Of a stretch of DNA of 54,048 nucleotides, positions 1-54,048 are shown one piece after another. The DNA is from a virus (Duplodnaviria > Caudoviricetes): the IMG/VR virus record IMGVR_UViG_3300042864_000277, positions 1-54,048 of that record, one strand, 5' to 3'. Position 1 is the stretch's first letter; each line of letters opens with the position of its first letter. Made by a program: the position numbers and the translations under genes. The notes under the pieces are model-generated. The model was not told where the DNA came from and did not search any database. It was given only the letters and a program-made list of their open reading frames with translations.

Positions 1-2
1 CT

Positions 3-1976
3 GGTCTTACAGACTCAGCACCAGATTGGTTTGACGTAGACGTTGCTTACGTATCTGGTAATGGAACATTTACCGACGGAGAAGCAGTACTATTTACCTT
101 TGCTCGTACAGGTGATGTTGGCGCACAAGGAGCTCAAGGTTCTATTGGAGCTCAAGGCGTTCAAGGAACTGAAGGAACTCAAGGCACACAAGGAACTCTT
201 GGTGCTCAAGGTACAGTAGGTTCACAGGGAGCAGTTGGTTCTCAAGGTACAGTAGGTTCTCAAGGAACTCAGGGTACAGATGGTACACAGGGAGTTCAAG
301 GATCTGTTGGTTCTCAAGGCACACAGGGAACTGTTGGCTCTCAGGGCACACAGGGAACTGTTGGTGCTCAAGGAACCCAAGGCACTCTTGGTGCTCAAGG
401 AACCCAAGGCACTCTTGGTGCTCAAGGAACGGATGGTACAGTAGGTGCACAAGGAGCCGAAGGTTCATTTGGTGGTGTAACTGTTGAATACGCATACAGC
501 ACATCAACTACAATGTCAGACCCAGGTGCTTCAAACGTAAGATTTAACGCAGCCCTAGCAAGTGCTACTCATCTTGTAATTGATGATGTAGATGTAAATG
601 CAACAAACATCGCTTCATATCTAGCAACTATCGATGACTCTACATCTACTATTAAGGGTCACGTAAAGATCTCAAAGAAGGATAACCCTGCAGTATTTGC
701 GATGTATGCAATTAACTCAATGGTTGATGACACAGGGTTCTTTGATTTAGATATTACTTATTTATCTGGCGCTGGTTCTTTATCGAACTCTGATCCAATT
801 CTATTAACCTTTGCTCGTACTGGTGATGTAGGAGCTCAAGGAACACAAGGTACTCTTGGAGCCCAGGGTGTTCAAGGAACATTTGGTACTCAAGGAACTC
901 AAGGAACTGAAGGAGCTCAAGGTACTGTTGGTGCCCAAGGAACTCAAGGAACTAATGGTACTCAAGGTACTGTTGGCGCACAAGGAACTCAAGGAGTTCA
1001 AGGAACGCTTGGAGCGCAAGGTACTCAAGGAGAGACAGGCGTTCAGGGTACAGTAGGTTCACAAGGAACTCAAGGAACTGATGGTACACAAGGTACTGTT
1101 GGTACTCAGGGAACTGTTGGTTCACAAGGAACTACTGGAGCCCAAGGAACTGTCGGTGCTCAAGGAACTCAAGGCTCCAATGCAGGAATTCTAAGCGTTG
1201 GTTCAGGTCTATCACTTTCAGGTGGAGGAGAATTAACAGTTGATACTACAACAATTGCTACTAAGGCATATGTTGATGCGACTGCAACTGGATTAGATGT
1301 TAAAGCATCAGTTCGTGTAGCAACTACTGAATCATTAACATTAGCTTCAGCACTTGAAAATGGAGATACTCTTGACGGAGTAACTCTTGCAACTGGTGAC
1401 CGTGTACTTGTTAAGAATCAATCAACTGGTTCTGAAAACGGTATTTACGTTGTTAAGTCTTCTGGAGCACCAGATCGTGCAACGGATGCAGATACAAGCG
1501 CAAAAGTTACAGCAGGAATGTTTACATTTGTATCAGAAGGTACGACTAATGGAAACACTGGTTATGTCCTCACAACAGATGACACAGTAACACTAGGCAC
1601 AACAGCCTTAACATTTACACAGTTCTCTGGAGCTGGAGCATACACAGCAGGTGCTGGTCTTACACAGTCTGGAACAACATTCAATGTTGGCGCTGGAACT
1701 GGTATTACTGTAAATGCTGATGATGTAGCAATTAATACAGCAGTTGTTGTACGAAAGTATGCAACTACTATTACACCAACAAACCCATTTAGCGCAACAG
1801 AATTTGCAATTACACATGGTCTTGATACATTAGATATTCAAGTTTCTGTGTATGAAGTTGCAACAGGTGCTAAGGTTGAGACAGACATTACAAGAATAAC
1901 TACATCCGCTGTAACAATCGGATTTGCTGTAGCTCCTGTTTCAGGAGAAACATACAGAGTAGTAGTACAGGCATAA
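3..1976 (+). CDS. Collagen-like fibre/decoration protein, 5'-truncated by the window edge
   Basis: The frame of the 513..1976 ORF is open from position 3 (GLTDSAPDWFDVDVAYVSG...). It has two G-X-Y tracts (GAQ/GTQ), each preceded by a module ending FARTGDVGAQG. These are followed by a DVKASVRVATT...GDRVLVKNQ...ENGIY fibre module and a C-terminal THGL...YRVVV domain. Confidence 0.8.
   Translation, partial: GLTDSAPDWFDVDVAYVSGNGTFTDGEAVLFTFARTGDVGAQGAQGSIGAQGVQGTEGTQGTQGTLGAQGTVGSQGAVGSQGTVGSQGTQGTDGTQGVQGSVGSQGTQGTVGSQGTQGTVGAQGTQGTLGAQGTQGTLGAQGTDGTVGAQGAEGSFGGVTVEYAYSTSTTMSDPGASNVRFNAALASATHLVIDDVDVNATNIASYLATIDDSTSTIKGHVKISKKDNPAVFAMYAINSMVDDTGFFDLDITYLSGAGSLSNSDPILLTFARTGDVGAQGTQGTLGAQGVQGTFGTQGTQGTEGAQGTVGAQGTQGTNGTQGTVGAQGTQGVQGTLGAQGTQGETGVQGTVGSQGTQGTDGTQGTVGTQGTVGSQGTTGAQGTVGAQGTQGSNAGILSVGSGLSLSGGGELTVDTTTIATKAYVDATATGLDVKASVRVATTESLTLASALENGDTLDGVTLATGDRVLVKNQSTGSENGIYVVKSSGAPDRATDADTSAKVTAGMFTFVSEGTTNGNTGYVLTTDDTVTLGTTALTFTQFSGAGAYTAGAGLTQSGTTFNVGAGTGITVNADDVAINTAVVVRKYATTITPTNPFSATEFAITHGLDTLDIQVSVYEVATGAKVETDITRITTSAVTIGFAVAPVSGETYRVVVQA
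363..430 (+). repeat. 27-nt tandem repeat (about 2.5 copies) within the collagen tract
   Basis: ggtgctcaaggaacccaaggcactctt occurs twice, followed by ggtgctcaaggaac. Confidence 0.85.
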
Positions 1977-1979
1977 AAC

Positions 1980-2279
1980 ATGGCCAAAAAGTTCTTAACT
2001 CCGATAGTATTGGTTAATATGGCTACACCGCCAGCTAATCCAATAACTGGTCAAATGTATTATAATACAGAAGAAAGAACTATTAAGGCATATAACGGAG
2101 AAGTTTGGTATGATGTGGCTGGCCCAAAAGCAATTTTGGGCCATACACACTACACAGATGGTGATATTAGAACCGTTGATTATGGAAATTACGCAGCAAA
2201 TAATGACTATGTAGTTTCAATAAATGGCGGGGGAGCAACAACAGAATTTAATGATTCAATAGATGGGGGAACAGCATAA
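1980..2279 (+). CDS. Small fibre-associated structural protein (MAKKFL start, IDGG end)
   Basis: 99 aa with a GQMYYNT...YNGEVW fibre-type motif, tightly packed between fibre genes. Confidence 0.6.
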   Translation: MAKKFLTPIVLVNMATPPANPITGQMYYNTEERTIKAYNGEVWYDVAGPKAILGHTHYTDGDIRTVDYGNYAANNDYVVSINGGGATTEFNDSIDGGTA

Positions 2280-2280
2280 A

Positions 2281-4545
2281 ATGGCAATTAGAATTCAATT
2301 AAGAAGAGACACCGCAAGTAACTGGACAACAAATAATCCACTACTATATCCAGGTGAAATGGGAATAGAAACAGACACAGGTAAATTTAAAATTGGTCCT
2401 GCAGTAAATGCCCCAACTGTTGGAACAGCATGGAACAGCATTTCATCATATTCTAATGTTACCCCAGCAGGATTAGCAAGCTCCCTTGGAGACTATGTCC
2501 CAACAACAGACGTAGGAGTAAAAGGCGGGCTAGTAGAAATGGATGCAAGCGGAAATGCATTAATTCTAGGTCCAGGATTTATTATAGAAGGCGTAACAGA
2601 TAATACAAATGAAACAACTGTAGTATTTACAGATCCAACAGCAGATAGAACAATTACATTCCCAGATGCTACTGGTACAGTAGTATTGGCAGATTCAACA
2701 AATACACTAACAAACAAGACTTTAACAAGCCCAACAATTTCTGGATTATATTTATCTGATGCAAGCATCGTATTTGAAGGCGCAGTTGCAGATTCATATG
2801 AGACTACACTTGTAGCAGGAGAGCCTACAGAAGATCGTACAGTAACATTACCAGATGCAACAGACACACTTGTTGGAAAAGCAACAACAGACACTCTTAC
2901 AAATAAGACTCTTACATCTCCTAAAATTAACGAAAATGTAGAACTATTAGCAACATCTACAGAATTAAATATTCTAGATGGAGCAACTCTTTCTACAACA
3001 GAACTTAACTATGTTGATGGTGTAACCTCAGCAATTCAAACTCAGTTAGATGCTAAGGCTACTTCTTCAGATCTTACAACTCACACAGGCGCAACAGAAG
3101 CACACGGTGCAACTGGCGCAGTAGTTGGAACAACAAATACACAGACTCTTACAAATAAGACACTTACAAGCCCAGTAGTTTCAGGACTTACACTTTCAGA
3201 TGGCTCAATCGTTCTTGAAGGTGCAACTGCTGATGCTCATGAAACAACTATTACAGTAACTGATCCTACAGCAGACCGCACAATCACTTTGCCAGATGCA
3301 TCAGGAACTGTTGCTCTTACAAATAACAAATTAGATGCTTTTGCTGCAACTACTTCAGCAGAACTCGCTGGAGTAATCTCTGATGAGACTGGTACTGGAG
3401 CACTTGTTTTTGCTAACACACCAACACTTGTAACACCAAACATTGGTGCTGCAACTGGTACATCTTTGGTTCTTTCAGGGGACCTAACAGTTAATGGTAC
3501 AACAACTACAATTAACTCAACAGAAATTACAGTTGATGATAAGAACCTTACACTTGGTGCAGTAACAACCCCAACTGATGCAGGTGCAGATGGTGGCGGA
3601 ATTACCCTTAAGGGAACTACAGACAAAACTTTTAATTGGGTTGACGCCACAGACGCTTGGACATCTTCAGAGCATATTAACCTAGCATCAACAAAAGAAC
3701 TTAAAATTAATGGAACATCAGTACTTTCTGGAACAGCATTAGGTTCTGGAATTACAGGATCATCTCTTACATCAGTAGGAACAATTGCTACAGGTACTTG
3801 GAACGGAACTGCAATCGCAGTTGCAAACGGTGGTACTGGTTCAACATCAACATCAGATGCTCGTACAGCCCTAGGACTTGCAATCGGAACGGACGTACAG
3901 GCTTACAACTCAACATTAGCAGCAGTCGCTGGTGGAACTTACACTGGAGACGACAGCATTGCAACAGTAGGTACTGTTACAGCTGGTACATGGTCTGCAA
4001 CAGAAATTGCTCTTAATAAAGGTGGAACTGGAGCTACAACTCAAGCAGGTGCAGCAAATGCAGTTCTTCCTTCTCAAACTTCAGCAACTGGAAAATATTT
4101 AAAGTCTGATGGAACAAATGTTTTATGGGAAACAGTAGATGCTCTTCCTTCACAATCTGGAAATTCAGGTAAGTATCTTACAACAGATGGAACATCTGCT
4201 TCATGGGCAACTTTAGTAGTACCAATTGTAACTGGAACAGACACTGTTACTGGAAATACAATAGAAACTGTAGACACCACAGCATTGTCAGCATTTACAT
4301 CAATTGAATATATGGTTTCATTAAAGCAGGCTACAAATAATAAAACAAGAACATCTAAGGTCCTTGTTCAAACAGATGGAACATCTGTAGATATGACAGA
4401 GTTTGCAATTACAGAAACTGGTGGAACAATTGCAGGAGTAGTTGTTTCAGCCGCAGTATCTTCAACAAATGCAGTATTACAGGTAACTGTAACAGATGCA
4501 GCAACAAATAACGTAACAGTCAAATTCAGCAAAGTATCACTTTAA
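2281..4545 (+). CDS. Long fibre protein with an Mtd_N/hyaluronidase-like N-terminal domain
   Basis: Likely start is ATG 2281 (MAIRIQLRRDTASNW...GEMGIETDTGKFKIG). It has three repeats of PT(A/E)DRT(I/V)T(F/L)PDA, TLTNKTLTSP repeats and GKYL.DG...W motifs. Confidence 0.75.
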   Translation: MAIRIQLRRDTASNWTTNNPLLYPGEMGIETDTGKFKIGPAVNAPTVGTAWNSISSYSNVTPAGLASSLGDYVPTTDVGVKGGLVEMDASGNALILGPGFIIEGVTDNTNETTVVFTDPTADRTITFPDATGTVVLADSTNTLTNKTLTSPTISGLYLSDASIVFEGAVADSYETTLVAGEPTEDRTVTLPDATDTLVGKATTDTLTNKTLTSPKINENVELLATSTELNILDGATLSTTELNYVDGVTSAIQTQLDAKATSSDLTTHTGATEAHGATGAVVGTTNTQTLTNKTLTSPVVSGLTLSDGSIVLEGATADAHETTITVTDPTADRTITLPDASGTVALTNNKLDAFAATTSAELAGVISDETGTGALVFANTPTLVTPNIGAATGTSLVLSGDLTVNGTTTTINSTEITVDDKNLTLGAVTTPTDAGADGGGITLKGTTDKTFNWVDATDAWTSSEHINLASTKELKINGTSVLSGTALGSGITGSSLTSVGTIATGTWNGTAIAVANGGTGSTSTSDARTALGLAIGTDVQAYNSTLAAVAGGTYTGDDSIATVGTVTAGTWSATEIALNKGGTGATTQAGAANAVLPSQTSATGKYLKSDGTNVLWETVDALPSQSGNSGKYLTTDGTSASWATLVVPIVTGTDTVTGNTIETVDTTALSAFTSIEYMVSLKQATNNKTRTSKVLVQTDGTSVDMTEFAITETGGTIAGVVVSAAVSSTNAVLQVTVTDAATNNVTVKFSKVSL

Positions 4546-4555
4546 GGAGTAATTA

Positions 4556-4843
4556 ATGTCTAATAAAGACTTTAAGTTAAAGAATGGACTAGTAGTCTCT
4601 TCTCTATCCACCGCTGGAATTGTTACAACTGATTCATCTGGAAATATAAACGCTGTAGCAGTAGTTCCAGTAGAAAACGGTGGAACAGGACAAACAACGG
4701 TTGGAAACGCCTTAAATGCCTTGCTACCGCTTCAAACAGGCAATGAGAATAAGTATTTACAAACAAATGGTACAACAACACAATGGAATGCAATCACTAC
4801 ACCAGATGCAAATCCACAAATATTCATGTTAATGGGGGCATAA
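4556..4843 (+). CDS. Fibre anchor-like protein (N-terminal KDFKLK motif)
   Basis: MSNKDFKLKNGL and GGTGQT..NALNALLP are shared with the 10055 ORF. RBS aaggag upstream. Confidence 0.6.
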   Translation: MSNKDFKLKNGLVVSSLSTAGIVTTDSSGNINAVAVVPVENGGTGQTTVGNALNALLPLQTGNENKYLQTNGTTTQWNAITTPDANPQIFMLMGA

Positions 4844-4846
4844 GGA

Positions 4847-5188
4847 ATGGCAACAGTATATAAAGTATTAGGACAGACAGCAACAGCTACATTAGGAGCT
4901 ACAACAGAAGGTACTCTTTATACCGTCCCAGTTTCAACATCAACAGTTGTATCAAGTTTAGTTATTTGTAATCAAGCAGCATCAGCTGCTACATTTAGAA
5001 TTGCGGTTCGACCATCAGCAGATGGATCGACGGCGGCAAAGCATTGGATAGTATATGGTACTACAGTTGCAGCAAGTGATTCAACAGTTATTACAATGGG
5101 CCTAACGCTTGCAGCAGGTGATAAAATTCAAGTATATGGATCAAGTGCTACATTATCATTTAGCGCTTATGGATCTGAGATAAGTTAA
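4847..5188 (+). CDS. Small beta-rich fibre adaptor-like protein
   Basis: 113 aa, MATVYKVLGQ...TLYTVP...FSAYGSEIS, located between the anchor-like and FN3 genes. Confidence 0.55.
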   Translation: MATVYKVLGQTATATLGATTEGTLYTVPVSTSTVVSSLVICNQAASAATFRIAVRPSADGSTAAKHWIVYGTTVAASDSTVITMGLTLAAGDKIQVYGSSATLSFSAYGSEIS

Positions 5189-5190
5189 TC

Positions 5191-6720
5191 ATGTCTGTAG
5201 TCCGAGCCTCATTAAAGGGACTTCAGGCATTAATTCCAATTCCCGATGTGCCAGATGCACCAGTAATTGGTTCAGCTACAAATGTTGGTACATCTCGTGC
5301 ATATAATAACGGATCATCTACAGTAACATACACAGCAGCAGCAACTGGCGGTACGCCAGCGTCTTATACAATTACCTCAAATCCTGGAGGATTTACAGGT
5401 ACTGGAACATCTCCAGTAACCATTACAGGATTACAATCAAATACAGCATATACATTTACAGCCACTGCTACAAATGCCACTGCAACATCTGCAGCATCAA
5501 CTGCAACATCTAGCATTACAGCAACTACCGTGCCACAGGCACCAACAATTGGTACTGCAACAAATGCTTCTGCTGGAAATGTTTCAGTTCCATTTACTGC
5601 TGCCAATAATGGTGGATCAGCAATTACGGGATATACATTAACATCAAGTAGTGGATTAACAGCATCTGGAGCCTCATCACCATTAACTTTAATAGAAACA
5701 GTAAGTTCTACATTTACATATACTGTAACTGCAACAAATGCCAACGGCACATCTGCAGCATCTGCAGCATCAAACTCTTTAACCATATCACTTGTCCCAG
5801 GCGTTCCATCAATTAGCTCTGTTTCAGATGTTGGTACATCTCGTGCATTTAATAACGGTGCAGCATCTGTAGCATTTACTGCTGGTAGTGGACCTGCTGC
5901 AACTTCTTATACAGTTACATCAAGTCCTGGAGGATATACAGCATCTGGCGCATCTAGCCCAATTGTTGTTACAGGACTTCAATCTGGAACTTCATATACT
6001 TATGCCGTAACAGCAACAAATGCAATAGGATCATCTTCTGCATCAGCCTCATCATCTTCTGTAACTGCTACAACAGTTCCAAGTACACCAACATCTGTTT
6101 CTATGAGCAAATATACTGGAGCAGTTGGAGGAGTAACTTATTCTTTTGCGGCCCCAACAAGTAATGGAGGAAAAGCAATTACTGGATATAATCAATCTGG
6201 TATTGGAAGCAGAACAGATGCAGTAGGAACTCATAATGTTTCTGGCTTAAGTCAAGGGGCAAGTCTTACGGTTAGCGTAACAGCAACAAACCTTAATGGA
6301 TCTTCTACAGCAGCAACTGCAACCGCTACATCATCTGCGTATACCTGTTCTGCTGGATTTACTTTATCTGGAAGCAGCTGTACTCAATCTGCATTACAAG
6401 GATCAGCAATTTATCAACAACAATATTGGTATAATGCAGCAGCTGTTCCAACACCTAAATATAGCTGTAGACACGGAACTACAAATGCCTGTGTGCAAAG
6501 CTTTAGTGGATGTTCTTCACTTGGTGGACAATATGTCCAAGCCGCATGCGGTGGATTTAGTTCATCTTATAATGTTACTGTATACAATTGTGACGCTCAA
6601 GGTGGGTCACTTATTGGAACTGGATGCTATAGAAACGTGGTTGTAGGGTATAATTATTCTTGTCCAAATGGCGGATCTTTATCTGGATCAACCTGTACAT
6701 TATCGGCTTCAATAGCGTAA
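5191..6720 (+). CDS. Fibronectin type III repeat protein with a Cys-rich C-terminus
   Basis: Four FN3-like repeats (P.AP.I....TGLQS.T.YTF.VTATN) and ten Cys in the last ~125 aa. Confidence 0.75.
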   Translation: MSVVRASLKGLQALIPIPDVPDAPVIGSATNVGTSRAYNNGSSTVTYTAAATGGTPASYTITSNPGGFTGTGTSPVTITGLQSNTAYTFTATATNATATSAASTATSSITATTVPQAPTIGTATNASAGNVSVPFTAANNGGSAITGYTLTSSSGLTASGASSPLTLIETVSSTFTYTVTATNANGTSAASAASNSLTISLVPGVPSISSVSDVGTSRAFNNGAASVAFTAGSGPAATSYTVTSSPGGYTASGASSPIVVTGLQSGTSYTYAVTATNAIGSSSASASSSSVTATTVPSTPTSVSMSKYTGAVGGVTYSFAAPTSNGGKAITGYNQSGIGSRTDAVGTHNVSGLSQGASLTVSVTATNLNGSSTAATATATSSAYTCSAGFTLSGSSCTQSALQGSAIYQQQYWYNAAAVPTPKYSCRHGTTNACVQSFSGCSSLGGQYVQAACGGFSSSYNVTVYNCDAQGGSLIGTGCYRNVVVGYNYSCPNGGSLSGSTCTLSASIA

Positions 6721-6760
6721 ATCAAATGAGAATACGCATACGCACAAAGGATATGTTAAA

Positions 6761-7015
6761 ATGAATAAAGAAAGACCAGCTAGACCATGGGATATTTTTA
6801 ATAAAAATTTAAAAATAATTCAAAAAGATATTGTGGAATATAGAATGGCTCTGTGCAACTCCTGCCCAGAATTAATTCAAGCTACATCAACATGTAAACA
6901 ATGCGGATGTTTTATGAAATTAAAAACAGAATTAAGTAATGCAAGTTGCCCATTAAATAAATGGCAAGCAGTATCAGTACCAATTTATGAAGATATAGAA
7001 GGAGATACAAAATGA
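6761..7015 (+). CDS. Small Cys-rich protein (CxxC...CxxCGC...CP, DUF6171-like)
   Basis: CNSCP...CKQCGCFM..K..L..ASCPLNKW pattern. Confidence 0.65.
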   Translation: MNKERPARPWDIFNKNLKIIQKDIVEYRMALCNSCPELIQATSTCKQCGCFMKLKTELSNASCPLNKWQAVSVPIYEDIEGDTK

Positions 7016-7221
7016 CAGAAGAAACAGCAGAAAATTTTATTCCACAACACATGATAGCCTTTATTATTGATAATAAAGTAGAAGAGGTTATTGGGATAGA
7101 TGATAGGCTTGCAGCAGTTTTATTAAGCAGCCCAACTATTGTAGATGTTACTGGAATTCCAGTAACAAATGGGCATATTTATAACCCAGAAAACGGGACA
7201 TTTGCTTCAGTTATAGGTTAA
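7012..7221 (+). CDS. Small acidic protein, putative fibre assembly partner
   Basis: ATGA overlap with the upstream gene and RBS ggag. AFIIDNKVEEVI resembles AFIKDGNVTNVA of the 9702 ORF. Confidence 0.55.
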   Translation: MTEETAENFIPQHMIAFIIDNKVEEVIGIDDRLAAVLLSSPTIVDVTGIPVTNGHIYNPENGTFASVIG

Positions 7222-7232
7222 ATAAGATAGGA

Positions 7233-7238
7233 TATAAT
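7233..7238 (+). promoter_or_regulatory. -10 element of a putative leaderless promoter
   Basis: TATAAT lies 6 nt before ATG 7245. Confidence 0.55.
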
Positions 7239-7244
7239 AGATAA

Positions 7245-8378
7245 ATGGCATCAGTTAAATATGTTAGTCAAGAGGGGCTTCTTGCTGGAGCCACCGCCAT
7301 TCCTGACGTACCTGATGCACCAACTATTGGTGCTGCAACAGTTACTAATGCAACAACGGTATCATTAGCATTTACCGCAGCAGCCACAGGCGGAGCACCT
7401 GCTTCTTACACTGTAGTGGCATCTCCTTCTGTTGGAAACATTTCTACTTCGGCTGGAACCACATCTCCATTAACAGTTACTGGAACATTTGCTACTAATA
7501 CTGCATACACATTTACTGTACGAGCAAATAACTCAACAGCAAGTTCTGGATATTCTTCTGCATCTAGTGCAGTTACTCCAAATCCTTCCTATGTTTTATC
7601 ACAAACATTTAACTCTTCTGGAAATTACGTAATTCCTTCTGGTAAAAATTTAATTGCAGTTTATGCATATGGTGGTGGTGGCTCTGGAAAGGCTGGAACT
7701 GCAGCGCTAAGTCCAAATGAAGGTGGCTTTGGTGGTGGCGGCGGTTCAGGTGGAACTGGTGTGGTTATGGTTGGGTATCCAGTTACCCCTGGAGTTGAAT
7801 ATGCTGTAACAATTGGTTCTGGAGGAAATACAAGCAACTCTGCTAACGTAGGAAATCCTGGAGGAACCACTTCTTTTGGAACAGTCTTAACTGCTGGAGG
7901 AGGCCCATCTGGAACACAAGCAAACGCTTCCTATGGTGGAAATGGAAGCGCATATATTACCGCTTCCGTTTTTTCATCTGCTGGAAATGGAGGCAACGTT
8001 GGTCTTGCAAATAACACACTTCCTGGCGCAGGAAATGCTGGAGGAAATAATGGAGCATTAACTGCAAACTTGGCTGGTCTTGGAAGTATAAGCAATAATT
8101 ATGGAGGTTCTGGCGGTGGTGGTGGCGGTGGTGCTGGTGTTTCAAATATAACCATGAATGGTGGTGCTGGCGGAAATGGTGGCGGTACTGGTGGCGCAGG
8201 TGGCTCTGGAGGAAACGCTGTAGGACAGTCATCTAGAAATAATGGAAACAGTGGTGTATCTGCTACTGGTTCAGCATCTGGTGGCGGTGGTGGTGGTGGT
8301 AATTCTAATAACAATATAAACACTGCAGGATCTGGGGCTAGTGGATCTGGCGGAATTGTAATTATTTACGTTAAATAA
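7245..8378 (+). CDS. FN3 plus glycine-rich domain protein (fibre tip/adhesin candidate)
   Basis: IPDVPDAP FN3-like repeat, then a TFNSSG...GGGG-rich domain ending GIVIIYVK. Confidence 0.7.
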   Translation: MASVKYVSQEGLLAGATAIPDVPDAPTIGAATVTNATTVSLAFTAAATGGAPASYTVVASPSVGNISTSAGTTSPLTVTGTFATNTAYTFTVRANNSTASSGYSSASSAVTPNPSYVLSQTFNSSGNYVIPSGKNLIAVYAYGGGGSGKAGTAALSPNEGGFGGGGGSGGTGVVMVGYPVTPGVEYAVTIGSGGNTSNSANVGNPGGTTSFGTVLTAGGGPSGTQANASYGGNGSAYITASVFSSAGNGGNVGLANNTLPGAGNAGGNNGALTANLAGLGSISNNYGGSGGGGGGGAGVSNITMNGGAGGNGGGTGGAGGSGGNAVGQSSRNNGNSGVSATGSASGGGGGGGNSNNNINTAGSGASGSGGIVIIYVK

Positions 8379-8398
8379 AAGAAAGGGAGAATAAATAA

Positions 8399-9640
8399 AT
8401 GGCTAATGTAAAAAAAGTAGCAAGTCTTGGATTAACAAGAACTGGAACATCTATTAGTGATGTACCAGATGCTATTACATTAGGAACTGTAACTGTAACA
8501 AATTCAACTACTGTTTCTATTCCTTTTACCGCCGCCGCAACTGGTGGGTCGGCAACAAGTTATACAGTAACATCTTCTCCTTCTATAGCTTTATCAACAT
8601 CAAGCACTACATCTCCATTATCAGTCACAGGATCATTTGCTTCAAATATCCCATATACCTTTACAGTAAAATCAATTAATTCAACTGGAGAATCATCATC
8701 TAGTTCTGCAAGCAACTCAATTACACCAAATCCTTCATACGCATTATCACAAACATTTAATTCAACAGGAACATATACCGTTCCTGCAGGAGCAAACGTG
8801 GTGGCTGCATTTGTTGTAAGTGCTGGAGGAGGAGGAGGCGGAGGCGGAGGCGGAATGTCTCTTTCTGCTAATAGAGCGGCTGGCGGAGGCGGCGGAGGCG
8901 GCGGTGGCTCAGGATACATTGTTGGATTTAAAGATTATCCAGTAACACCTGGAGGAACTTATTTAATTACAATAGGTAGTTCTGGAAACTCTGGAAATTT
9001 TGGCAATGCTTCTGCTAATGGAGGATCTGGAAATTCTGGTGGTACAACAAATTTTGCAAATTTAGTTAGCGTTAATGGCGGCGGCGGAGGAGCAGCTGGA
9101 AATACAGGTGCACCTACTTCTTCCAATCAAATTGATCCAGGAAATGCTGGATCTGGTGGAAACATAGGAAATTATAATTCAAATATTTCAGGTTATGTTG
9201 TAGTAACTGCAAATTCTGGAGCTGGTAGTTCTGGAGGCGGCGGCGGAGATTCAAATGTTCCTTCAGATGGCAGCGGCGGCGGTGGAGGAAACAATGGTGG
9301 CTTATTAGTTAATATGAATTTAACTGGTTTAGGCTCAGTAAGTTCTGGAATTAATACTGGCTCTGGCGGCGGAGGTGGCGGAGGTTCTGGCGTAACTACT
9401 TCAGTTTATGCTAACGGAGGCTCAGGTGGTACTGGTTCAGGCTCAGGAGGACGTGGAGGATACGGTTCTGCAAGTTCAACTGGAGGACCAGAAGGACAAA
9501 ATGGAAACTCTGCTTCAGCAGTTGCAGGCGCTGGAGGCGGGGGTGGTGGAGGATTTGGAAGTACAAACTTTGGCAATGCTTCCGCAGGAGGCGCAGGCGG
9601 TAATGGATATCAAGGAAGAGTAATAATTTATGTTAAATAA
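8399..9640 (+). CDS. FN3 plus glycine-rich domain protein, paralog of 7245..8378
   Basis: Same architecture, sharing TPNPSY.LSQTFNS.G.Y..P.G, YPVTPG and a C-terminal VIIYVK. Confidence 0.7.
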   Translation: MANVKKVASLGLTRTGTSISDVPDAITLGTVTVTNSTTVSIPFTAAATGGSATSYTVTSSPSIALSTSSTTSPLSVTGSFASNIPYTFTVKSINSTGESSSSSASNSITPNPSYALSQTFNSTGTYTVPAGANVVAAFVVSAGGGGGGGGGGMSLSANRAAGGGGGGGGGSGYIVGFKDYPVTPGGTYLITIGSSGNSGNFGNASANGGSGNSGGTTNFANLVSVNGGGGGAAGNTGAPTSSNQIDPGNAGSGGNIGNYNSNISGYVVVTANSGAGSSGGGGGDSNVPSDGSGGGGGNNGGLLVNMNLTGLGSVSSGINTGSGGGGGGGSGVTTSVYANGGSGGTGSGSGGRGGYGSASSTGGPEGQNGNSASAVAGAGGGGGGGFGSTNFGNASAGGAGGNGYQGRVIIYVK

Positions 9641-9671
9641 ATAATTACAGTTTTGTTTAACAAAAAATAAA

Positions 9672-9680
9672 TGATACAAT
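9672..9680 (+). promoter_or_regulatory. Extended -10 promoter
   Basis: TGATACAAT upstream of RBS aggagg and ATG 9702. Confidence 0.45.
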
Positions 9681-9701
9681 GATACTTTAGGAGGTATTAA
9701 A

Positions 9702-10028
9702 ATGGCTGAAACAAATTATGCGTTTATTAAAGACGGCAATGTAACAAATGTTGCAGTATTTGATGAACCAACAGAAGAGCTATTAAATCAATTCAAAACA
9801 GAATTTGGTTTAGATCATATTATCCTAGCAACAGAAAAAACAGCAATTGGTGGAACTTGGGACGGAACAAGATTTATTCTTCCTAAGCCGTTCCCTTCTT
9901 GGATTTTAAATGAAGCGGGAGATTGGGAAGCACCTATTGCTATGCCAGTAAATGAAGGTAAATTCTATCTATGGAATGAAGAAACAGTTTCATGGGACGA
10001 GTTTGATATTCCAGCTCCAACAGAATAA
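9702..10028 (+). CDS. Small Trp/Pro-rich acidic partner of glycine-rich proteins (putative chaperone)
   Basis: PKPFPSWIL...WEAPIAMP..GKFYLWNEETVSW, homologous to the 11794 and 17093 ORFs. Confidence 0.65.
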   Translation: MAETNYAFIKDGNVTNVAVFDEPTEELLNQFKTEFGLDHIILATEKTAIGGTWDGTRFILPKPFPSWILNEAGDWEAPIAMPVNEGKFYLWNEETVSWDEFDIPAPTE

Positions 10029-10054
10029 AATAATTTAAGGATTGGTGTATTTAA

Positions 10055-11794
10055 TTGGCAGATAAAGATTTTAAAGTAAAAGCAGGACTTGATCTTGGAA
10101 CCCCCCTTCCTTTAACAGAGGGCGGAACAGGACAAACGTCTGCTAGTAATGCTTTAAATGCAATATTACCAGTTCAGACATCTGCAGCTAATAAATTTTT
10201 ACAATCAGATGGAACGTCTACATCCTGGGTTGCAGCAGCAGTTGTAAATAATGCCACATTCACAGGATCTTCAATTGTTATTCCATCGGGAACAAGTGAG
10301 GAAAGACCAGCATCTCCAGTAACTGGAGCAATTAGATTAAATACAACATCTGGAACATTAGAATTTTATACAGGCACAGCATGGGGATCAATTGCTACTT
10401 TTCCACAACCACCAACATCCCTTGTTGCAACAAATGTTGGCACATCTCGTGCATATAATAATGGTGCAGCATCTGTAGCATTTACTACAGCATCTGCAGA
10501 TGGCGGATCAACAATTACTGGATATACAATTACATCAAATCCAGGTTCATTTACTGCAACGGGTTCAACATCTCCAATAGTTGTAACAGGATTACAGTCA
10601 GCTACTTCATATACATTTACTGGTACAGCAACAAATTCAATTGGTTTAAGCACAGTGTCTTCAGCCTCATCTAGTATTACCGCTACTACTGTTCCACAAG
10701 CACCAACACCTGGAACAGCAACTGCAACGAATACAACTACTGCAAGCTTGCCATTTACAGCTGGTGCTACTGGTGGCTCAACAATAACAAATTATAAATA
10801 TTCAACTGACGGAACAACATATACAGCACTTTCACCAGCTCAAACTACTAGCCCACTTTCAATTTCTGGACTTACATCTGGAACAACTTATACATTTTAT
10901 ATAAAAGCAGTTAATACTAACGGTGATTCTGCAGCATCTACTGCGTATAATTCATTAGCAATGCCTTTGCCAACAGCTCCAAGCATAGAGTATATTGTTT
11001 TAGCTGGAGGCGGCGCTGGAGGTGCGGCATATAATTCAAATGCCTCTGGCGGAGGTGGTGCAGGAGGAATGCTTACTGGAAATCAAGCTATATCTGCTGG
11101 TACAACTTACATAATTACTGTTGGTACAGGAGGTCCTACAACAGTAGGAAATGCTAACACTGGTTTATATTCTTCAGCACCTAGCGGAACCGCAGGAAAC
11201 GCATCTTCTTTTGGTAATTTAATTTCAACTACTGGTGGCGGAGGCGGCGGCGGAGACGCATTGGAGTCAGTTGATAACTACGGGCAACCTAACTGGAGGG
11301 CCGTTGAAGGCGGCGCTGGAGGAAGCGGTGGAGGTGGGTCCAAACGAGGTGGTGGTGGCTATAATGGTGGTTCAGGAATTGCTGGACAAGGAACAAGTGG
11401 CGGTACTGGCGGCTCTAATAATGGTGGTGGCGGCGGAGGAGGAACTAACGCTGGAACTAGCAATGGAGCTGGCGGAAATGGAAAGTCTGGATTTGATTCA
11501 GTAGTACGTGCAGGCGGCGGTGGTGGAGGAACTGTTGGCTCTGCAGGTAACGGCGGTGGTGGTGCAGGAGGCAATGTTACAGGAGCAGCTGGATCAGCTA
11601 ATCTAGGAGGTGGTGGTGGTGGCACAGGACAAGGAACAAGCAGAAGTGGAGGAAGTGGTGGCTCTGGAATTGTAAAATTTAGATATGCAAGCAATTATGC
11701 CGCACCAAATTCCACAAACGGCTCACCAACAGTCAACAATGATGGTGGATACAGAACATATACATTTAATGGAAGCGGACAGGTGACTTTCTAA
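10055..11794 (+). CDS. Fibre protein: KDFKVK anchor, two FN3 repeats and a glycine-rich domain
   Basis: TTG start, MADKDFKVKAGL; IPSGT..ERP....G.IR.NT motif; FN3 repeats; IEYIVLAGGG...GGSGIVKFRY. Confidence 0.75.
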   Translation: MADKDFKVKAGLDLGTPLPLTEGGTGQTSASNALNAILPVQTSAANKFLQSDGTSTSWVAAAVVNNATFTGSSIVIPSGTSEERPASPVTGAIRLNTTSGTLEFYTGTAWGSIATFPQPPTSLVATNVGTSRAYNNGAASVAFTTASADGGSTITGYTITSNPGSFTATGSTSPIVVTGLQSATSYTFTGTATNSIGLSTVSSASSSITATTVPQAPTPGTATATNTTTASLPFTAGATGGSTITNYKYSTDGTTYTALSPAQTTSPLSISGLTSGTTYTFYIKAVNTNGDSAASTAYNSLAMPLPTAPSIEYIVLAGGGAGGAAYNSNASGGGGAGGMLTGNQAISAGTTYIITVGTGGPTTVGNANTGLYSSAPSGTAGNASSFGNLISTTGGGGGGGDALESVDNYGQPNWRAVEGGAGGSGGGGSKRGGGGYNGGSGIAGQGTSGGTGGSNNGGGGGGGTNAGTSNGAGGNGKSGFDSVVRAGGGGGGTVGSAGNGGGGAGGNVTGAAGSANLGGGGGGTGQGTSRSGGSGGSGIVKFRYASNYAAPNSTNGSPTVNNDGGYRTYTFNGSGQVTF

Positions 11795-12159
11795 TGGCAC
11801 ATTTTGCACAATTAAACGAAAATAATATTGTAACTAATGTTATTGCCGTACATAACAATGAATTATTAGTTGAAGGTGTTGAATCAGAGTCTAAAGGTAT
11901 TGAATTCTGTCAGTCATTATTTGGTGGCAATTGGATTCAAACATCTTACAATGCAAGAATTAGACAAAGATATGCTGGAGTAGGTTTTGCATATTTGCCA
12001 AATAAAGATATTTTTATTGAGCCATCACAATACAATGGCTGGGTTATTGACGAAGAGCTAGAAGATTGGGTTCCGCCATTTCCAAAACCAGACAGTGGAT
12101 CTTGGGTCTGGAACAATGAGACAATAAACTGGCAAGAGCTAGATGAGCAATTGCCATAA
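11794..12159 (+). CDS. MAHFAQL-type small partner protein of glycine-rich fibre proteins
   Basis: MAHFAQL...WIQTSYN..IR.RYAG.G..Y....D.FI.P...W; TAATG overlap with the upstream gene. Confidence 0.7.
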   Translation: MAHFAQLNENNIVTNVIAVHNNELLVEGVESESKGIEFCQSLFGGNWIQTSYNARIRQRYAGVGFAYLPNKDIFIEPSQYNGWVIDEELEDWVPPFPKPDSGSWVWNNETINWQELDEQLP

Positions 12160-12697
12160 AGAAAAATTTATAACAGTAGGTTTTCCAAGAAGTGGCAATA
12201 CATATTTAAATTATTCTTTTAGGTCTTTATATTATCCAGAAAGCACACCCTATAAAGTTTTTCATAGTGCTTCAACAATAGATAAATTTGATCATCTATT
12301 TATACCATTTAGAAACCCACTAGACAGCATAGCCTCTTGGAATAACTACCCATCAAATTGTGAAATAGAATTAGACATTAAATACTATATTAGATTTTAT
12401 AGTCATGTAATGAATAATTTAAACAAAGTAACACTTATGAATTTTGATTGCTTTACTAAAGATATAGAGTATATAAAAGGCAAAGTTAAAGAATCTATAG
12501 ATATTGAAAGTATTTATAGCGTTAGCGATGAACAAATAAAAGCTTATATGATACAAGACAAAAAAAATAAAAATCTTCCTCTATCTAATCCAGATAATGT
12601 TTCTATAATTAAAGAAACATTGGTAAATACAGAAATCTTTAAAGAGTGTCTTGTTATATATGATAACTTATTAAAGGCTACCTCTCACATACACTAG
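12143..12697 (+). CDS. Sulfotransferase-like protein
   Basis: 5'-PSB-like loop GFPRSGNTYL and 3'-PB-like motif FRNPLDSIAS. Confidence 0.65.
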   Translation: MSNCHKEKFITVGFPRSGNTYLNYSFRSLYYPESTPYKVFHSASTIDKFDHLFIPFRNPLDSIASWNNYPSNCEIELDIKYYIRFYSHVMNNLNKVTLMNFDCFTKDIEYIKGKVKESIDIESIYSVSDEQIKAYMIQDKKNKNLPLSNPDNVSIIKETLVNTEIFKECLVIYDNLLKATSHIH

Positions 12698-12724
12698 ACA
12701 TTAGCATGTATAAAATGCTATGAT
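12695..12724 (+). promoter_or_regulatory. Sigma70-type promoter
   Basis: TAGACA-18 nt-TATGAT with an extended TG, upstream of the 12760 ORF. Confidence 0.5.
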
Positions 12725-12759
12725 ATAAGTATTGCATAACCCTAGTTTAAGGATATAAA

Positions 12760-13482
12760 ATGGTAGATATAGTTTTTACAAATATGATGGGTATTGAAGA
12801 AATATTTCCCCCCGAACCCGCTTTTAAAAATATACCAGATTGGTATAAAGATATAGAATCTTATATTGGCGGAGAAAAAAAACCAACTGGAAATGGCAAT
12901 ACAACAGGAACAATTAAACGTTGTATGCCAGTATTTGATGTAATGAATGCAGGATATATTATTAAAACTCCAGCAGATGTTTACGTATCACAAAAAGAGA
13001 TGTTTGATGAAAACGGTGATTCAATGGGTAAAAGACCATGGTATGAGTGGGCAAATTTTAATTTAATTGAATTTCATCCAGTAGAACAAGCACCAAATCA
13101 TCCAAATAGAAATGGTCATCAAGAGGCATATCCTAAATGGATTAATCCATGGGCAATTAAAACACCACCAGGATATTCCGTTCTATTTGTACAACCATTT
13201 CATAGACCATCAGATTTTACTATTTTGCCAGGAATTGTAGATACTGATACCTATTCAGCTCCCGTCAATTTTCCATTTGTGCTAAACGATATAAATTTTG
13301 AAGGCATTATTCCAGCGGGAACAGCAGTAGCTCAGGTTATTCCTTTTCAAAGAGAAGACTGGCAGATGTCTATTGGCAAAAATGAAGAGATTATGGAAAC
13401 AAGCAAAATTACAACAAAGCTTAGAACACGTTTCTTTGACTCGTATAAAACTCAATACAGACAGACAAAAGAATATAGATAA
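12760..13482 (+). CDS. Hypothetical phage protein
   Basis: 240-aa ORF with TIKRCMPVFD, KWINPW.IKTPPGYS.LF..P and G.VDTD motifs. Function not assignable. Confidence 0.6.
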   Translation: MVDIVFTNMMGIEEIFPPEPAFKNIPDWYKDIESYIGGEKKPTGNGNTTGTIKRCMPVFDVMNAGYIIKTPADVYVSQKEMFDENGDSMGKRPWYEWANFNLIEFHPVEQAPNHPNRNGHQEAYPKWINPWAIKTPPGYSVLFVQPFHRPSDFTILPGIVDTDTYSAPVNFPFVLNDINFEGIIPAGTAVAQVIPFQREDWQMSIGKNEEIMETSKITTKLRTRFFDSYKTQYRQTKEYR

Positions 13483-14240
13483 TGATCATACAAGTTATTG
13501 GTTTGCCTGGAAGTGGAAAAACCACACTTGCTATCGCTCTTAAAGAGCGTATAAATGCCATTCATTTAAATGCAGACTATGTTCGTGCAACAATTAATTC
13601 AGATCTTGGATTTACAATTGAAGATAGAATTGAGCATGCACGTAGATTGGGTGAAATTGCACGTATGCTAGATGGGCAAGGGCATACAGTAATTGTAGAT
13701 TTTATTTGCCCAACAAGCCTAACTCGTGCAGCATTTGGCAAACCAAACATTTTGATATTTATGGATACATTAGCAGAGGGACGCTTTGAAGATACAAATA
13801 AAATGTTTGAGCGTCCTACAGAATTTGATGCATCTTTTATTAGTCATAATTTAAATGCTGAAGAAAAGGCATCATATATAATTGAAAAGTTTAATCTTCA
13901 TGATTGGTCCGCTCCAACAACTCTCATGCTTGGAAGATACCAGCCATGGCATGAAGGACATCATGCATTATATAAAGAGGCGGGGAAAAGAACAGATCAA
14001 GTACTTCTTGGAGTACGTAATACATATAACACAAGCGAGAAAGATCCTCTTAAATTTGATCAAGTAAAAGAATATATTGCCAAAGATGAATTTATGGATG
14101 GAGCATTAGTATTAAGATTGCCTAATATTACTAATATTGTATATGGAAGAGACGTAGGATATAAGATTGAACAAGTAGATTTAGGTGCAGATATTCATGC
14201 TATTTCTGCAACGCAAAAACGCAAGGAAATGGGTATATGA
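13482..14240 (+). CDS. cysC: Adenylylsulfate (APS) kinase fused to an HxGH nucleotidyltransferase domain
   Basis: Walker A GLPGSGKTT, LNADYVR, DLGFTIEDRIEHARR and FICP are CysC-like. The C-terminal half has GRYQPWHEGH and ISATQKR. Confidence 0.75.
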   Translation: MIIQVIGLPGSGKTTLAIALKERINAIHLNADYVRATINSDLGFTIEDRIEHARRLGEIARMLDGQGHTVIVDFICPTSLTRAAFGKPNILIFMDTLAEGRFEDTNKMFERPTEFDASFISHNLNAEEKASYIIEKFNLHDWSAPTTLMLGRYQPWHEGHHALYKEAGKRTDQVLLGVRNTYNTSEKDPLKFDQVKEYIAKDEFMDGALVLRLPNITNIVYGRDVGYKIEQVDLGADIHAISATQKRKEMGI

Positions 14241-14536
14241 GTAAATTAAGCTATGTTTTAAAAATTGCAAAAGACAGATGGCTTCGCCCATATGATGATA
14301 TTATTCTACGTTTTAATACTAAGGCAGAAAAAGACAATCCTCTGGTCTGGAGAGTTTATATAAATGGTGTGGAGCTACTTGCAAGCGGATTTGAAATTCA
14401 TGGATATATGCATGATCAAATTTCCTATGAAGGCGAAGTTAAAAAGTTTAATGTTGGATGCAAGGGGCGTGTACGTTGGGACGGAACAAAGGCTGTTATA
14501 ATAACATCTAAAAAAGAGCCAGATACAGCATTTTAA
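14237..14536 (+). CDS. Hypothetical protein
   Basis: 99-aa ORF with an ATGA overlap with the cysC-like gene. Confidence 0.6.
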   Translation: MSKLSYVLKIAKDRWLRPYDDIILRFNTKAEKDNPLVWRVYINGVELLASGFEIHGYMHDQISYEGEVKKFNVGCKGRVRWDGTKAVIITSKKEPDTAF

Positions 14537-14554
14537 AGCCTAATAATCCCATTA

Positions 14555-14563
14555 TGATATAAT
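14555..14563 (+). promoter_or_regulatory. Extended -10 promoter
   Basis: TGATATAAT in the intergenic gap before the 14597 ORF. Confidence 0.5.
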
Positions 14564-14596
14564 TATCATATATCAATAAGGGGATAGTGAACCAAG

Positions 14597-15103
14597 TTGT
14601 CAAATAAAGATTTTAAGGTTAAAAATAAGCTGCAGGTAGCAGGTATTACTTCTGCTGGCCCGCTTGTCTCAGATGCCTCTGGTAATGTAGATTCAACTTC
14701 TTCAATTGCCACACAATTTGGCGGAACAGGAACAACAACATCTCCCAACTCTGGAGAATTTTTATATTCATCTGCTGGAACTACATATGCTGCAACTTCA
14801 TTATCAACCACCGTCCCTCTTTGGTCGGCAGTATCAGTAAGCTCAAATATAACACTTTCTAAATGGAATAACTATATGGTTGACACATCTGCTGTAAGAA
14901 CATTGACTCTTCCAGCATCACCATCATCTGGAGATGAAATTCATATTTTTGATGTAACTGGAACAGCAGCAACAAATAAAATTACAGTAAGTTCAAATTC
15001 AAATAAAATAAATGGTTCAGTTCAAGATTTAGACATAGATGCAAATAATGCAGCAGCTGTTTTAATCTATACTGGATCAACTTATGGATGGAGAGTAGGA
15101 TAA
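14597..15103 (+). CDS. Fibre anchor/adaptor protein (KDFKVK motif)
   Basis: TTG start, MSNKDFKVKNKL; C-terminal YMVDTS..RTLTLPASPSSGDEI.I.D...GW fibre module. Confidence 0.65.
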   Translation: MSNKDFKVKNKLQVAGITSAGPLVSDASGNVDSTSSIATQFGGTGTTTSPNSGEFLYSSAGTTYAATSLSTTVPLWSAVSVSSNITLSKWNNYMVDTSAVRTLTLPASPSSGDEIHIFDVTGTAATNKITVSSNSNKINGSVQDLDIDANNAAAVLIYTGSTYGWRVG

Positions 15104-17103
15104 TGGCATTAAGTTATACAAGTTTATCTGGGGGCGGCGGAGCAGCAACAAATGATTTTAATATAAATGTAGGATCTTCTGGCTACACAAATGTTTCACT
15201 GACAACAACTTTTCCAGCAGGTAGTTACATATGTACATCTACTCTATCAGACGCCACACTTGATATTTATTTAATTAATGAAGACGGAACAAGCGCAGGA
15301 TATGCAAATGCAACAACTTCATCAACTACTGTTGTTGCATCTAAATCTTTTAATAAGGTTGTTATTTATGGAGCTGCAAATAATGACATTTTAACATTTC
15401 AATTTTTATATGTTTTTAATCCTACCGATGTAGGAACAAATGTTGCAGCAGCTGCAAGATTAATATCAACAGGCACTGCCTCTCTTCCAAATATAAATAA
15501 TACAACTGTTTTAACTGGCCAAAATTTTGCTACTGATGTTGAGGTAACATTTACTGGATCAGATTTAGTCGCTAGAAATGCAAAATCTGTTACTAGAACC
15601 TCTTCTACATCTTTAACTGTTACAAGACCAGATGATATGCCAACTACATATTCACCCTATACAATTACTGCAACAAATCCTGGAATTTCTGTACCAACAT
15701 CAACAAATGCACATAAACTAATAAATGCAATAACAGTTGGAGCAGCACCTGTCTGGGTCACATCTGCTACACTTCCAACGTTTTTTACAAATCTTGCATA
15801 TTCAACAACTTTATCTGCAACAGATGCTGACGGAAGCTCTTCAATAACATATTCACTTGCATCTGGATCCCTTCCTTCTTCAATGACATTAAATTCTTCA
15901 ACTGGAGTAATTTCTGGAACCTCTAACTCTGCTTCTGCTGGATCATTTACTATTAGGGCTACCGACTCTGGCGGCAACTTTGTAGATAGAGCATTTACAA
16001 TGGCAAGACAAACAGTTCCAGTAGCTCCAACATCAGTTGTAGGAACAAAAACTTCAACAGTAGGTGCCATTTCTGTTGCATTTACAGCACCAACAACTGG
16101 ATACACACCTACATCTTATACCGTTACATCTAGTCCAGGCTCAATTACTGGAACAGGCTCTGCCTCACCTATTATTGTTTCAGGATTAACTGGTGGAACT
16201 AGCTATACATTTACGGTAACTTCTACCTCTGCACAAGGAACATCTGCAGCAAGCTCTGCATCTTCTGCAGTTACAGCTCCAACTACATTAACAACAACAT
16301 TTAATTCCAGTGGCACTTTTACAAACCCAGGAGTATCAAATGTTGAGGTTCTAGTTGTTGGCGGCGGCGGCGGCGGAGGGTTCGGCGGAGATAATCTATC
16401 TGGTGGATTTGGCGGCGGCGGCGGCGGCGCAGGCGGAGTACAGTATTCTGCCGCTCTTTCAATTAGCGCAAACACTAACTACGCAGTAACAGTTGGCAAT
16501 GGCGGCGGAGGCGATACTAGCGGAAACTCTTCAGTATTTGCAAATCTAACTGCCCTTGGAGGAGAAAGAGGAGCAAATAGTACTGCAAATGCTAGAGTAA
16601 CTGCAAATAGTGGATTTGGTTCAGGTGGCGGAGGTGCGACAGTTTCAAATAATACTATTAATACTAATAGACATTTAGGAGGAACAGGAACATCTGGGCA
16701 AGGAAAAGCTGGATCTACCGCATATGCAAACAATGCTGGTGGAGGAGGCGGTTCACTAAATGCCTCTCCAAACTCAAGTGGAAATACTGTATCTACTGCT
16801 TATTACGGCGTACCAGGCGGAGCCGTAACTTACTTTGGAAGTAAATACGCAGCAGGTGGTGGAGGAGCAAATCCTTATTCTCCATACACATCAGGTGACG
16901 GATTGGGCGGGGCATCTGGCTCTGCTGGAGATTCCCGTTTCGATAACTTTAGAGCTTTTACATTGCCTGGTGCAGGAGCGAATGGTACTGGTACTGGAGG
17001 CGGAGGAGGTTGTGGATGGGTAAATATTATTAATTCAAATTCACAAAATACATCTGGTGCAAGCGGTGGTAATGGGGTGGTGATCTTAAAATATGTCGGT
17101 TAA
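15103..17103 (+). CDS. Ig-like/FN3 plus glycine-rich fibre tip protein
   Basis: Likely start is ATG 15103 (TAATG overlap). It has a putative Ig module (ATDADG...YSLASGSLP...LNSSTGVISGT), an FN3 repeat and a Gly-rich domain ending GGNGVVILKY. Confidence 0.7.
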   Translation: MALSYTSLSGGGGAATNDFNINVGSSGYTNVSLTTTFPAGSYICTSTLSDATLDIYLINEDGTSAGYANATTSSTTVVASKSFNKVVIYGAANNDILTFQFLYVFNPTDVGTNVAAAARLISTGTASLPNINNTTVLTGQNFATDVEVTFTGSDLVARNAKSVTRTSSTSLTVTRPDDMPTTYSPYTITATNPGISVPTSTNAHKLINAITVGAAPVWVTSATLPTFFTNLAYSTTLSATDADGSSSITYSLASGSLPSSMTLNSSTGVISGTSNSASAGSFTIRATDSGGNFVDRAFTMARQTVPVAPTSVVGTKTSTVGAISVAFTAPTTGYTPTSYTVTSSPGSITGTGSASPIIVSGLTGGTSYTFTVTSTSAQGTSAASSASSAVTAPTTLTTTFNSSGTFTNPGVSNVEVLVVGGGGGGGFGGDNLSGGFGGGGGGAGGVQYSAALSISANTNYAVTVGNGGGGDTSGNSSVFANLTALGGERGANSTANARVTANSGFGSGGGGATVSNNTINTNRHLGGTGTSGQGKAGSTAYANNAGGGGGSLNASPNSSGNTVSTAYYGVPGGAVTYFGSKYAAGGGGANPYSPYTSGDGLGGASGSAGDSRFDNFRAFTLPGAGANGTGTGGGGGCGWVNIINSNSQNTSGASGGNGVVILKYVG

Positions 17104-17263
17104 TCACGAATTTGATGAGTCTTTACCAAAACCACATGAGTCTTGGGTTTTAAAAGACAACGGTCTTGGAGGTAAATATTGGGATTCACCAGTTGCTTTA
17201 CCAGTAGACGGAAAGACTTACTATTGGCATGAAGAATCTTTATCATGGAGGGAAGTAGAATGA
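17093..17263 (+). CDS. 56-aa Trp/Pro-rich partner protein (absent from the ORF track)
   Basis: Manual translation MSVNHEFDESLPKPHESWVL...WDSPVALPVDGKTYYWHEESLSWREVE matches the C-terminal half of the 9702 ORF. Confidence 0.7.
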   Translation: MSVNHEFDESLPKPHESWVLKDNGLGGKYWDSPVALPVDGKTYYWHEESLSWREVE

Positions 17264-17820
17264 CGCTAATATACTCTGATGGTTATTTTAGAACAGGATC
17301 TAATTTTTTACACCACTCTTTAAAAATTGCTTATCCAAATGCAGTTATTACTTCAGACGACCCTGCGCCACATTTTGGGGTCGGACTTATAAAAGATTTA
17401 ACAATTTATTCTGGAATAGCAATTTCTTTAAGAGATCCAGTAGATACACTTAGTTCTGTTTTTTCATTTTTTAAAATAGAAAACAACCCTGAGCAAAAAA
17501 ATCAACACGTTAAATATGTTAAAACATATTTAGAAGACATTAAAAATAATAAAGAAAATATTTTTATTTCTAAGTTTGATGAAATGTCTACTGATATAAA
17601 TTCTGTACTTAATAAATTCTATCAAAAATTTCCACAATTAGGAGAACCTCTTCAAGTAAATGATTTAGATGTAACTAATAGTTTAATATCTAGTGGTAGA
17701 ACACATGCAGTTCCTGGATTTAATACAGAAGATAATACAGAACTACATTCACAAATAATAACAGAGTTTGCTGCTGATTTAGAACAAATATACCTAATTT
17801 ATAATGAAATAATTGCATAA
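17260..17820 (+). CDS. Sulfotransferase-like protein (divergent)
   Basis: Likely start is ATG 17260 (ATGA overlap). GYFRTGSNFL and LRDPVDTLSS parallel the motifs of the 12143 ORF. Confidence 0.55.
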   Translation: MTLIYSDGYFRTGSNFLHHSLKIAYPNAVITSDDPAPHFGVGLIKDLTIYSGIAISLRDPVDTLSSVFSFFKIENNPEQKNQHVKYVKTYLEDIKNNKENIFISKFDEMSTDINSVLNKFYQKFPQLGEPLQVNDLDVTNSLISSGRTHAVPGFNTEDNTELHSQIITEFAADLEQIYLIYNEIIA

Positions 17821-17839
17821 TAAATTTAATTAATAAACA

Positions 17840-17868
17840 TTTACAATAATTGTTTTAAATAGTAGAAT
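17840..17868 (+). promoter_or_regulatory. Sigma70-type leaderless promoter
   Basis: TTTACA-17 nt-TAGAAT, with ATG 17876 7 nt downstream. Confidence 0.6.
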
Positions 17869-17875
17869 AGGTACT

Positions 17876-18880
17876 ATGAATCTAGTACAAAGATCAATAG
17901 ATAATGGGGGAAATTTAGTTCCCCTTATTATTCCAGCCGAAGTTTCAGACGGAATGGGATTAATGAATCCTTCTATCTTTATTGATGACGATGGAGATAT
18001 TTTAGTTAATATTCGTAGAGTTAATTATACACTTTATCATTCAGAAAAAGATCAAAACTTCTTTAGCCCTTGGGGACCACTATCATACTTGCATCCTGAA
18101 AAAGATCAAAGATTAGTTACAACTAATTATATATGTCTGCTAGATAATGATTTAAATATAATTAATTATACTAAAGTAGACTATTCTAAATTTGATGTCC
18201 CGCCAATTTGGGAGTTTGTTGGCGAAGAAGATTGCAGAATTACACAATGGGATGGAGATTATTACCTTATTGGTGTTCGCCGTGATACAACTCCAAATGG
18301 GCAAGGCCGTATGGAATATTCTAAGATTGAATTAGATAAAGAAAGTTGGACTGCAACAGAAATACAGCGTGTAAGAATTCCAGCTCCAATTGATGAATCA
18401 ACCTCATATTGTGAGAAAAACTGGATGCCAATATTAGATCAACCATACCACTTTGTTAAATGGGCAATGCCTACAGAGATAGTTAAAGCTAATCCAGATA
18501 AATCAGAGTGTAAACAGGTTATTGTTAAATCTACTCCTGCCGCCCCAATTGATCAAAGAGGAGGAACCAATGTTATTAAATGGGGAGAGTACTACATTAC
18601 AGTTACTCATGAAGTAAATCTATGGAAAAACTACCTAAATCAAAAAGATTCAATCTATAGACATAGAGTTATTGTATGGGATAAAGACTTCAACTTTGTT
18701 GGGCTAAGCAAATCATTTGCATTCCTTGATACCCCAATTGAGTTTTGCGTAGGTGCAGCAATTAAAAATGATAATTTATTACTAAGCTTTGGCGTTCAGG
18801 ACAATGCAGCATTTATATTAGAAGTTCCAACAAATGTTGTAAATGAAATTATTACGGAGGCAATGGCATATGGCAATTAG
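17876..18880 (+). CDS. Beta-propeller glycosidase/phosphorylase-like protein (GH130/GH43/DUF377-like)
   Basis: NPSI, GEEDCRI, EKNWMP, RGG, IEFCVG and SFGVQD motifs. Confidence 0.65.
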   Translation: MNLVQRSIDNGGNLVPLIIPAEVSDGMGLMNPSIFIDDDGDILVNIRRVNYTLYHSEKDQNFFSPWGPLSYLHPEKDQRLVTTNYICLLDNDLNIINYTKVDYSKFDVPPIWEFVGEEDCRITQWDGDYYLIGVRRDTTPNGQGRMEYSKIELDKESWTATEIQRVRIPAPIDESTSYCEKNWMPILDQPYHFVKWAMPTEIVKANPDKSECKQVIVKSTPAAPIDQRGGTNVIKWGEYYITVTHEVNLWKNYLNQKDSIYRHRVIVWDKDFNFVGLSKSFAFLDTPIEFCVGAAIKNDNLLLSFGVQDNAAFILEVPTNVVNEIITEAMAYGN

Positions 18881-19430
18881 AGAATTAACAATAGCCCTGG
18901 CCTCAGACCCATTTAATGTTCAAATTAATTTTGATCTAGCACAAGCCTACGATGCACAACAGCAATATGCATCTGCAGCTGGCTTTTATTTGAGGGCGGC
19001 AGAGTTTGGATACAAGACTCACCCTTTAATTACATATACATCATTACTTAAAATGGCTATATGTTGGACACATCAGGGCGATAGAAATAAAACGGTTCAT
19101 AATAATATCATGCAAGCAATAGCATATTTGCCAAATAGACCAGAGGCTTATTTTCTTTTATCAAGAATCAACGAACGCAATAAGATGTATCAAGACTGTT
19201 ACACATTTGCTGAAATGGGATTACTGTATGCCACACATACTTTCCACCAACCACTTCCAGGATATGTTGATTATAATGGCGCATACTGCCTAATGTTTGA
19301 AAAAGCGGTGTCAGGATGGTGGCTTGGCAAAAAGGAAGAAAGCAAGTCCTTGTTCCAGCATTTATTAGATGATCATAAAATGGCTCCAGAATATGTTTCT
19401 GGATGCCTTAACAATTTAAAGTTGTACTAA
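18870..19430 (+). CDS. TPR-repeat protein
   Basis: Likely start is ATG 18870. Helical repeats include AI..LP.RPEAYFLLS. Confidence 0.65.
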   Translation: MAIRELTIALASDPFNVQINFDLAQAYDAQQQYASAAGFYLRAAEFGYKTHPLITYTSLLKMAICWTHQGDRNKTVHNNIMQAIAYLPNRPEAYFLLSRINERNKMYQDCYTFAEMGLLYATHTFHQPLPGYVDYNGAYCLMFEKAVSGWWLGKKEESKSLFQHLLDDHKMAPEYVSGCLNNLKLY

Positions 19431-19431
19431 T

Positions 19432-19962
19432 ATGTTTCCTAATTGGTTTAAAGATGTAGAGAAGTATTTCCGTCATGTGCCAAATGAGCCACTTCGTGCT
19501 TTGCAAATTGGCACATACACTGGAGATGCTACAGAATGGCTATTAAATAATAGAGAGTTAGAGTATCTGCATGATGTTGATACATGGGGCGGAAGCGAAG
19601 AAATTGCTCATGAATCATTAGATTTTAATTCAGTAGAAAACTATTATGATTCAAGATTTAGCGATACTCGTATTCATAAGTATAAGATGACAAGCGACGA
19701 GTACTTTGCCTCAAATAAATCACAGTTTAATTTTATATACATTGATGGAGACCACACAGCACTGCAGACATCATTAGATGGATTGAATGCATTTAGATTA
19801 CTTGAATCAGGCGGTGTAATGGCTTTTGATGATTACCTATGGAACTATAACGGCAACCGCTTCTTAGAACCCAAGAGAGGCGTTGACGGCTTCCTAGAGG
19901 TATGTAAGGATCAGTACACAGTCATAGAGTCTGGATATCAAATGTGGATTAAGAAATGTTAG
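19432..19962 (+). CDS. Class I SAM-dependent methyltransferase (Methyltransf_24-like)
   Basis: LQIGTYTGDA, VDTW, FIYIDGDH and L..GGVMAFDDY motifs. Confidence 0.85.
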   Translation: MFPNWFKDVEKYFRHVPNEPLRALQIGTYTGDATEWLLNNRELEYLHDVDTWGGSEEIAHESLDFNSVENYYDSRFSDTRIHKYKMTSDEYFASNKSQFNFIYIDGDHTALQTSLDGLNAFRLLESGGVMAFDDYLWNYNGNRFLEPKRGVDGFLEVCKDQYTVIESGYQMWIKKC

Positions 19963-20699
19963 CAAACTCATGCTTTGAAATATTTCATACAGACAGCGGA
20001 AATAAATTTAGAAATCAGTCTTATGACAATGTTTTAAGTGAAATGGCGGGAATACCAAGATTAACCTCACCTACAATATACTTGAATACAGTAGAAAAAG
20101 TAAATCAATTTTTAACCGATACACCTAAATTTAAGGTAAATACTGTAGAAGATTATTGCCAACCAGGAGAAACATTTCCACCTAGCTCTGGAGTAATTGG
20201 TGTATGGGCAAGCAACTATATTGCATATAAAAACTTTCTAGAAACAGACAAAGATATACTTATTTTGTTTGAAGACGATATCGTTCTTAGTAAAAATTTT
20301 GCATATATACTAAATTCATATTTAATGGAGTTGCCAGAAGATTGGGAATACTTCTCCCCGTTTGTCCCAGATGACTCACTATTTGCTTATAATGAAATAA
20401 AGCATTCTTTTAATAGTGACTACCGTACTTGCCGCTCTTATCAGCAATGGTCATGCGCCACATATGTGGTCAACAGGGCGGGAGCTAAAAAGGCTATAGA
20501 AAATATAGAGTCTGTGGGAATAACAGCCCCTATTGATTGGTACATATTTAATTTTAGAATGAAGCAAGAAGACAGTCAAATTAGGTTTAACACCTATACA
20601 ATTAAGCCAAATTCATATAGGCCAGTCAAGCTTTTATTGGAAGCCGCAGCCTATAGCTCAATTCATAAAGGAAGCACTGAGGAGCTTAATAGACTATGA
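19956..20699 (+). CDS. Glycosyltransferase family 25-like
   Basis: G.IG...S...AY, LILFEDD, LPEDWE, YVVNRAGAKK and PIDW match the GT25 motif pattern. Confidence 0.7.
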   Translation: MLANSCFEIFHTDSGNKFRNQSYDNVLSEMAGIPRLTSPTIYLNTVEKVNQFLTDTPKFKVNTVEDYCQPGETFPPSSGVIGVWASNYIAYKNFLETDKDILILFEDDIVLSKNFAYILNSYLMELPEDWEYFSPFVPDDSLFAYNEIKHSFNSDYRTCRSYQQWSCATYVVNRAGAKKAIENIESVGITAPIDWYIFNFRMKQEDSQIRFNTYTIKPNSYRPVKLLLEAAAYSSIHKGSTEELNRL

Positions 20700-20717
20700 C
20701 TCTTATAACATTTAAGG

Positions 20718-20726
20718 TGGTATAAT
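20718..20726 (+). promoter_or_regulatory. Extended -10 leaderless promoter
   Basis: TGGTATAAT, with ATG 20733 6 nt downstream. Confidence 0.6.
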
Positions 20727-20732
20727 TTTAAA

Positions 20733-21983
20733 ATGGGCTCAACGTCAAAGGGTTTTAGTTTTCCCGCTTATTCAGATCCGCCAGATATTCCTGCGGACAT
20801 TCAACTACTTGCACAAAATATTGATACATATCTAACAGCAAATCCAGGCGCACAAGGATCTGTTGGAACGCAGGGTTCTCAAGGCGTAGTTGGACCACAA
20901 GGAGTTCAGGGAACTCAAGGTGTTCAAGGAACAACTGGATCGCAAGGAACGCAAGGAACTACTGGAGCACAAGGAACTATTGGTGCACAAGGTGTTCAAG
21001 GGTCTGTTGGCGCACAAGGTGTTCAAGGATCTCTTGGTGCACAAGGTGTTCAAGGAGCTACTGGCCCACAAGGATTGATTGGAACACAGGGATCTTTAGG
21101 TACACAAGGATCTGCTGGAACGGGCGTAAATATTTTAGGTACGTATGCAACTTTGGGTGCATTACAATCTGCTCACCCAACAGGAACACTTGGCGATGGA
21201 TATTTAATTGGATTAAATCTTTATGTTTGGACTGGCTCCCAATGGACAGATTCTGGTCCAGTTCAAGGACCGCAAGGAACTACTGGCGTACAAGGAACTA
21301 CTGGTGCACAAGGTGCAGTTGGAACACAAGGCGCATTTGGAACACAGGGTTCAGTTGGTGCACAAGGAACTGATGGAGCACAAGGAAATACTGGCGCACA
21401 AGGAACTACTGGTGCACAAGGTGCAGTTGGAACACAAGGCGCAGTTGGAACACAGGGTTCAGTTGGTGCACAAGGAACTGATGGCACACAAGGAACTACT
21501 GGAGCACAAGGAACTACTGGCGCACAAGGCACAGTTGGAACACAAGGAACTTTAGGCGCAACTGGAACAATACAGACTAACTCGGCGGTAGTTGGATTAA
21601 TTGAAACAGCGAATGTAGTTGCAGCAGCAACATCATCTACCATAAATATGGATGTCACAACTTCAAGCGTTTGGTATTATACAACAGGTTCAACAAGTGC
21701 ATTTACTTTAAATGTTAGGGGAAGCTCAGGAACAACTCTTAATTCATTATTATCTACTGGACAATCAATTACCGTTGCATTTTTAAATACAACTGGAGCC
21801 TCAACAGCATCTTATCCATCAACATTTCAAATTGATGGGTCTACTCAAGGTAGCATAAAGTGGTTAAATGGAACGGCACCAACAGTTGGCAATGCCTCAT
21901 CAATAGACTCTTATATATATACAATACTTAAAACAGCATCTGCAACATATACTGTATTCGGATCACAAACTAAATACGCATAG
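20733..21983 (+). CDS. Collagen-like fibre protein
   Basis: Two G-X-Y tracts flank a small G.L.D.Y.I...LYVW.G..W module. The C-terminal beta domain has IKW..G.AP...D.Y.Y.I.KT. Confidence 0.8.
   Translation: MGSTSKGFSFPAYSDPPDIPADIQLLAQNIDTYLTANPGAQGSVGTQGSQGVVGPQGVQGTQGVQGTTGSQGTQGTTGAQGTIGAQGVQGSVGAQGVQGSLGAQGVQGATGPQGLIGTQGSLGTQGSAGTGVNILGTYATLGALQSAHPTGTLGDGYLIGLNLYVWTGSQWTDSGPVQGPQGTTGVQGTTGAQGAVGTQGAFGTQGSVGAQGTDGAQGNTGAQGTTGAQGAVGTQGAVGTQGSVGAQGTDGTQGTTGAQGTTGAQGTVGTQGTLGATGTIQTNSAVVGLIETANVVAAATSSTINMDVTTSSVWYYTTGSTSAFTLNVRGSSGTTLNSLLSTGQSITVAFLNTTGASTASYPSTFQIDGSTQGSIKWLNGTAPTVGNASSIDSYIYTILKTASATYTVFGSQTKYA
21294..21490 (+). repeat. Near-identical duplication with a 108-nt period in the collagen tract
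   Basis: The unit ggaactactggtgcacaaggtgcagttggaacacaaggcgca... begins at 21294 and again at 21402. Confidence 0.75.
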
Positions 21984-21997
21984 GGGGCGGAAGATAA

Positions 21998-23194
21998 ATG
22001 CCATTATTCCAATCGCTAGCTAGTTTATCTGCAAGAGGCTTAGTAAAGGTGGGAGCAAGTAAACCATTAGCTCCATCAATTACTTCTGTATCAACAATAA
22101 ATTCTACTTCAATAACATTAAACTACACACTTGGAAATGCTAATGGGTCTCCAATTACAACAATTGCAATTACATCATCTCCTTCAATAGCTCTTACTTA
22201 TACAAATACAGATCTAGATGGATCTCTAACAGTTTCTGGTACATTTGCAGCAAACCAGGCATATACATTTACAATGACTTCAACAAATGCATTTGGCACA
22301 AGTGATTCAAGCTCTTCATCAAGCTCATTAACCCCGCTTCTTGCAGCCACAGTAACTGGTGGAACACTATCTTCAGACGCAACACATTATTATAGAACAT
22401 TTACAAGCAGTAGCAACTTTGTTGTTTCGTCTGTTGCTGTAGATATTGAATATTTAGTTATAGCAGCTGGAGGTAGTGGTGGTTCAGGATTTGGTGGAGG
22501 AGGTGGCGCTGGAGGTGTAGCAACAGGCTCACAGTCTGCAGTTCTTGGAACATTAGTGGTTACTGTTGGAACTGGCGCACTTTCTTCTAATGATCAAGGA
22601 CTAAACGGTGGAGCATCATCCCTCGGTAATAATGTTAGTACAACTGGTGGAGGTGGAGGAGGAAGTCCAACAACAACACCAACTGAAGCAGGAAAAGCAG
22701 GTGGATCAGGCGGAGGCGGCGGTAGTAGCGGTTTTGTTGGATACAATAATGGTGGAACAGGAATTACTGGTCAAGGAAAAGCTGGAGGAAGAGGTTATAG
22801 AGCAAGTACACCAGTTAATGGAGGTATTGGATCTGGAGGCGGAGGCGGATACTCTAACGTAGGCCAGGACGGACCAGCTGGAGGATTCCTTGGTTGGGGA
22901 GGAAATGGAATATCTTCATACTCTGCTTGGGCAACAGCAACATCTACTGGCGTAGACGGATGGTATGCTGGCGGAGGATCAGGTTCTGGAGGATATATGT
23001 CAGGGATTACATATAATGCCTCAGGAGGTTATGGGGGCGGAGGAAATACTACCTACAACGCTGGATTTTCTAATGGTGGAGCAAATGGCACTGGTTCTGG
23101 AGGAGCAGGTGTAGCATTTTATGGAAACCCTTCTGGTGCAGGCGGTAACGGTATAGTAATTGTTAGATATCTTAAATCTGCGGTAGGTGGATAA
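21998..23194 (+). CDS. FN3 plus glycine-rich fibre tip protein
   Basis: FN3-like repeat, YYRTFTSS, IEYLVIAAGG and C-terminal GGNGIVIVRY. Confidence 0.7.
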   Translation: MPLFQSLASLSARGLVKVGASKPLAPSITSVSTINSTSITLNYTLGNANGSPITTIAITSSPSIALTYTNTDLDGSLTVSGTFAANQAYTFTMTSTNAFGTSDSSSSSSSLTPLLAATVTGGTLSSDATHYYRTFTSSSNFVVSSVAVDIEYLVIAAGGSGGSGFGGGGGAGGVATGSQSAVLGTLVVTVGTGALSSNDQGLNGGASSLGNNVSTTGGGGGGSPTTTPTEAGKAGGSGGGGGSSGFVGYNNGGTGITGQGKAGGRGYRASTPVNGGIGSGGGGGYSNVGQDGPAGGFLGWGGNGISSYSAWATATSTGVDGWYAGGGSGSGGYMSGITYNASGGYGGGGNTTYNAGFSNGGANGTGSGGAGVAFYGNPSGAGGNGIVIVRYLKSAVGG

Positions 23195-25068
23195 TGTCAT
23201 ATAAATCTATAGTTCTTTCTGACTATCCTATTGGATATTATCCATTAGATGATATAACAACAGTTGATGTTGCAAACTATACAGCTCTTGAAAGTTCATA
23301 TGCCACATATCAAGCAATTTTAGATGATACCCTTATAACTTCTTATGCAAGTATTTATGGAGACATTGCATATGATCACTCTGGATGTGAAAATGATGCA
23401 GTATATGGCGGGGATCCAATAACTGAAATTCTTCCAATAACAATTGGTAATTCAAGAGCAACAAAGATAGGTAATGCAAACTCTATACAGTATTCATTTT
23501 TAAAAGATTATACAGCTTCTGCAACTTCCAGCCAATTTGCAACAATATACTCTTCAGATAATGATTTTACCCTTGAAGCCTGGATACATCCAGTTTTTAC
23601 TACAAATGGATTAACAAGCATTCTAGCAGATGCAGATGAGGCTATTGGGATATTTTATGATAATGAAAATATTGTTTTTAAAGTACAGGCCGAATATGTA
23701 GAACATACTCTACCTTATACAGATAAGGTTATTCATATTGTGGGCATATATAGCCCCACACTGCTATCTCTTTACATAGATGGGGTTTTAGTAAATACAT
23801 CTACAATTTCTAATTTTCAATTTAGCAACACTTCCCTTGAATTATCAAGTGGCCCAACAACAGATGCAGGAGACTCCTTCTTAATAAACAGCGTTGCTGT
23901 ATACAGATATAGCCTATCTCAATCTCAGATTCAAAATCATTATAATCAAAATATAGGCCCTGCCCCAATTCAAATTGTAGATCCAGACAACGGTGAGCTA
24001 TTTGAGTTATATGACGAAAATATCTCAACACAATTTATTTATTCATACCCTGGAAACAAATCATGGGATTACTTCATTACTGATGATTTATATTATAGTG
24101 ATGCAGAACAATCCCTGTCTATTAAAAAATCAACTGGTTCTAAAACAGTTGTGCTTACAGATTATATTTCTTTACCCTATGCCGCCGTTTTAGATTCTTC
24201 AAAGATTGAGTGGGACGGAACAAGTGGAATAACAGTAGAAGTTTCAGTAGATGGTACAACATATCAAGCATGTCAAAATGGACAAAAGATTCCACAATTT
24301 ACAATTGCAAGCTTTAATGGCAACAAGCAAATCTATTTAAAGATAACTTTGGCAACAACAGATAGCAGCAAATATTTGCCTAAGATATCTACCCTTCAAA
24401 TTAAATTCTATAATAATCAAATTGCATATGCTTCAAATAGCTCTAGCTATATTTCTACATTAGAGGGACTTGCTGGAGTCTCAGTATATGATATAACAAT
24501 TGGAAATAACAAGCATCCAATTCTTTCAAGAAATGCCAGAAACGGAATAAGAACAATTCAAAGCTCTGGATTTTATATCAATACAACCTCCTCAGTTAGC
24601 ACATTAGAATTTTTCTATACCCCATATGCATTGACAGTCAGCGGGCTAATATCAACAGCATCTAGTGGATCATATGCTGCCTCAAATTATTCATGGAGCA
24701 ACGTGGGAACTATAAGCAAAACCAACATATCTGCAATATATGTAAACAACGTAAATAAGTCGGCAGAAACAGATGTTGCAAATATATTTAAATTGGGACA
24801 AATGCACCACGTTGTAATTGTTTTTACTGCTGCAGTTAGCGGGCAAATAAAAATTGCACATTCTTCATCTGGCTCAGTTCCTGCCTTATTTCAAAATTTA
24901 GCTCTATATCCAAGCCAATTTACATTGTCAAAAGCATCTGAGCACCATGACCTGTATGTATATGGATCGACTTCTACGGTAGCGGATGATAATTCTCCGT
25001 CCATAACCGTGACAGAAAACTCTGTAGACTACTATGATAATGACTGGGTTGTAATCCAAAACACATAA
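23194..25068 (+). CDS. Concanavalin A/LamG-like domain virion protein
   Basis: PIGYYPLDD, FTLEAWI, HIVGIY...LYIDG and VAVYRYSLS; a second HHVVIVF motif near the C-terminus. Confidence 0.7.
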   Translation: MSYKSIVLSDYPIGYYPLDDITTVDVANYTALESSYATYQAILDDTLITSYASIYGDIAYDHSGCENDAVYGGDPITEILPITIGNSRATKIGNANSIQYSFLKDYTASATSSQFATIYSSDNDFTLEAWIHPVFTTNGLTSILADADEAIGIFYDNENIVFKVQAEYVEHTLPYTDKVIHIVGIYSPTLLSLYIDGVLVNTSTISNFQFSNTSLELSSGPTTDAGDSFLINSVAVYRYSLSQSQIQNHYNQNIGPAPIQIVDPDNGELFELYDENISTQFIYSYPGNKSWDYFITDDLYYSDAEQSLSIKKSTGSKTVVLTDYISLPYAAVLDSSKIEWDGTSGITVEVSVDGTTYQACQNGQKIPQFTIASFNGNKQIYLKITLATTDSSKYLPKISTLQIKFYNNQIAYASNSSSYISTLEGLAGVSVYDITIGNNKHPILSRNARNGIRTIQSSGFYINTTSSVSTLEFFYTPYALTVSGLISTASSGSYAASNYSWSNVGTISKTNISAIYVNNVNKSAETDVANIFKLGQMHHVVIVFTAAVSGQIKIAHSSSGSVPALFQNLALYPSQFTLSKASEHHDLYVYGSTSTVADDNSPSITVTENSVDYYDNDWVVIQNT

Positions 25069-25094
25069 TTTTGTCATTTAGCCTGACAAAAAGC

Positions 25095-25123
25095 TGGACT
25101 TTGATACCAAAGAATGGTAAAAT
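25095..25123 (+). promoter_or_regulatory. Sigma70-type promoter (leaderless or nearly so)
   Basis: TGGACT-17 nt-TAAAAT with an extended TG; ATG 25132 8 nt downstream. Confidence 0.55.
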
Positions 25124-25131
25124 AAAATACT

Positions 25132-25494
25132 ATGGAGATTAAAAAGGTCAATCAGACAGTAATTGAGGAAACCACGCTTGGAATCTATGTGTGGGAAATG
25201 CCAGACGGAAGATGGATTGGCGACGATGAGGGTAATTACTTATCAATAGCATCTCATAAAGGAAATAAGGCAAACATGGCGGCATTGGCATCAGAGGTGT
25301 CATCCTTTGGAATTGATGTTGGTCAGCCTAAATTTTTATCCAATAGACGTAAGATTGATGATGAACAGTTTGAGTATCAAAAGGCAAGGCTTGATCAAGG
25401 ATTAATTCCTGACCCATTTGATATTGGAAATTACAAAGATGAGCTAGCGGCTTATAATAAAAAGAATCCAACAATAGGTGGACCAGGGAGATAG
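25132..25494 (+). CDS. Hypothetical protein preceding the portal
   Basis: 120-aa ORF (G.YVW.MPDG.W.GD) with its own promoter. Confidence 0.65.
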   Translation: MEIKKVNQTVIEETTLGIYVWEMPDGRWIGDDEGNYLSIASHKGNKANMAALASEVSSFGIDVGQPKFLSNRRKIDDEQFEYQKARLDQGLIPDPFDIGNYKDELAAYNKKNPTIGGPGR

Positions 25495-25496
25495 TC

Positions 25497-27080
25497 ATGG
25501 AGTTTATTGAAGATAACGATTTAGAGTCAACAGATAGAATTCAAATTTCTTCTGCCTCTGATTTATTTCAATTAAAGAAAGAAAAAGATCATTCAGATCC
25601 CTTTATGATTGAAGAGGATGACTTAAGAAAAATATCTGGACTAAGCTCCACTTTCCGCCGTAAGATGGGAAGAGAGTTCTCTAAAGCGTTTGCAGGCAGA
25701 GAAGGAACTGGAACTCAGCAAAACTTATTACAGCAGGCGGTTACTGGCTATGCAATGTTTGACCTTGTGGAGCCACCATATAACCAAGAGTACCTTTCAA
25801 GAATTTATGAAATCTCAACTTATAACTACGCAGCAATTAATGCGAAGGTAGCAAACATTGTTGGACTAGGTTATGATTTTTCTGAGACAAGAAAAACTAA
25901 CGACGCATTCGATTCTATTACAGACGACAAGCAATTAGAAAGAGCCCGCAGAAAGCTTAATAAATTAAAGCAAGACTTACAGCTGTGGCTTGATTCAACA
26001 AACGATGAAGATACTTTTACACAAACACTTATTAAGGTTTACACAGACTTAGAAGCAACTGGCAACGGCTACCTTGAAATCAGCAGAACAACTTCAGGCA
26101 ACATAGGATACATTGGACACATCCCAGCAAAGACAATGAGAGTACGTAGATTAAGAGACGGCTTTATTCAATTGCTTTACGGCAAGGCTGTTTACTTTAG
26201 AAACTTCGGAGACGTAGATACCGAGAGCCCAATCGCAGGCGGAGAAGACAGACCAAACGAAGTTATTCATTTAAAGAAATATACTCCAACAAATAACTAT
26301 TATGGAATACCAGACATTATTGCAGCACAGAACGCATTGGCTGGAAATGAATTTGCTGGTAAATATAACCTAGACTACTTTGAAAATAAGGCGGTCCCAA
26401 GATATATTATTACAGTAAAGGGGGCAAAGCTATCCCCAGAATCAGAAAGAAAATTGCTTGAATTTTTCCAGGTAGGCTTAAGAGGAAAAAATCACAGATC
26501 TTTATATATTCCTCTTCCAGCAGATAGCCCAGACTCAAAGGTTGAATTTAAGATGGAGCCAATTGAGGCTGGCACACAAGAATCTTCATTTAATCTTTAT
26601 CGCAAAGCAAATAGAGATGAAATTCTTTTGGCTCACCGTGTACCAATTAATAAAATTGGAACCCCAGAGGGTGTAAATTTAGCGGTGGCAAGAGATGCTG
26701 ATAAGACATTTAAAGAGCAAGTTTGTCGTCCAGCACAAATGACATTAGAGAAGAAATTAAATAAAATTATTGAAGAAAAGACAGATGCTCTTTCTCTTAA
26801 ATTCAATGAATTAACTCTTACAGATGAGGATACTCAATCTAAGATTGATGAAAGATATTTAAGAATGCAGGTAATTACTCCAAATGAAGTCCGTATTAGA
26901 AAGGGCATGATTCCTTTGGACGGCGGAGATGATATGGTTGAATTAAAGCCACAACAGCAGGCTGAAATTAGAGCACAGGCTAATAATACTCGTGTCAGAG
27001 ATCAACAAAGACAGGGTAATTCACCAGACATTTCAGGTGAAGGAAGAAATGCTCAGGGCGACGGAAGACAGGTTGAATAA
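25497..27080 (+). CDS. Phage portal protein
   Basis: D.EATGNGYLEI.R, EVIHLK.Y....YYG.P, YF.N.A.P, I..AHRVP..IG and TPNEVR...G..P..GGD motifs; position before protease and capsid. Confidence 0.9.
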   Translation: MEFIEDNDLESTDRIQISSASDLFQLKKEKDHSDPFMIEEDDLRKISGLSSTFRRKMGREFSKAFAGREGTGTQQNLLQQAVTGYAMFDLVEPPYNQEYLSRIYEISTYNYAAINAKVANIVGLGYDFSETRKTNDAFDSITDDKQLERARRKLNKLKQDLQLWLDSTNDEDTFTQTLIKVYTDLEATGNGYLEISRTTSGNIGYIGHIPAKTMRVRRLRDGFIQLLYGKAVYFRNFGDVDTESPIAGGEDRPNEVIHLKKYTPTNNYYGIPDIIAAQNALAGNEFAGKYNLDYFENKAVPRYIITVKGAKLSPESERKLLEFFQVGLRGKNHRSLYIPLPADSPDSKVEFKMEPIEAGTQESSFNLYRKANRDEILLAHRVPINKIGTPEGVNLAVARDADKTFKEQVCRPAQMTLEKKLNKIIEEKTDALSLKFNELTLTDEDTQSKIDERYLRMQVITPNEVRIRKGMIPLDGGDDMVELKPQQQAEIRAQANNTRVRDQQRQGNSPDISGEGRNAQGDGRQVE

Positions 27081-27097
27081 CTTTACTCAACCACTAT

Positions 27098-27126
27098 TTG
27101 CCTTTTTATCTACAAATAGATAAAAT
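27098..27126 (+). promoter_or_regulatory. Leaderless promoter of the head operon
   Basis: TTGCCT-17 nt-TAAAAT, with ATG 27134 7 nt downstream. Confidence 0.65.
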
Positions 27127-27133
27127 TAAGCAT

Positions 27134-28444
27134 ATGAACATTGAAAAATCTAACTGGTCTTCAAATGGAAATAACCTCCATCTATCAGTCCCCTTCACAA
27201 AAGTAAATCGTGAGAAGAGAACTGTTTCAGGTTTTGCAACACTAGACAATATTGATCAAACTGGCGATGTAGTTACAGCAGAGGCCAGCATGAAAGCATT
27301 TGAAAGATTCCGTGGAAATCTAAGAGAAATGCATCAGCCACTTGCAGTTGGCAAGGTTGTATCATTTAAGCCAGAAACTTTCTATGACCCAATTTCAAAA
27401 GCTTTCTATAACGGTGTTTATGTTACATCTTATATTTCAAAAGGCGCACAAGACACATGGGAAAAGGTTTTAGATGGCACCCTAGCAGGATTTTCAATCG
27501 GCGGAAAAATTTTAGAATCAGACAACGAAGTTAACAAGTCAAATGGTGAGACAGTTCGTTTCATTAAAGACTATGAACTAGTTGAACTTTCAATTGTAGA
27601 TTCACCAGCAAATGAACTGTGCAACATCTTATCAATTGAGAAGATGAACGGACAGATGATATTTAAAGGTATGGCGGCAGATGTAGTTACAGAAAATATT
27701 TTCTATTGCGAAGAAAGTAACTCTGTTTTTGTATCAACAGACAAGACATTAGATTCACCAATTTCTGGTAAGCCAGCAACTTTAATCGGTTGGGTAGAAT
27801 CATCAGATGTAAACAAGTCAAAAGAGATAGATAGAATTCTTGATTTATACAAGTCAAGATCCACGTTGCCTGAAACACAAACAATTGCAAAACAGGCAAA
27901 CGCAGAAGGAGGTAATGAAGTGTCAGAAAATACAGAAAACACTACAGTTGAAGAGACTGTTGTTGAAGAAGCACCTGTTGTTGAAGAAACACCAGCTGCT
28001 GAAGAAGCTCCTGCAGAAGATGCAGTAGCAGACGCTTCTGCTGAAACTCTGGAAAAAGCAGCCGACGTATCAGAAGTTGAGGTTGATGAACCTGATTTTG
28101 CAAAGATGTTGGGCGATCTTAAAGGCTTTTTCTCAGAAACTCTAAGCAAGGCTACAGATGCAAATGCAGCGCAGGTTAAGACTGTTACAGAAACAGTTGA
28201 AACTTTCAGCAAGAGCATTGATGGCCGAATCACAGAGCTAGCAGAACAACACGCAGTCCTTTCAAAGGCTGTTGAAGATATCAGAAACACGATTGATGGC
28301 GTACAAAAGCGTGTCGATGCAGTAGAAGGTGAGACTGCAATTAAGAAGTCCTCAGACCTTGGCGGGTCTCAGGAAGTAAGTACAATAAAGAAATCAAAAT
28401 GGAACGGTTCTTTCCTCGGTTCCGTAAACGAATTAATTAGATAA
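27134..28444 (+). CDS. Prohead protease with a C-terminal scaffold region
   Basis: Likely start is ATG 27134. V.GFAT...D..GD, REMH, GFSIGG and ELSIVDSPAN are HK97-type protease motifs. The C-terminus is acidic and coiled-coil-like. Confidence 0.85.
   Translation: MNIEKSNWSSNGNNLHLSVPFTKVNREKRTVSGFATLDNIDQTGDVVTAEASMKAFERFRGNLREMHQPLAVGKVVSFKPETFYDPISKAFYNGVYVTSYISKGAQDTWEKVLDGTLAGFSIGGKILESDNEVNKSNGETVRFIKDYELVELSIVDSPANELCNILSIEKMNGQMIFKGMAADVVTENIFYCEESNSVFVSTDKTLDSPISGKPATLIGWVESSDVNKSKEIDRILDLYKSRSTLPETQTIAKQANAEGGNEVSENTENTTVEETVVEEAPVVEETPAAEEAPAEDAVADASAETLEKAADVSEVEVDEPDFAKMLGDLKGFFSETLSKATDANAAQVKTVTETVETFSKSIDGRITELAEQHAVLSKAVEDIRNTIDGVQKRVDAVEGETAIKKSSDLGGSQEVSTIKKSKWNGSFLGSVNELIR
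27920..28444 (+). CDS. Nested in-frame scaffolding protein (internal GTG start)
   Basis: GGAGGT at 27908-27913 lies 6 nt before the in-frame GTG 27920, at the start of the E/A/P-rich region. Confidence 0.6.
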   Translation: MSENTENTTVEETVVEEAPVVEETPAAEEAPAEDAVADASAETLEKAADVSEVEVDEPDFAKMLGDLKGFFSETLSKATDANAAQVKTVTETVETFSKSIDGRITELAEQHAVLSKAVEDIRNTIDGVQKRVDAVEGETAIKKSSDLGGSQEVSTIKKSKWNGSFLGSVNELIR

Positions 28445-28464
28445 ACAAAGGTAGGTGAAAATAT

Positions 28465-29514
28465 ATGAGCAATGAATTATTAGAAAAGTCAGTAGCTGCT
28501 AACACAGCAGTTACAGGTAATATGACAGGTGCTGCAGTAGCTACTACTGGAGTACACATTGGCTCTGAGGGTGAAGGTGGACTCCTTAACCCAGAGCAAT
28601 CAGCTCGCTTCCTTGACTATATGTTCGATGCAACCGTAATTGGTAAAGTCGCCCGTACAGTAAGAATGAGAGCAGATACAACAGAGATTGATCGTATGTC
28701 AGTAGGAGAGAAGCTTATGGTTCTAGCAACCGAAGCTGATCAAACTGGTGGCAACTCAGCGGTCTCATTCTCAAAGATTTCTTTGACAACAAAGAAGCTT
28801 CGCTTGGATTGGGAACTTTCAACAGAGTCTCTAGAAGACAACATTGAAGGTCCAGATCTAGAAGATCATATTGCCAGAATGATGGCAACACAGGCAGGAA
28901 ACGACATTGAAGATGTTATCCTAAACGGTAACACATCACTATCATCAGATAACCTATACAAGGCATTTGATGGTGTTGTAAAGAAGGCTAAGTCATACGG
29001 TCACGTTGTAGATCACGGTGGAGCAGCAATTTCTCGTGCAGCATTTAACTCTGCACTAAAGGATCTTCCACGTAAGTACAAGCAGCGTCGTGCAGACCTT
29101 CGCTTCCTAGTTGGATCAAACTTGATCCAGGACTTCCTATATGCAAACAGCATTGGTACTAACCAGACAATTCCACAGGATATTGCTTCAAGCATCATCC
29201 GTGGTGATGTACAGCCAGTCTCAGGACCAGCAGGTTACGTAGCACCTTATGCATTTGGTATTCCAATTGTTGAAGTTCCACTTCTAAACGAAGCACAGGA
29301 CGGCGACTATTCAGGAGAGACAGGAAACCACGGAGATATCCACTTAACATTCCCTAACAACGTAGTTGTTGGAATTAAGCGTGATGTAACTGTTTACCGT
29401 TTCTTCTGGCCACGTAAGGACTCAATTGAGTACACAATGTATACTCGTGTTGGCGTCCAGATCGAACAAGCAGATGCTTGGGTCGTAGTGAAGAACGTAA
29501 AAGTAGCTTCATAA
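28465..29514 (+). CDS. Major capsid protein (HK97 fold)
   Basis: GGLLNPEQSARF, E.LEDNIEG, D.ED..LNG and FGIPIVEVP motifs; 349 aa, directly after the protease. Confidence 0.9.
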   Translation: MSNELLEKSVAANTAVTGNMTGAAVATTGVHIGSEGEGGLLNPEQSARFLDYMFDATVIGKVARTVRMRADTTEIDRMSVGEKLMVLATEADQTGGNSAVSFSKISLTTKKLRLDWELSTESLEDNIEGPDLEDHIARMMATQAGNDIEDVILNGNTSLSSDNLYKAFDGVVKKAKSYGHVVDHGGAAISRAAFNSALKDLPRKYKQRRADLRFLVGSNLIQDFLYANSIGTNQTIPQDIASSIIRGDVQPVSGPAGYVAPYAFGIPIVEVPLLNEAQDGDYSGETGNHGDIHLTFPNNVVVGIKRDVTVYRFFWPRKDSIEYTMYTRVGVQIEQADAWVVVKNVKVAS

Positions 29515-29533
29515 TTTAGGATTAAATCCGCAA

Positions 29534-29570
29534 GAGAGGCCCCCAATTAATTTTGGGGGCTTCTCATTTT
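29534..29570 (+). terminator. Intrinsic terminator after the capsid gene
   Basis: gagaggcccccaa-ttaatt-ttgggggcttctc followed by atttt. Confidence 0.8.
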
Positions 29571-29580
29571 AATTTACTAA

Positions 29581-29589
29581 TGCTATAAT
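29581..29589 (+). promoter_or_regulatory. Extended -10 promoter
   Basis: TGCTATAAT upstream of RBS aaggag and ATG 29619. Confidence 0.55.
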
Positions 29590-29618
29590 TAATTGACCTA
29601 GAAAAAGGAGAATATAAG

Positions 29619-30014
29619 ATGTCATTCGACACCCTAAAGGTAGCAGAACTAAAAAAAATTGCAGAGGACTTTGCAGTTGAAACAACCAGCTTAAAGAACA
29701 AGAACGATATTATTGCAGCCCTAGCAGAAGAAGGCGTAACATGGGCAGTGTACGAACAAACAATTAAAAATATTGAGGAAGAGGCGGAAGAAATTGAAGT
29801 CCTTCCTAGATTTGATAAGAACCAGAAAATCACAGACGATATGGTTCTTGTTAGAATGACTAGAGAAAACTTCCGTTATGATATTATGGGAAAAACATTC
29901 ACCAAAGCGCACCCATTTGTAGCAATGTCTTCAGACGTAGCACAAGCGATCTTTGATAAAGAGGAGGGTTTTAGACCAGCTACACCAAAGGAAGCACAAG
30001 ACTTCTATAGCTAA
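29619..30014 (+). CDS. Hypothetical protein with a Rho-N/HeH-like N-terminus
   Basis: LKVAELKKIA.......K.K.DII..L pattern. Confidence 0.55.
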   Translation: MSFDTLKVAELKKIAEDFAVETTSLKNKNDIIAALAEEGVTWAVYEQTIKNIEEEAEEIEVLPRFDKNQKITDDMVLVRMTRENFRYDIMGKTFTKAHPFVAMSSDVAQAIFDKEEGFRPATPKEAQDFYS

Positions 30015-30029
30015 TTTAAAACGTAAATA

Positions 30030-31016
30030 ATGTCAGAGATATATATTGATCAAACTTCACCAATTAAGACAAAAATCTTTTATGACGGAGAAATTATCGA
30101 TGCAGATGGAAGCGTAGTAGCGACTGTATATGATATTACCTCAGACGTCAAGATTAGTCCCACTGTTCTTCCAACGACAGTTCAAACAACAATAACTGCA
30201 ACAAAGTTAGACTCAGATGCTGGAACATATCAAATTGTTCTGCCAGTCTCATTTTGCCGCAGAAATAGAAAGTTTAAGATTGTTTGGTCATATACAGTTT
30301 CTGCAACCGCTGGATCTCATACTACATATACAGAGGTTGTTACTCCATATGCAAATCTATCTGAAGTTATTGAAGATTTAAATATCGGCTCAGATGTTAG
30401 TGATCCAAATTATAAGACATACAATGAGTTACAGATGGCGGAGAAATACGCTAGAAAACTTATTGAAGAATATTGCAATCAGTCATTTTATCTTTATGAT
30501 GATCAAGAAGTTGCATATGGTCATGGCTCAGACACATTGCCTCTTCCATATAGAATATATGAGATACATAAACTATACGAAAACGATGTTCTTATAGTAG
30601 ACAATATTGCTAATGTTAATGATTGGATTTATGACCCAATTATATCTGAATCTAATTTTGGTATTAGGGTAGATAGACAAGACTTATTAGATAATATTAC
30701 ATATACTTCTAACGGATTAATTCCTCCTTCTATTAATGACAGAGGTTTTTCTGGAGCATTTAAAAAAGATTTTAGATATAGAATTTCTGGAAGATTTGGT
30801 TGGCCATCCGTGCCAGACAATGTTGAAGAAGCATGCCGTATTTTAATGCAGCAATACTTTGATAAAGATACTGCATGGAAAAATAAGTATGTTAAGAGTA
30901 TAAGTACTTTTGACTGGAAATTTGACTACATGCCAGAAGCACACACTGGAACTGGCAATCTATATGCAGACCAGCTTCTTAACTCATATAGAATTAACGG
31001 AATGGCAACATTCTAA
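30030..31016 (+). CDS. Head-to-tail adaptor/connector
   Basis: Synteny, plus A..LIE.YC...F and G.FGW..VP..V..AC..L motifs. Confidence 0.65.
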   Translation: MSEIYIDQTSPIKTKIFYDGEIIDADGSVVATVYDITSDVKISPTVLPTTVQTTITATKLDSDAGTYQIVLPVSFCRRNRKFKIVWSYTVSATAGSHTTYTEVVTPYANLSEVIEDLNIGSDVSDPNYKTYNELQMAEKYARKLIEEYCNQSFYLYDDQEVAYGHGSDTLPLPYRIYEIHKLYENDVLIVDNIANVNDWIYDPIISESNFGIRVDRQDLLDNITYTSNGLIPPSINDRGFSGAFKKDFRYRISGRFGWPSVPDNVEEACRILMQQYFDKDTAWKNKYVKSISTFDWKFDYMPEAHTGTGNLYADQLLNSYRINGMATF

Positions 31017-31017
31017 A

Positions 31018-31443
31018 ATGGATCTTATAACATCAGTATTACCAATGCTGCTGGACGTTTATATACAAGCAGATACACAGGACCCAGATACTGGCGCTAT
31101 GATAAAAGAGTTTCAATATAGAACTACATTAAACTGTAGCGCTAAAGGAATAATTAGCAACTCTGCAACTTCAAGAGGCGGAGACAGACAAGTTATGACT
31201 AATAAGTATACTAATGAACAAATGATACAGATTAGAACTGTAGAGAAGTTAAACATTAGACATAAGATTACAGCGATTAGAGATAAAAACAATAACTATA
31301 TTTGGAAAGAATTAAATCACCCAACAGAGTCTCCAACCGTATTTGAGGTAATTGGCGTAACTCCAATACTTGATCCATTCGGAACAATTCTTGCATATAG
31401 CACTACAGCTAAAAGATCGGAGAATCAGGTAATTGGAGTCTAG
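31018..31443 (+). CDS. Head closure/stopper protein
   Basis: Likely start is ATG 31018. Beta-rich and positioned after the adaptor. Confidence 0.55.
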   Translation: MDLITSVLPMLLDVYIQADTQDPDTGAMIKEFQYRTTLNCSAKGIISNSATSRGGDRQVMTNKYTNEQMIQIRTVEKLNIRHKITAIRDKNNNYIWKELNHPTESPTVFEVIGVTPILDPFGTILAYSTTAKRSENQVIGV

Positions 31444-32212
31444 TACAGCATTAGTATCTGTAGCCAGTGGATTAGAATCATTAATGACTGGATTAAATAC
31501 ATCTATACTAAAAGACTCAACGGTTGCCCAAATTTCTGCTACTGTATATTATCAGGCTCATGTTATGGCAAAGCTTACTTCTAATAAAAACTTTCAAAGT
31601 AAATTTAATACAATGATATTTAGACAGATTAACGAAGACTTTGGTGCATATATAGATGCCAAGGCAAGAACTGCACCAATAGCATTTCACCATGTCTATG
31701 AATGGAAAAAGACTGGAAACTCAGAAGCAAGACTATTTGAAATAAACAAGTTATCACAAGATGGATTGTCATTTAGACTAGGATATAATTTTAAATTATC
31801 TAAATCATTAGTTCCAACAGGCAAGGGAAAACACAGACATGTATTTGCAAATAAAGCGGCAGTCATGGAATCTGGTATACCCGTAATAATCCGCCCAAGG
31901 TCCGCAGAGCGACTTGTTTTTGAGGTTGATGGTTCTACCGTATTTATGCCCAAAGGGGCTGCAGTGACCGTTACAAAGCCTGGAGGTACCAGAGTAAAAG
32001 ACACCTTCAAGATAGCATACAAACAATTCTTTACAGGCAATTTAGTTAACCTATCAATTAAGAAATCGGGATTTCAAAAGATGTTTAATAGTTCAATTAG
32101 TAAAGCACTAAGTATTCCCATCGACATTAAAAGAGTTAAATATTCATTCTCTGCTAATACTGTCAGATCACAGGCAAACTTTGCTTTAACTTCAGCATTT
32201 GGAGGTGCATAA
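31433..32212 (+). CDS. Neck/tail completion protein
   Basis: TTG start, basic protein in the neck gene position. Confidence 0.5.
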   Translation: MESSTALVSVASGLESLMTGLNTSILKDSTVAQISATVYYQAHVMAKLTSNKNFQSKFNTMIFRQINEDFGAYIDAKARTAPIAFHHVYEWKKTGNSEARLFEINKLSQDGLSFRLGYNFKLSKSLVPTGKGKHRHVFANKAAVMESGIPVIIRPRSAERLVFEVDGSTVFMPKGAAVTVTKPGGTRVKDTFKIAYKQFFTGNLVNLSIKKSGFQKMFNSSISKALSIPIDIKRVKYSFSANTVRSQANFALTSAFGGA

Positions 32213-32721
32213 TGGTTAATTATAAATTAGACGCAATGCTGGAATTACGTAAGTATATTTGGAAGCGGTTAAAGGATACAGATATATTTAATGAGGATGA
32301 TTACTATAGTGAGAATATAGGAGATATTACAGTTCCTATTATTCCCGTCCAACAGGTGGCGGAATTAAATCAATTCTTGAGCGGAAAGAAGCACATAGTC
32401 TACGATAAGATAGGAATGTCCTATGAAGACCTATGGGCTATATGCTGTGAGCAAATCCTATTTACGATCTATTCAACAGATGTTTCTGAGATAAATGAGA
32501 TTAGAAACTTTATGACAGATGAATTTAGAAGAGTAGATGAGTCGGCCAAAGATGTAAACAATTGGGTAGACCTATCAAATAAATTCAAATTCTACAGCAT
32601 CTTTATAGCCGATATATCCCCAACAGAGCCATCTCAAGAAATGGAAGGCTTTCTATCAGCAGATATTGTTTTAGAAATTAAATATTCAAGAGCAGCTGGG
32701 TCAAATGGAAGGTTCATTTAG
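32212..32721 (+). CDS. Tail terminator-like protein
   Basis: Acidic 169-aa protein immediately before the major tail gene. Confidence 0.55.
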   Translation: MVNYKLDAMLELRKYIWKRLKDTDIFNEDDYYSENIGDITVPIIPVQQVAELNQFLSGKKHIVYDKIGMSYEDLWAICCEQILFTIYSTDVSEINEIRNFMTDEFRRVDESAKDVNNWVDLSNKFKFYSIFIADISPTEPSQEMEGFLSADIVLEIKYSRAAGSNGRFI

Positions 32722-32722
32722 T

Positions 32723-32751
32723 TTGCCTTTTTACTCAAAAAGCCCTATTAT
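32723..32751 (+). promoter_or_regulatory. Promoter of the major tail gene
   Basis: TTGCCT-17 nt-TATTAT, with RBS ggaggt before 32828. Confidence 0.6.
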
Positions 32752-32827
32752 TGGACTAAGAGGAAAGACAGCCTAGCCAGCTTTGATAGATTTATTTATG
32801 ATTTTGAAATAACAGGAGGTAAAAAAT

Positions 32828-33535
32828 ATGGCAATTTCAGCGCCAAATAACGCAAAGAATATTATAGTCGGTGCATCACCACTATTCCTTAGTCTTGCTA
32901 CAACAGGAGATTCTTCTTTAGACCCAACAGCGGGTTCAAATAAAGAATCATTCTCTTCATCAGCATCTTATACAACAACACTAGATGCAGCAACAACTAA
33001 GTGGAAGAATGTCGGATTCACAAACAACGGTCTTCAGATTACATACAACCCAACTTATGGAAATGTAACAGTAGATCAGCTTCTTGATAGCGCAAAGCTA
33101 TTCAAAGAGTCAATGGAAGTTATGATTGCAACAGAAATGGCAGAAGGCGTTCTTGAGAACGTACTTGCAGTTTTTGGACAGCCAGGAACACTTTCAGGTG
33201 GATCAGTAACAACAGTTACAGCAGATCAGTCACTAACATCTGCAGATCCAACATCTTCAACACCTAAGCAATTAGGTCTTGCAGCAGGAGCACTTCTTTC
33301 AGCACCAGTAGAGCGTCAGCTCGTTGCTGTTGGACCAGCTCCAGATTACGCAGTGTCAGGAAGCCTAAAGAATGAGCGTGTATATTATGCACGTCGTGTT
33401 CTTTCAGTACAACAGTCACAGTTCTCGTTGGCACGTAACACTCCAACAACATTCCCAGTAACATTCCGTCTACTCCCAGAGTCAGCATATGCTGGTTCAG
33501 AGTACGGAAAGATTATTGACCGAGTTTACTCATAA
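32828..33535 (+). CDS. Major tail (tube) protein
   Basis: NIIVGA, VGFT..GL...Y.P....V.VDQ and FPVTFRLLP motifs; strong RBS; followed by a hairpin and chaperone genes. Confidence 0.8.
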   Translation: MAISAPNNAKNIIVGASPLFLSLATTGDSSLDPTAGSNKESFSSSASYTTTLDAATTKWKNVGFTNNGLQITYNPTYGNVTVDQLLDSAKLFKESMEVMIATEMAEGVLENVLAVFGQPGTLSGGSVTTVTADQSLTSADPTSSTPKQLGLAAGALLSAPVERQLVAVGPAPDYAVSGSLKNERVYYARRVLSVQQSQFSLARNTPTTFPVTFRLLPESAYAGSEYGKIIDRVYS

Positions 33536-33555
33536 TATCTAAATTTATTTAGATT

Positions 33556-33590
33556 AGCGGAAACCCCCATTAATTTGGGGGTTTTCTGCT
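33556..33590 (+). terminator. Hairpin/terminator after the major tail gene
   Basis: agcggaaaccccca-ttaatt-tgggggttttctgct. Confidence 0.7.
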
Positions 33591-33618
33591 TGTATTAGTA
33601 AGCGTGTTTTGTTATAAT
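33590..33618 (+). promoter_or_regulatory. Promoter of the chaperone/tape measure operon
   Basis: TTGTAT-17 nt-TATAAT with an extended TG; RBS aggagg before TTG 33645. Confidence 0.6.
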
Positions 33619-33644
33619 AATTAAGACAATCCTAGGAGGATAAA

Positions 33645-33977
33645 TTGGCTACTAAGATCTACGACGTAGAAGAAATTGAATTACAAAATGGGGCTAAGGT
33701 AAAATTAAAGCCCCTCACAATTAAAGAGTTAAGAAAATTTATGACTGCAATTAGCAAGACCGCAGATACAAAATCAGAAGATGAAACACTAGATATCCTT
33801 ATTGACGCATGTGCAGTTGCACTAGAAAAGCAGTTACCAGAATTGGTAGCAGATAGAGATGCATTAGAAGATGCATTAGACGTTCCCACAATCAATCGCA
33901 TCCTTGAAGTATGCGGTGGGATTAAGATGGACGACCCAAACCTTCTAGCGGCAGCGGTTCTGGCTGGTCAGAACTAG
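33645..33977 (+). CDS. Tail assembly chaperone (gpG-like)
   Basis: Located between the major tail and tape measure genes, with a slippery site near the 3' end. Confidence 0.75.
   Translation: MATKIYDVEEIELQNGAKVKLKPLTIKELRKFMTAISKTADTKSEDETLDILIDACAVALEKQLPELVADRDALEDALDVPTINRILEVCGGIKMDDPNLLAAAVLAGQN
33935..33941 (+). other. Programmed -1 ribosomal frameshift site C CCA AAC
   Basis: X XXY YYZ heptamer in the correct phase; the -1 frame is open to 34306. Confidence 0.75.
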
Positions 33978-34306
33978 ATTTAGCCGCTTTAGAGGGTGAA
34001 GTTTTTCTTTTAGGACACTGGAAGAATTACGAAGAACTAGAAGACAGTCTTTCAATGCCAGAACTGATTCAAACTTTGAAATCAATGCAAAAGACTGAGT
34101 CAGAAAAAAGAAGATTCTTAGCGTCAATCCAAGGCATAGACTTAGGAAAAGACGGTGAGGAACAAGAAGGTCCTTCCTTTGAAGATGTACAAAGACGGGC
34201 ACTTGGTATAAATACTAGTGGTGATGATATAGTTTCACTACAAGGTCAATTAGCATCAAGTGCAGGATTTGGAATTGGAGCAGGATTAGGATACGAAAAG
34301 GGGTAG
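33941..34306 (+). CDS. Frameshifted tail chaperone extension (gpT-like)
   Basis: The -1 frame reads PSSGSGSGWSELDLAALEGEVFLLGHWKNYEELEDSLSMPEL... and contains the 34055 ORF. Confidence 0.7.
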   Translation, partial: PSSGSGSGWSELDLAALEGEVFLLGHWKNYEELEDSLSMPELIQTLKSMQKTESEKRRFLASIQGIDLGKDGEEQEGPSFEDVQRRALGINTSGDDIVSLQGQLASSAGFGIGAGLGYEKG

Positions 34307-34315
34307 CATATATAA

Positions 34316-37300
34316 ATGGCTGATGAAAACATAGTCACGAATATAGTCGCTAATGCTGACTTTTCAGATCTAATTGCAAATGTCAATAAGGTTACTACTA
34401 ATCTTGCCCAATTAAAACAAACTCTTACAACAACTGATAAAGCGCTTGCATTGCAAGCAGCAAAGATTCAACAGAATTTTGCTTCAACATTAAGAAGCAC
34501 AGGGCAGTTCTCCACACACTTTGTAAGCCTGTCTTCCGATGTAGATAAGTTTGGAAAGAATTTAGATTCTGGAAAACTTAAGTTAAAAGACTATTATGGC
34601 ACATGGCAAAATCATTCAAAAACTGCAGGCGGTTTAATTAGAGATTTAGCAAAACAACAAGTTCAATTACAAAATTCTATTCTTCAACCATTAGGCAGAA
34701 ATGCTGAAGGGTTAATGCAATTTAACGTACAGGTCCCAAGAGGACTGGACGTAACAAAGAATAAGGCTGCACTGCTTAAGCAAGAAATGCAGATCATGAA
34801 TAAGGTAATTCAAGATGGCGGAGTGCAATTAATTAACTGGGGTAAGAATACTCAGTGGGCAGGACGTCAGTTAACCGTCGGACTTACTGTTCCAATCGCA
34901 GCATTTGGCAAAGCAGCAGCAGATGCATTTAGAGTCGCAGACGAACAACTAGTTAGACTTACTAAAGTTTATGGTGGGGTTGCACAAACTTCTGCTGTAG
35001 AGCTAGGAAAAATTAGAAAAGAAGTTGCAGCAACAGCAAAAGATTTAGCACAACAATACGGTGCATCTTATACCGAGACTATAGCTTTAGCAGCGGATAT
35101 TGCGGCAACTGGAAAACAAGGAGAAGATCTTCTTAACTCAACTAGAGAAACAACAAGGCTAGCAGTCCTTGGAGAAGTTGATCGTCAAGAAGCAATGAAG
35201 GCTACGCTTGCAATTCAAACAGCATTTAATCAAAATACACAACAGCTTTCTGAGTCGATTAACTTCCTCAACGCAGTTGAAAACCAAACCTCAACTAGCC
35301 TTGCAGATTTAGTTGAAGCAATTCCAAAAGCTGGACCAGTTGTAAAGTCTTTAGGCGGAAGTGTACAAGACCTAGCTCTTTATTTAACTGCTATGAAAGA
35401 AGGCGGAATCAATGCATCAGAAGGCGCAAATGCAATCAAGTCATCCTTAGCTTCTCTTATTAACCCAACTAAAGTTGCAAAGGAAATGTTTGCAGGATTT
35501 GGAATAGATTTAGGTGGAATCGTAACAAGCAATGCTGGAAATTTAACAGCAACAATATTAGAATTACAAAAGGCACTAGACACACTTGACCCATTAACTA
35601 AATCAAAAGCAATTGAACAACTATTTGGAAAGTTTCAGTTTGCTAGATTGTCAGCCTTATTTGATAACCTAGGAAAACAAGGAAGCCAAACACTAGAAGT
35701 TTTAGATTTAATGAATGCTAGTGCATCAGATTTAGCAAATGTAGCTGGACGAGAATTAGCACAAATTACAGAATCGGCTTCTGGTAAATACCGTAGAGCA
35801 TTAGAAGGACTAAAGGCAGATCTTGCAGGAGTTGGAGATGCGTTCCTTAATATTCAAACATTCTTTATTAACTTAATTGACAAGGTAATTGAATTTAATA
35901 ATAAACTTCCCGACCCAATTAAAAAGATTTTAACATTAGTAGGTGGGCTAACAGCACTAGCAGGTCCTGCAATTATGTTAACTGGTGTTCTTGCTAACTT
36001 CTTTGGATATATTATCAAGGGAGTTGCACATTTTAAGGCATTGTTTAAAGGCGGAGAAGGCTGGAAGTTATTAACTCCTGAAATTTTAGCAGCTCAAAAA
36101 GCTGGAAATCTTATGGAAACAACATTCTATAGCGATGCAAAAGCAGCAAACATTTTGGGACAAGCGCTAGCCAATTTAAATTTAGAACTAGATGAGCTAA
36201 CTAGAAAAGCAAGTTCTGGAACAATATCAGCAACACCAGTAATATCAACAATTGCGGGAAATACTTTAATGGGTGGTGCAAGAGAAGTTGTTCCAAGCCA
36301 TCCACTTGTAAGCGATAGAGATACTAGATCTTTTTCTCATCCAAATCCAGTAAGCCAGATGACACCAGAACAAAAAGCTGCACAAACAATATTTGGCATT
36401 GTTCCAGGAGCACCATTAGTTAATCAAAAAATAAGCAATAACCCACAAATGTATATGTCTGGCGATCTACCAAAGATAGAAGGAGTCAGCTCAATACGTG
36501 GAGTTTCAACAGGAATTGTTGCAGAAGAAGCTGCTAAATTCCATTCAATGACTGGCGCACTAGCAATGCAGTCACAACAAGAAATAGCAATACTTAAAAA
36601 AGAAATAGCGGCTACTGGATTAATTACCACCTCATTGTCAGATTCATATCAAGCACTTCTTCCAGAGATGTCAAGAATAACTAGTTTAGCGGCAACAGAG
36701 TCAGCGCAGATAGTTGCAGAGCTTCAAGCGTCTAAAATAACTGTTGATCAGGCAAGAACAAAAATTATTGCATTAAACCAACAGATTGAAGCAATGATGG
36801 GGCAGGCAGCAACAGGAGTTGCTACTGCACAAGGAAGAACAATCAATTTAACTCAACTTCCAATTGTAAATCAACCAGCGTTTGATCCAGTAACTGGAAA
36901 AGCTAATATGAAAGAGTTAACAAGACCAAGAAATAGAACTCTTATAAATAAGATTGCGGGAGCCCTAGGAGTTAAAACTTACGGTGCACCATACTCAATA
37001 GAAACAACAAGACCAAAAAGATTTAACATGGGTGGAAAGGTATTCTATAATAATGGAGATCAGGTTCCAGGATCTGGAAATACTGATACCGTTCCAGCAA
37101 TGCTTACTCCAGGTGAGTTTGTAATCAGAAAGGGTGTTGCACAGCAAGATCCTGATGGAATGAGAGCCCTTAATGATGGACAGGCTATGATTGTTCCAGT
37201 TCAAGGTAGACAGCTAGGCGGAGTAATTGCAAGCATAAGAAATAAAATGATTGCAGTAGGTGCCTCTAGAGGCGTTACAATGAGCAGCAAGGGGCATCAA

Positions 37301-40300
37301 AGAACAAGTGGATTTAATGCATTTTCAACACCTGGGGCAAGACCAGGTGGATTCGGATATTCTGATTTTTCTTCTCCTAGGTTTTTTAAATCTAAGGCTG
37401 GCAGAGAAGTTTCTAGATTATACGGGGCAAGGCCATTAAAGAGAGTTCGTGGCGCAGACGGCAAAATTGATAAAAGACAGTCAGAAGTAAATATTCATGC
37501 AGTAAGTGAAGAGTTTTTAGATACATACGGTTTACCAAAAGGAACAGCTTCTACACCAGATTTAAAAGGCTCAGAATTAATTGCTTTAGGAGCAACTGGC
37601 AAAATAGACCCAGATAAAGTATACAGAGTTCTTCCAGCAATGTCAGTTAAAGGATCTCAACATTTTAACGAAAAGCTAAATGACAAAACTGCAACTGCTG
37701 CAGATTGGGTAAAAATTGGTCCAGGAAACTTAACCGACCTTGCAATGCACCTTCATCACGAGCTTGGGCTGCCTCCAGCTGTTGTAAATAATATATTATC
37801 AGGAGCAGCAAATAGAATAAACTATAAAGTATTGTCAAACCGTGGTTTAATTGACGAACAAGATTTTGCAAAAATAGTATTTGATTCAGCAGAAGAATCA
37901 ATTGCATCTAACTTTAAAGCTTCAACAAACAACTGGGTTGGAATGAATTCTGGGGGAATTGTACCAATGATGGGCGGAGCAGTTACATCACAAGGCGGAA
38001 GAAGTATTCCAGCTCCAGTTCAAAATGGAAAATATAATATGGGCGGAATGGTTCCAGGTATGCAATACTTTGGAAGTAATATGCGTGGAAGAATTGTAAA
38101 GCCATTATCTTCATCAATAATTAATAAACTAACTTCTAAGTGGAAGCCAAAGAAACAATTCTATCCACAAGGAATGCAATATACATTAGGAAACCAAGAT
38201 CCATTACATGGACCATTACAAATTGGTAGAGCAATGCATGTTGGATCAAAATCACATCACGATCCCTTTGAGAAGGACCCATTTGCAAGAACTATAGAAA
38301 TTGCTTATAACGATCCACAATTTGCACGTATGGCGCATGTTCCAGGATTCCCAGTTGGAACATTAGAAGATCGTGGTAAATACATACTTCGTCAATATAT
38401 GGAAGGCAACTATGGAATATTAAATACTCCAGGTGCTACAGAAGCAATAAAAACTTTATCAAAGAAATTTAGTGGAAATCTTTATAGAGGAATTCGTTTA
38501 AGCAATAATAGATCAAACCCACTGCCACAAAATATTTTAGATGCTCTTACACAAGCAAGAGCAACTGGAGATTATTCAGGTTTAATTGGAAAAGAATTTA
38601 TTATGCGTCGCTCTTCATGGAGTTCAGACAGAGGCGTTGCCTCAATGTTTGCTCCAGGATTTAGAGCAGACACTGAAGGTAAATCAATTTTATTAGAAGC
38701 TTTAGTAAAAAATAGAAATGTTGTGCCATCTTCAGAAATTTTCCCACAAGCAAAATTTGCGGCACCATTTGGACAAAAGCTAACAAACAATTCAAGATCA
38801 GAAAAAGAATCTATATTTGGCGGAAAGTTTAGAATTGTTAATGCAGAAAATGGAAGACTGCAACTAGAAACAGTTGTAGATGGTGCTCGTGCAATGGGTG
38901 GTCCAGTAAATGCTGGAAGACCTTACCTTGTTGGAGAAAATGGTCCAGAGCTATTTGTTCCTAGAAACGCAGGCGGGATAATTCCAGGATATCAAGATGG
39001 CGGAGATGTTAGACCTAATAGCGGTGGATTTATCGCTGGCCTTAAGAACCCATACGGAAGAGGCTTGGCTAAAGGAATGTCTAGAGGCCCAATGGGACTA
39101 CCAGCACAACTTGGAATTGGAGTGGCAGGTGGAATTGCTGGATCAATGGTTGGCGGAAATACTGGAACAGCAATTATGATGGCGTCAAACATTCTTCCAA
39201 TGATGACTGCAATGAAAGGATTTTCTGGACTTCTGCCTACTATAAAAACGGTAGCAACAATTTTAGGAAGATTAACAATTCCAGGGGCTCTTATCGGAGC
39301 TTTAGCTGGAGTTATAGGATTAATTAATAAATTTAAAAAAGATGCCGAAGACGCTGGTAAAGTTAATCGTGCAATGTTTGGCGGGACAAAAGAACAACTT
39401 GCAGAAGTAGGAATTCAATATACTTCAGTAGCAGAAAGAATGAAGGCTGTCAGAGAAGAATTAGAATTAACTCAAGCTAAAAATGCATCAAACTATGCAT
39501 CAATGACATCTTCTGGAATACCAGGATTAAATTTAACAATTACTCAGCTAAAAGAAGGCATAAAAGATGCAAAGATTAATGCAAAAGATACTGTAGATTT
39601 GTTTAACAACATAGACTCTGCAAGAGTAAATGATTTAGCAATTGCAATGAAGGCACAATACGTCTCACTTGGAATGAGTGTCCAAGAAGCAACAAATAAG
39701 ATATACACTCTTGTGAGCGCATCAAATAAATCTTCACAGGCTCTGGCATCAATAACTACTACAGGGTTTAAAGAAATTGAAGATAGATCATCTGCGGCTA
39801 TGACATCTGTAAAATTGCTTGGCAAAGTAGTTTCTGACAAATCATTATTTAATGTAGAAGAATTTGCAAATGGACTAGATGCTGTACTAAATAATTTAGA
39901 CTCATACATGAACTCCCTTATTGGAACTAAAATTGATGGTAAAAAAATTACAGAAGCAGATGCATTTAAAAAGACTATTGACGAAATTAAAAAGATTAAG
40001 TCGGCCACACAAGAAATTGATCAAGCAAATCTTCAGGAGCTAAAAAGCCAGAACCTTGTTCTTGGCTCAATGCTTAGCAATTCCGAAAGCATTCTAAGTG
40101 TTTTTGCAAAATATAAACTTTATTTATCTGGATTGTCAGATGTCTTAGATATAGGTGGACTAAGCGCAACGGATGCAATAAACGCAGTAAACGGATTTGA
40201 AGAACTACAAAGATCAGCAACAACAGTACTTGGAAGCACAAGTCTTGGAAAAGCAGCGGCAGCTGCAAAAGCGGCAGCAGAGGATGCGGCAACTGCTGCT

Positions 40301-41617
40301 AAGAATGCACAAAAGATAGATGGTTCTTTTTATGACGAGGCTATTAAAAATAAAGAAGAATTAATAGACAAGCTTGAAGAAGAAAGAAAAAAGAGATTAG
40401 CAATACTAGATCTTCAGGAAAGATCACAAAGTTTCGAAATATCTATAAAGCAAGCGCAAATTAAATATCAAGAAGCGTTGGCTTCTGGAAATATGTCAGA
40501 GGCGGCACAAGAGCAATTAAACATACAAAAATTACGTGGGGAAAGAGAAAAAGAATTAGCTAGAAATTCTATTAACGATAAGGCTGATGCTGATCGTAAA
40601 AAGATTGAAGACGAAATTGAAGCCCTACAAGCAAAGAAAGATGCTTTGCAAAAAGCATTAACTGTTGCTGGCAAAAGACAATCTGCAACAGCTGATAAAT
40701 CAGCTGAGCTACAGGCACTACAGAATCAAGTTGCAAATATAGTTGCAAAATATGCGGGCTCTCCAGCAAAAGGTATTACTTCATTGATGGAAGTTTTACA
40801 AAAAGCAAAAGAAGCAGGGGGGCCACAAAAAGCAGCTGCAGAAGCATTAATTAAAGAATACACTGGAAGAAAAGCTTATGATGGCAGAGAGATAAGAGAA
40901 ATAAGTCCTTATCAAGCCATGATGAATGAATTTTCAAGCAAGTCTGTAGCAGGAGCAGATCAAAAGTTTGCAAGTGCTGTAGATATATTCTTAGAAGCAG
41001 TTAAGTCTTTTAGGGAGGGTGTTTCAAATAACCGTTCGTCTTCTCCAAATAAATTTGGCGGAGATACCCCAAATATACAAGCAAAAACACTTAAAGAAGC
41101 TGCTAAAAAAGGACAGTTGTCTAAATCACAATTTACAGATCCAAATACTAATTCTAACTATAAATTATTTAAATATAACGGAAAAACTTATGCGGTGGAC
41201 TCAGTAGGAGTTGCATATGAATTTGATTCTGTATCTAATAAAGTTGGCAAAAGAGCTAAGATGGCTATGGGCGGATATGTAAGTGGAGCAGGAAATGGAA
41301 CATCTGATTCAATTCCAGCAATGCTCTCAAATGGAGAGTATGTTGTAAGTGCAAAAGCTGTCCAGGCAGCAGGAATACCTATGCTTGATAAAATTAATAA
41401 AATGGCTATGGGTGGTCCAGTTTATAATGTTCCAGCATATTCAATGGGAGGAAGAGTTAAATATAATAATGGGGGTATGGCAACTTCTTCAAACTCCCTG
41501 TATAATATTAACGTTACACTTAATGGAACAGACATGTCTGCAGATGACGTAGCAAATGCAATTGAAAGAAAGATGAGAATTCGTGAAGCAACAATTGGAA
41601 GAGGGAGAAATAACTGA
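34316..41617 (+). CDS. Tape measure protein (2433 aa) with internal cargo domains, including an ADP-ribosyltransferase-like domain
   Basis: TP901-type core (G..LT.GLT.P, N.VEN.T..S..DL, G.NA.K) and D.(V/I)PAML..GE(F/Y)V and YLVGE.GPELF.P motifs; follows the chaperones. Confidence 0.9.
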   Translation: MADENIVTNIVANADFSDLIANVNKVTTNLAQLKQTLTTTDKALALQAAKIQQNFASTLRSTGQFSTHFVSLSSDVDKFGKNLDSGKLKLKDYYGTWQNHSKTAGGLIRDLAKQQVQLQNSILQPLGRNAEGLMQFNVQVPRGLDVTKNKAALLKQEMQIMNKVIQDGGVQLINWGKNTQWAGRQLTVGLTVPIAAFGKAAADAFRVADEQLVRLTKVYGGVAQTSAVELGKIRKEVAATAKDLAQQYGASYTETIALAADIAATGKQGEDLLNSTRETTRLAVLGEVDRQEAMKATLAIQTAFNQNTQQLSESINFLNAVENQTSTSLADLVEAIPKAGPVVKSLGGSVQDLALYLTAMKEGGINASEGANAIKSSLASLINPTKVAKEMFAGFGIDLGGIVTSNAGNLTATILELQKALDTLDPLTKSKAIEQLFGKFQFARLSALFDNLGKQGSQTLEVLDLMNASASDLANVAGRELAQITESASGKYRRALEGLKADLAGVGDAFLNIQTFFINLIDKVIEFNNKLPDPIKKILTLVGGLTALAGPAIMLTGVLANFFGYIIKGVAHFKALFKGGEGWKLLTPEILAAQKAGNLMETTFYSDAKAANILGQALANLNLELDELTRKASSGTISATPVISTIAGNTLMGGAREVVPSHPLVSDRDTRSFSHPNPVSQMTPEQKAAQTIFGIVPGAPLVNQKISNNPQMYMSGDLPKIEGVSSIRGVSTGIVAEEAAKFHSMTGALAMQSQQEIAILKKEIAATGLITTSLSDSYQALLPEMSRITSLAATESAQIVAELQASKITVDQARTKIIALNQQIEAMMGQAATGVATAQGRTINLTQLPIVNQPAFDPVTGKANMKELTRPRNRTLINKIAGALGVKTYGAPYSIETTRPKRFNMGGKVFYNNGDQVPGSGNTDTVPAMLTPGEFVIRKGVAQQDPDGMRALNDGQAMIVPVQGRQLGGVIASIRNKMIAVGASRGVTMSSKGHQRTSGFNAFSTPGARPGGFGYSDFSSPRFFKSKAGREVSRLYGARPLKRVRGADGKIDKRQSEVNIHAVSEEFLDTYGLPKGTASTPDLKGSELIALGATGKIDPDKVYRVLPAMSVKGSQHFNEKLNDKTATAADWVKIGPGNLTDLAMHLHHELGLPPAVVNNILSGAANRINYKVLSNRGLIDEQDFAKIVFDSAEESIASNFKASTNNWVGMNSGGIVPMMGGAVTSQGGRSIPAPVQNGKYNMGGMVPGMQYFGSNMRGRIVKPLSSSIINKLTSKWKPKKQFYPQGMQYTLGNQDPLHGPLQIGRAMHVGSKSHHDPFEKDPFARTIEIAYNDPQFARMAHVPGFPVGTLEDRGKYILRQYMEGNYGILNTPGATEAIKTLSKKFSGNLYRGIRLSNNRSNPLPQNILDALTQARATGDYSGLIGKEFIMRRSSWSSDRGVASMFAPGFRADTEGKSILLEALVKNRNVVPSSEIFPQAKFAAPFGQKLTNNSRSEKESIFGGKFRIVNAENGRLQLETVVDGARAMGGPVNAGRPYLVGENGPELFVPRNAGGIIPGYQDGGDVRPNSGGFIAGLKNPYGRGLAKGMSRGPMGLPAQLGIGVAGGIAGSMVGGNTGTAIMMASNILPMMTAMKGFSGLLPTIKTVATILGRLTIPGALIGALAGVIGLINKFKKDAEDAGKVNRAMFGGTKEQLAEVGIQYTSVAERMKAVREELELTQAKNASNYASMTSSGIPGLNLTITQLKEGIKDAKINAKDTVDLFNNIDSARVNDLAIAMKAQYVSLGMSVQEATNKIYTLVSASNKSSQALASITTTGFKEIEDRSSAAMTSVKLLGKVVSDKSLFNVEEFANGLDAVLNNLDSYMNSLIGTKIDGKKITEADAFKKTIDEIKKIKSATQEIDQANLQELKSQNLVLGSMLSNSESILSVFAKYKLYLSGLSDVLDIGGLSATDAINAVNGFEELQRSATTVLGSTSLGKAAAAAKAAAEDAATAAKNAQKIDGSFYDEAIKNKEELIDKLEEERKKRLAILDLQERSQSFEISIKQAQIKYQEALASGNMSEAAQEQLNIQKLRGEREKELARNSINDKADADRKKIEDEIEALQAKKDALQKALTVAGKRQSATADKSAELQALQNQVANIVAKYAGSPAKGITSLMEVLQKAKEAGGPQKAAAEALIKEYTGRKAYDGREIREISPYQAMMNEFSSKSVAGADQKFASAVDIFLEAVKSFREGVSNNRSSSPNKFGGDTPNIQAKTLKEAAKKGQLSKSQFTDPNTNSNYKLFKYNGKTYAVDSVGVAYEFDSVSNKVGKRAKMAMGGYVSGAGNGTSDSIPAMLSNGEYVVSAKAVQAAGIPMLDKINKMAMGGPVYNVPAYSMGGRVKYNNGGMATSSNSLYNINVTLNGTDMSADDVANAIERKMRIREATIGRGRNN

Positions 41618-42090
41618 TGGCAGCAATAACATTACCTAAAGGCGCCCTTCTTCAAATATATGGAGTAGATGCATCGGCAAATGGCGGGGATGGAACAACA
41701 AAATGGAATACAGTAACAGATCACAATAGAGGTCAATTTACAATAAACCATAACCGAATTCAACAATCAAAAAGAATGGCAAATGGAACTTTACGCAAAT
41801 TTTTTGTTGCAGATAAGGAAGCATTCAATATTTCATGGGATCTAGTACCATCATATAGAACATTAACAGTTGATGGATATTGGGGAGCTGAGGATCTAAG
41901 AACATTTTATAACAGTACTCTTGGACAAGGTACGTTTGACATACGCATTAATTATGCAAAAGATGGATCAAGCCAGGTATCTTCTGGATATGAAGCCTTT
42001 ACAGTTTCATTTACAGACTGCTCATTTGATCTAGTCAAGCGTGGAATTCAAGCACACTGGAATATATCTCTTTCAATGGAAGAGGTTTAA
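41617..42090 (+). CDS. Distal tail protein-like
   Basis: First gene after the tape measure gene; RMANGTLR motif; 157 aa. Confidence 0.55.
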   Translation: MAAITLPKGALLQIYGVDASANGGDGTTKWNTVTDHNRGQFTINHNRIQQSKRMANGTLRKFFVADKEAFNISWDLVPSYRTLTVDGYWGAEDLRTFYNSTLGQGTFDIRINYAKDGSSQVSSGYEAFTVSFTDCSFDLVKRGIQAHWNISLSMEEV

Positions 42091-42092
42091 TC

Positions 42093-44129
42093 TTGCCTAC
42101 AAATCTTGAAAATGTATTCTACAACAATACATCAGTAAGAACTGATATAGGATGCACCATTGAATATAATATGAATTCTATGATTGATGGAATTGCCGCA
42201 AGCACAACTGCAACAGATGCAAATTATATTTCTGGAGTTACTTCTGCCGCTGGAACAACTATTAGATTAAATCCATTTAAAAAGCTTTTCCCAGTTGATT
42301 CTGTAATAAAGCCATTTAGACCTTCAGGACCAGGCATTAAATATTTTATTGCCCTTCCAAGCGACACAACAGCATTTTCTGCATTTAGAACATTGCAGTA
42401 TCCAAACACACAGCCTAGAGTTTATTATCCTGGAATTAGCACAACTTATAAATATTGGGTAGCTCCCAAGAATGCCGCCGCAGATTTAACAGTAACATAT
42501 AAGCAGGCCTCCAACCCAGTAACTGGAAACAAAAATGCTGTAGCAAATAAAATTATAGTCAAATTTGATAAGTACAATCAACTTCCAACAACGTATACAA
42601 TTACTATTACAAAGTCTGATAACTCAACACAGGTGCTTGGCCCTACAAGCACACCAGCAAGCGGTCTGGTAACCCTTTATTATGGTGGCTCATCTTGGTC
42701 AGCGACGGCACCAACAGAGCCAATTACATATGCAACACCACAAGCTATTAAATCAATTCGTGTTCAAGCAACAAATCCAGGAAGCGGCAAAGTAATAGCA
42801 ATTATTGAAGTATCAGCTAGATGGATAAAGGACATATCTTCAGACATAGTTTCACTAGACATTACTAAAGAATCTTCATCTAATCCATCAGACATATTGC
42901 CAGTTGGAATAGTTACAGCAAACAACATAGATTTAAATTTGTCTAAATATAACCAAACCGCTTTACAGACACTTTCATATAATAGGCTGTCAGAGTCATT
43001 TGATACAGACAAAACGTATATGTTTAAGTATGCAGAATTAAAACCATACATTAAAGTATTTCATTCAGATGGGGCAATAACTTCTGGATCTGATAAATAT
43101 GACAGAGTTGAACAAGGCATTTATTATATTGACAACTGGTCAATTTCTGAATACGGAGATGTTAGAGTAGTTGCTTTAGATGGCGCAAAGTATTTAATGG
43201 AAACATTTTGCCCAGATATATTATGCGAAGATTATCCAGTAACAGCAATTCTAAGAAGATTGCTAGACTCAATTGGATTTACTGACTACAACTTTAATTT
43301 AAAATCACCAGACACCTCTGTTCCGCTCATTAATTATTGGTGGACGGAAGACAGCCAGACAGTATGGGAAGCGATACAGATATTATGTAGAGACATACAA
43401 ATGAACGCATTCTTTGACGATGAAGGCATATTACAATTTTATAGTAGAGACTATATCTATGATTCAGCAAGATCTAGCGCATGGTCATTTTATAGCGAGG
43501 CGGAAGGCTCAGCATTGCCTAATATAATTTCTTTTAGCCAGGATGAAATTGCATCTGGGAACCAGGTTAAGATTATTTGGAAGACACCATTAAAGTCTAA
43601 CTATGTACAAAGCTCAGGACCTCTTTGGGAGTCACCAACAACATTTCTTTCTGCAGGTGGGTTAAAATATGCAATTGCCGCAGACACAACAGTTGCAGAT
43701 TTAAATAATTTAACTAATGCAACGACGTATCCAGGATTGCAAATTGAAACAAAGACTGTTGATAACTATAGCCAGTATCAATCTATATTTAATTTTAATG
43801 GCTACTTATTAATTGACTCAGAAATATTTGAGTTTGATGCATTACAATATCAATACGTTGCAAAAGAAGATTCTAGTGCAACCCCTACATGGATTCCTGT
43901 GTGGATAGAGTCACAATCAGATGTAAGCAAATATAGATACTTGTCAAAACCAGGATTTCAAGATCCCACAAGACCAGAAAGCGCATACTTTAAACCAACA
44001 AATAGAGTTCGTGTAAAATCAAGGGCGTCGCTTGGAACGACAGCAGCTTTTCATAGTGCTACAGCAGCAGATTCTTTAAATCAATGGACTGGCAGAACAA
44101 TAACCTGGACAACAGGAGGATCTAAATAA
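42093..44129 (+). CDS. Minor tail/baseplate hub protein
   Basis: Tail-tip position; G.YYID.W, ALDGAKYL and VWEAIQ.LC.D....FFD..G.LQF hub-like motifs. Confidence 0.6.
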   Translation: MPTNLENVFYNNTSVRTDIGCTIEYNMNSMIDGIAASTTATDANYISGVTSAAGTTIRLNPFKKLFPVDSVIKPFRPSGPGIKYFIALPSDTTAFSAFRTLQYPNTQPRVYYPGISTTYKYWVAPKNAAADLTVTYKQASNPVTGNKNAVANKIIVKFDKYNQLPTTYTITITKSDNSTQVLGPTSTPASGLVTLYYGGSSWSATAPTEPITYATPQAIKSIRVQATNPGSGKVIAIIEVSARWIKDISSDIVSLDITKESSSNPSDILPVGIVTANNIDLNLSKYNQTALQTLSYNRLSESFDTDKTYMFKYAELKPYIKVFHSDGAITSGSDKYDRVEQGIYYIDNWSISEYGDVRVVALDGAKYLMETFCPDILCEDYPVTAILRRLLDSIGFTDYNFNLKSPDTSVPLINYWWTEDSQTVWEAIQILCRDIQMNAFFDDEGILQFYSRDYIYDSARSSAWSFYSEAEGSALPNIISFSQDEIASGNQVKIIWKTPLKSNYVQSSGPLWESPTTFLSAGGLKYAIAADTTVADLNNLTNATTYPGLQIETKTVDNYSQYQSIFNFNGYLLIDSEIFEFDALQYQYVAKEDSSATPTWIPVWIESQSDVSKYRYLSKPGFQDPTRPESAYFKPTNRVRVKSRASLGTTAAFHSATAADSLNQWTGRTITWTTGGSK

Positions 44130-45853
44130 TGTCATTAGACTCAGAGTATCAATATAAAGACACCTCGGTTTTTCCAGCTGGATCCACCGCTACTTTAACA
44201 ATGTCAGATTTAGTTGTAAATCAAACAAGTACAACAGCAGTAGAGATATCATTTTCAAAACTTAAGGCAAGCGTACAGCCAACCAGCATTGAAATAACCA
44301 CACAAAGGCTACTGACAGATGGTACAAACGACGGATCGGCAGTAGTATCAACAGCAACAATTACAAATAATTCTGACCAGCTAGTATTTGCAGTAGGAAG
44401 CTTAACATCAGAAAGAAGATATAAGTTTACAATACAAGCAAAAACAAGCGTTGCATACGGCAACTTATTATCTACACAAATTGAATTAGCCTCAAGTAGT
44501 TTTAACGGCAAAGTAATAGGCTCTCCGCTAGACCCAAAGAATATAGGTAAAGGAAAATCATATTTAACCATATCAAACAATACAAAACTTAAGGATGAAT
44601 TTGCTGTTTCAAGCAGAGAGTTTCCTGCAATAACAATTCCATCACAAACTACAGCAATATTAACTGGAACCTATTCAGTAGACCAGGCCATGAAAAATAA
44701 CACCGAGTCTTATTTTTCATTTGGAACCACAGTATTTATGGAATCAATTAAAGATTCAACCCCAGGTGCAGGTCTTGGCTTCTTTGTAAATACAGAAGCA
44801 ACTTCTGGATACTTTGTTGTTGTTGAATCAACTAGCCTATCTTCCTCTCAAGATAGAAAGTCAATTAGAATTATTAAAACTAATGGGACTAAGATGAAAG
44901 TTTTAGCAGATTCCCAAAAGAGCACAACCAGTACGTTTGGCGGGGTATATGGAGCAACATCATATTCAATTGACGTAAAGGTCAAAGTAAAAAATTTAAT
45001 TGTAGAAATAGTTGCATACGTTAATGGGTTTAAGATAACGGCAACAGACACTACAATTGGCACAGGATTAGATGAAGTTATTCATCCAACAAAGCGTGTT
45101 GCGCTTATGGCTACAAGAGGCACAGCAGCGTTCGATTATGTTTACGGAACAGATATAGATACTGCAAGATATAATGATGCGGCATATAAAACTAATTTTT
45201 ATGAGGGGCAATTTTCTAACGACGTTATAGATGTGGCATTTGGAGAAACCATATACAACGCCTCGCTTGAAGAAGACGAATACGAAAAAAAGAAAACTAT
45301 GGTTGATGAGTTTGGCACAGTAGTTAGAGAAATTTCAACCGCTAAAGTTAAATTTGACAGCAGGCCAACATTTCCAGTTATGTGGACAACTGGCGGTAAC
45401 CCATACGCAAAAATTTTAGCCTCAAAGGTATCTAATTTTTCAGCAGAGGCTTACATTTTAAATAATACTTCAACAACAATACCTTTAGCCGATAATGAAA
45501 GCTCATACTTTTATGTGTTTGGAAATACACTAGGAATGTCGGGGGATCTAGAATATACAACAGAAGAGGTTTCTGACTATACTTCTAAAGAGCCAATTCA
45601 ATTTCAATCAACGTGGCTTCAAAATTTAACTGATGTTAAGTCATTAGCAGACTGGATTAAAGATACTGTGGTAAATAGAGGCAAGGTTGTTTCTATGGAT
45701 GTATTTGGAAACCCATTTATATCAGTAGGAGATTTAATTACTATAAAATATTCATATCAGGGTTTTGCTGGAACAGAAAAATTAATCGTAACTAGCGTTA
45801 CGCATAGATACAACGCAGGATTGGAGACCTCCATTACTTGTCGAACTTTATAG
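44129..45853 (+). CDS. Minor tail protein (hub C-terminal-like)
   Basis: C-terminal FGNP.I.VGD.I.I.Y...V.SV.H motif typical of tail-tip proteins. Confidence 0.6.
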   Translation: MSLDSEYQYKDTSVFPAGSTATLTMSDLVVNQTSTTAVEISFSKLKASVQPTSIEITTQRLLTDGTNDGSAVVSTATITNNSDQLVFAVGSLTSERRYKFTIQAKTSVAYGNLLSTQIELASSSFNGKVIGSPLDPKNIGKGKSYLTISNNTKLKDEFAVSSREFPAITIPSQTTAILTGTYSVDQAMKNNTESYFSFGTTVFMESIKDSTPGAGLGFFVNTEATSGYFVVVESTSLSSSQDRKSIRIIKTNGTKMKVLADSQKSTTSTFGGVYGATSYSIDVKVKVKNLIVEIVAYVNGFKITATDTTIGTGLDEVIHPTKRVALMATRGTAAFDYVYGTDIDTARYNDAAYKTNFYEGQFSNDVIDVAFGETIYNASLEEDEYEKKKTMVDEFGTVVREISTAKVKFDSRPTFPVMWTTGGNPYAKILASKVSNFSAEAYILNNTSTTIPLADNESSYFYVFGNTLGMSGDLEYTTEEVSDYTSKEPIQFQSTWLQNLTDVKSLADWIKDTVVNRGKVVSMDVFGNPFISVGDLITIKYSYQGFAGTEKLIVTSVTHRYNAGLETSITCRTL

Positions 45854-45862
45854 TTGACCAAA

Positions 45863-45871
45863 TGGTATAAT
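45863..45871 (+). promoter_or_regulatory. Extended -10 leaderless promoter
   Basis: TGGTATAAT, with ATG 45878 6 nt downstream. Confidence 0.55.
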
Positions 45872-45877
45872 AAAAAA

Positions 45878-46303
45878 ATGAGTAAAGAAGAAAATTTATC
45901 TAGAGTCTCCAAGGCGGCTATTGTTCGTGGAGCCCCCATTGTTGTAACAACAAATGATGAGTTTATATCTTTTTATGACCCCTCACAATTTTTAGTTAAA
46001 GACGGCGGCAAAATACAGTATACTAAATTTAGCCCAGGCTCACCGTTTGGAAGAGCATTCGCAGAAACGCCAGCTGGAAACATAAATGATGCGGCAGGAA
46101 ATAAGGCAGAGGTTGTGCCAATTGAATTACCAGATGTTCCTAATTTAACTGACATAGAACTATTCAGCTCTACAAAATACTATGATCCAGTAACAAAAGT
46201 AGAAAAGGGTAAAATTGTTATTAAGGTAACAAATACAAGCAGGGATAAAATAAACATTGAGGGGGTAGACGCAAGGGTTTATAATCCTTCCGAAAAGCTA
46301 TGA
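45878..46303 (+). CDS. Hypothetical tail-region protein
   Basis: Likely start is ATG 45878; ATGA overlap with the next gene. Confidence 0.55.
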   Translation: MSKEENLSRVSKAAIVRGAPIVVTTNDEFISFYDPSQFLVKDGGKIQYTKFSPGSPFGRAFAETPAGNINDAAGNKAEVVPIELPDVPNLTDIELFSSTKYYDPVTKVEKGKIVIKVTNTSRDKINIEGVDARVYNPSEKL

Positions 46304-47454
46304 TTAAAGGAACTTATATATTCTATCAGGATGGCAAAGAAATATGCCGCTCATCTAATGTTATTACCAAGTTTGGTAAAAGATTTTTAACTAATTTTAT
46401 TGCAGGAAATATTGCAGATGCCAATAAAGATCTAGCATTTGGAATAGACAGAAAGGAAGCTCTTGTAACTGCAGCATCTGCGGCTGCAGGCACAGTTACA
46501 TATACAGCAAACAATTATTTCGTTGCTGGAAACACTGTAAGCATTTATGGGCTTTCAACGTCTGCATTTAATCTGACAAACGTAACAGTTGCTTCTGCCA
46601 GTACAACACAATTTACAGTAACCAATGCTGCAACAGGAACAGCTGTATCTGCATCAACATCTGGACGGGCATTTAAAAAGGCCACAGACGAAGATACAAG
46701 ACTTGGCTTTGAATTCTATAGGCTTCCAATTCAATTAGCTAGCACAGACATTCAGACATCTGCAGGAACAACAACATATTCGGTAGTGTATAAAGCAACT
46801 ATTCCACAGGACGTATCTGCTACCATTTCAGAAATTGGTCTTTACCCATCAGCAAGAAGCTCAGTCAATAACTTTGACAGCAAGTATCTTGCAGACTTTA
46901 ATGACGCATTTGATTGGACAGATGAAAATGGAGATCATCCATCTGTATTAACAACTGGTCAAAAAATTGGCGACAATGTTATTGAGTTAGAATCTAATGG
47001 CACATCAGCCATGATATATACACAAAACATTAACCCAATTGATTTTTCTGGATATAGCGTTAACGACTCAATAACATTTGCATATAATAAACCAGAGGCA
47101 GATGTGCTAAGCATTAAAATTAGATTTTATAGCGAAGCTACAAAATACTATGAGGTTACAATTACTCCACAGACTGGACTTGGATATAAAATTGTTCCAG
47201 ACATTTTAATGAGTACAGTATTTGCGGGGGCAGTTAATTCACCAGATAAAACAAATATTAATAAAATTGGTATTGTTATTACACCAACATCTAGCAATGT
47301 AACATCAATTGGGGCGGACGGACTAAGAATAAATGACGAAGACACCTTTGACCCAATCTTTGGTATTATTAGCAGATCAACATTGGCCACACCATTAGTA
47401 AAAATAAAGGGAAGACCAATAGACGTAGAATACATTTTAGATTTGAGTTTCTAA
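46300..47454 (+). CDS. Minor tail/baseplate protein
   Basis: N.IT..G, L.FE.YR and I.EIGLY motifs, and a C-terminal PL.K..G....VEY.L. Confidence 0.55.
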   Translation: MIKGTYIFYQDGKEICRSSNVITKFGKRFLTNFIAGNIADANKDLAFGIDRKEALVTAASAAAGTVTYTANNYFVAGNTVSIYGLSTSAFNLTNVTVASASTTQFTVTNAATGTAVSASTSGRAFKKATDEDTRLGFEFYRLPIQLASTDIQTSAGTTTYSVVYKATIPQDVSATISEIGLYPSARSSVNNFDSKYLADFNDAFDWTDENGDHPSVLTTGQKIGDNVIELESNGTSAMIYTQNINPIDFSGYSVNDSITFAYNKPEADVLSIKIRFYSEATKYYEVTITPQTGLGYKIVPDILMSTVFAGAVNSPDKTNINKIGIVITPTSSNVTSIGADGLRINDEDTFDPIFGIISRSTLATPLVKIKGRPIDVEYILDLSF

Positions 47455-47455
47455 T

Positions 47456-49849
47456 ATGGCATATGAAGACCTATTAAAAGATACATCAGAGTCTAAAGAT
47501 GATGGTAATTATTTTCTAGTTACTATTACAGATTTAGATTTAGGTACTGCATATCCACTTCAATTTAGATGGAAAAATAAAAATGGCACATTAGGAGCAT
47601 GGAGCTCAGTAAAAACATTTGTTAGTGAATCTGCAACAATTCCATCAGAACCTAATTTGGGATCTGGAGATGTTGTAGGAGGCGCAGGGTTTATCAAGGT
47701 AACATGGGATGGAAATAATGCTCTGTCTACTGCAGCATCTAATTTTGATAGAGTAAATGTTCATATATCTGGAACGACATTTGGAGATGGAACAAAGCCT
47801 GCTGGATTTTTTAAACAGGCGGGTACACAAACATTTGCAGCGGTTGCTGGAGAATATATAGTTCAATTAAAAATATTAACAGTAAACGGATCAGAATCTT
47901 TATATAGTACAGCAAGAACAGTTACTGTAACATCTGCAGTACAATCTGCAGCATCTTCAGTAACTCCATCAACCCCAACAGTTTCTTCAGTACTTGGCGC
48001 AATTCAACTATCTTGGAATGGAAAAACATCTACTGGGGCAGACCAGCCGTTTGGATTTAATGCAGCCAAAGTTTATGTAGGAACCTCAGCTGGTTTTACC
48101 CCATCTTCATCAAATCAGGTAGACGTACTGAACTTTGCTAATGGACAAAATACTTTAAATATTGGCGTTGGAACTATTGTAGATTCAGTTGCCCTGACAT
48201 ATGGCGTTGATTATTATATTAAAATTGCAACAACTAATGGAACAGACACATCTACAGCAGTCTCGGCAACGGGAAACCCAGTAAGAGTTGGTCAGGTTAC
48301 TACGGGTGATATAGTTACAATAAATGCAGATAAGATTGCTACGGGCACATTATCATCTGGCTCAACAATAACAGTTGGAAGCACATCTGGAAAACATATT
48401 AAATTATCTGGAACGGGAGATCCGTTTATTATTTATGGAAGTGGTGGAACCTCAAATCCAGTTCTTAGTTACAATGGAGCCAAGCTTACAATTGTTGGTG
48501 ATGGAACATTTAGCGGTGCCTTATCTGCAGCAACTGGAACATTCACTGGAACTTTATCTGCAGCAACTGGGTCATTTGACGGAACAATAACTGCATCTGG
48601 AGGAACAATTGGTGGAATTACAATTGCAGCAGACGGTATACAAAATTCTGGCGGCACATTTAAAATAGATAGTAGCGGAGTAATTAGAGCAGGATCTTCA
48701 TCTAGCAATGCGGTAATAATTAGCCCAACTCTTGGTATTTATCATAGCGCAAATGGTGGATCAACAGCTTCTGGAAGATTCACTTTGGGATTGGCATCAA
48801 GCACAATTTCTGGGTGGACAATAGGAACTTCAACACTATCTTCAGGCAATCTAACCCTTAATAGCAATGGAACAATTACCACAACAAATCTTACTATTTA
48901 TGATACAGGAAGAATTGTAAATGCAGGAGGATTTGAAGTAACTGCAGCTGGTAAATTAATAGCAACTGGCGCAGAAATATCTGGAACAATTACTGCAAGC
49001 GCACTAGATACAACCGCACTAGATATTGCAGCAACTGGAGCAATTACAACAACAAGTGGTAATTTTGGAGTTACTTCTAGCGGAATTCTTAGTGCATCTA
49101 GCGTAACTATTAATGGAACATTAACCGCAAATAATGGAAGCGTCATCGGAGCTTGGTCAGTAGATTCATTTGGAACGTTGAGCGCTGGCTCAGGACTATC
49201 TGCAACATATTTATTTTCTCCAACAACGACTGATCCAAATGGAAGCCTGTTTTCAATATATACAAATAAAGAAATCTACGCATCTACTGGATTTTCCACG
49301 GCAGCTGGAAGTGGAGCAATAACATTTTTAAGCACTTCTGCAACATTAAGCCCTATAGGTAACTTAAGAGTAAACGGAGCCTTTGCCCCATCTTTTGATG
49401 ACACATATTCTTTGGGTTTTACAAGTGCTCGATGGTCTATTGTCAGATCAGCTGGTGGAGTTTCAACTACTTCAGATCAGAGAAAGAAAACAAATATTGT
49501 AGACTCTGACCTGGGACTAGATTTTATAAATAGTCTTAGGCCAGTTAAATATAAAATGATATCTGGTGGCAATGAGCCAGTATTAGATGACAGTGGGAAT
49601 AAGTTAATTGATGAATATGGCAACTATGTTTTTTCTTCTAGGCCAGGAATAAGAGACCATTATGGTTTAATAGCACAGGAGGTAAAGTCTGCTATAGATT
49701 TATCTGGAGTTGAAGATTTTGGCGGTTGGCAACTAGATGATAAAAATGATCTATCTTCAGACCAAGGCCTAGTGTATCATCAATTTATTTCTCCAATAAT
49801 TAAAGCAATACAAGAAATTTCAACAAGACTTGACGCCCTAGAAGGATAA
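47456..49849 (+). CDS. Tail fibre/spike with a C-terminal intramolecular chaperone (peptidase S74)
   Basis: FN3-like N-terminus and G.I.A..G.IGG repeats; TSDQRKKTNI...LRPVKY...HYGLIAQEV...IKAIQE. Confidence 0.85.
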   Translation: MAYEDLLKDTSESKDDGNYFLVTITDLDLGTAYPLQFRWKNKNGTLGAWSSVKTFVSESATIPSEPNLGSGDVVGGAGFIKVTWDGNNALSTAASNFDRVNVHISGTTFGDGTKPAGFFKQAGTQTFAAVAGEYIVQLKILTVNGSESLYSTARTVTVTSAVQSAASSVTPSTPTVSSVLGAIQLSWNGKTSTGADQPFGFNAAKVYVGTSAGFTPSSSNQVDVLNFANGQNTLNIGVGTIVDSVALTYGVDYYIKIATTNGTDTSTAVSATGNPVRVGQVTTGDIVTINADKIATGTLSSGSTITVGSTSGKHIKLSGTGDPFIIYGSGGTSNPVLSYNGAKLTIVGDGTFSGALSAATGTFTGTLSAATGSFDGTITASGGTIGGITIAADGIQNSGGTFKIDSSGVIRAGSSSSNAVIISPTLGIYHSANGGSTASGRFTLGLASSTISGWTIGTSTLSSGNLTLNSNGTITTTNLTIYDTGRIVNAGGFEVTAAGKLIATGAEISGTITASALDTTALDIAATGAITTTSGNFGVTSSGILSASSVTINGTLTANNGSVIGAWSVDSFGTLSAGSGLSATYLFSPTTTDPNGSLFSIYTNKEIYASTGFSTAAGSGAITFLSTSATLSPIGNLRVNGAFAPSFDDTYSLGFTSARWSIVRSAGGVSTTSDQRKKTNIVDSDLGLDFINSLRPVKYKMISGGNEPVLDDSGNKLIDEYGNYVFSSRPGIRDHYGLIAQEVKSAIDLSGVEDFGGWQLDDKNDLSSDQGLVYHQFISPIIKAIQEISTRLDALEG

Positions 49850-49882
49850 TGTTATCCTTAGTACTAATAGATTGGAAGAATA

Positions 49883-50038
49883 ATGTCAACAAAGGCAGAA
49901 TTAATTATTACCGCCCTTCAGCAGCGCATTGGAGAGATTGTAGCAAATTATGAAACTCAGATTGCAATACTACGGGCAGAGCTTACTCAGCTTATGGAAA
50001 AAGATGTTCAAGAAGAAGCCACAGAAGATAGTAACTAG
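49883..50038 (+). CDS. 51-aa coiled-coil protein (absent from the ORF track)
   Basis: Manual translation MSTKAELIITALQQRIGEIVANYETQIAILRAELTQLMEKDVQEEATEDSN. Confidence 0.65.
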   Translation: MSTKAELIITALQQRIGEIVANYETQIAILRAELTQLMEKDVQEEATEDSN

Positions 50039-50393
50039 CCCCACCATTTTCCCGTCAGGGATTGCAGTCAAAACCGATAAAGGAATTTACTGGATTAAAG
50101 ACGGCAAAAGGTTTAAGCTTATATCAGACAGGGCTGCAAAGTCTTGGCTGTTTACTACCGTAGAGGCAACAGAGTCATCTGTGGCTGGAATGAAGCTAGC
50201 AGGAAAGCTGGGATTCAGAGACGGCACCTTGATAAAAAACATAGCAGATGGTAAACTATATTTAATATCACAAAATAAGAAAAGACATATTGTTGATCCA
50301 GATACATTTAATAAATATGGTTTGGATAGATCACAGGTAGTAGAAGTAAGTGCCTTTGAAGCAAGTATGCATGAATTGGGAGAAGATCTATAA
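50004..50393 (+). CDS. Hypothetical protein with two internal repeats
   Basis: Likely start is ATG 50004. G..VK....Y.IKDGKR repeats as GTLIK....LYLISQNKKR. Confidence 0.6.
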   Translation: MFKKKPQKIVTSPTIFPSGIAVKTDKGIYWIKDGKRFKLISDRAAKSWLFTTVEATESSVAGMKLAGKLGFRDGTLIKNIADGKLYLISQNKKRHIVDPDTFNKYGLDRSQVVEVSAFEASMHELGEDL

Positions 50394-50818
50394 TGCCAAC
50401 GTTTGAGACAATTACATTTAATGAGGGTGAACCTCTAGATCCAAATAAATTAAATAAGCTACAAGAAAATATTGTAACTACTTATGCTACGGCTAACAAT
50501 TTATTTAACTCAACCCTAGATGGACAAACTTCCTCATTTAAAGCAATTACAAATGCAGGTACTGTAGAATGCAAAGGAGTATCTAAAGGCACAACAAAAT
50601 CTTTTGATTTAGACCTAGGTACTGGATTTAGCAATGTTTCTTCTAACCCACCACGCATTGTCGTGTCTTTGGCGGGCGGACTTGCAACTGGAGACTCAGT
50701 AACTCTTTCAGTTGCTGGAGCTGCTACAGCTTCACCAAAGATATGGGTATCAAATGTTAACTCTTCTAAGAGCACATTTAATGTGACATGGATAGCAGTA
50801 CAAATGTCACCAGCTTAA
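50393..50818 (+). CDS. Small fibre-like structural protein
   Basis: GEPLD..KLN N-terminus; GF...P..V....V.WIA C-terminal pattern. Confidence 0.5.
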   Translation: MPTFETITFNEGEPLDPNKLNKLQENIVTTYATANNLFNSTLDGQTSSFKAITNAGTVECKGVSKGTTKSFDLDLGTGFSNVSSNPPRIVVSLAGGLATGDSVTLSVAGAATASPKIWVSNVNSSKSTFNVTWIAVQMSPA

Positions 50819-50821
50819 ACA

Positions 50822-50849
50822 TTGACAATCAGTAATCATATGTTACAAT
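50822..50849 (+). promoter_or_regulatory. Sigma70-type promoter of the DNA metabolism module
   Basis: TTGACA-16 nt-TACAAT with an extended TG. Confidence 0.6.
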
Positions 50850-50860
50850 TACTGTAACAT
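50840..50860. promoter_or_regulatory. Palindromic operator candidate overlapping the -10 and start site
   Basis: ATGTTACA-attac-TGTAACAT, a perfect 8-bp inverted repeat. Confidence 0.55.
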
Positions 50861-50862
50861 CT

Positions 50863-50886
50863 AAGTCACGTATCCGTGGCTTTTTT
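50863..50886 (+). terminator. Intrinsic terminator-like hairpin
   Basis: aagtcacg-tatc-cgtggctt running into a T tract. Confidence 0.6.
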
Positions 50887-50904
50887 AATTATTAAGGTAA
50901 TTTA

Positions 50905-51708
50905 ATGTCAAACGATTTAAAGTGGATGTTATCATCCGATCAGCAATTCCCGTACCAAGATGATAAGATGATTGCTCTATGGTTTAAAGTAATGAAATGG
51001 TTTAAGCCAGACGTAGTAGACTATCTTGGAGATACAGACGATCAAGCTTGTTACAGTAAATATACAGAGGGACGTTCTGCTGAGTTTATGCAACTGCATA
51101 AAGATGATAGCCGTGACTTAATTGTTCCAATGATGAGACATGAGGCAAAAGGCGCTAGAGATTTTTATGCTAAGACGAGAGAGATGTTGCCAGACGCACA
51201 ATTGTTTTCTGCTTTAGGAAATCACGACGTTAGAATTTTTAACTATGTTGATGCAAAGCTTCCAGACTATTTAAATGATGTTACACCAGAATCATTATGG
51301 TCTTTAGATTCATTAGGCTACGACTATATCTACTATAATGAACTACCAAAGAAACGATTTGGAGATATACACGTTCACCACGGACTTTCAATTTCAGCTA
51401 CAGGGTCTGTAAGAAAAGATATGGAAGACATGCAGGTTTCATTAATTAGAGGTCACTCACACAGAATTGCTTCGCATATGGTAACATATGAACTTAGAAA
51501 TAATGGTGAAGGAGAAACTTTGCGTGGCTACGAGATTGGTCACATGTGTGATGAAAAGGGGCCAGGAATGAAATATACCCAGCACCATGACTGGCAAAAA
51601 GGTTTTGCTATTGCACACATTGAAAATGGAGAATATCCACACGTTCAGATGATTCATGTATCTCCAAATTATACATGCTTAGTTGATGGAAAGTTGTTTA
51701 GTCTATAA
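50905..51708 (+). CDS. Calcineurin-like metallophosphoesterase
   Basis: SDQQ, LGD..D, GNHD, HHG and GHSHR motifs. Confidence 0.85.
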   Translation: MSNDLKWMLSSDQQFPYQDDKMIALWFKVMKWFKPDVVDYLGDTDDQACYSKYTEGRSAEFMQLHKDDSRDLIVPMMRHEAKGARDFYAKTREMLPDAQLFSALGNHDVRIFNYVDAKLPDYLNDVTPESLWSLDSLGYDYIYYNELPKKRFGDIHVHHGLSISATGSVRKDMEDMQVSLIRGHSHRIASHMVTYELRNNGEGETLRGYEIGHMCDEKGPGMKYTQHHDWQKGFAIAHIENGEYPHVQMIHVSPNYTCLVDGKLFSL

Positions 51709-51893
51709 TGAGATGTAAGAAGTGTGACGGCAGAGTATTCATTGATAGAGTATTCTCACAGAAACTACACATGGAGCTATTCTGCGTTATGTGTGGAAAA
51801 AGATGGATGATTAATAAGGAAACGAATGCGCTTGCAAAATGGTTAGACGACAGAGAACTCCAGCACCGAAGAAGTTTCTCTATTTCTTCTTAA
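51708..51893 (+). CDS. Zinc-ribbon protein
   Basis: CKKC...CVMCG. Confidence 0.7.
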   Translation: MRCKKCDGRVFIDRVFSQKLHMELFCVMCGKRWMINKETNALAKWLDDRELQHRRSFSISS

Positions 51894-52321
51894 ATGATAA
51901 AATACATAAAGTATTAAAGTCATCAAGATCTAGGGACGAGCTTATTGCCTGGTGCTATCCAGATAAAAAGCGTGTGATGTATTCTTATTCTCAAGCAGTT
52001 AAGTACATGGAGAATGCTTTTACCACGGCGCAGGTCGGGGAAATATTAGGAAAACACAAAGTAACTATTGAAGACTATATACTTGAAGGAAAGATTAGGG
52101 TACCGCATAGAGTGTATCCAATTGGAAATCCAGATAGCAAATGGTCTAAATATATGTTTAATCAAAAAGACATATTAGAATTACATCAATTTATTTTAGA
52201 TGATGGGCACTCTTCAAAATTGCCTTCAAAAACTGAATTGCTGGCTATTCTCAAACACAATACTATATTGTATACTAAGACAGAAGATGGAAAGTTCGTA
52301 CCTGTATGGAAGGCGGAGTAA
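51839..52321 (+). CDS. HTH DNA-binding protein (excisionase/MerR-like)
   Basis: FTTAQVGEILGKHKVTIEDYILEGKI. Confidence 0.7.
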   Translation: MVRRQRTPAPKKFLYFFLNDKIHKVLKSSRSRDELIAWCYPDKKRVMYSYSQAVKYMENAFTTAQVGEILGKHKVTIEDYILEGKIRVPHRVYPIGNPDSKWSKYMFNQKDILELHQFILDDGHSSKLPSKTELLAILKHNTILYTKTEDGKFVPVWKAE

Positions 52322-52524
52322 TGACAACAAAAGTAAAAGTAGACCTATCCTTTACAAGGAACCTAGGTAACTATGAAAGTATTAAAATAGGCATCGGAGT
52401 AGAGGATGATTTGCGCCTTGGCGAAAATGTTGAGTCTGCCACTGAGAGAGTGTATAAGTTTGTAGAAGATAAGCTTATTGAAAAAACTCGTGAGGTGGAA
52501 GAAGAACTAAAGCGTGGAAAATAA
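52321..52524 (+). CDS. Hypothetical protein (NLGNYES motif)
   Basis: Likely start is ATG 52321 (TAATG overlap, RBS ggag). Confidence 0.65.
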   Translation: MTTKVKVDLSFTRNLGNYESIKIGIGVEDDLRLGENVESATERVYKFVEDKLIEKTREVEEELKRGK

Positions 52525-52837
52525 AAAAGAACCTTATGTTTTGATCAGCCTATATCAATCTTTATATAAAGAAAAGTATGGTCGCACACCACAGATAAAT
52601 AAATTTCGTGAGAAGTGGGCTATGCAAGATGTAATAGATAGTGTAGGATTTGATCGTGCAAAGGAACTTTTGGTATACTATTTTTCATTGCCAAAAAGCG
52701 GACACCCAATGCAATTCTTTTTCTATAACTTTGATAGGATGGATATTGTAGAGGTTGAAGCACAAAAGGATAAGCACAGACGTCGTTTGTTATTGGAAGA
52801 AACGAAGAAGATGGTTGAGAATGGCGGAATAGAATGA
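52514..52837 (+). CDS. Hypothetical protein upstream of the helicase
   Basis: GTG start, overlapping both neighbours. Confidence 0.6.
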   Translation: MENKKEPYVLISLYQSLYKEKYGRTPQINKFREKWAMQDVIDSVGFDRAKELLVYYFSLPKSGHPMQFFFYNFDRMDIVEVEAQKDKHRRRLLLEETKKMVENGGIE

Positions 52838-54048
52838 ACACAGAAGCAACATTAATATCTGCCGTATGTAAGAATAAAGACATAAGCACATTATTAGCAG
52901 ACAACGTAGATGAACTATTTACTTCCCACAGAGATATTTGGGAAGGTCTCAAGTCATACTATTATAAGTTTAAAGCAGTACCAGAAGCTGGCGTATTGAT
53001 TGAAAAGTTTAAAGACTTTGAGCCAGTAGAAGTAAAGGCAGAGACTGGCTACTACCTTGATAAACTAAAGAATGAGTTTTTATCAAATAGATTAAAGAAC
53101 ATTTTGATTAAAAGCGGATCAATGCTTAAAGAAGATGCTGCTTCAAGAGTGCTTGCAGAAATGCAAAGCCAGCTAGCAAACTTAAGTAGGTTTACAAACA
53201 ATGTTCGTGACTTAGATATTACTGATGCAGAGTCAGCGATTAGACATATGGATGCACTTAAAGCACGTTCTGATGAAATGGGTGGCTCTCCAGGAATTAA
53301 AACTGGATTTGAAGCAATCGATTTGGCGTATCCAACAGGGATGGCTCCAGGACATTTAATTGTAGCAATTGGCTGGCCAGGTCGTGGTAAGACATGGTTC
53401 ACATCTTACTTAGCATGCAAGGCTTGGGAGCAAGGCTTTAAGCCAATGATTGTATCTCTTGAGATGTCTCCAGAAAATATGCGTGATCGCATTTACACAA
53501 TGCTTGGCTCTGGTTTATTTAAGGCTAGTGACTTTTCTAAGGGCGATATTAACATTGATGATTTCCGTTCATGGAGTACAAAGAAGTTTGAAAACAAAAA
53601 TAGTTTTATTCTAGTATCGAATGAGGGCAACACAGAAGTAACTCCCGCAACCATTCAGGGTAAGATAGATCAGCATAAACCAGACTTAGTTATCCTTGAT
53701 TATCACCAGCTGTTTAATGATAATAAAAGAAGTAATTCAGAAGTAGAGCGTAACCGTAATATTTCTCGTGAGTTCAAGTTGCTTGCGGTATCAAATAATA
53801 TTCCAATTATTGATATTACCGCAGCTACTGCAGACGATATATCTGATCAAGACAATCCTCCAATGATGAGCCAAGTTGCTTGGTCAAAGGCTATTGAGTA
53901 TGATGCTGATATGGCTATGGCTGTACATAGATATCCAGGAACAAATATGATTGAGATAGTTTCAAGAAAGAATCGACACGGCCATGAGTTTGGTTTGTAT
54001 TTAGATTGGGATATCAATAGAGGTATCGTCAAAGAGATCTATGAGAAT
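52834..54048 (+). CDS. dnaB: DnaB-like replicative helicase, 3'-truncated by the window edge
   Basis: ATG 52834, open to the end of the window. Motifs: TGF..ID, Walker A GWPGRGKT, SLEMS, Walker B ILDYHQL, SREFK.LA, IEYDAD and KNRHG. Confidence 0.9.
   Translation, partial: MNTEATLISAVCKNKDISTLLADNVDELFTSHRDIWEGLKSYYYKFKAVPEAGVLIEKFKDFEPVEVKAETGYYLDKLKNEFLSNRLKNILIKSGSMLKEDAASRVLAEMQSQLANLSRFTNNVRDLDITDAESAIRHMDALKARSDEMGGSPGIKTGFEAIDLAYPTGMAPGHLIVAIGWPGRGKTWFTSYLACKAWEQGFKPMIVSLEMSPENMRDRIYTMLGSGLFKASDFSKGDINIDDFRSWSTKKFENKNSFILVSNEGNTEVTPATIQGKIDQHKPDLVILDYHQLFNDNKRSNSEVERNRNISREFKLLAVSNNIPIIDITAATADDISDQDNPPMMSQVAWSKAIEYDADMAMAVHRYPGTNMIEIVSRKNRHGHEFGLYLDWDINRGIVKEIYEN

Follow-up and report, generated by a model that had tools for sequence, protein, structure and literature searches.

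A compact APS kinase–nucleotidyltransferase fusion in a phage genome as a candidate minimal PAPS synthase

A 252-aa protein encoded by a phage of the Caudoviricetes joins an APS-kinase-like domain to a very small nucleotidyltransferase (NTase) and, judging from sequence comparison and gene context, would probably adenylylate sulfate and then phosphorylate the product to PAPS, as one compact bifunctional enzyme. The gene lies at positions 13482–14240 of the window (the whole stretch of DNA analysed, 54,048 nucleotides of IMG/VR record IMGVR_UViG_3300042864_000277), on the + strand like every other feature described here. To our knowledge, the established kinds of ATP sulfurylase are two only, Sat and CysDN. 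We lean narrowly towards a broader proposal, in which the ~110-residue HxGH mini-NTase would constitute a third, unrecognised class of ATP sulfurylase and, with its lid-less kinase and often with the small membrane protein DUF2061, the smallest known sulfate-activation module. This module would supply the sulfurylase missing from one order of marine Alphaproteobacteria with streamlined genomes, feed sulfotransferases in many other Alphaproteobacteria and be widely spread by phages. The original prediction had pointed to a kinase–NTase protein at this locus; its open reading frame is indeed open on the + strand, and the motifs it named are where it placed them. Its central idea, a miniature non-canonical sulfurylase within a minimal PAPS synthase, is favoured by genomic evidence: fusions among relatives, a marine gene row and a sulfotransferase-like gene upstream.

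The N-terminal half (residues 1–135; 13482–13886) is an APS-kinase-like P-loop domain with a shortened lid, in agreement with its earlier description as CysC-like but lacking the usual lid. It matched Pfam APS_kinase (PF01583) at an E value of 2.2e-16 and 60.7 bits, passing the cut-off of 21.1, with the match spanning residues 2–84 and only profile positions 4–91 of 152. Solved APS kinases aligned to residues 2–87 of the fusion protein (2yvu, E = 1.3e-11), and against the apsK equivalog TIGR00455 the half scored 61.2 bits, below the cut-off of 138.7. The P-loop, GLPGSGKT (residues 7–14; 13500–13523), is kept in at least 70–90% of 56 aligned fusions. Residues 30–55 (NADYVR...DLGF...RIEHARR; 13569–13646) correspond to the helix-loop region on the substrate side of APS kinases and line up column by column with 2yvu, 4bzq and the CysC half of a relative, P0154; we take the D..R, LGF and R..E..RR elements of this region to line the APS site. 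Its D..R, F and R are conserved among the aligned fusions, and where canonical kinases have LDGD, the window kinase has N in place of the first acidic residue. Where the canonical mobile lid would stand there is a short replacement of 9–11 residues, FEDTNKMFERP (residues 102–112; 13785–13817), whose DT...F..P is family-conserved. The canonical lid itself, RDPKGLYKKARAG, is seen in P0154, which has a full CysC; the window protein lacks it, and a BLASTP alignment between the two ends at residue 77. From this homology, the kinase half is predicted to phosphorylate the 3'-OH of APS.

The C-terminal half contains a minimal HxGH/ISxT nucleotidyltransferase domain (residues 146–252; 13917–14237), which we propose as a candidate sulfate adenylyltransferase. 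At about 107 aa, it fits the predicted domain of ~110 aa, and the two motifs named for it, GRYQPWHEGH and ISAT, fall at residues 151–160 and, as part of ISATQKR, within 241–247. The first of these, the HxGH nucleotide-binding motif (13932–13961), has G, Q, P, H, G and H invariant among 16 stand-alone NTases, and the second, the ISxTxxR motif ISATQKR (14202–14222), is invariant in NTase alignments. Between them lie GVRNT (residues 177–181; 14010–14024), with the family-invariant Arg179 (R44 of the domain alignment), and the family signature PNITNIVYGRDVGY (residues 214–227; 14121–14162), with invariant Y, G and R (Arg223) and a D that varies (G in marine alphaproteobacteria, K in P0262). Across the family alignments there is little or no variation in HxGH, in ISxT.R or at three other Arg positions. 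An AF2 model of residues 136–252 (pLDDT 93.3) matched HxGH-superfamily enzymes in 36 of the 40 Foldseek rows listed (TMq about 0.43–0.55), including PPAT, NMNAT, NadR/NadM, pantothenate synthetase and GCT. The top match was PPAT 3nv7 (E = 9.7e-4), and PPAT rows had a TM of about 0.5 over 75–80 columns at 9–21% identity. Its motifs and the Rossmann-like fold of the model identify the mini-NTase as a member of the HxGH nucleotidyltransferase superfamily. Against CTP_transf_like (PF01467) the window copy scored 19.2 bits (E = 1.5e-3), a weak match below the cut-off of 21, and two relatives exceeded that cut-off (L098, 30.3 bits; L146, 22.3 bits).

Within the superfamily, the NTase was matched best by NadM-type NMNAT models (E = 8.7e-6), with the match confined to the first ~45 profile positions. 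The NMN adenylyltransferase models PRK01153 and TIGR01527 gave 25.4 bits against a cut-off of 127 and 20.9 against 181.2, over residues 148–189 only, and the solved structure 2qjt was matched at E = 2e-3. Relatives of the NTase scored 27–43 bits against NMNAT models, below cut-offs of 127–181, and in the window NTase and its relatives the matches cover only the first ~45–75 profile positions. The CoaD model TIGR01510 was absent among the best 25 of 40 families for the window protein, and PRK00777 gave 16.1 bits (cut-off 104). The 15 families listed with E ≤ 1 did not include Sat (PF01747), no ATP sulfurylase was among the 40 listed Foldseek rows, and a 252-aa protein has no room for the PUA-like N-terminal domain of Sat. 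When 16 stand-alone NTases were compared with 23 Sat proteins, hhalign aligned 20 columns at a probability of 31%, in the ISxT.IR stretch only; a specific kinship with, or membership of, Sat was dropped because this motif alone aligned. The earlier remark that the NTase motif is nearer to NMNAT than to Sat is borne out by these comparisons. Canonical Sat motifs run in the order ...PHLGH, IGRDHAG, ISGTKIR (invariant among aligned Sat), and by eye the mini-NTase has WHEGH, YGRDVGY and ISATQKR in the same order, the GRD match being by eye only and its D variable. The mini-NTase is nearest to NMNAT and PPAT and is a member of neither family nor of Sat; this proximity, in sequence to NadM/archaeal NMNAT and in fold to PPAT and NMNAT, counts against the sulfurylase reading.

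One alternative is NadR-like NAD salvage, with a nicotinamide riboside kinase joined to an NMN adenylyltransferase. GRYQPWHEGH does resemble the NadM/NadR motif, NMNAT models head the NTase matches, public pipelines label the stand-alone NTase as NMNAT, and the kinase half weakly matched AAA_28 (E = 4.3e-5), which we take to be the family of the NadR kinase domain. We nevertheless consider it very unlikely, as the NMNAT matches are partial and amount to 20–43 bits where 127–181 are called for, and the APS kinase match is about eleven orders of magnitude better than that to AAA_28. The fusions to CysC and to a sulfotransferase and the place in a cysI-cysH operon, described below, would make no NAD sense, and 3 of 5 marine genomes have a separate CTP_transf_like gene of ~205 aa.

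The fusion protein matched PHROG phrog_10255 over its full length (E = 2.7e-61), and 80 related viral loci were found at 84–96% identity. Homologues formed 7161 clusters with E ≤ 1e-3 (8000 candidates scored), and an exhaustive search returned 4748 representatives at E ≤ 1e-3. Among 72 phage relatives, purifying selection acts on both the kinase half (79.0% amino-acid identity, dN/dS 0.114) and the NTase half (97.9%, dN/dS 0.010), with similar dS in the two, the NTase half being under the stronger constraint. Given the full-length PHROG match, these numbers of clusters and representatives and the selection on both halves, the likeness of the fusion protein to its matches is far beyond chance. 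The strong constraint on the NTase half and the invariance of its catalytic-type motifs argue for the sulfurylase reading. They also make it highly improbable that the C-terminal domain is a non-catalytic nucleotide-binding or oligomerisation module regulating the kinase, as does the occurrence of the NTase alone or fused to DUF2061 without a kinase. Such a module would suit the very small size of the domain and the score of the window copy just under the Pfam cut-off (19.2 versus 21 bits), and some ATP sulfurylases carry inactive APS-kinase-like domains.

All 24 sequencing runs containing the sequence among the matches listed were DNA runs labelled freshwater or lake water, with no RNA run among them. 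Megablast of window positions 20000–32000 against a phage collection gave no match; no cultured phage in that collection is closely related to it. A protein atlas search returned viral 'cytidyltransferase' clusters only and nothing about function, promoter and terminator counts in 11500–15200 were not above those of shuffles, and a tRNA scan found none.

The kinase and the NTase are joined in several arrangements. In 67 of 80 genome loci an NTase homologue follows the kinase within one fused protein, and a second viral set likewise has fusions in 67 of 80 loci (63 KIN-NT and 4 KIN-KIN-NT). The order is reversed, NTase then kinase, in P0168 and P0253, and in P0154 an NTase 52% identical to that of the window (E = 2e-38) precedes a full canonical CysC, which scored 233.6 bits against TIGR00455 (cut-off 138.7) over profile positions 4–180 of 184. 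That the fusions occur in either order and also involve a genuine CysC argues for the sulfurylase reading. So does a rhizobial protein in which sulfotransferase, kinase and NTase form one open reading frame: in Rhizobium sp. BK376 (L146), 555 aa encode Sulfotransfer_2 (31.3 bits, cut-off 22), then APS_kinase, then CTP_transf_like, and the same combination is a single RefSeq gene in this strain and in Neorhizobium sp. P12A. In Chelatococcus caeni, the gene immediately upstream of the fusion is a Sulfotransfer_3 gene (E = 2.5e-19). A recognisable sulfotransferase stands beside the fusion in only a minority of the ~63 non-marine bacterial loci, as single cases, and three viral loci encode DUF2061-NTase fusions with no kinase found within the locus; both observations count against the sulfurylase reading.

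Marine alphaproteobacterial loci place the NTase in a sulfate-reduction setting. Sulfite reductase, CysH, DUF2061, a 167-aa kinase and, as the last gene, a 117-aa NTase form a row in all nine loci with upstream DNA, preceded by the siroheme genes CobA (8/9) and CbiX (7/9). In our data set the marine order consists of the same 11 genomes as its family and offers no wider phyletic contrast; the NTase is present in 10 of them and CysH in 11. In these genomes (0.6–1.2 Mb; completeness not given), Sat (PF01747) was found in 1/11 and a second PAPS_reduct match that is both strong and CysD-like in 0/11. A row with CysH that includes the NTase, in genomes with so little Sat and CysD, argues for the sulfurylase reading, and the occurrence of Sat in one genome counts against it; that sole Sat is located apart from the operon, in an island with NeuB, PIG-L and glycerophosphotransferase. 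The CysH of the operon carries CC, CxxC and ECGIH, presumably the Fe-S signature of APS reductases. If this signature makes it an APS reductase, the kinase would not be required, which speaks against a PAPS route. CoA and NAD synthesis in these genomes probably does not depend on the mini-NTase, since they also have separate full-length CTP_transf_like genes of ~160 aa (4/5 marine genomes) and ~205 aa (3/5), which we take to be PPAT-like and NadD-like sizes.

The same loci bear on a further alternative, in which the N-terminal domain is an APS kinase acting on host-made APS and the C-terminal domain transfers adenylyl or cytidylyl groups to some other phospho-substrate of the same sulfated-glycan or surface-modification pathway, for example a sugar phosphate, glycerol phosphate or a phosphopantetheine-like compound, and is no sulfurylase. 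It would agree with the nearness of the NTase to PPAT, NMNAT and GCT in fold and sequence, with adjacent or fused sulfotransferases, and with the polysaccharide-type surroundings of some bacterial copies, judged by eye only (ABC transporter, glycosyltransferase-like and aminotransferase-like ORFs around L099); bacteria with fused forms may also own a sulfurylase. We rate it as unlikely, in that the marine operon holds sulfate-reduction and siroheme genes only, with no glycan genes, and no other sulfurylase was found in 10 of the 11 marine genomes. Moreover, the large-acceptor segments of NMNAT and PPAT are missing from the NTase (107 aa versus 155–170, with only ~75–83 columns aligned), and its pairing with the kinase persists in both fusion orders and in split forms.

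The window also contains a candidate consumer of PAPS, a compact 184-aa sulfotransferase-like gene (12143–12697) two genes upstream of the fusion. Its G.PRSGNT and RNP.D..IS.W are invariant in 32 homologues and resemble what we take to be the 5'-PSB and 3'-PB motifs. Sulfotransfer_1 matches 11 of these homologues (best E = 4.1e-5), and the window copy has no Pfam match. An AF2 model of the protein (pLDDT 90.1) retrieved PAPS-dependent sulfotransferases in 39 of 39 listed Foldseek rows, at weak scores (E = 7.5e-4 to 4e-2, TMq 0.31–0.48). This protein is the likely user of PAPS in the window phage, and the presence of its gene argues for the sulfurylase reading. Among five relatives that are 97–100% complete, CysH occurs in 0/5 and sulfotransferase-like genes in 2/5; a PAPS consumer is not evident for most phages, which counts against that reading.

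The 240-aa gene between the sulfotransferase-like gene and the fusion (12760–13482; phrog_7084) ends on the first base of the fusion start codon and has no Pfam or PDB match; a relationship to the Sano phage 'cysteine dioxygenase' was considered for it and dropped (E = 0.21, no PDB relative). A 99-aa gene (14237–14536) overlaps the fusion stop by 4 nt; in 9 of 80 related loci a homologue of it directly follows the fusion. A 121-aa gene (11794–12159; phrog_7759) is the first of a low-GC block, 11794–14536, where GC is 0.33, compared with 0.447 and 0.417 for the fibre genes on either side. The fusion and the sulfotransferase-like gene stand within the tail-fibre gene region.

In the mechanism we propose, the C-terminal HxGH/ISxT domain would use ATP to adenylylate sulfate, yielding APS and pyrophosphate, and the lid-less APS-kinase-like domain, by homology, would phosphorylate the 3'-OH of APS to give PAPS. 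The second step would pull the unfavourable first step forward. Sulfotransferases would then use the PAPS, as the gene context suggests, and here the user would likely be the 184-aa protein. The same logic of an adenylyltransferase followed by a 3'-kinase is generic; CoA synthase, which combines PPAT and dephospho-CoA kinase, works in two analogous steps. The pair might by that token activate another oxyanion or build a different 3'-phospho-ADP-X cofactor, with selenate, phosphate or a small phosphonate as acceptor. We give this the least credence, since the informative contexts (sulfite reductase, CysH, sulfotransferases and canonical CysC) are all sulfur-specific.

If the sulfurylase reading is true, a 107-residue domain would represent a new class of enzymes for the reaction with which sulfur assimilation and all biological sulfation begin, and the missing sulfurylase of the marine order, with the canonical one in 1/11 genomes, would be explained. 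Family members carry the database names adenylyl-sulfate kinase, cytidyltransferase-like, NMNAT or PPAT, and thousands of such entries would need renaming. A phage with such an enzyme could carry out sulfation independently of its host, and sulfation of the virion or the host surface is possible, small phage sulfotransferases being found among tail-fibre genes. A PAPS synthase of 252 aa would also serve conveniently as a reagent for PAPS regeneration in vitro. We found no description of the NTase as a sulfurylase in the open literature by title or start of abstract (subscription journals aside). Phage "cysC" genes are already in print (PMC10914622): the available part of that paper reports 62 cysC genes, annotated as adenylylsulfate kinase, in freshwater phages with larger genomes, and their transcripts in a lake. 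It treats the gene as cysC only, and the word 'sulfurylase' occurs 0 times in that part. Relatives of the window gene are likewise named adenylylsulfate kinase in their source databases, and lake-phage 'cysC' genes would, on the sulfurylase reading, be complete PAPS synthases and not single steps relying on host APS.

Among known systems, the protein is most readily set beside bifunctional PAPS synthases (PAPSS1/2, Sat-CysC, PRK05537), which likewise combine an APS kinase and an adenylyltransferase of the HxGH/HxxH superfamily in one polypeptide and perform the sulfate to APS to PAPS chemistry proposed here. It differs from them in an adenylyltransferase of ~107 aa with neither a PUA-like domain nor a PF01747 match, in a kinase without a lid (61 bits versus the apsK cut-off of 138.7) and in size, at 252 aa versus 630 aa for PAPSS1 PDB chains and 546–573 aa for Sat-CysC fusions. 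NodPQ and CysDN-CysC (PRK05506) are also dedicated sulfate-activation modules that accompany sulfotransferases in Alphaproteobacteria, and NodPQ-NodH is a precedent for sulfate activation beside a sulfotransferase; unlike them, the window module has no PP-loop CysD and no GTPase. With archaeal, NadM and NadR NMN adenylyltransferases the NTase shares the motif type GR.QP.H.GH plus ISxT.R, but it lacks about 60 residues of the NMNAT fold, and its partners are sulfur genes, not NAD genes. The fusion also resembles CoA synthase in its adenylyltransferase plus 3'-kinase logic; its NTase differs from PPAT (CoaD) in the low identity of the fold matches given above, and 4 of 5 marine genomes keep a ~160-aa full-length CTP_transf_like gene separately. 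Finally, our account departs from that of phage 'cysC' genes, as given in the available part of PMC10914622, in that the NTase half is read here as a candidate sulfurylase.

The NTase domain is the most constrained part of the fusion and no remnant. Between the window and 72 relatives (the gene was found by script in 72 of 80 related viral loci), the NTase half has 97.9% amino-acid identity and a dN/dS of 0.010, compared with 79.0% and 0.114 for the kinase half, at a dS of about 1.4-1.5 in both halves. The fusion is an open 252-aa frame on the plus strand (13482..14240, by ORF calling), and its translation contains the P-loop GLPGSGKT (residues 7-14) and both motifs named in the original prediction, GRYQPWHEGH (residues 151-160) and ISAT (in ISATQKR, residues 241-247). 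We regard it as very improbable that this conserved, motif-bearing C-terminal domain is regulatory.

The NTase half is a pared-down member of the HxGH superfamily. It matches CTP_transf_like weakly and partially (19.2 bits; cut-off 21) and a NadM-type NMNAT model over only the first ~45 of 175 positions (E = 8.7e-6). Modelled with AlphaFold from 66 homologues, residues 136-252 give a confident fold (pLDDT 93.3, pTM 0.84); among the 40 Foldseek matches listed against the PDB, 36 are HxGH-superfamily enzymes (PPAT, archaeal NMNAT, NadM/NadR, pantothenate synthetase and GCT; TMq about 0.43-0.55, over 70-90 columns in most), four are a dehalogenase and none is an ATP sulfurylase. NMNAT and PPAT are its closest relatives in both sequence and fold, which counts against a sulfurylase function, as does an hhalign comparison with 23 Sat proteins in which the ISxT.IR motif alone was aligned (probability 31%). 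The family signature is PNIT..YGR.VGY plus invariant Arg residues; a series of motifs resembling Sat (WHEGH / YGRDVGY / ISATQKR in the NTase, PHLGH / IGRDHAG / ISGTKIR in Sat) is a likeness by eye only, and the D of YGRDVGY varies within the family.

Judged by sequence, the kinase half appears APS-kinase-like and no equivalog, because the Pfam APS_kinase match, although over threshold (E = 2.2e-16), spans only profile positions 4-91 of 152, the NCBIfam apsK equivalog score (61 bits) is under the cut-off of 138.7 and the canonical lid is missing. Residues 2-87 align with solved APS kinases, with the P-loop and D..R / LGF / R...RR in register. The canonical lid reads RDPKGLYKKARAG in P0154 (a relative with a full CysC); in the fusion protein its position is taken by a short DT...F..P stretch conserved across the family.

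Fusion proteins of this type are very common. Among 8000 candidates scored, 7161 clusters (90% identity) matched at E<=1e-3, the best 120 being 82-95% identical to the fusion protein, and an exhaustive search gave 4748 matching representatives (50% identity). At least 588 viral stretches were confirmed as relatives, as were 355 from a genome scan, most of them in Alphaproteobacteria, where Chelatococcus, Microvirga, Rhizobium and Enterovirga isolates are represented. Using HMMs built in this analysis, we found the fusion in 67 of 80 genome loci and a stand-alone NTase in 13. A second, more diverse set of 80 viral loci was fused in 67 (63 kinase-NTase and four kinase-kinase-NTase) and had a stand-alone NTase in ten, beside a separate kinase gene in seven and fused to the membrane protein DUF2061 in three (L192, L193 and L196), with no kinase found within these three loci. 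The reverse order occurs in the related proteins P0168 and P0253, and in P0154 the NTase precedes the full canonical CysC (TIGR00455, 233.6 bits versus 138.7). Public names for the NTase family include adenylyl-sulfate kinase, cytidyltransferase-like protein, and NMNAT or PPAT.

The NTase also occurs in an operon of one marine alphaproteobacterial order, represented in the collection by 11 species genomes of 0.6-1.2 Mb each and unstated completeness. Here a stand-alone NTase of 117-119 aa occurs in ten loci, and all nine with upstream DNA (L089, L090, L092, L093, L095, L097, L098, L107 and L116) share one colinear row of sulfite reductase, CysH, DUF2061, a 167-aa kinase and NTase, preceded by CobA (8/9) and CbiX (7/9); Pfam confirmed each gene of the operon in L098. 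Across the order, the NTase is present in 10 of 11 genomes, CysH in all 11 and Sat in one, and a CysD-like second strong PAPS_reduct match in none of the 11. Since the pathway partners were always found, ten independent Sat misses are unlikely to be assembly gaps. The pathway thus lacks exactly one enzyme, the sulfurylase, and has one enzyme of unassigned function from the right superfamily; the mini-NTase would fill this hole in an order that has kept sulfite reductase, CysH and siroheme genes. NAD salvage, a role that would suit the NMNAT likeness, is quite improbable for the fusion, as the marine genomes carry full-length CTP_transf_like genes elsewhere (~160 aa in 4/5, ~205 aa in 3/5), which argue against a CoA or NAD role of the mini-NTase. 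Two marine observations count against a sulfurylase: the lone Sat, which lies in a surface-glycan island, and the operon's CysH (L098:8515-9219), whose CC, CxxC and ECGIH motifs look like the Fe-S signature of APS reductases, for which a kinase would be superfluous.

Other bacteria link the pair to sulfotransferases. In Rhizobium sp. BK376 a single 555-aa ORF (L146:8723-10390) comprises Sulfotransfer_2, APS_kinase and CTP_transf_like, in that order, and RefSeq treats the triple fusion as a single gene both in this strain and in Neorhizobium sp. P12A. Public records call these triple fusions, of 536-555 aa, simply 'adenylyl-sulfate kinase'. A Sulfotransfer_3 gene is the immediate upstream neighbour of the kinase-NTase gene in Chelatococcus caeni. 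An adjoining sulfotransferase is a minority pattern in the non-marine bacteria, which counts against a sulfurylase; that the NTase instead acts on another acceptor within a sulfation pathway seems to us unlikely. Two more protein families, of ~365 aa (L112:10378-11502, L115:5109-6200, L101:10367-11455) and ~300-350 aa (N-terminus of L126:8663-10354, L154:8508-9566), recurrently adjoin or fuse with bacterial kinase-NTase genes. The members scanned (the L112 protein and L126 N-terminus) had no Pfam match; one family starts with a P-loop-like IHIGMPRTASTT stretch, possibly the nucleotide loop of a sulfotransferase.

The window comes from a phage record that CheckV estimates to be 45% complete; it makes up the structural half and encodes portal, protease, head protein and many fibre-like proteins; all 24 sequencing runs containing it are labelled freshwater or lake water. 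In two fibre-like proteins (10055-11794 and 15088-17103), fn3 or Ig-like domains occur together with a C-terminal glycine-rich domain (Gly_rich_2), and a 2433-aa ORF lies at 34316-41617. The fusion belongs to a co-directional, tightly packed block (11794-14536) with a GC content of 0.33, versus 0.447 and 0.417 in the flanking glycine-rich fibre genes; the upstream ORF ends on base 13482, where the start codon of the fusion begins, and the fusion shares 4 nt with the downstream gene.

Two genes upstream, among the tail-fibre genes, family motifs and Foldseek point to a 184-aa sulfotransferase-like protein (12143-12697, plus strand). G.PRSGNT and RNP.D..IS.W are invariant in its 32-member family, 11 members of which, the window's copy not among them, match Sulfotransfer_1. 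Its predicted fold (pLDDT 90.1) retrieved PAPS-dependent sulfotransferases in 39 of 39 matches listed, with weak scores. The protein is much shorter than these fold-alike chains (220-340 aa), and GC is 0.263 in this gene versus 0.42-0.45 in surrounding fibre genes. Its presence raises the question of whether the phage sulfates a virion component (protein or glycan) or the surface of its host.

This neighbour is found with the fusion in only 4 of 80 related loci, with one more at a distance. Among five phage relatives (97-100% complete, 109-117 kb), sulfotransferase-like genes were found in two and CysH in none. One of the five (G012, complete, 115.7 kb) has three tandem small sulfotransferase-like ORFs of 197-223 aa (G012:C1:31442-32922, from sulfotransferase model matches), one over the Pfam cut-offs for both Sulfotransfer_3 and Sulfotransfer_1; they lie ~20 kb from its kinase-NTase gene. 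Most phage relatives have no identifiable PAPS consumer, which counts against a sulfurylase. A pair serving another oxyanion or cofactor is, to our minds, the least plausible alternative.

In 50 of the 80 phage loci (L061:8799-9008 and 49 others), the next gene after the fusion encodes a 70-aa DUF2061 protein (PF09834, E = 6.4e-23), although upstream genes vary; in all nine marine operons (for example, L098:9225-9497) the DUF2061 gene comes just before the kinase gene. L192:7767-8345 is a DUF2061-NTase fusion. The window has no DUF2061, nor any of 15 frequent neighbour families tested. WhiB-like genes (WhiB1 5oay, E = 7.9e-6) occur close to the fusion in 54 of these 80 loci (L077:10906-11190 and 53 others) and hint at actinobacterial hosts for these related phages. 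Also nearby are SNase, 2OG-Fe(II) oxygenase, Asp/Arg hydroxylase-like, IMPDH/GMP reductase and tryptophan halogenase-like genes.

HxGH and ISxT.R bind ATP in all members of the superfamily. In the mechanism we favour, the C-terminal domain would bind ATP through these motifs and move AMP onto sulfate, presumably held by the family-specific Arg179 and Arg223, and the kinase domain would, by homology, bind APS and phosphorylate its 3'-OH. The ATP sulfurylase step in general has a very unfavourable equilibrium, offset by coupling to the next step, and fusing the two would counter it. DUF2061 may serve as the module's membrane anchor, given its adjacency and the three DUF2061-NTase fusions. As a whole, this route from sulfate through APS to PAPS is moderately probable.

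Lake-phage cysC genes have been published (PMC10914622), in a paper whose main text does not mention a sulfurylase, and the titles and abstract openings from our literature search contained no description of the NTase domain as one. Compared with CysC, the kinase is a divergent, lid-less relative. Tested against the model matches that define the Sat, NMNAT and PPAT families, the fusion protein qualified for none of the three; it is proposed to work as PAPS synthases do, as a candidate PAPS synthase with a different, much smaller putative sulfurylase module.

Follow-up and report, generated by a model that had tools for sequence, protein, structure and literature searches.

The window analyzed here comprises the whole 54,048-nucleotide stretch of IMG/VR virus record IMGVR_UViG_3300042864_000277. 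We take it to be one half, that with the structural genes, of the genome of an uncultured siphovirus (about 105-120 kb) that is a relative of the Streptomyces 'BE cluster' phages (Stanwilliamsviridae). The ORF at 34316..41617 (this and all features described below lie on the plus strand) encodes a protein of 2433 aa, which, judged from its translation, profile matches and synteny, is the tape measure protein (TMP). Its residues 240-438 match PF10145 PhageMin_Tail (E 1.7e-28; 100.3 bits against a cut-off of 33.2), the protein scores 95.2 bits against TIGR01760 (cut-off 28.8), and PHROG TMP families match the ORF, the best being phrog_10030 at 1.8e-121. Upstream of the gene, an Ig-domain protein is encoded along with two small ORFs; minor tail proteins follow downstream. 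This order is the same as in the Streptomyces phage Mildred21, including the annotated TMP of the latter, to which the N-terminal ~574 aa of the present protein are 34% identical. The tail of the related BE1 phage Riptide measures 328 nm.

An earlier note, made from the nucleotide sequence without database searches, had proposed that an ADP-ribosyltransferase (ART) domain of the R-S-ExE type is hidden inside this TMP, and had suggested fold prediction and a comparison of related TMPs as means of checking it. The motifs that it had named are found in the translation exactly where it had placed them, with LYRGI at nt 38480-38494, SSWSS at 38612-38626 and SEKESIFGGK at 38798-38827; the SILLE and KFRIV strings are likewise present. 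We delimit the predicted catalytic domain to TMP residues ~1348-1521 (38357..38878), based on the alignment of residues 39-212 of our AF2 model to solved ARTs. Within it, R1391 (codon 38486..38488) belongs to a conserved [YFH]-R-G motif on the predicted strand beta-1 and aligns to R73 of T4 ModB. The S-x-S/T motif S1434-W1435-S1436 (38615..38623) ends the predicted second strand, is followed by a helix, and corresponds to S99-F100-T101 of ModB. The ExE motif E1496-K-E1498 (38801..38809, with the two glutamate codons at 38801-38803 and 38807-38809) marks the start of a predicted strand that follows a long loop, and corresponds to ModB E171 and E173. Such an ExE signature is typical of ARTs that direct the transfer to protein arginines.

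A loose ordered pattern with ART-like spacing ([YFH]RG..S.[ST]..E.E) occurs once in the real TMP (residues 1390-1498), but shuffling the residues of the same protein also yields it in 51 of 2000 cases, so that the motif taken alone is only moderately unlikely, and the case for an ART domain is made by conservation and the predicted fold rather than by the motif. We examined conservation in an alignment of 88 rows reaching down to about 38% identity, which combines 45 rows from the window and IMG/VR with 43 domain pieces from proteins of a representative library, some rows overlapping between the two sources. R1391 and the glycine of [YHF]RG are each kept in 86/86 ungapped rows, while S1434, E1496 and E1498 are each invariant in 87/87. 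The middle position of the S-x-S motif is always aromatic (W in 79 rows, F in 8), and its third position is S in 82 rows and T in 5. The domain evolves under purifying selection, with dN/dS values of 0.15, 0.17 and 0.20 in three pairs.

An AF2 model built on the 45-sequence alignment of the region (pLDDT 79.6, pTM 0.73) places R, S and ExE on the secondary-structure elements expected of an ART: R1391 lies within model strand 74-85, the S-x-S motif comes at the end of strand 118-127, ahead of helix 130-134, and strand 189-202, which comes after the loop 167-188, starts at E189, the equivalent of E1498, just as [QE]-x-E opens strand beta-5 behind the ARTT loop in R-S-E enzymes. A VIA-align search of this model against 48,161 PDB chains recovered 12 chains with Z>=8 and 23 with Z>=5; although in such searches even unrelated models commonly reach a best Z of 7-8, the 14 best chains (Z 9.7-7.8, rmsd 3.0-4.9 A over 128-148 aligned residues, 12-21% sequence identity) are without exception named ART toxins or effectors. 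They include the Listeria ART-ARH toxin, Vis, CPILE-a, C3stau2, C3bot2, Certhrax, VIP2, C2-I, Tre1, SpvB, ExoS, HopU1 and C3larvin. Foldseek against the PDB gave nine matches at E<=0.001, again all of them ARTs and led by Vis (E 1.6e-5), and against BFVD it gave 48 such matches, those with a name being phage ARTs, ModB, or fusions with MuF, head-morphogenesis, portal or minor-capsid proteins; the TM-scores of the Foldseek matches are low (0.36-0.47). Thus both the fold prediction and the placement of the domain in a protein recognized as a TMP by PF10145 and TIGR01760 bear out the structural part of the earlier note's proposal. We consider it very probable that the region adopts the modeled ART fold and is homologous to these enzymes. 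This putative enzyme probably also binds NAD+ and is catalytically competent, though we hold this less firmly.

Sequence-based searches do not assign the domain to any family. A Pfam search at E<=10 returned none, and PF03496 (ADPrib_exo_Tox), compared at the same threshold with all six reading frames of the window, did not match; among 45 family members only five touch PF03496, the best at E 0.049, under its gathering threshold of 23.4 bits. As there is no match in the window and the homologues remain below threshold, we do not file the domain as a member of PF03496. NCBIfam models match only a tail motif outside the ART, PHROG matches obtained with the domain are limited to residues 1521-1568, phmmer against the PDB gave one spurious LRR match (E 9.4), and a profile search of the PDB gave none. 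By sequence profile the nearest relationship is with the T4 ModB/ModA family (PF26816 Mod_ADP_RT): in hhalign comparisons ModB is matched at E 3.2e-4 with a probability of 39%, with YRG, S-x-T and ExE aligned, whereas the probability for the alignment of the whole Mod family is 16% and the E-value for ModA 0.46. The positions R73, S99, E171 and E173 of ModB, to which the TMP motifs align, are invariant in the Mod alignment. The comparison fits the motifs but is weak, and we do not rest homology on it. In the ESM Atlas the named clusters closest to the domain are PF03496 (0.92) and Mod_ADP_RT (0.91). Taken with the modeled fold, these results point to a separate, divergent and previously unrecognized family of R-S-ExE ARTs.

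Comparison of related TMPs indicates that the domain is part of a larger unit that is present or absent as a whole. This module, delimited by its junctions in relatives lacking the ART (TMP ~1249-1558; 310 codons; 38060..38989), begins with a basic lead-in, to which the ART domain and then a tail rich in Gly, with the string GPELFVP, are joined. It is bounded by a 17-nt imperfect direct repeat, identified by a repeat search: the left copy (GGCGGAATGGTTCCAGG, taken as reference) lies at 38042..38058 and encodes G1243-G-M-V-P-G1248, and the right copy, 82% identical to it, lies at 38972..38988 and encodes G1553-G-I-I-P-G1558. The copies are 930 nt or exactly 310 codons apart, both specify GG[MI][VI]PG, and they coincide with the left and right junctions of the module, which are clean. 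In two relatives with 98% N-terminal identity that lack the ART (P0052 and P0054), '...KYNMGGMV' is joined straight to 'YQDGG..GLKNPYG'. Among the 120 closest TMPs listed, 49 carry the module and 71 lack it, and at least seven changes of its state are required on a tree of the N-terminal TMP region; in two homologues the module is instead found near the C-terminus. As it is variably present, and absent even where the N-termini are 98% identical, the module is best described as an accessory cassette, an optional in-frame insert of 310 codons that was gained by the TMP between two copies of the GG[MI][VI]PG motif.

Other segments of the same TMP also have a modular appearance. A Gly-rich module of the form 'MGG ... 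VPAMLTPGEFV' (TMP ~903-955; 37022..37180) resembles a C-terminal 'MGG ... IPAMLSNGEYV' module recognized by motif scan and PHROG matches (TMP ~2318-2395; 41267..41500), and in relatives the two regions give BLASTP cross-matches; PHROG families of TMP C-termini match residues 2304-2394. Upstream of the ART module lies a hypervariable cassette (TMP ~956-1238; 37181..38029), with a Gly-rich linker from ~1206, which BLASTP alignments cover in just 5 of the 30 full-length homologues that carry the ART and for which the IMG/VR relatives number three. For its residues 951-1220, an AF2 model based on five sequences (pLDDT 47.8) and an ESM Atlas search (best score 0.82) were both uninformative. Downstream of the ART module there is a Gly-zipper-like and hydrophobic segment (TMP ~1598-1673; 39107..39334), with a run rich in GxxxG from ~1600 and Kyte-Doolittle windows >1.4 at 1645-1673; the first hydrophobic segment of the protein spans residues 537-571. 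Considered against polyvalent proteins (Iyer et al. 2017), which unite several effector domains and a processing peptidase in a single polypeptide, the TMP has one recognizable effector, the ART, and one variable cassette; a Pfam scan found no processing peptidase domain in it. Larger members of this TMP family additionally contain CHAP and LysM domains.

In a representative library of 1.84 billion proteins we recovered 43 matching clusters, nearly all from proteins longer than 1900 aa. When free-standing relatives of 80-399 aa were sought by profile, only five short proteins without annotation came up; these are probably fragments. No carrier was found among 50,697 phage records, searched by blastn and with three divergent protein queries, or among 72,556 plasmids, and none of the 59 pattern matches in 185,579 species genomes was confirmed as an ART carrier. 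In these searches the module was found only in uncultured phages. Their hosts are probably actinobacteria; WhiB is found in all four complete related genomes. No gene for an ADP-ribosylhydrolase (PF03747) or a Macro protein (PF01661) was found in the window or in these four genomes.

Could the assignment as an active protein-modifying ART be mistaken? The most skeptical view, that the motif arose by chance in a linker that is not helical and that no ART domain exists, could draw on the recovery of the loose pattern from shuffled sequences and on the lack of a sequence-family match. We regard it as effectively refuted by the fold searches and the invariant residues, since two independent structure aligners run on two libraries return top lists made up of ARTs only, and the conservation and dN/dS values point the same way. 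By analogy with the anthrax lethal factor and the N-domains of binary toxins, the fold might alternatively be catalytically dead and play a structural role in the tail, for instance that of a plug or spacer or of a contact with the hub. The domain does reside in a structural protein, and lethal factor, whose ART-like domain is non-enzymatic, is among the VIA-align results (Z 6.5). However, inactive domains of this kind lose their catalytic residues, whereas in this family R, S and both E stay invariant in every ungapped row, to about 38% identity; moreover, the module is dispensable for tape measuring, as 71 of the 120 closest TMPs listed do without it, and we hold a purely structural role to be highly improbable. 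It is somewhat less far-fetched, though still distinctly unlikely, that the domain consumes or binds NAD+ instead of modifying proteins, as an NAD+ glycohydrolase that disturbs NAD+-dependent defense signaling or as a nucleic-acid ART. The conserved residues are those by which NAD+ is bound and activated, and they do not determine the acceptor; moreover, pierisin and Scabin are R-S-E enzymes that act on DNA. Virion-packaged NAD+ and ADP-ribose enzymes are described as counter-defense tools in PMC9503650. Nevertheless, the match to Scabin reaches only Z 3.8, the best structural matches are protein-modifying toxins, and both glutamates of the ExE signature are strictly kept, as is usual in arginine-directed enzymes.

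A further alternative concerns not what the enzyme does but when it does it. Freshly made TMP in the cytoplasm of the producing cell could ADP-ribosylate a host or phage protein late in infection, before tail assembly, in which case the copy in the virion would be spent in function or just a passenger. The TMP is synthesized in an NAD+-containing compartment, so this would require no membrane crossing; further, no PF03747 or PF01661 gene was found in the window or the four related genomes, and the enzyme is evidently tolerated by the phage within the cell that it infects. Against this, there is no obvious reason why a late enzyme should be fused, always at one conserved slot, midway into a lumen-filling structural protein. 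ARTs that act late, T4 ModA and ModB among them, are as a rule free-standing genes, and no free-standing relative of the present family emerged: the 43 hits in the representative library are nearly all in proteins longer than 1900 aa, and the profile search gave only the five fragment-like proteins. Hence we consider this alternative unlikely.

We favor, with some reserve, the reading that this is a genuine divergent ART in an optional TMP cassette and is delivered to the host by the ejected TMP. Since the TMP would occupy the lumen of the tail and be ejected ahead of the DNA at infection, the ART would exit the virion with it, and delivery into the host cell together with the ejected TMP is plausible; whether the enzyme then acts in the newly infected cell we judge to be evenly balanced. 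The earlier note had gone further and proposed an Alt-like takeover or anti-defense role, exerted ahead of phage gene expression; this functional part of its proposal is conjectural, but it is favored by the optional nature of the cassette and the purifying selection on it. Expulsion of TMPs into the envelope and the formation of channels are described in PMC11445458 and PMC10240207. Folded ARTs on every TMP copy would hardly fit side by side in the tail-tube lumen, and storage would therefore need an unfolded state. Conjecturally, the ART would be stored non-globular in the tail tube; hydrophobic Gly-zipper segments on its flanks would become inserted into the membrane, and the ART would reach the NAD+-containing cytoplasm, refold there and modify a host protein ahead of any phage gene expression. 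It would thus be a functional, tail-borne analogue of head-packaged T4 Alt and of MuF-ART fusions. It is conceivable, though we advance this more speculative idea only tentatively, that the middle of the TMP is a tail-borne slot for effector delivery, in which the GG[MI][VI]PG and MGG motifs would double as joints for recombination and sites of processing. The ART would then be one cassette and the neighboring hypervariable segment of ~250 residues another, each passing the tail tube unfolded before being released and refolding in the host cytoplasm.

To our knowledge, virion-delivered ARTs have so far been known only as head cargo, in the form of T4 Alt, MuF or portal fusions and polyvalent proteins, and the enzymes embedded in TMPs only as cell-wall hydrolases active outside the membrane. 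T4 Alt and the VIP2-like ARTs fused to MuF or portal proteins follow the same logic as the TMP ART, in that an R-S-E ART is part of a virion protein that enters with the DNA; their carrier is a head protein, whereas the carrier of the predicted ART described here is the TMP of the tail. Polyvalent and other head-packaged ARTs differ further in that no processing peptidase was found in the TMP polypeptide. The T4 Mod enzymes share with the TMP ART an aromatic residue amid the S-x-S motif, and the ModB of a Serratia phage is a structural match in BFVD (E 3.6e-5). However, they are small, free-standing, early proteins that are not parts of the virion, and the likeness stays below family level (hhalign 16-39%). 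The best structural matches, namely C2/C3-like toxins and interbacterial ART effectors, have the R / S-x-S / ExE arrangement in common with the TMP domain, but they are secreted, whereas it is part of a phage structural protein; and a search of the window and four complete related genomes brought up no gene for an immunity or ARH partner. ARTs built into virions, including those of the actinophages Percival (gp4) and Goodman, are covered in PMC9503650 and PMC7302621, the former of which reports an enrichment of ARTs in myoviruses; the TMP ART, in contrast, belongs to a siphovirus. The term 'tape measure' is absent from the main text of both surveys, and we found no report in the literature of an ART inside a TMP. 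The TMP-embedded cell-wall hydrolases, of which the T5 pb2 peptidase, the Rpf-like motif of TM4 and the muramidase of phiIPLA35 are named in PMC11445458 and PMC12617516, are likewise enzymes of TMPs deployed on ejection. They differ in that the peptidoglycan on which they act lies outside the membrane, whereas an ART requires NAD+ and thus the cytoplasm, so that part of the TMP would have to end up elsewhere.

A TMP with a putative NAD+-dependent enzyme in its middle unites the ARTs carried as head cargo with the enzymes embedded in TMPs, and the 43 clusters recovered from 1.84 billion representatives constitute an ART family that has been hidden from Pfam. Natural pairs of TMPs with and without the ART, which have N-termini 98% identical, offer a ready comparison for effects on fitness or host range and for whether a globular insert makes the tail longer. 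The finding also bears on the old question of where the ejected TMP ends up: were the ART to act on cytoplasmic proteins with phage expression blocked, it would follow that part of the TMP crosses the membrane. If the middle of the TMP is indeed a slot for effector delivery, ADP-ribosylation of cytoplasmic targets would report the fate of the ejected protein, part of a siphophage TMP would enter the cytoplasm, and tails, not only heads, would inject enzymes.

The 2433-aa ORF on the + strand of the window (34316-41617) is, as judged from its sequence matches, a tape measure protein (TMP): residues 240-438 match Pfam PF10145 at 100.3 bits (cut-off 33.2), TIGR01760 matches at 95.2 bits (cut-off 28.8) and the PHROG TMP families match at best with 1.8e-121. 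Essentially all long ORFs of the 54,048 bp, which represent a virus record estimated to be 45% complete, lie on the same strand. Genes for the portal, protease, capsid, head-tail adaptor, an Ig-domain tail protein and two small ORFs are found 5' of the TMP gene, and those for minor tail proteins 3' of it. Upstream of the head genes there is also a large fibre arsenal, made up of proteins resembling collagen or tail fibres, for which PHROGs gives many tail-fibre matches (3-1976 and 20733-21983), and of three phrog_2295 paralogues (10055-11794, 15088-17103 and 21998-23194).

An earlier note had read an ADP-ribosyltransferase (ART) of the R-S-ExE type in residues ~1350-1520 of this TMP (38370-38885), and the motifs on which it drew, among them R1391, S1434-W-S1436 and E1496-K-E1498, are all found at these positions. 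By itself the ordered pattern is no more than suggestive, because a loose version of it, which occurs once in the TMP, also appears in 51 of 2000 residue shuffles. Searches of Pfam, NCBIfam, PHROGs and PDB, the last by both sequence and profile, gave no match to the domain. A phmmer search of all 1.84 billion cluster representatives recovered 43 proteins at E<=0.001, most of them giant proteins matched near position 1300-1600. Profile-profile comparison gave a weak signal to the Mod proteins: hhalign aligned the domain with T4 ModB (E 3.2e-4, probability 39%), pairing its motifs with R73-G74, S99-F-T and E171/E173, which do not vary in a small alignment of the Mod family, and with ModA alone at E 0.46. 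The ESM Atlas features agree with an ART (PF03496 0.92, Mod_ADP_RT 0.91), and 5 of the 45 members of the family give a match to PF03496 that falls short of the threshold.

An AlphaFold2 model from a 45-sequence alignment of the domain (mean pLDDT 79.6, pTM 0.73) was compared by VIA-align with 48,161 PDB representatives, giving 12 chains at Z>=8 and 23 at Z>=5. The best 14 are all named as ADP-ribosyltransferase toxins or effectors (Z 9.7-7.8, rmsd 3.0-4.9 A, 128-148 residues aligned), and ranks 15-23 are the RHS2 toxin domain, XopAI (two entries), ART2.2, anthrax lethal factor, SdeA, the SidE and SdeC mART, and lymphostatin. All nine Foldseek matches in PDB at E<=0.001 are likewise ARTs, the best being Vis (1.6e-5), with modest TM-scores of 0.36-0.42. 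Among the 48 Foldseek matches in BFVD at E<=0.001, those with names are all phage ARTs, ModB, or fusions to head-morphogenesis, portal or minor-capsid proteins; about a third of the top 50 are nameless and none is named a tape measure protein. In the model R1391 lies on strand 74-85, S1434-W-S1436 at the end of strand 118-127 leading into a helix, and E1498 is the first residue of strand 189-202, which follows a long loop, so that the motifs are placed as the fold requires. Predicted fold, motif placement and conservation of the catalytic residues together support the earlier proposal of an ART domain within the TMP, here placed at residues ~1348-1521 (38357-38878).

This conservation was assessed in an 88-row alignment of 45 window and IMG/VR rows and 43 representative-library pieces, with some rows overlapping between the sources. 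Of the rows without a gap at the position, all 86 keep R1391 and 87 of 87 keep each of S1434, E1496 and E1498, at identities to the window as low as ~38%. Three pairwise comparisons gave dN/dS of 0.15, 0.17 and 0.20 for the ART core, at or below the remainder of the second half of the TMP. For the pair formed by the window and L004, the relative nearest to it, dS is much lower in the core (0.089; 38357-38878) than in the flanks (0.30-0.58), a hint that lineages have recently exchanged the module.

The domain occurs in 47 IMG/VR loci, and in 45 of these the frame that encodes it runs on upstream without a stop for 939 codons or more, to the locus edge. The other two have a TMP divided upstream of the ART. 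L055 (1-6558) has an upstream ORF at 3..1928 that overlaps the ART-bearing frame in a different frame, resembling a frameshift, and L056 (1-3441) has an in-frame stop at 2506-2508 with an ATG shortly after it, at 2518. Genuinely split genes, recoding and sequencing errors could each account for these cases.

Comparison of related TMPs at this slot, as the earlier note had advised, indicates that the ART module is an optional cassette. Residues 1-640 as query, with scoring confined to the 8,000 candidates that had most words in common with it, gave more than 4,700 relatives; among the closest 120 listed (73-98% N-terminal identity) the ART is present in 49 and absent from 71. At 98% N-terminal identity P0053 has it and P0052 and P0054 lack it, and a tree built from the first 640 residues (121 rows, counting the window) requires at least seven changes of state. 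In ART-less relatives '...KYNMGGMV' runs straight into 'YQDGG..GLKNPYG', and the unit is therefore residues ~1249-1558 (38060-38989). Both junctions carry a copy of a 17-nt imperfect direct repeat encoding G-G-[MI]-[VI]-P-G (38042-38058 and 38972-38988; 82% identical, 930 nt or 310 codons apart); short two-copy repeats often arise by chance, yet the position of this one matches the independently defined junctions. Two homologues, P0015 and P0031, have the module close to the C-terminus instead.

TMP residues 1-950 and ~1240-2400 are conserved among 30 full-length ART-bearing homologues, and the segment between them directly upstream of the module (~956-1238; 37181-38029) is hypervariable, being matched in just 5 of the 30 and in three IMG/VR loci. 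Other relatives have unrelated sequence of similar length in its place, and an AF2 model from five sequences reached only pLDDT 47.8; it is conceivable that this segment is a second cargo slot. Gly-rich modules with the pattern 'MGG.V ... [VI]PAML..GE[FY]V' or 'GPELFVP' lie at residues ~903-955 (37022-37180), ~1521-1560 (38876-38995) and ~2318-2395 (41267-41500; PHROG matches at 2304-2394), the last being the usual TMP C-terminal motif. From its sequence, the protein looks as if built of units each ending in a motif like the TMP C-terminus. By analogy with lambda gpH, which is cleaved close to its C-terminus in a stretch rich in glycine (PMC12617516), these modules are possible processing sites. 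Larger members of the same TMP family (3,150-3,820 aa; P0077-P0087, P0008, P0011, P0004 and P0089) have CHAP (PF05257) and LysM (PF01476) besides the ART, and are predicted to be multi-enzyme TMPs; one relative of 3,199 aa, P0088, has OmpA (PF00691).

The closest cultured relatives are the Streptomyces 'BE cluster' phages (Stanwilliamsviridae), with 57-59% identity in the portal and 32-34% in the TMP N-terminus. Mildred21 has the same gene order as the window, and its annotated 2104-aa TMP (L060 9088-15402), which is without an ART, resembles that of the window over no more than the N-terminal ~600 aa and some coiled coil. A weak BLASTP piece at ~1898-1996 of that TMP ends in 'GYSGNTGNS', which may be an M23-like peptidase motif. 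A WhiB-type protein scores above the Pfam cut-off in all four complete related genomes bearing the ART module (104-116 kb) and, among 14 control genomes, in Corynebacterium only; an actinobacterial host is therefore likely, and the window itself has no WhiB gene. The hosts of the Streptomyces BE phages have a G+C content far above ~49-50%. The cultured phages themselves are at ~49-50% according to their abstracts and the window is at ~33-44%, which together with WhiB in the related genomes suggests a low-G+C actinobacterial host.

The TMP thus holds a conserved, selected and optional module with an ART fold, and the position of this module suggests a route into the host. According to the sources consulted, TMPs occupy the tail lumen, are expelled on opening of the tip and are proposed to enter the membrane and form a DNA channel (PMC11445458), and their Gly-zipper segments are tied to membrane permeabilisation (PMC10240207). 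The window TMP has hydrophobic segments at 537-571 and 1645-1673 and a GxxxG-rich run from ~1600. The ART would leave the virion together with the TMP, enter the NAD+-containing cytoplasm, refold there and modify a host target early. It would be stored in the tail tube in a non-globular form, because folded ARTs, one per TMP copy, would hardly fit side by side. Tail length follows a rule of ~1.5 A per TMP residue. The 328-nm tail of the related phage Riptide (PMC12509530) fits this rule if its TMP resembles the 2104-aa protein of Mildred21. No ADP-ribosylhydrolase or Macro gene was found alongside the module in the window and the four complete related genomes.

Two broad surveys, which deal with phage ARTs and polyvalent proteins (PMC9503650, PMC5512222), assign phage ARTs to the head, for example to MuF and portal fusions, for the most part in myoviruses, and MuF-VIP2 fusions are described from actinophages (PMC7302621). 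The word 'tape' is absent from the main text of both surveys, and a full-text literature search returned no paper with an ART inside a TMP, though the surveys' supplementary tables might list one. Whereas the virion-delivered ARTs known so far have head proteins as carriers, the ART of the window is carried by the tail TMP. The domain supported here would be a new form of the virion-delivered phage ART, borne by a tail tape measure protein as a mobile cassette, with a putative delivery and role in the host.
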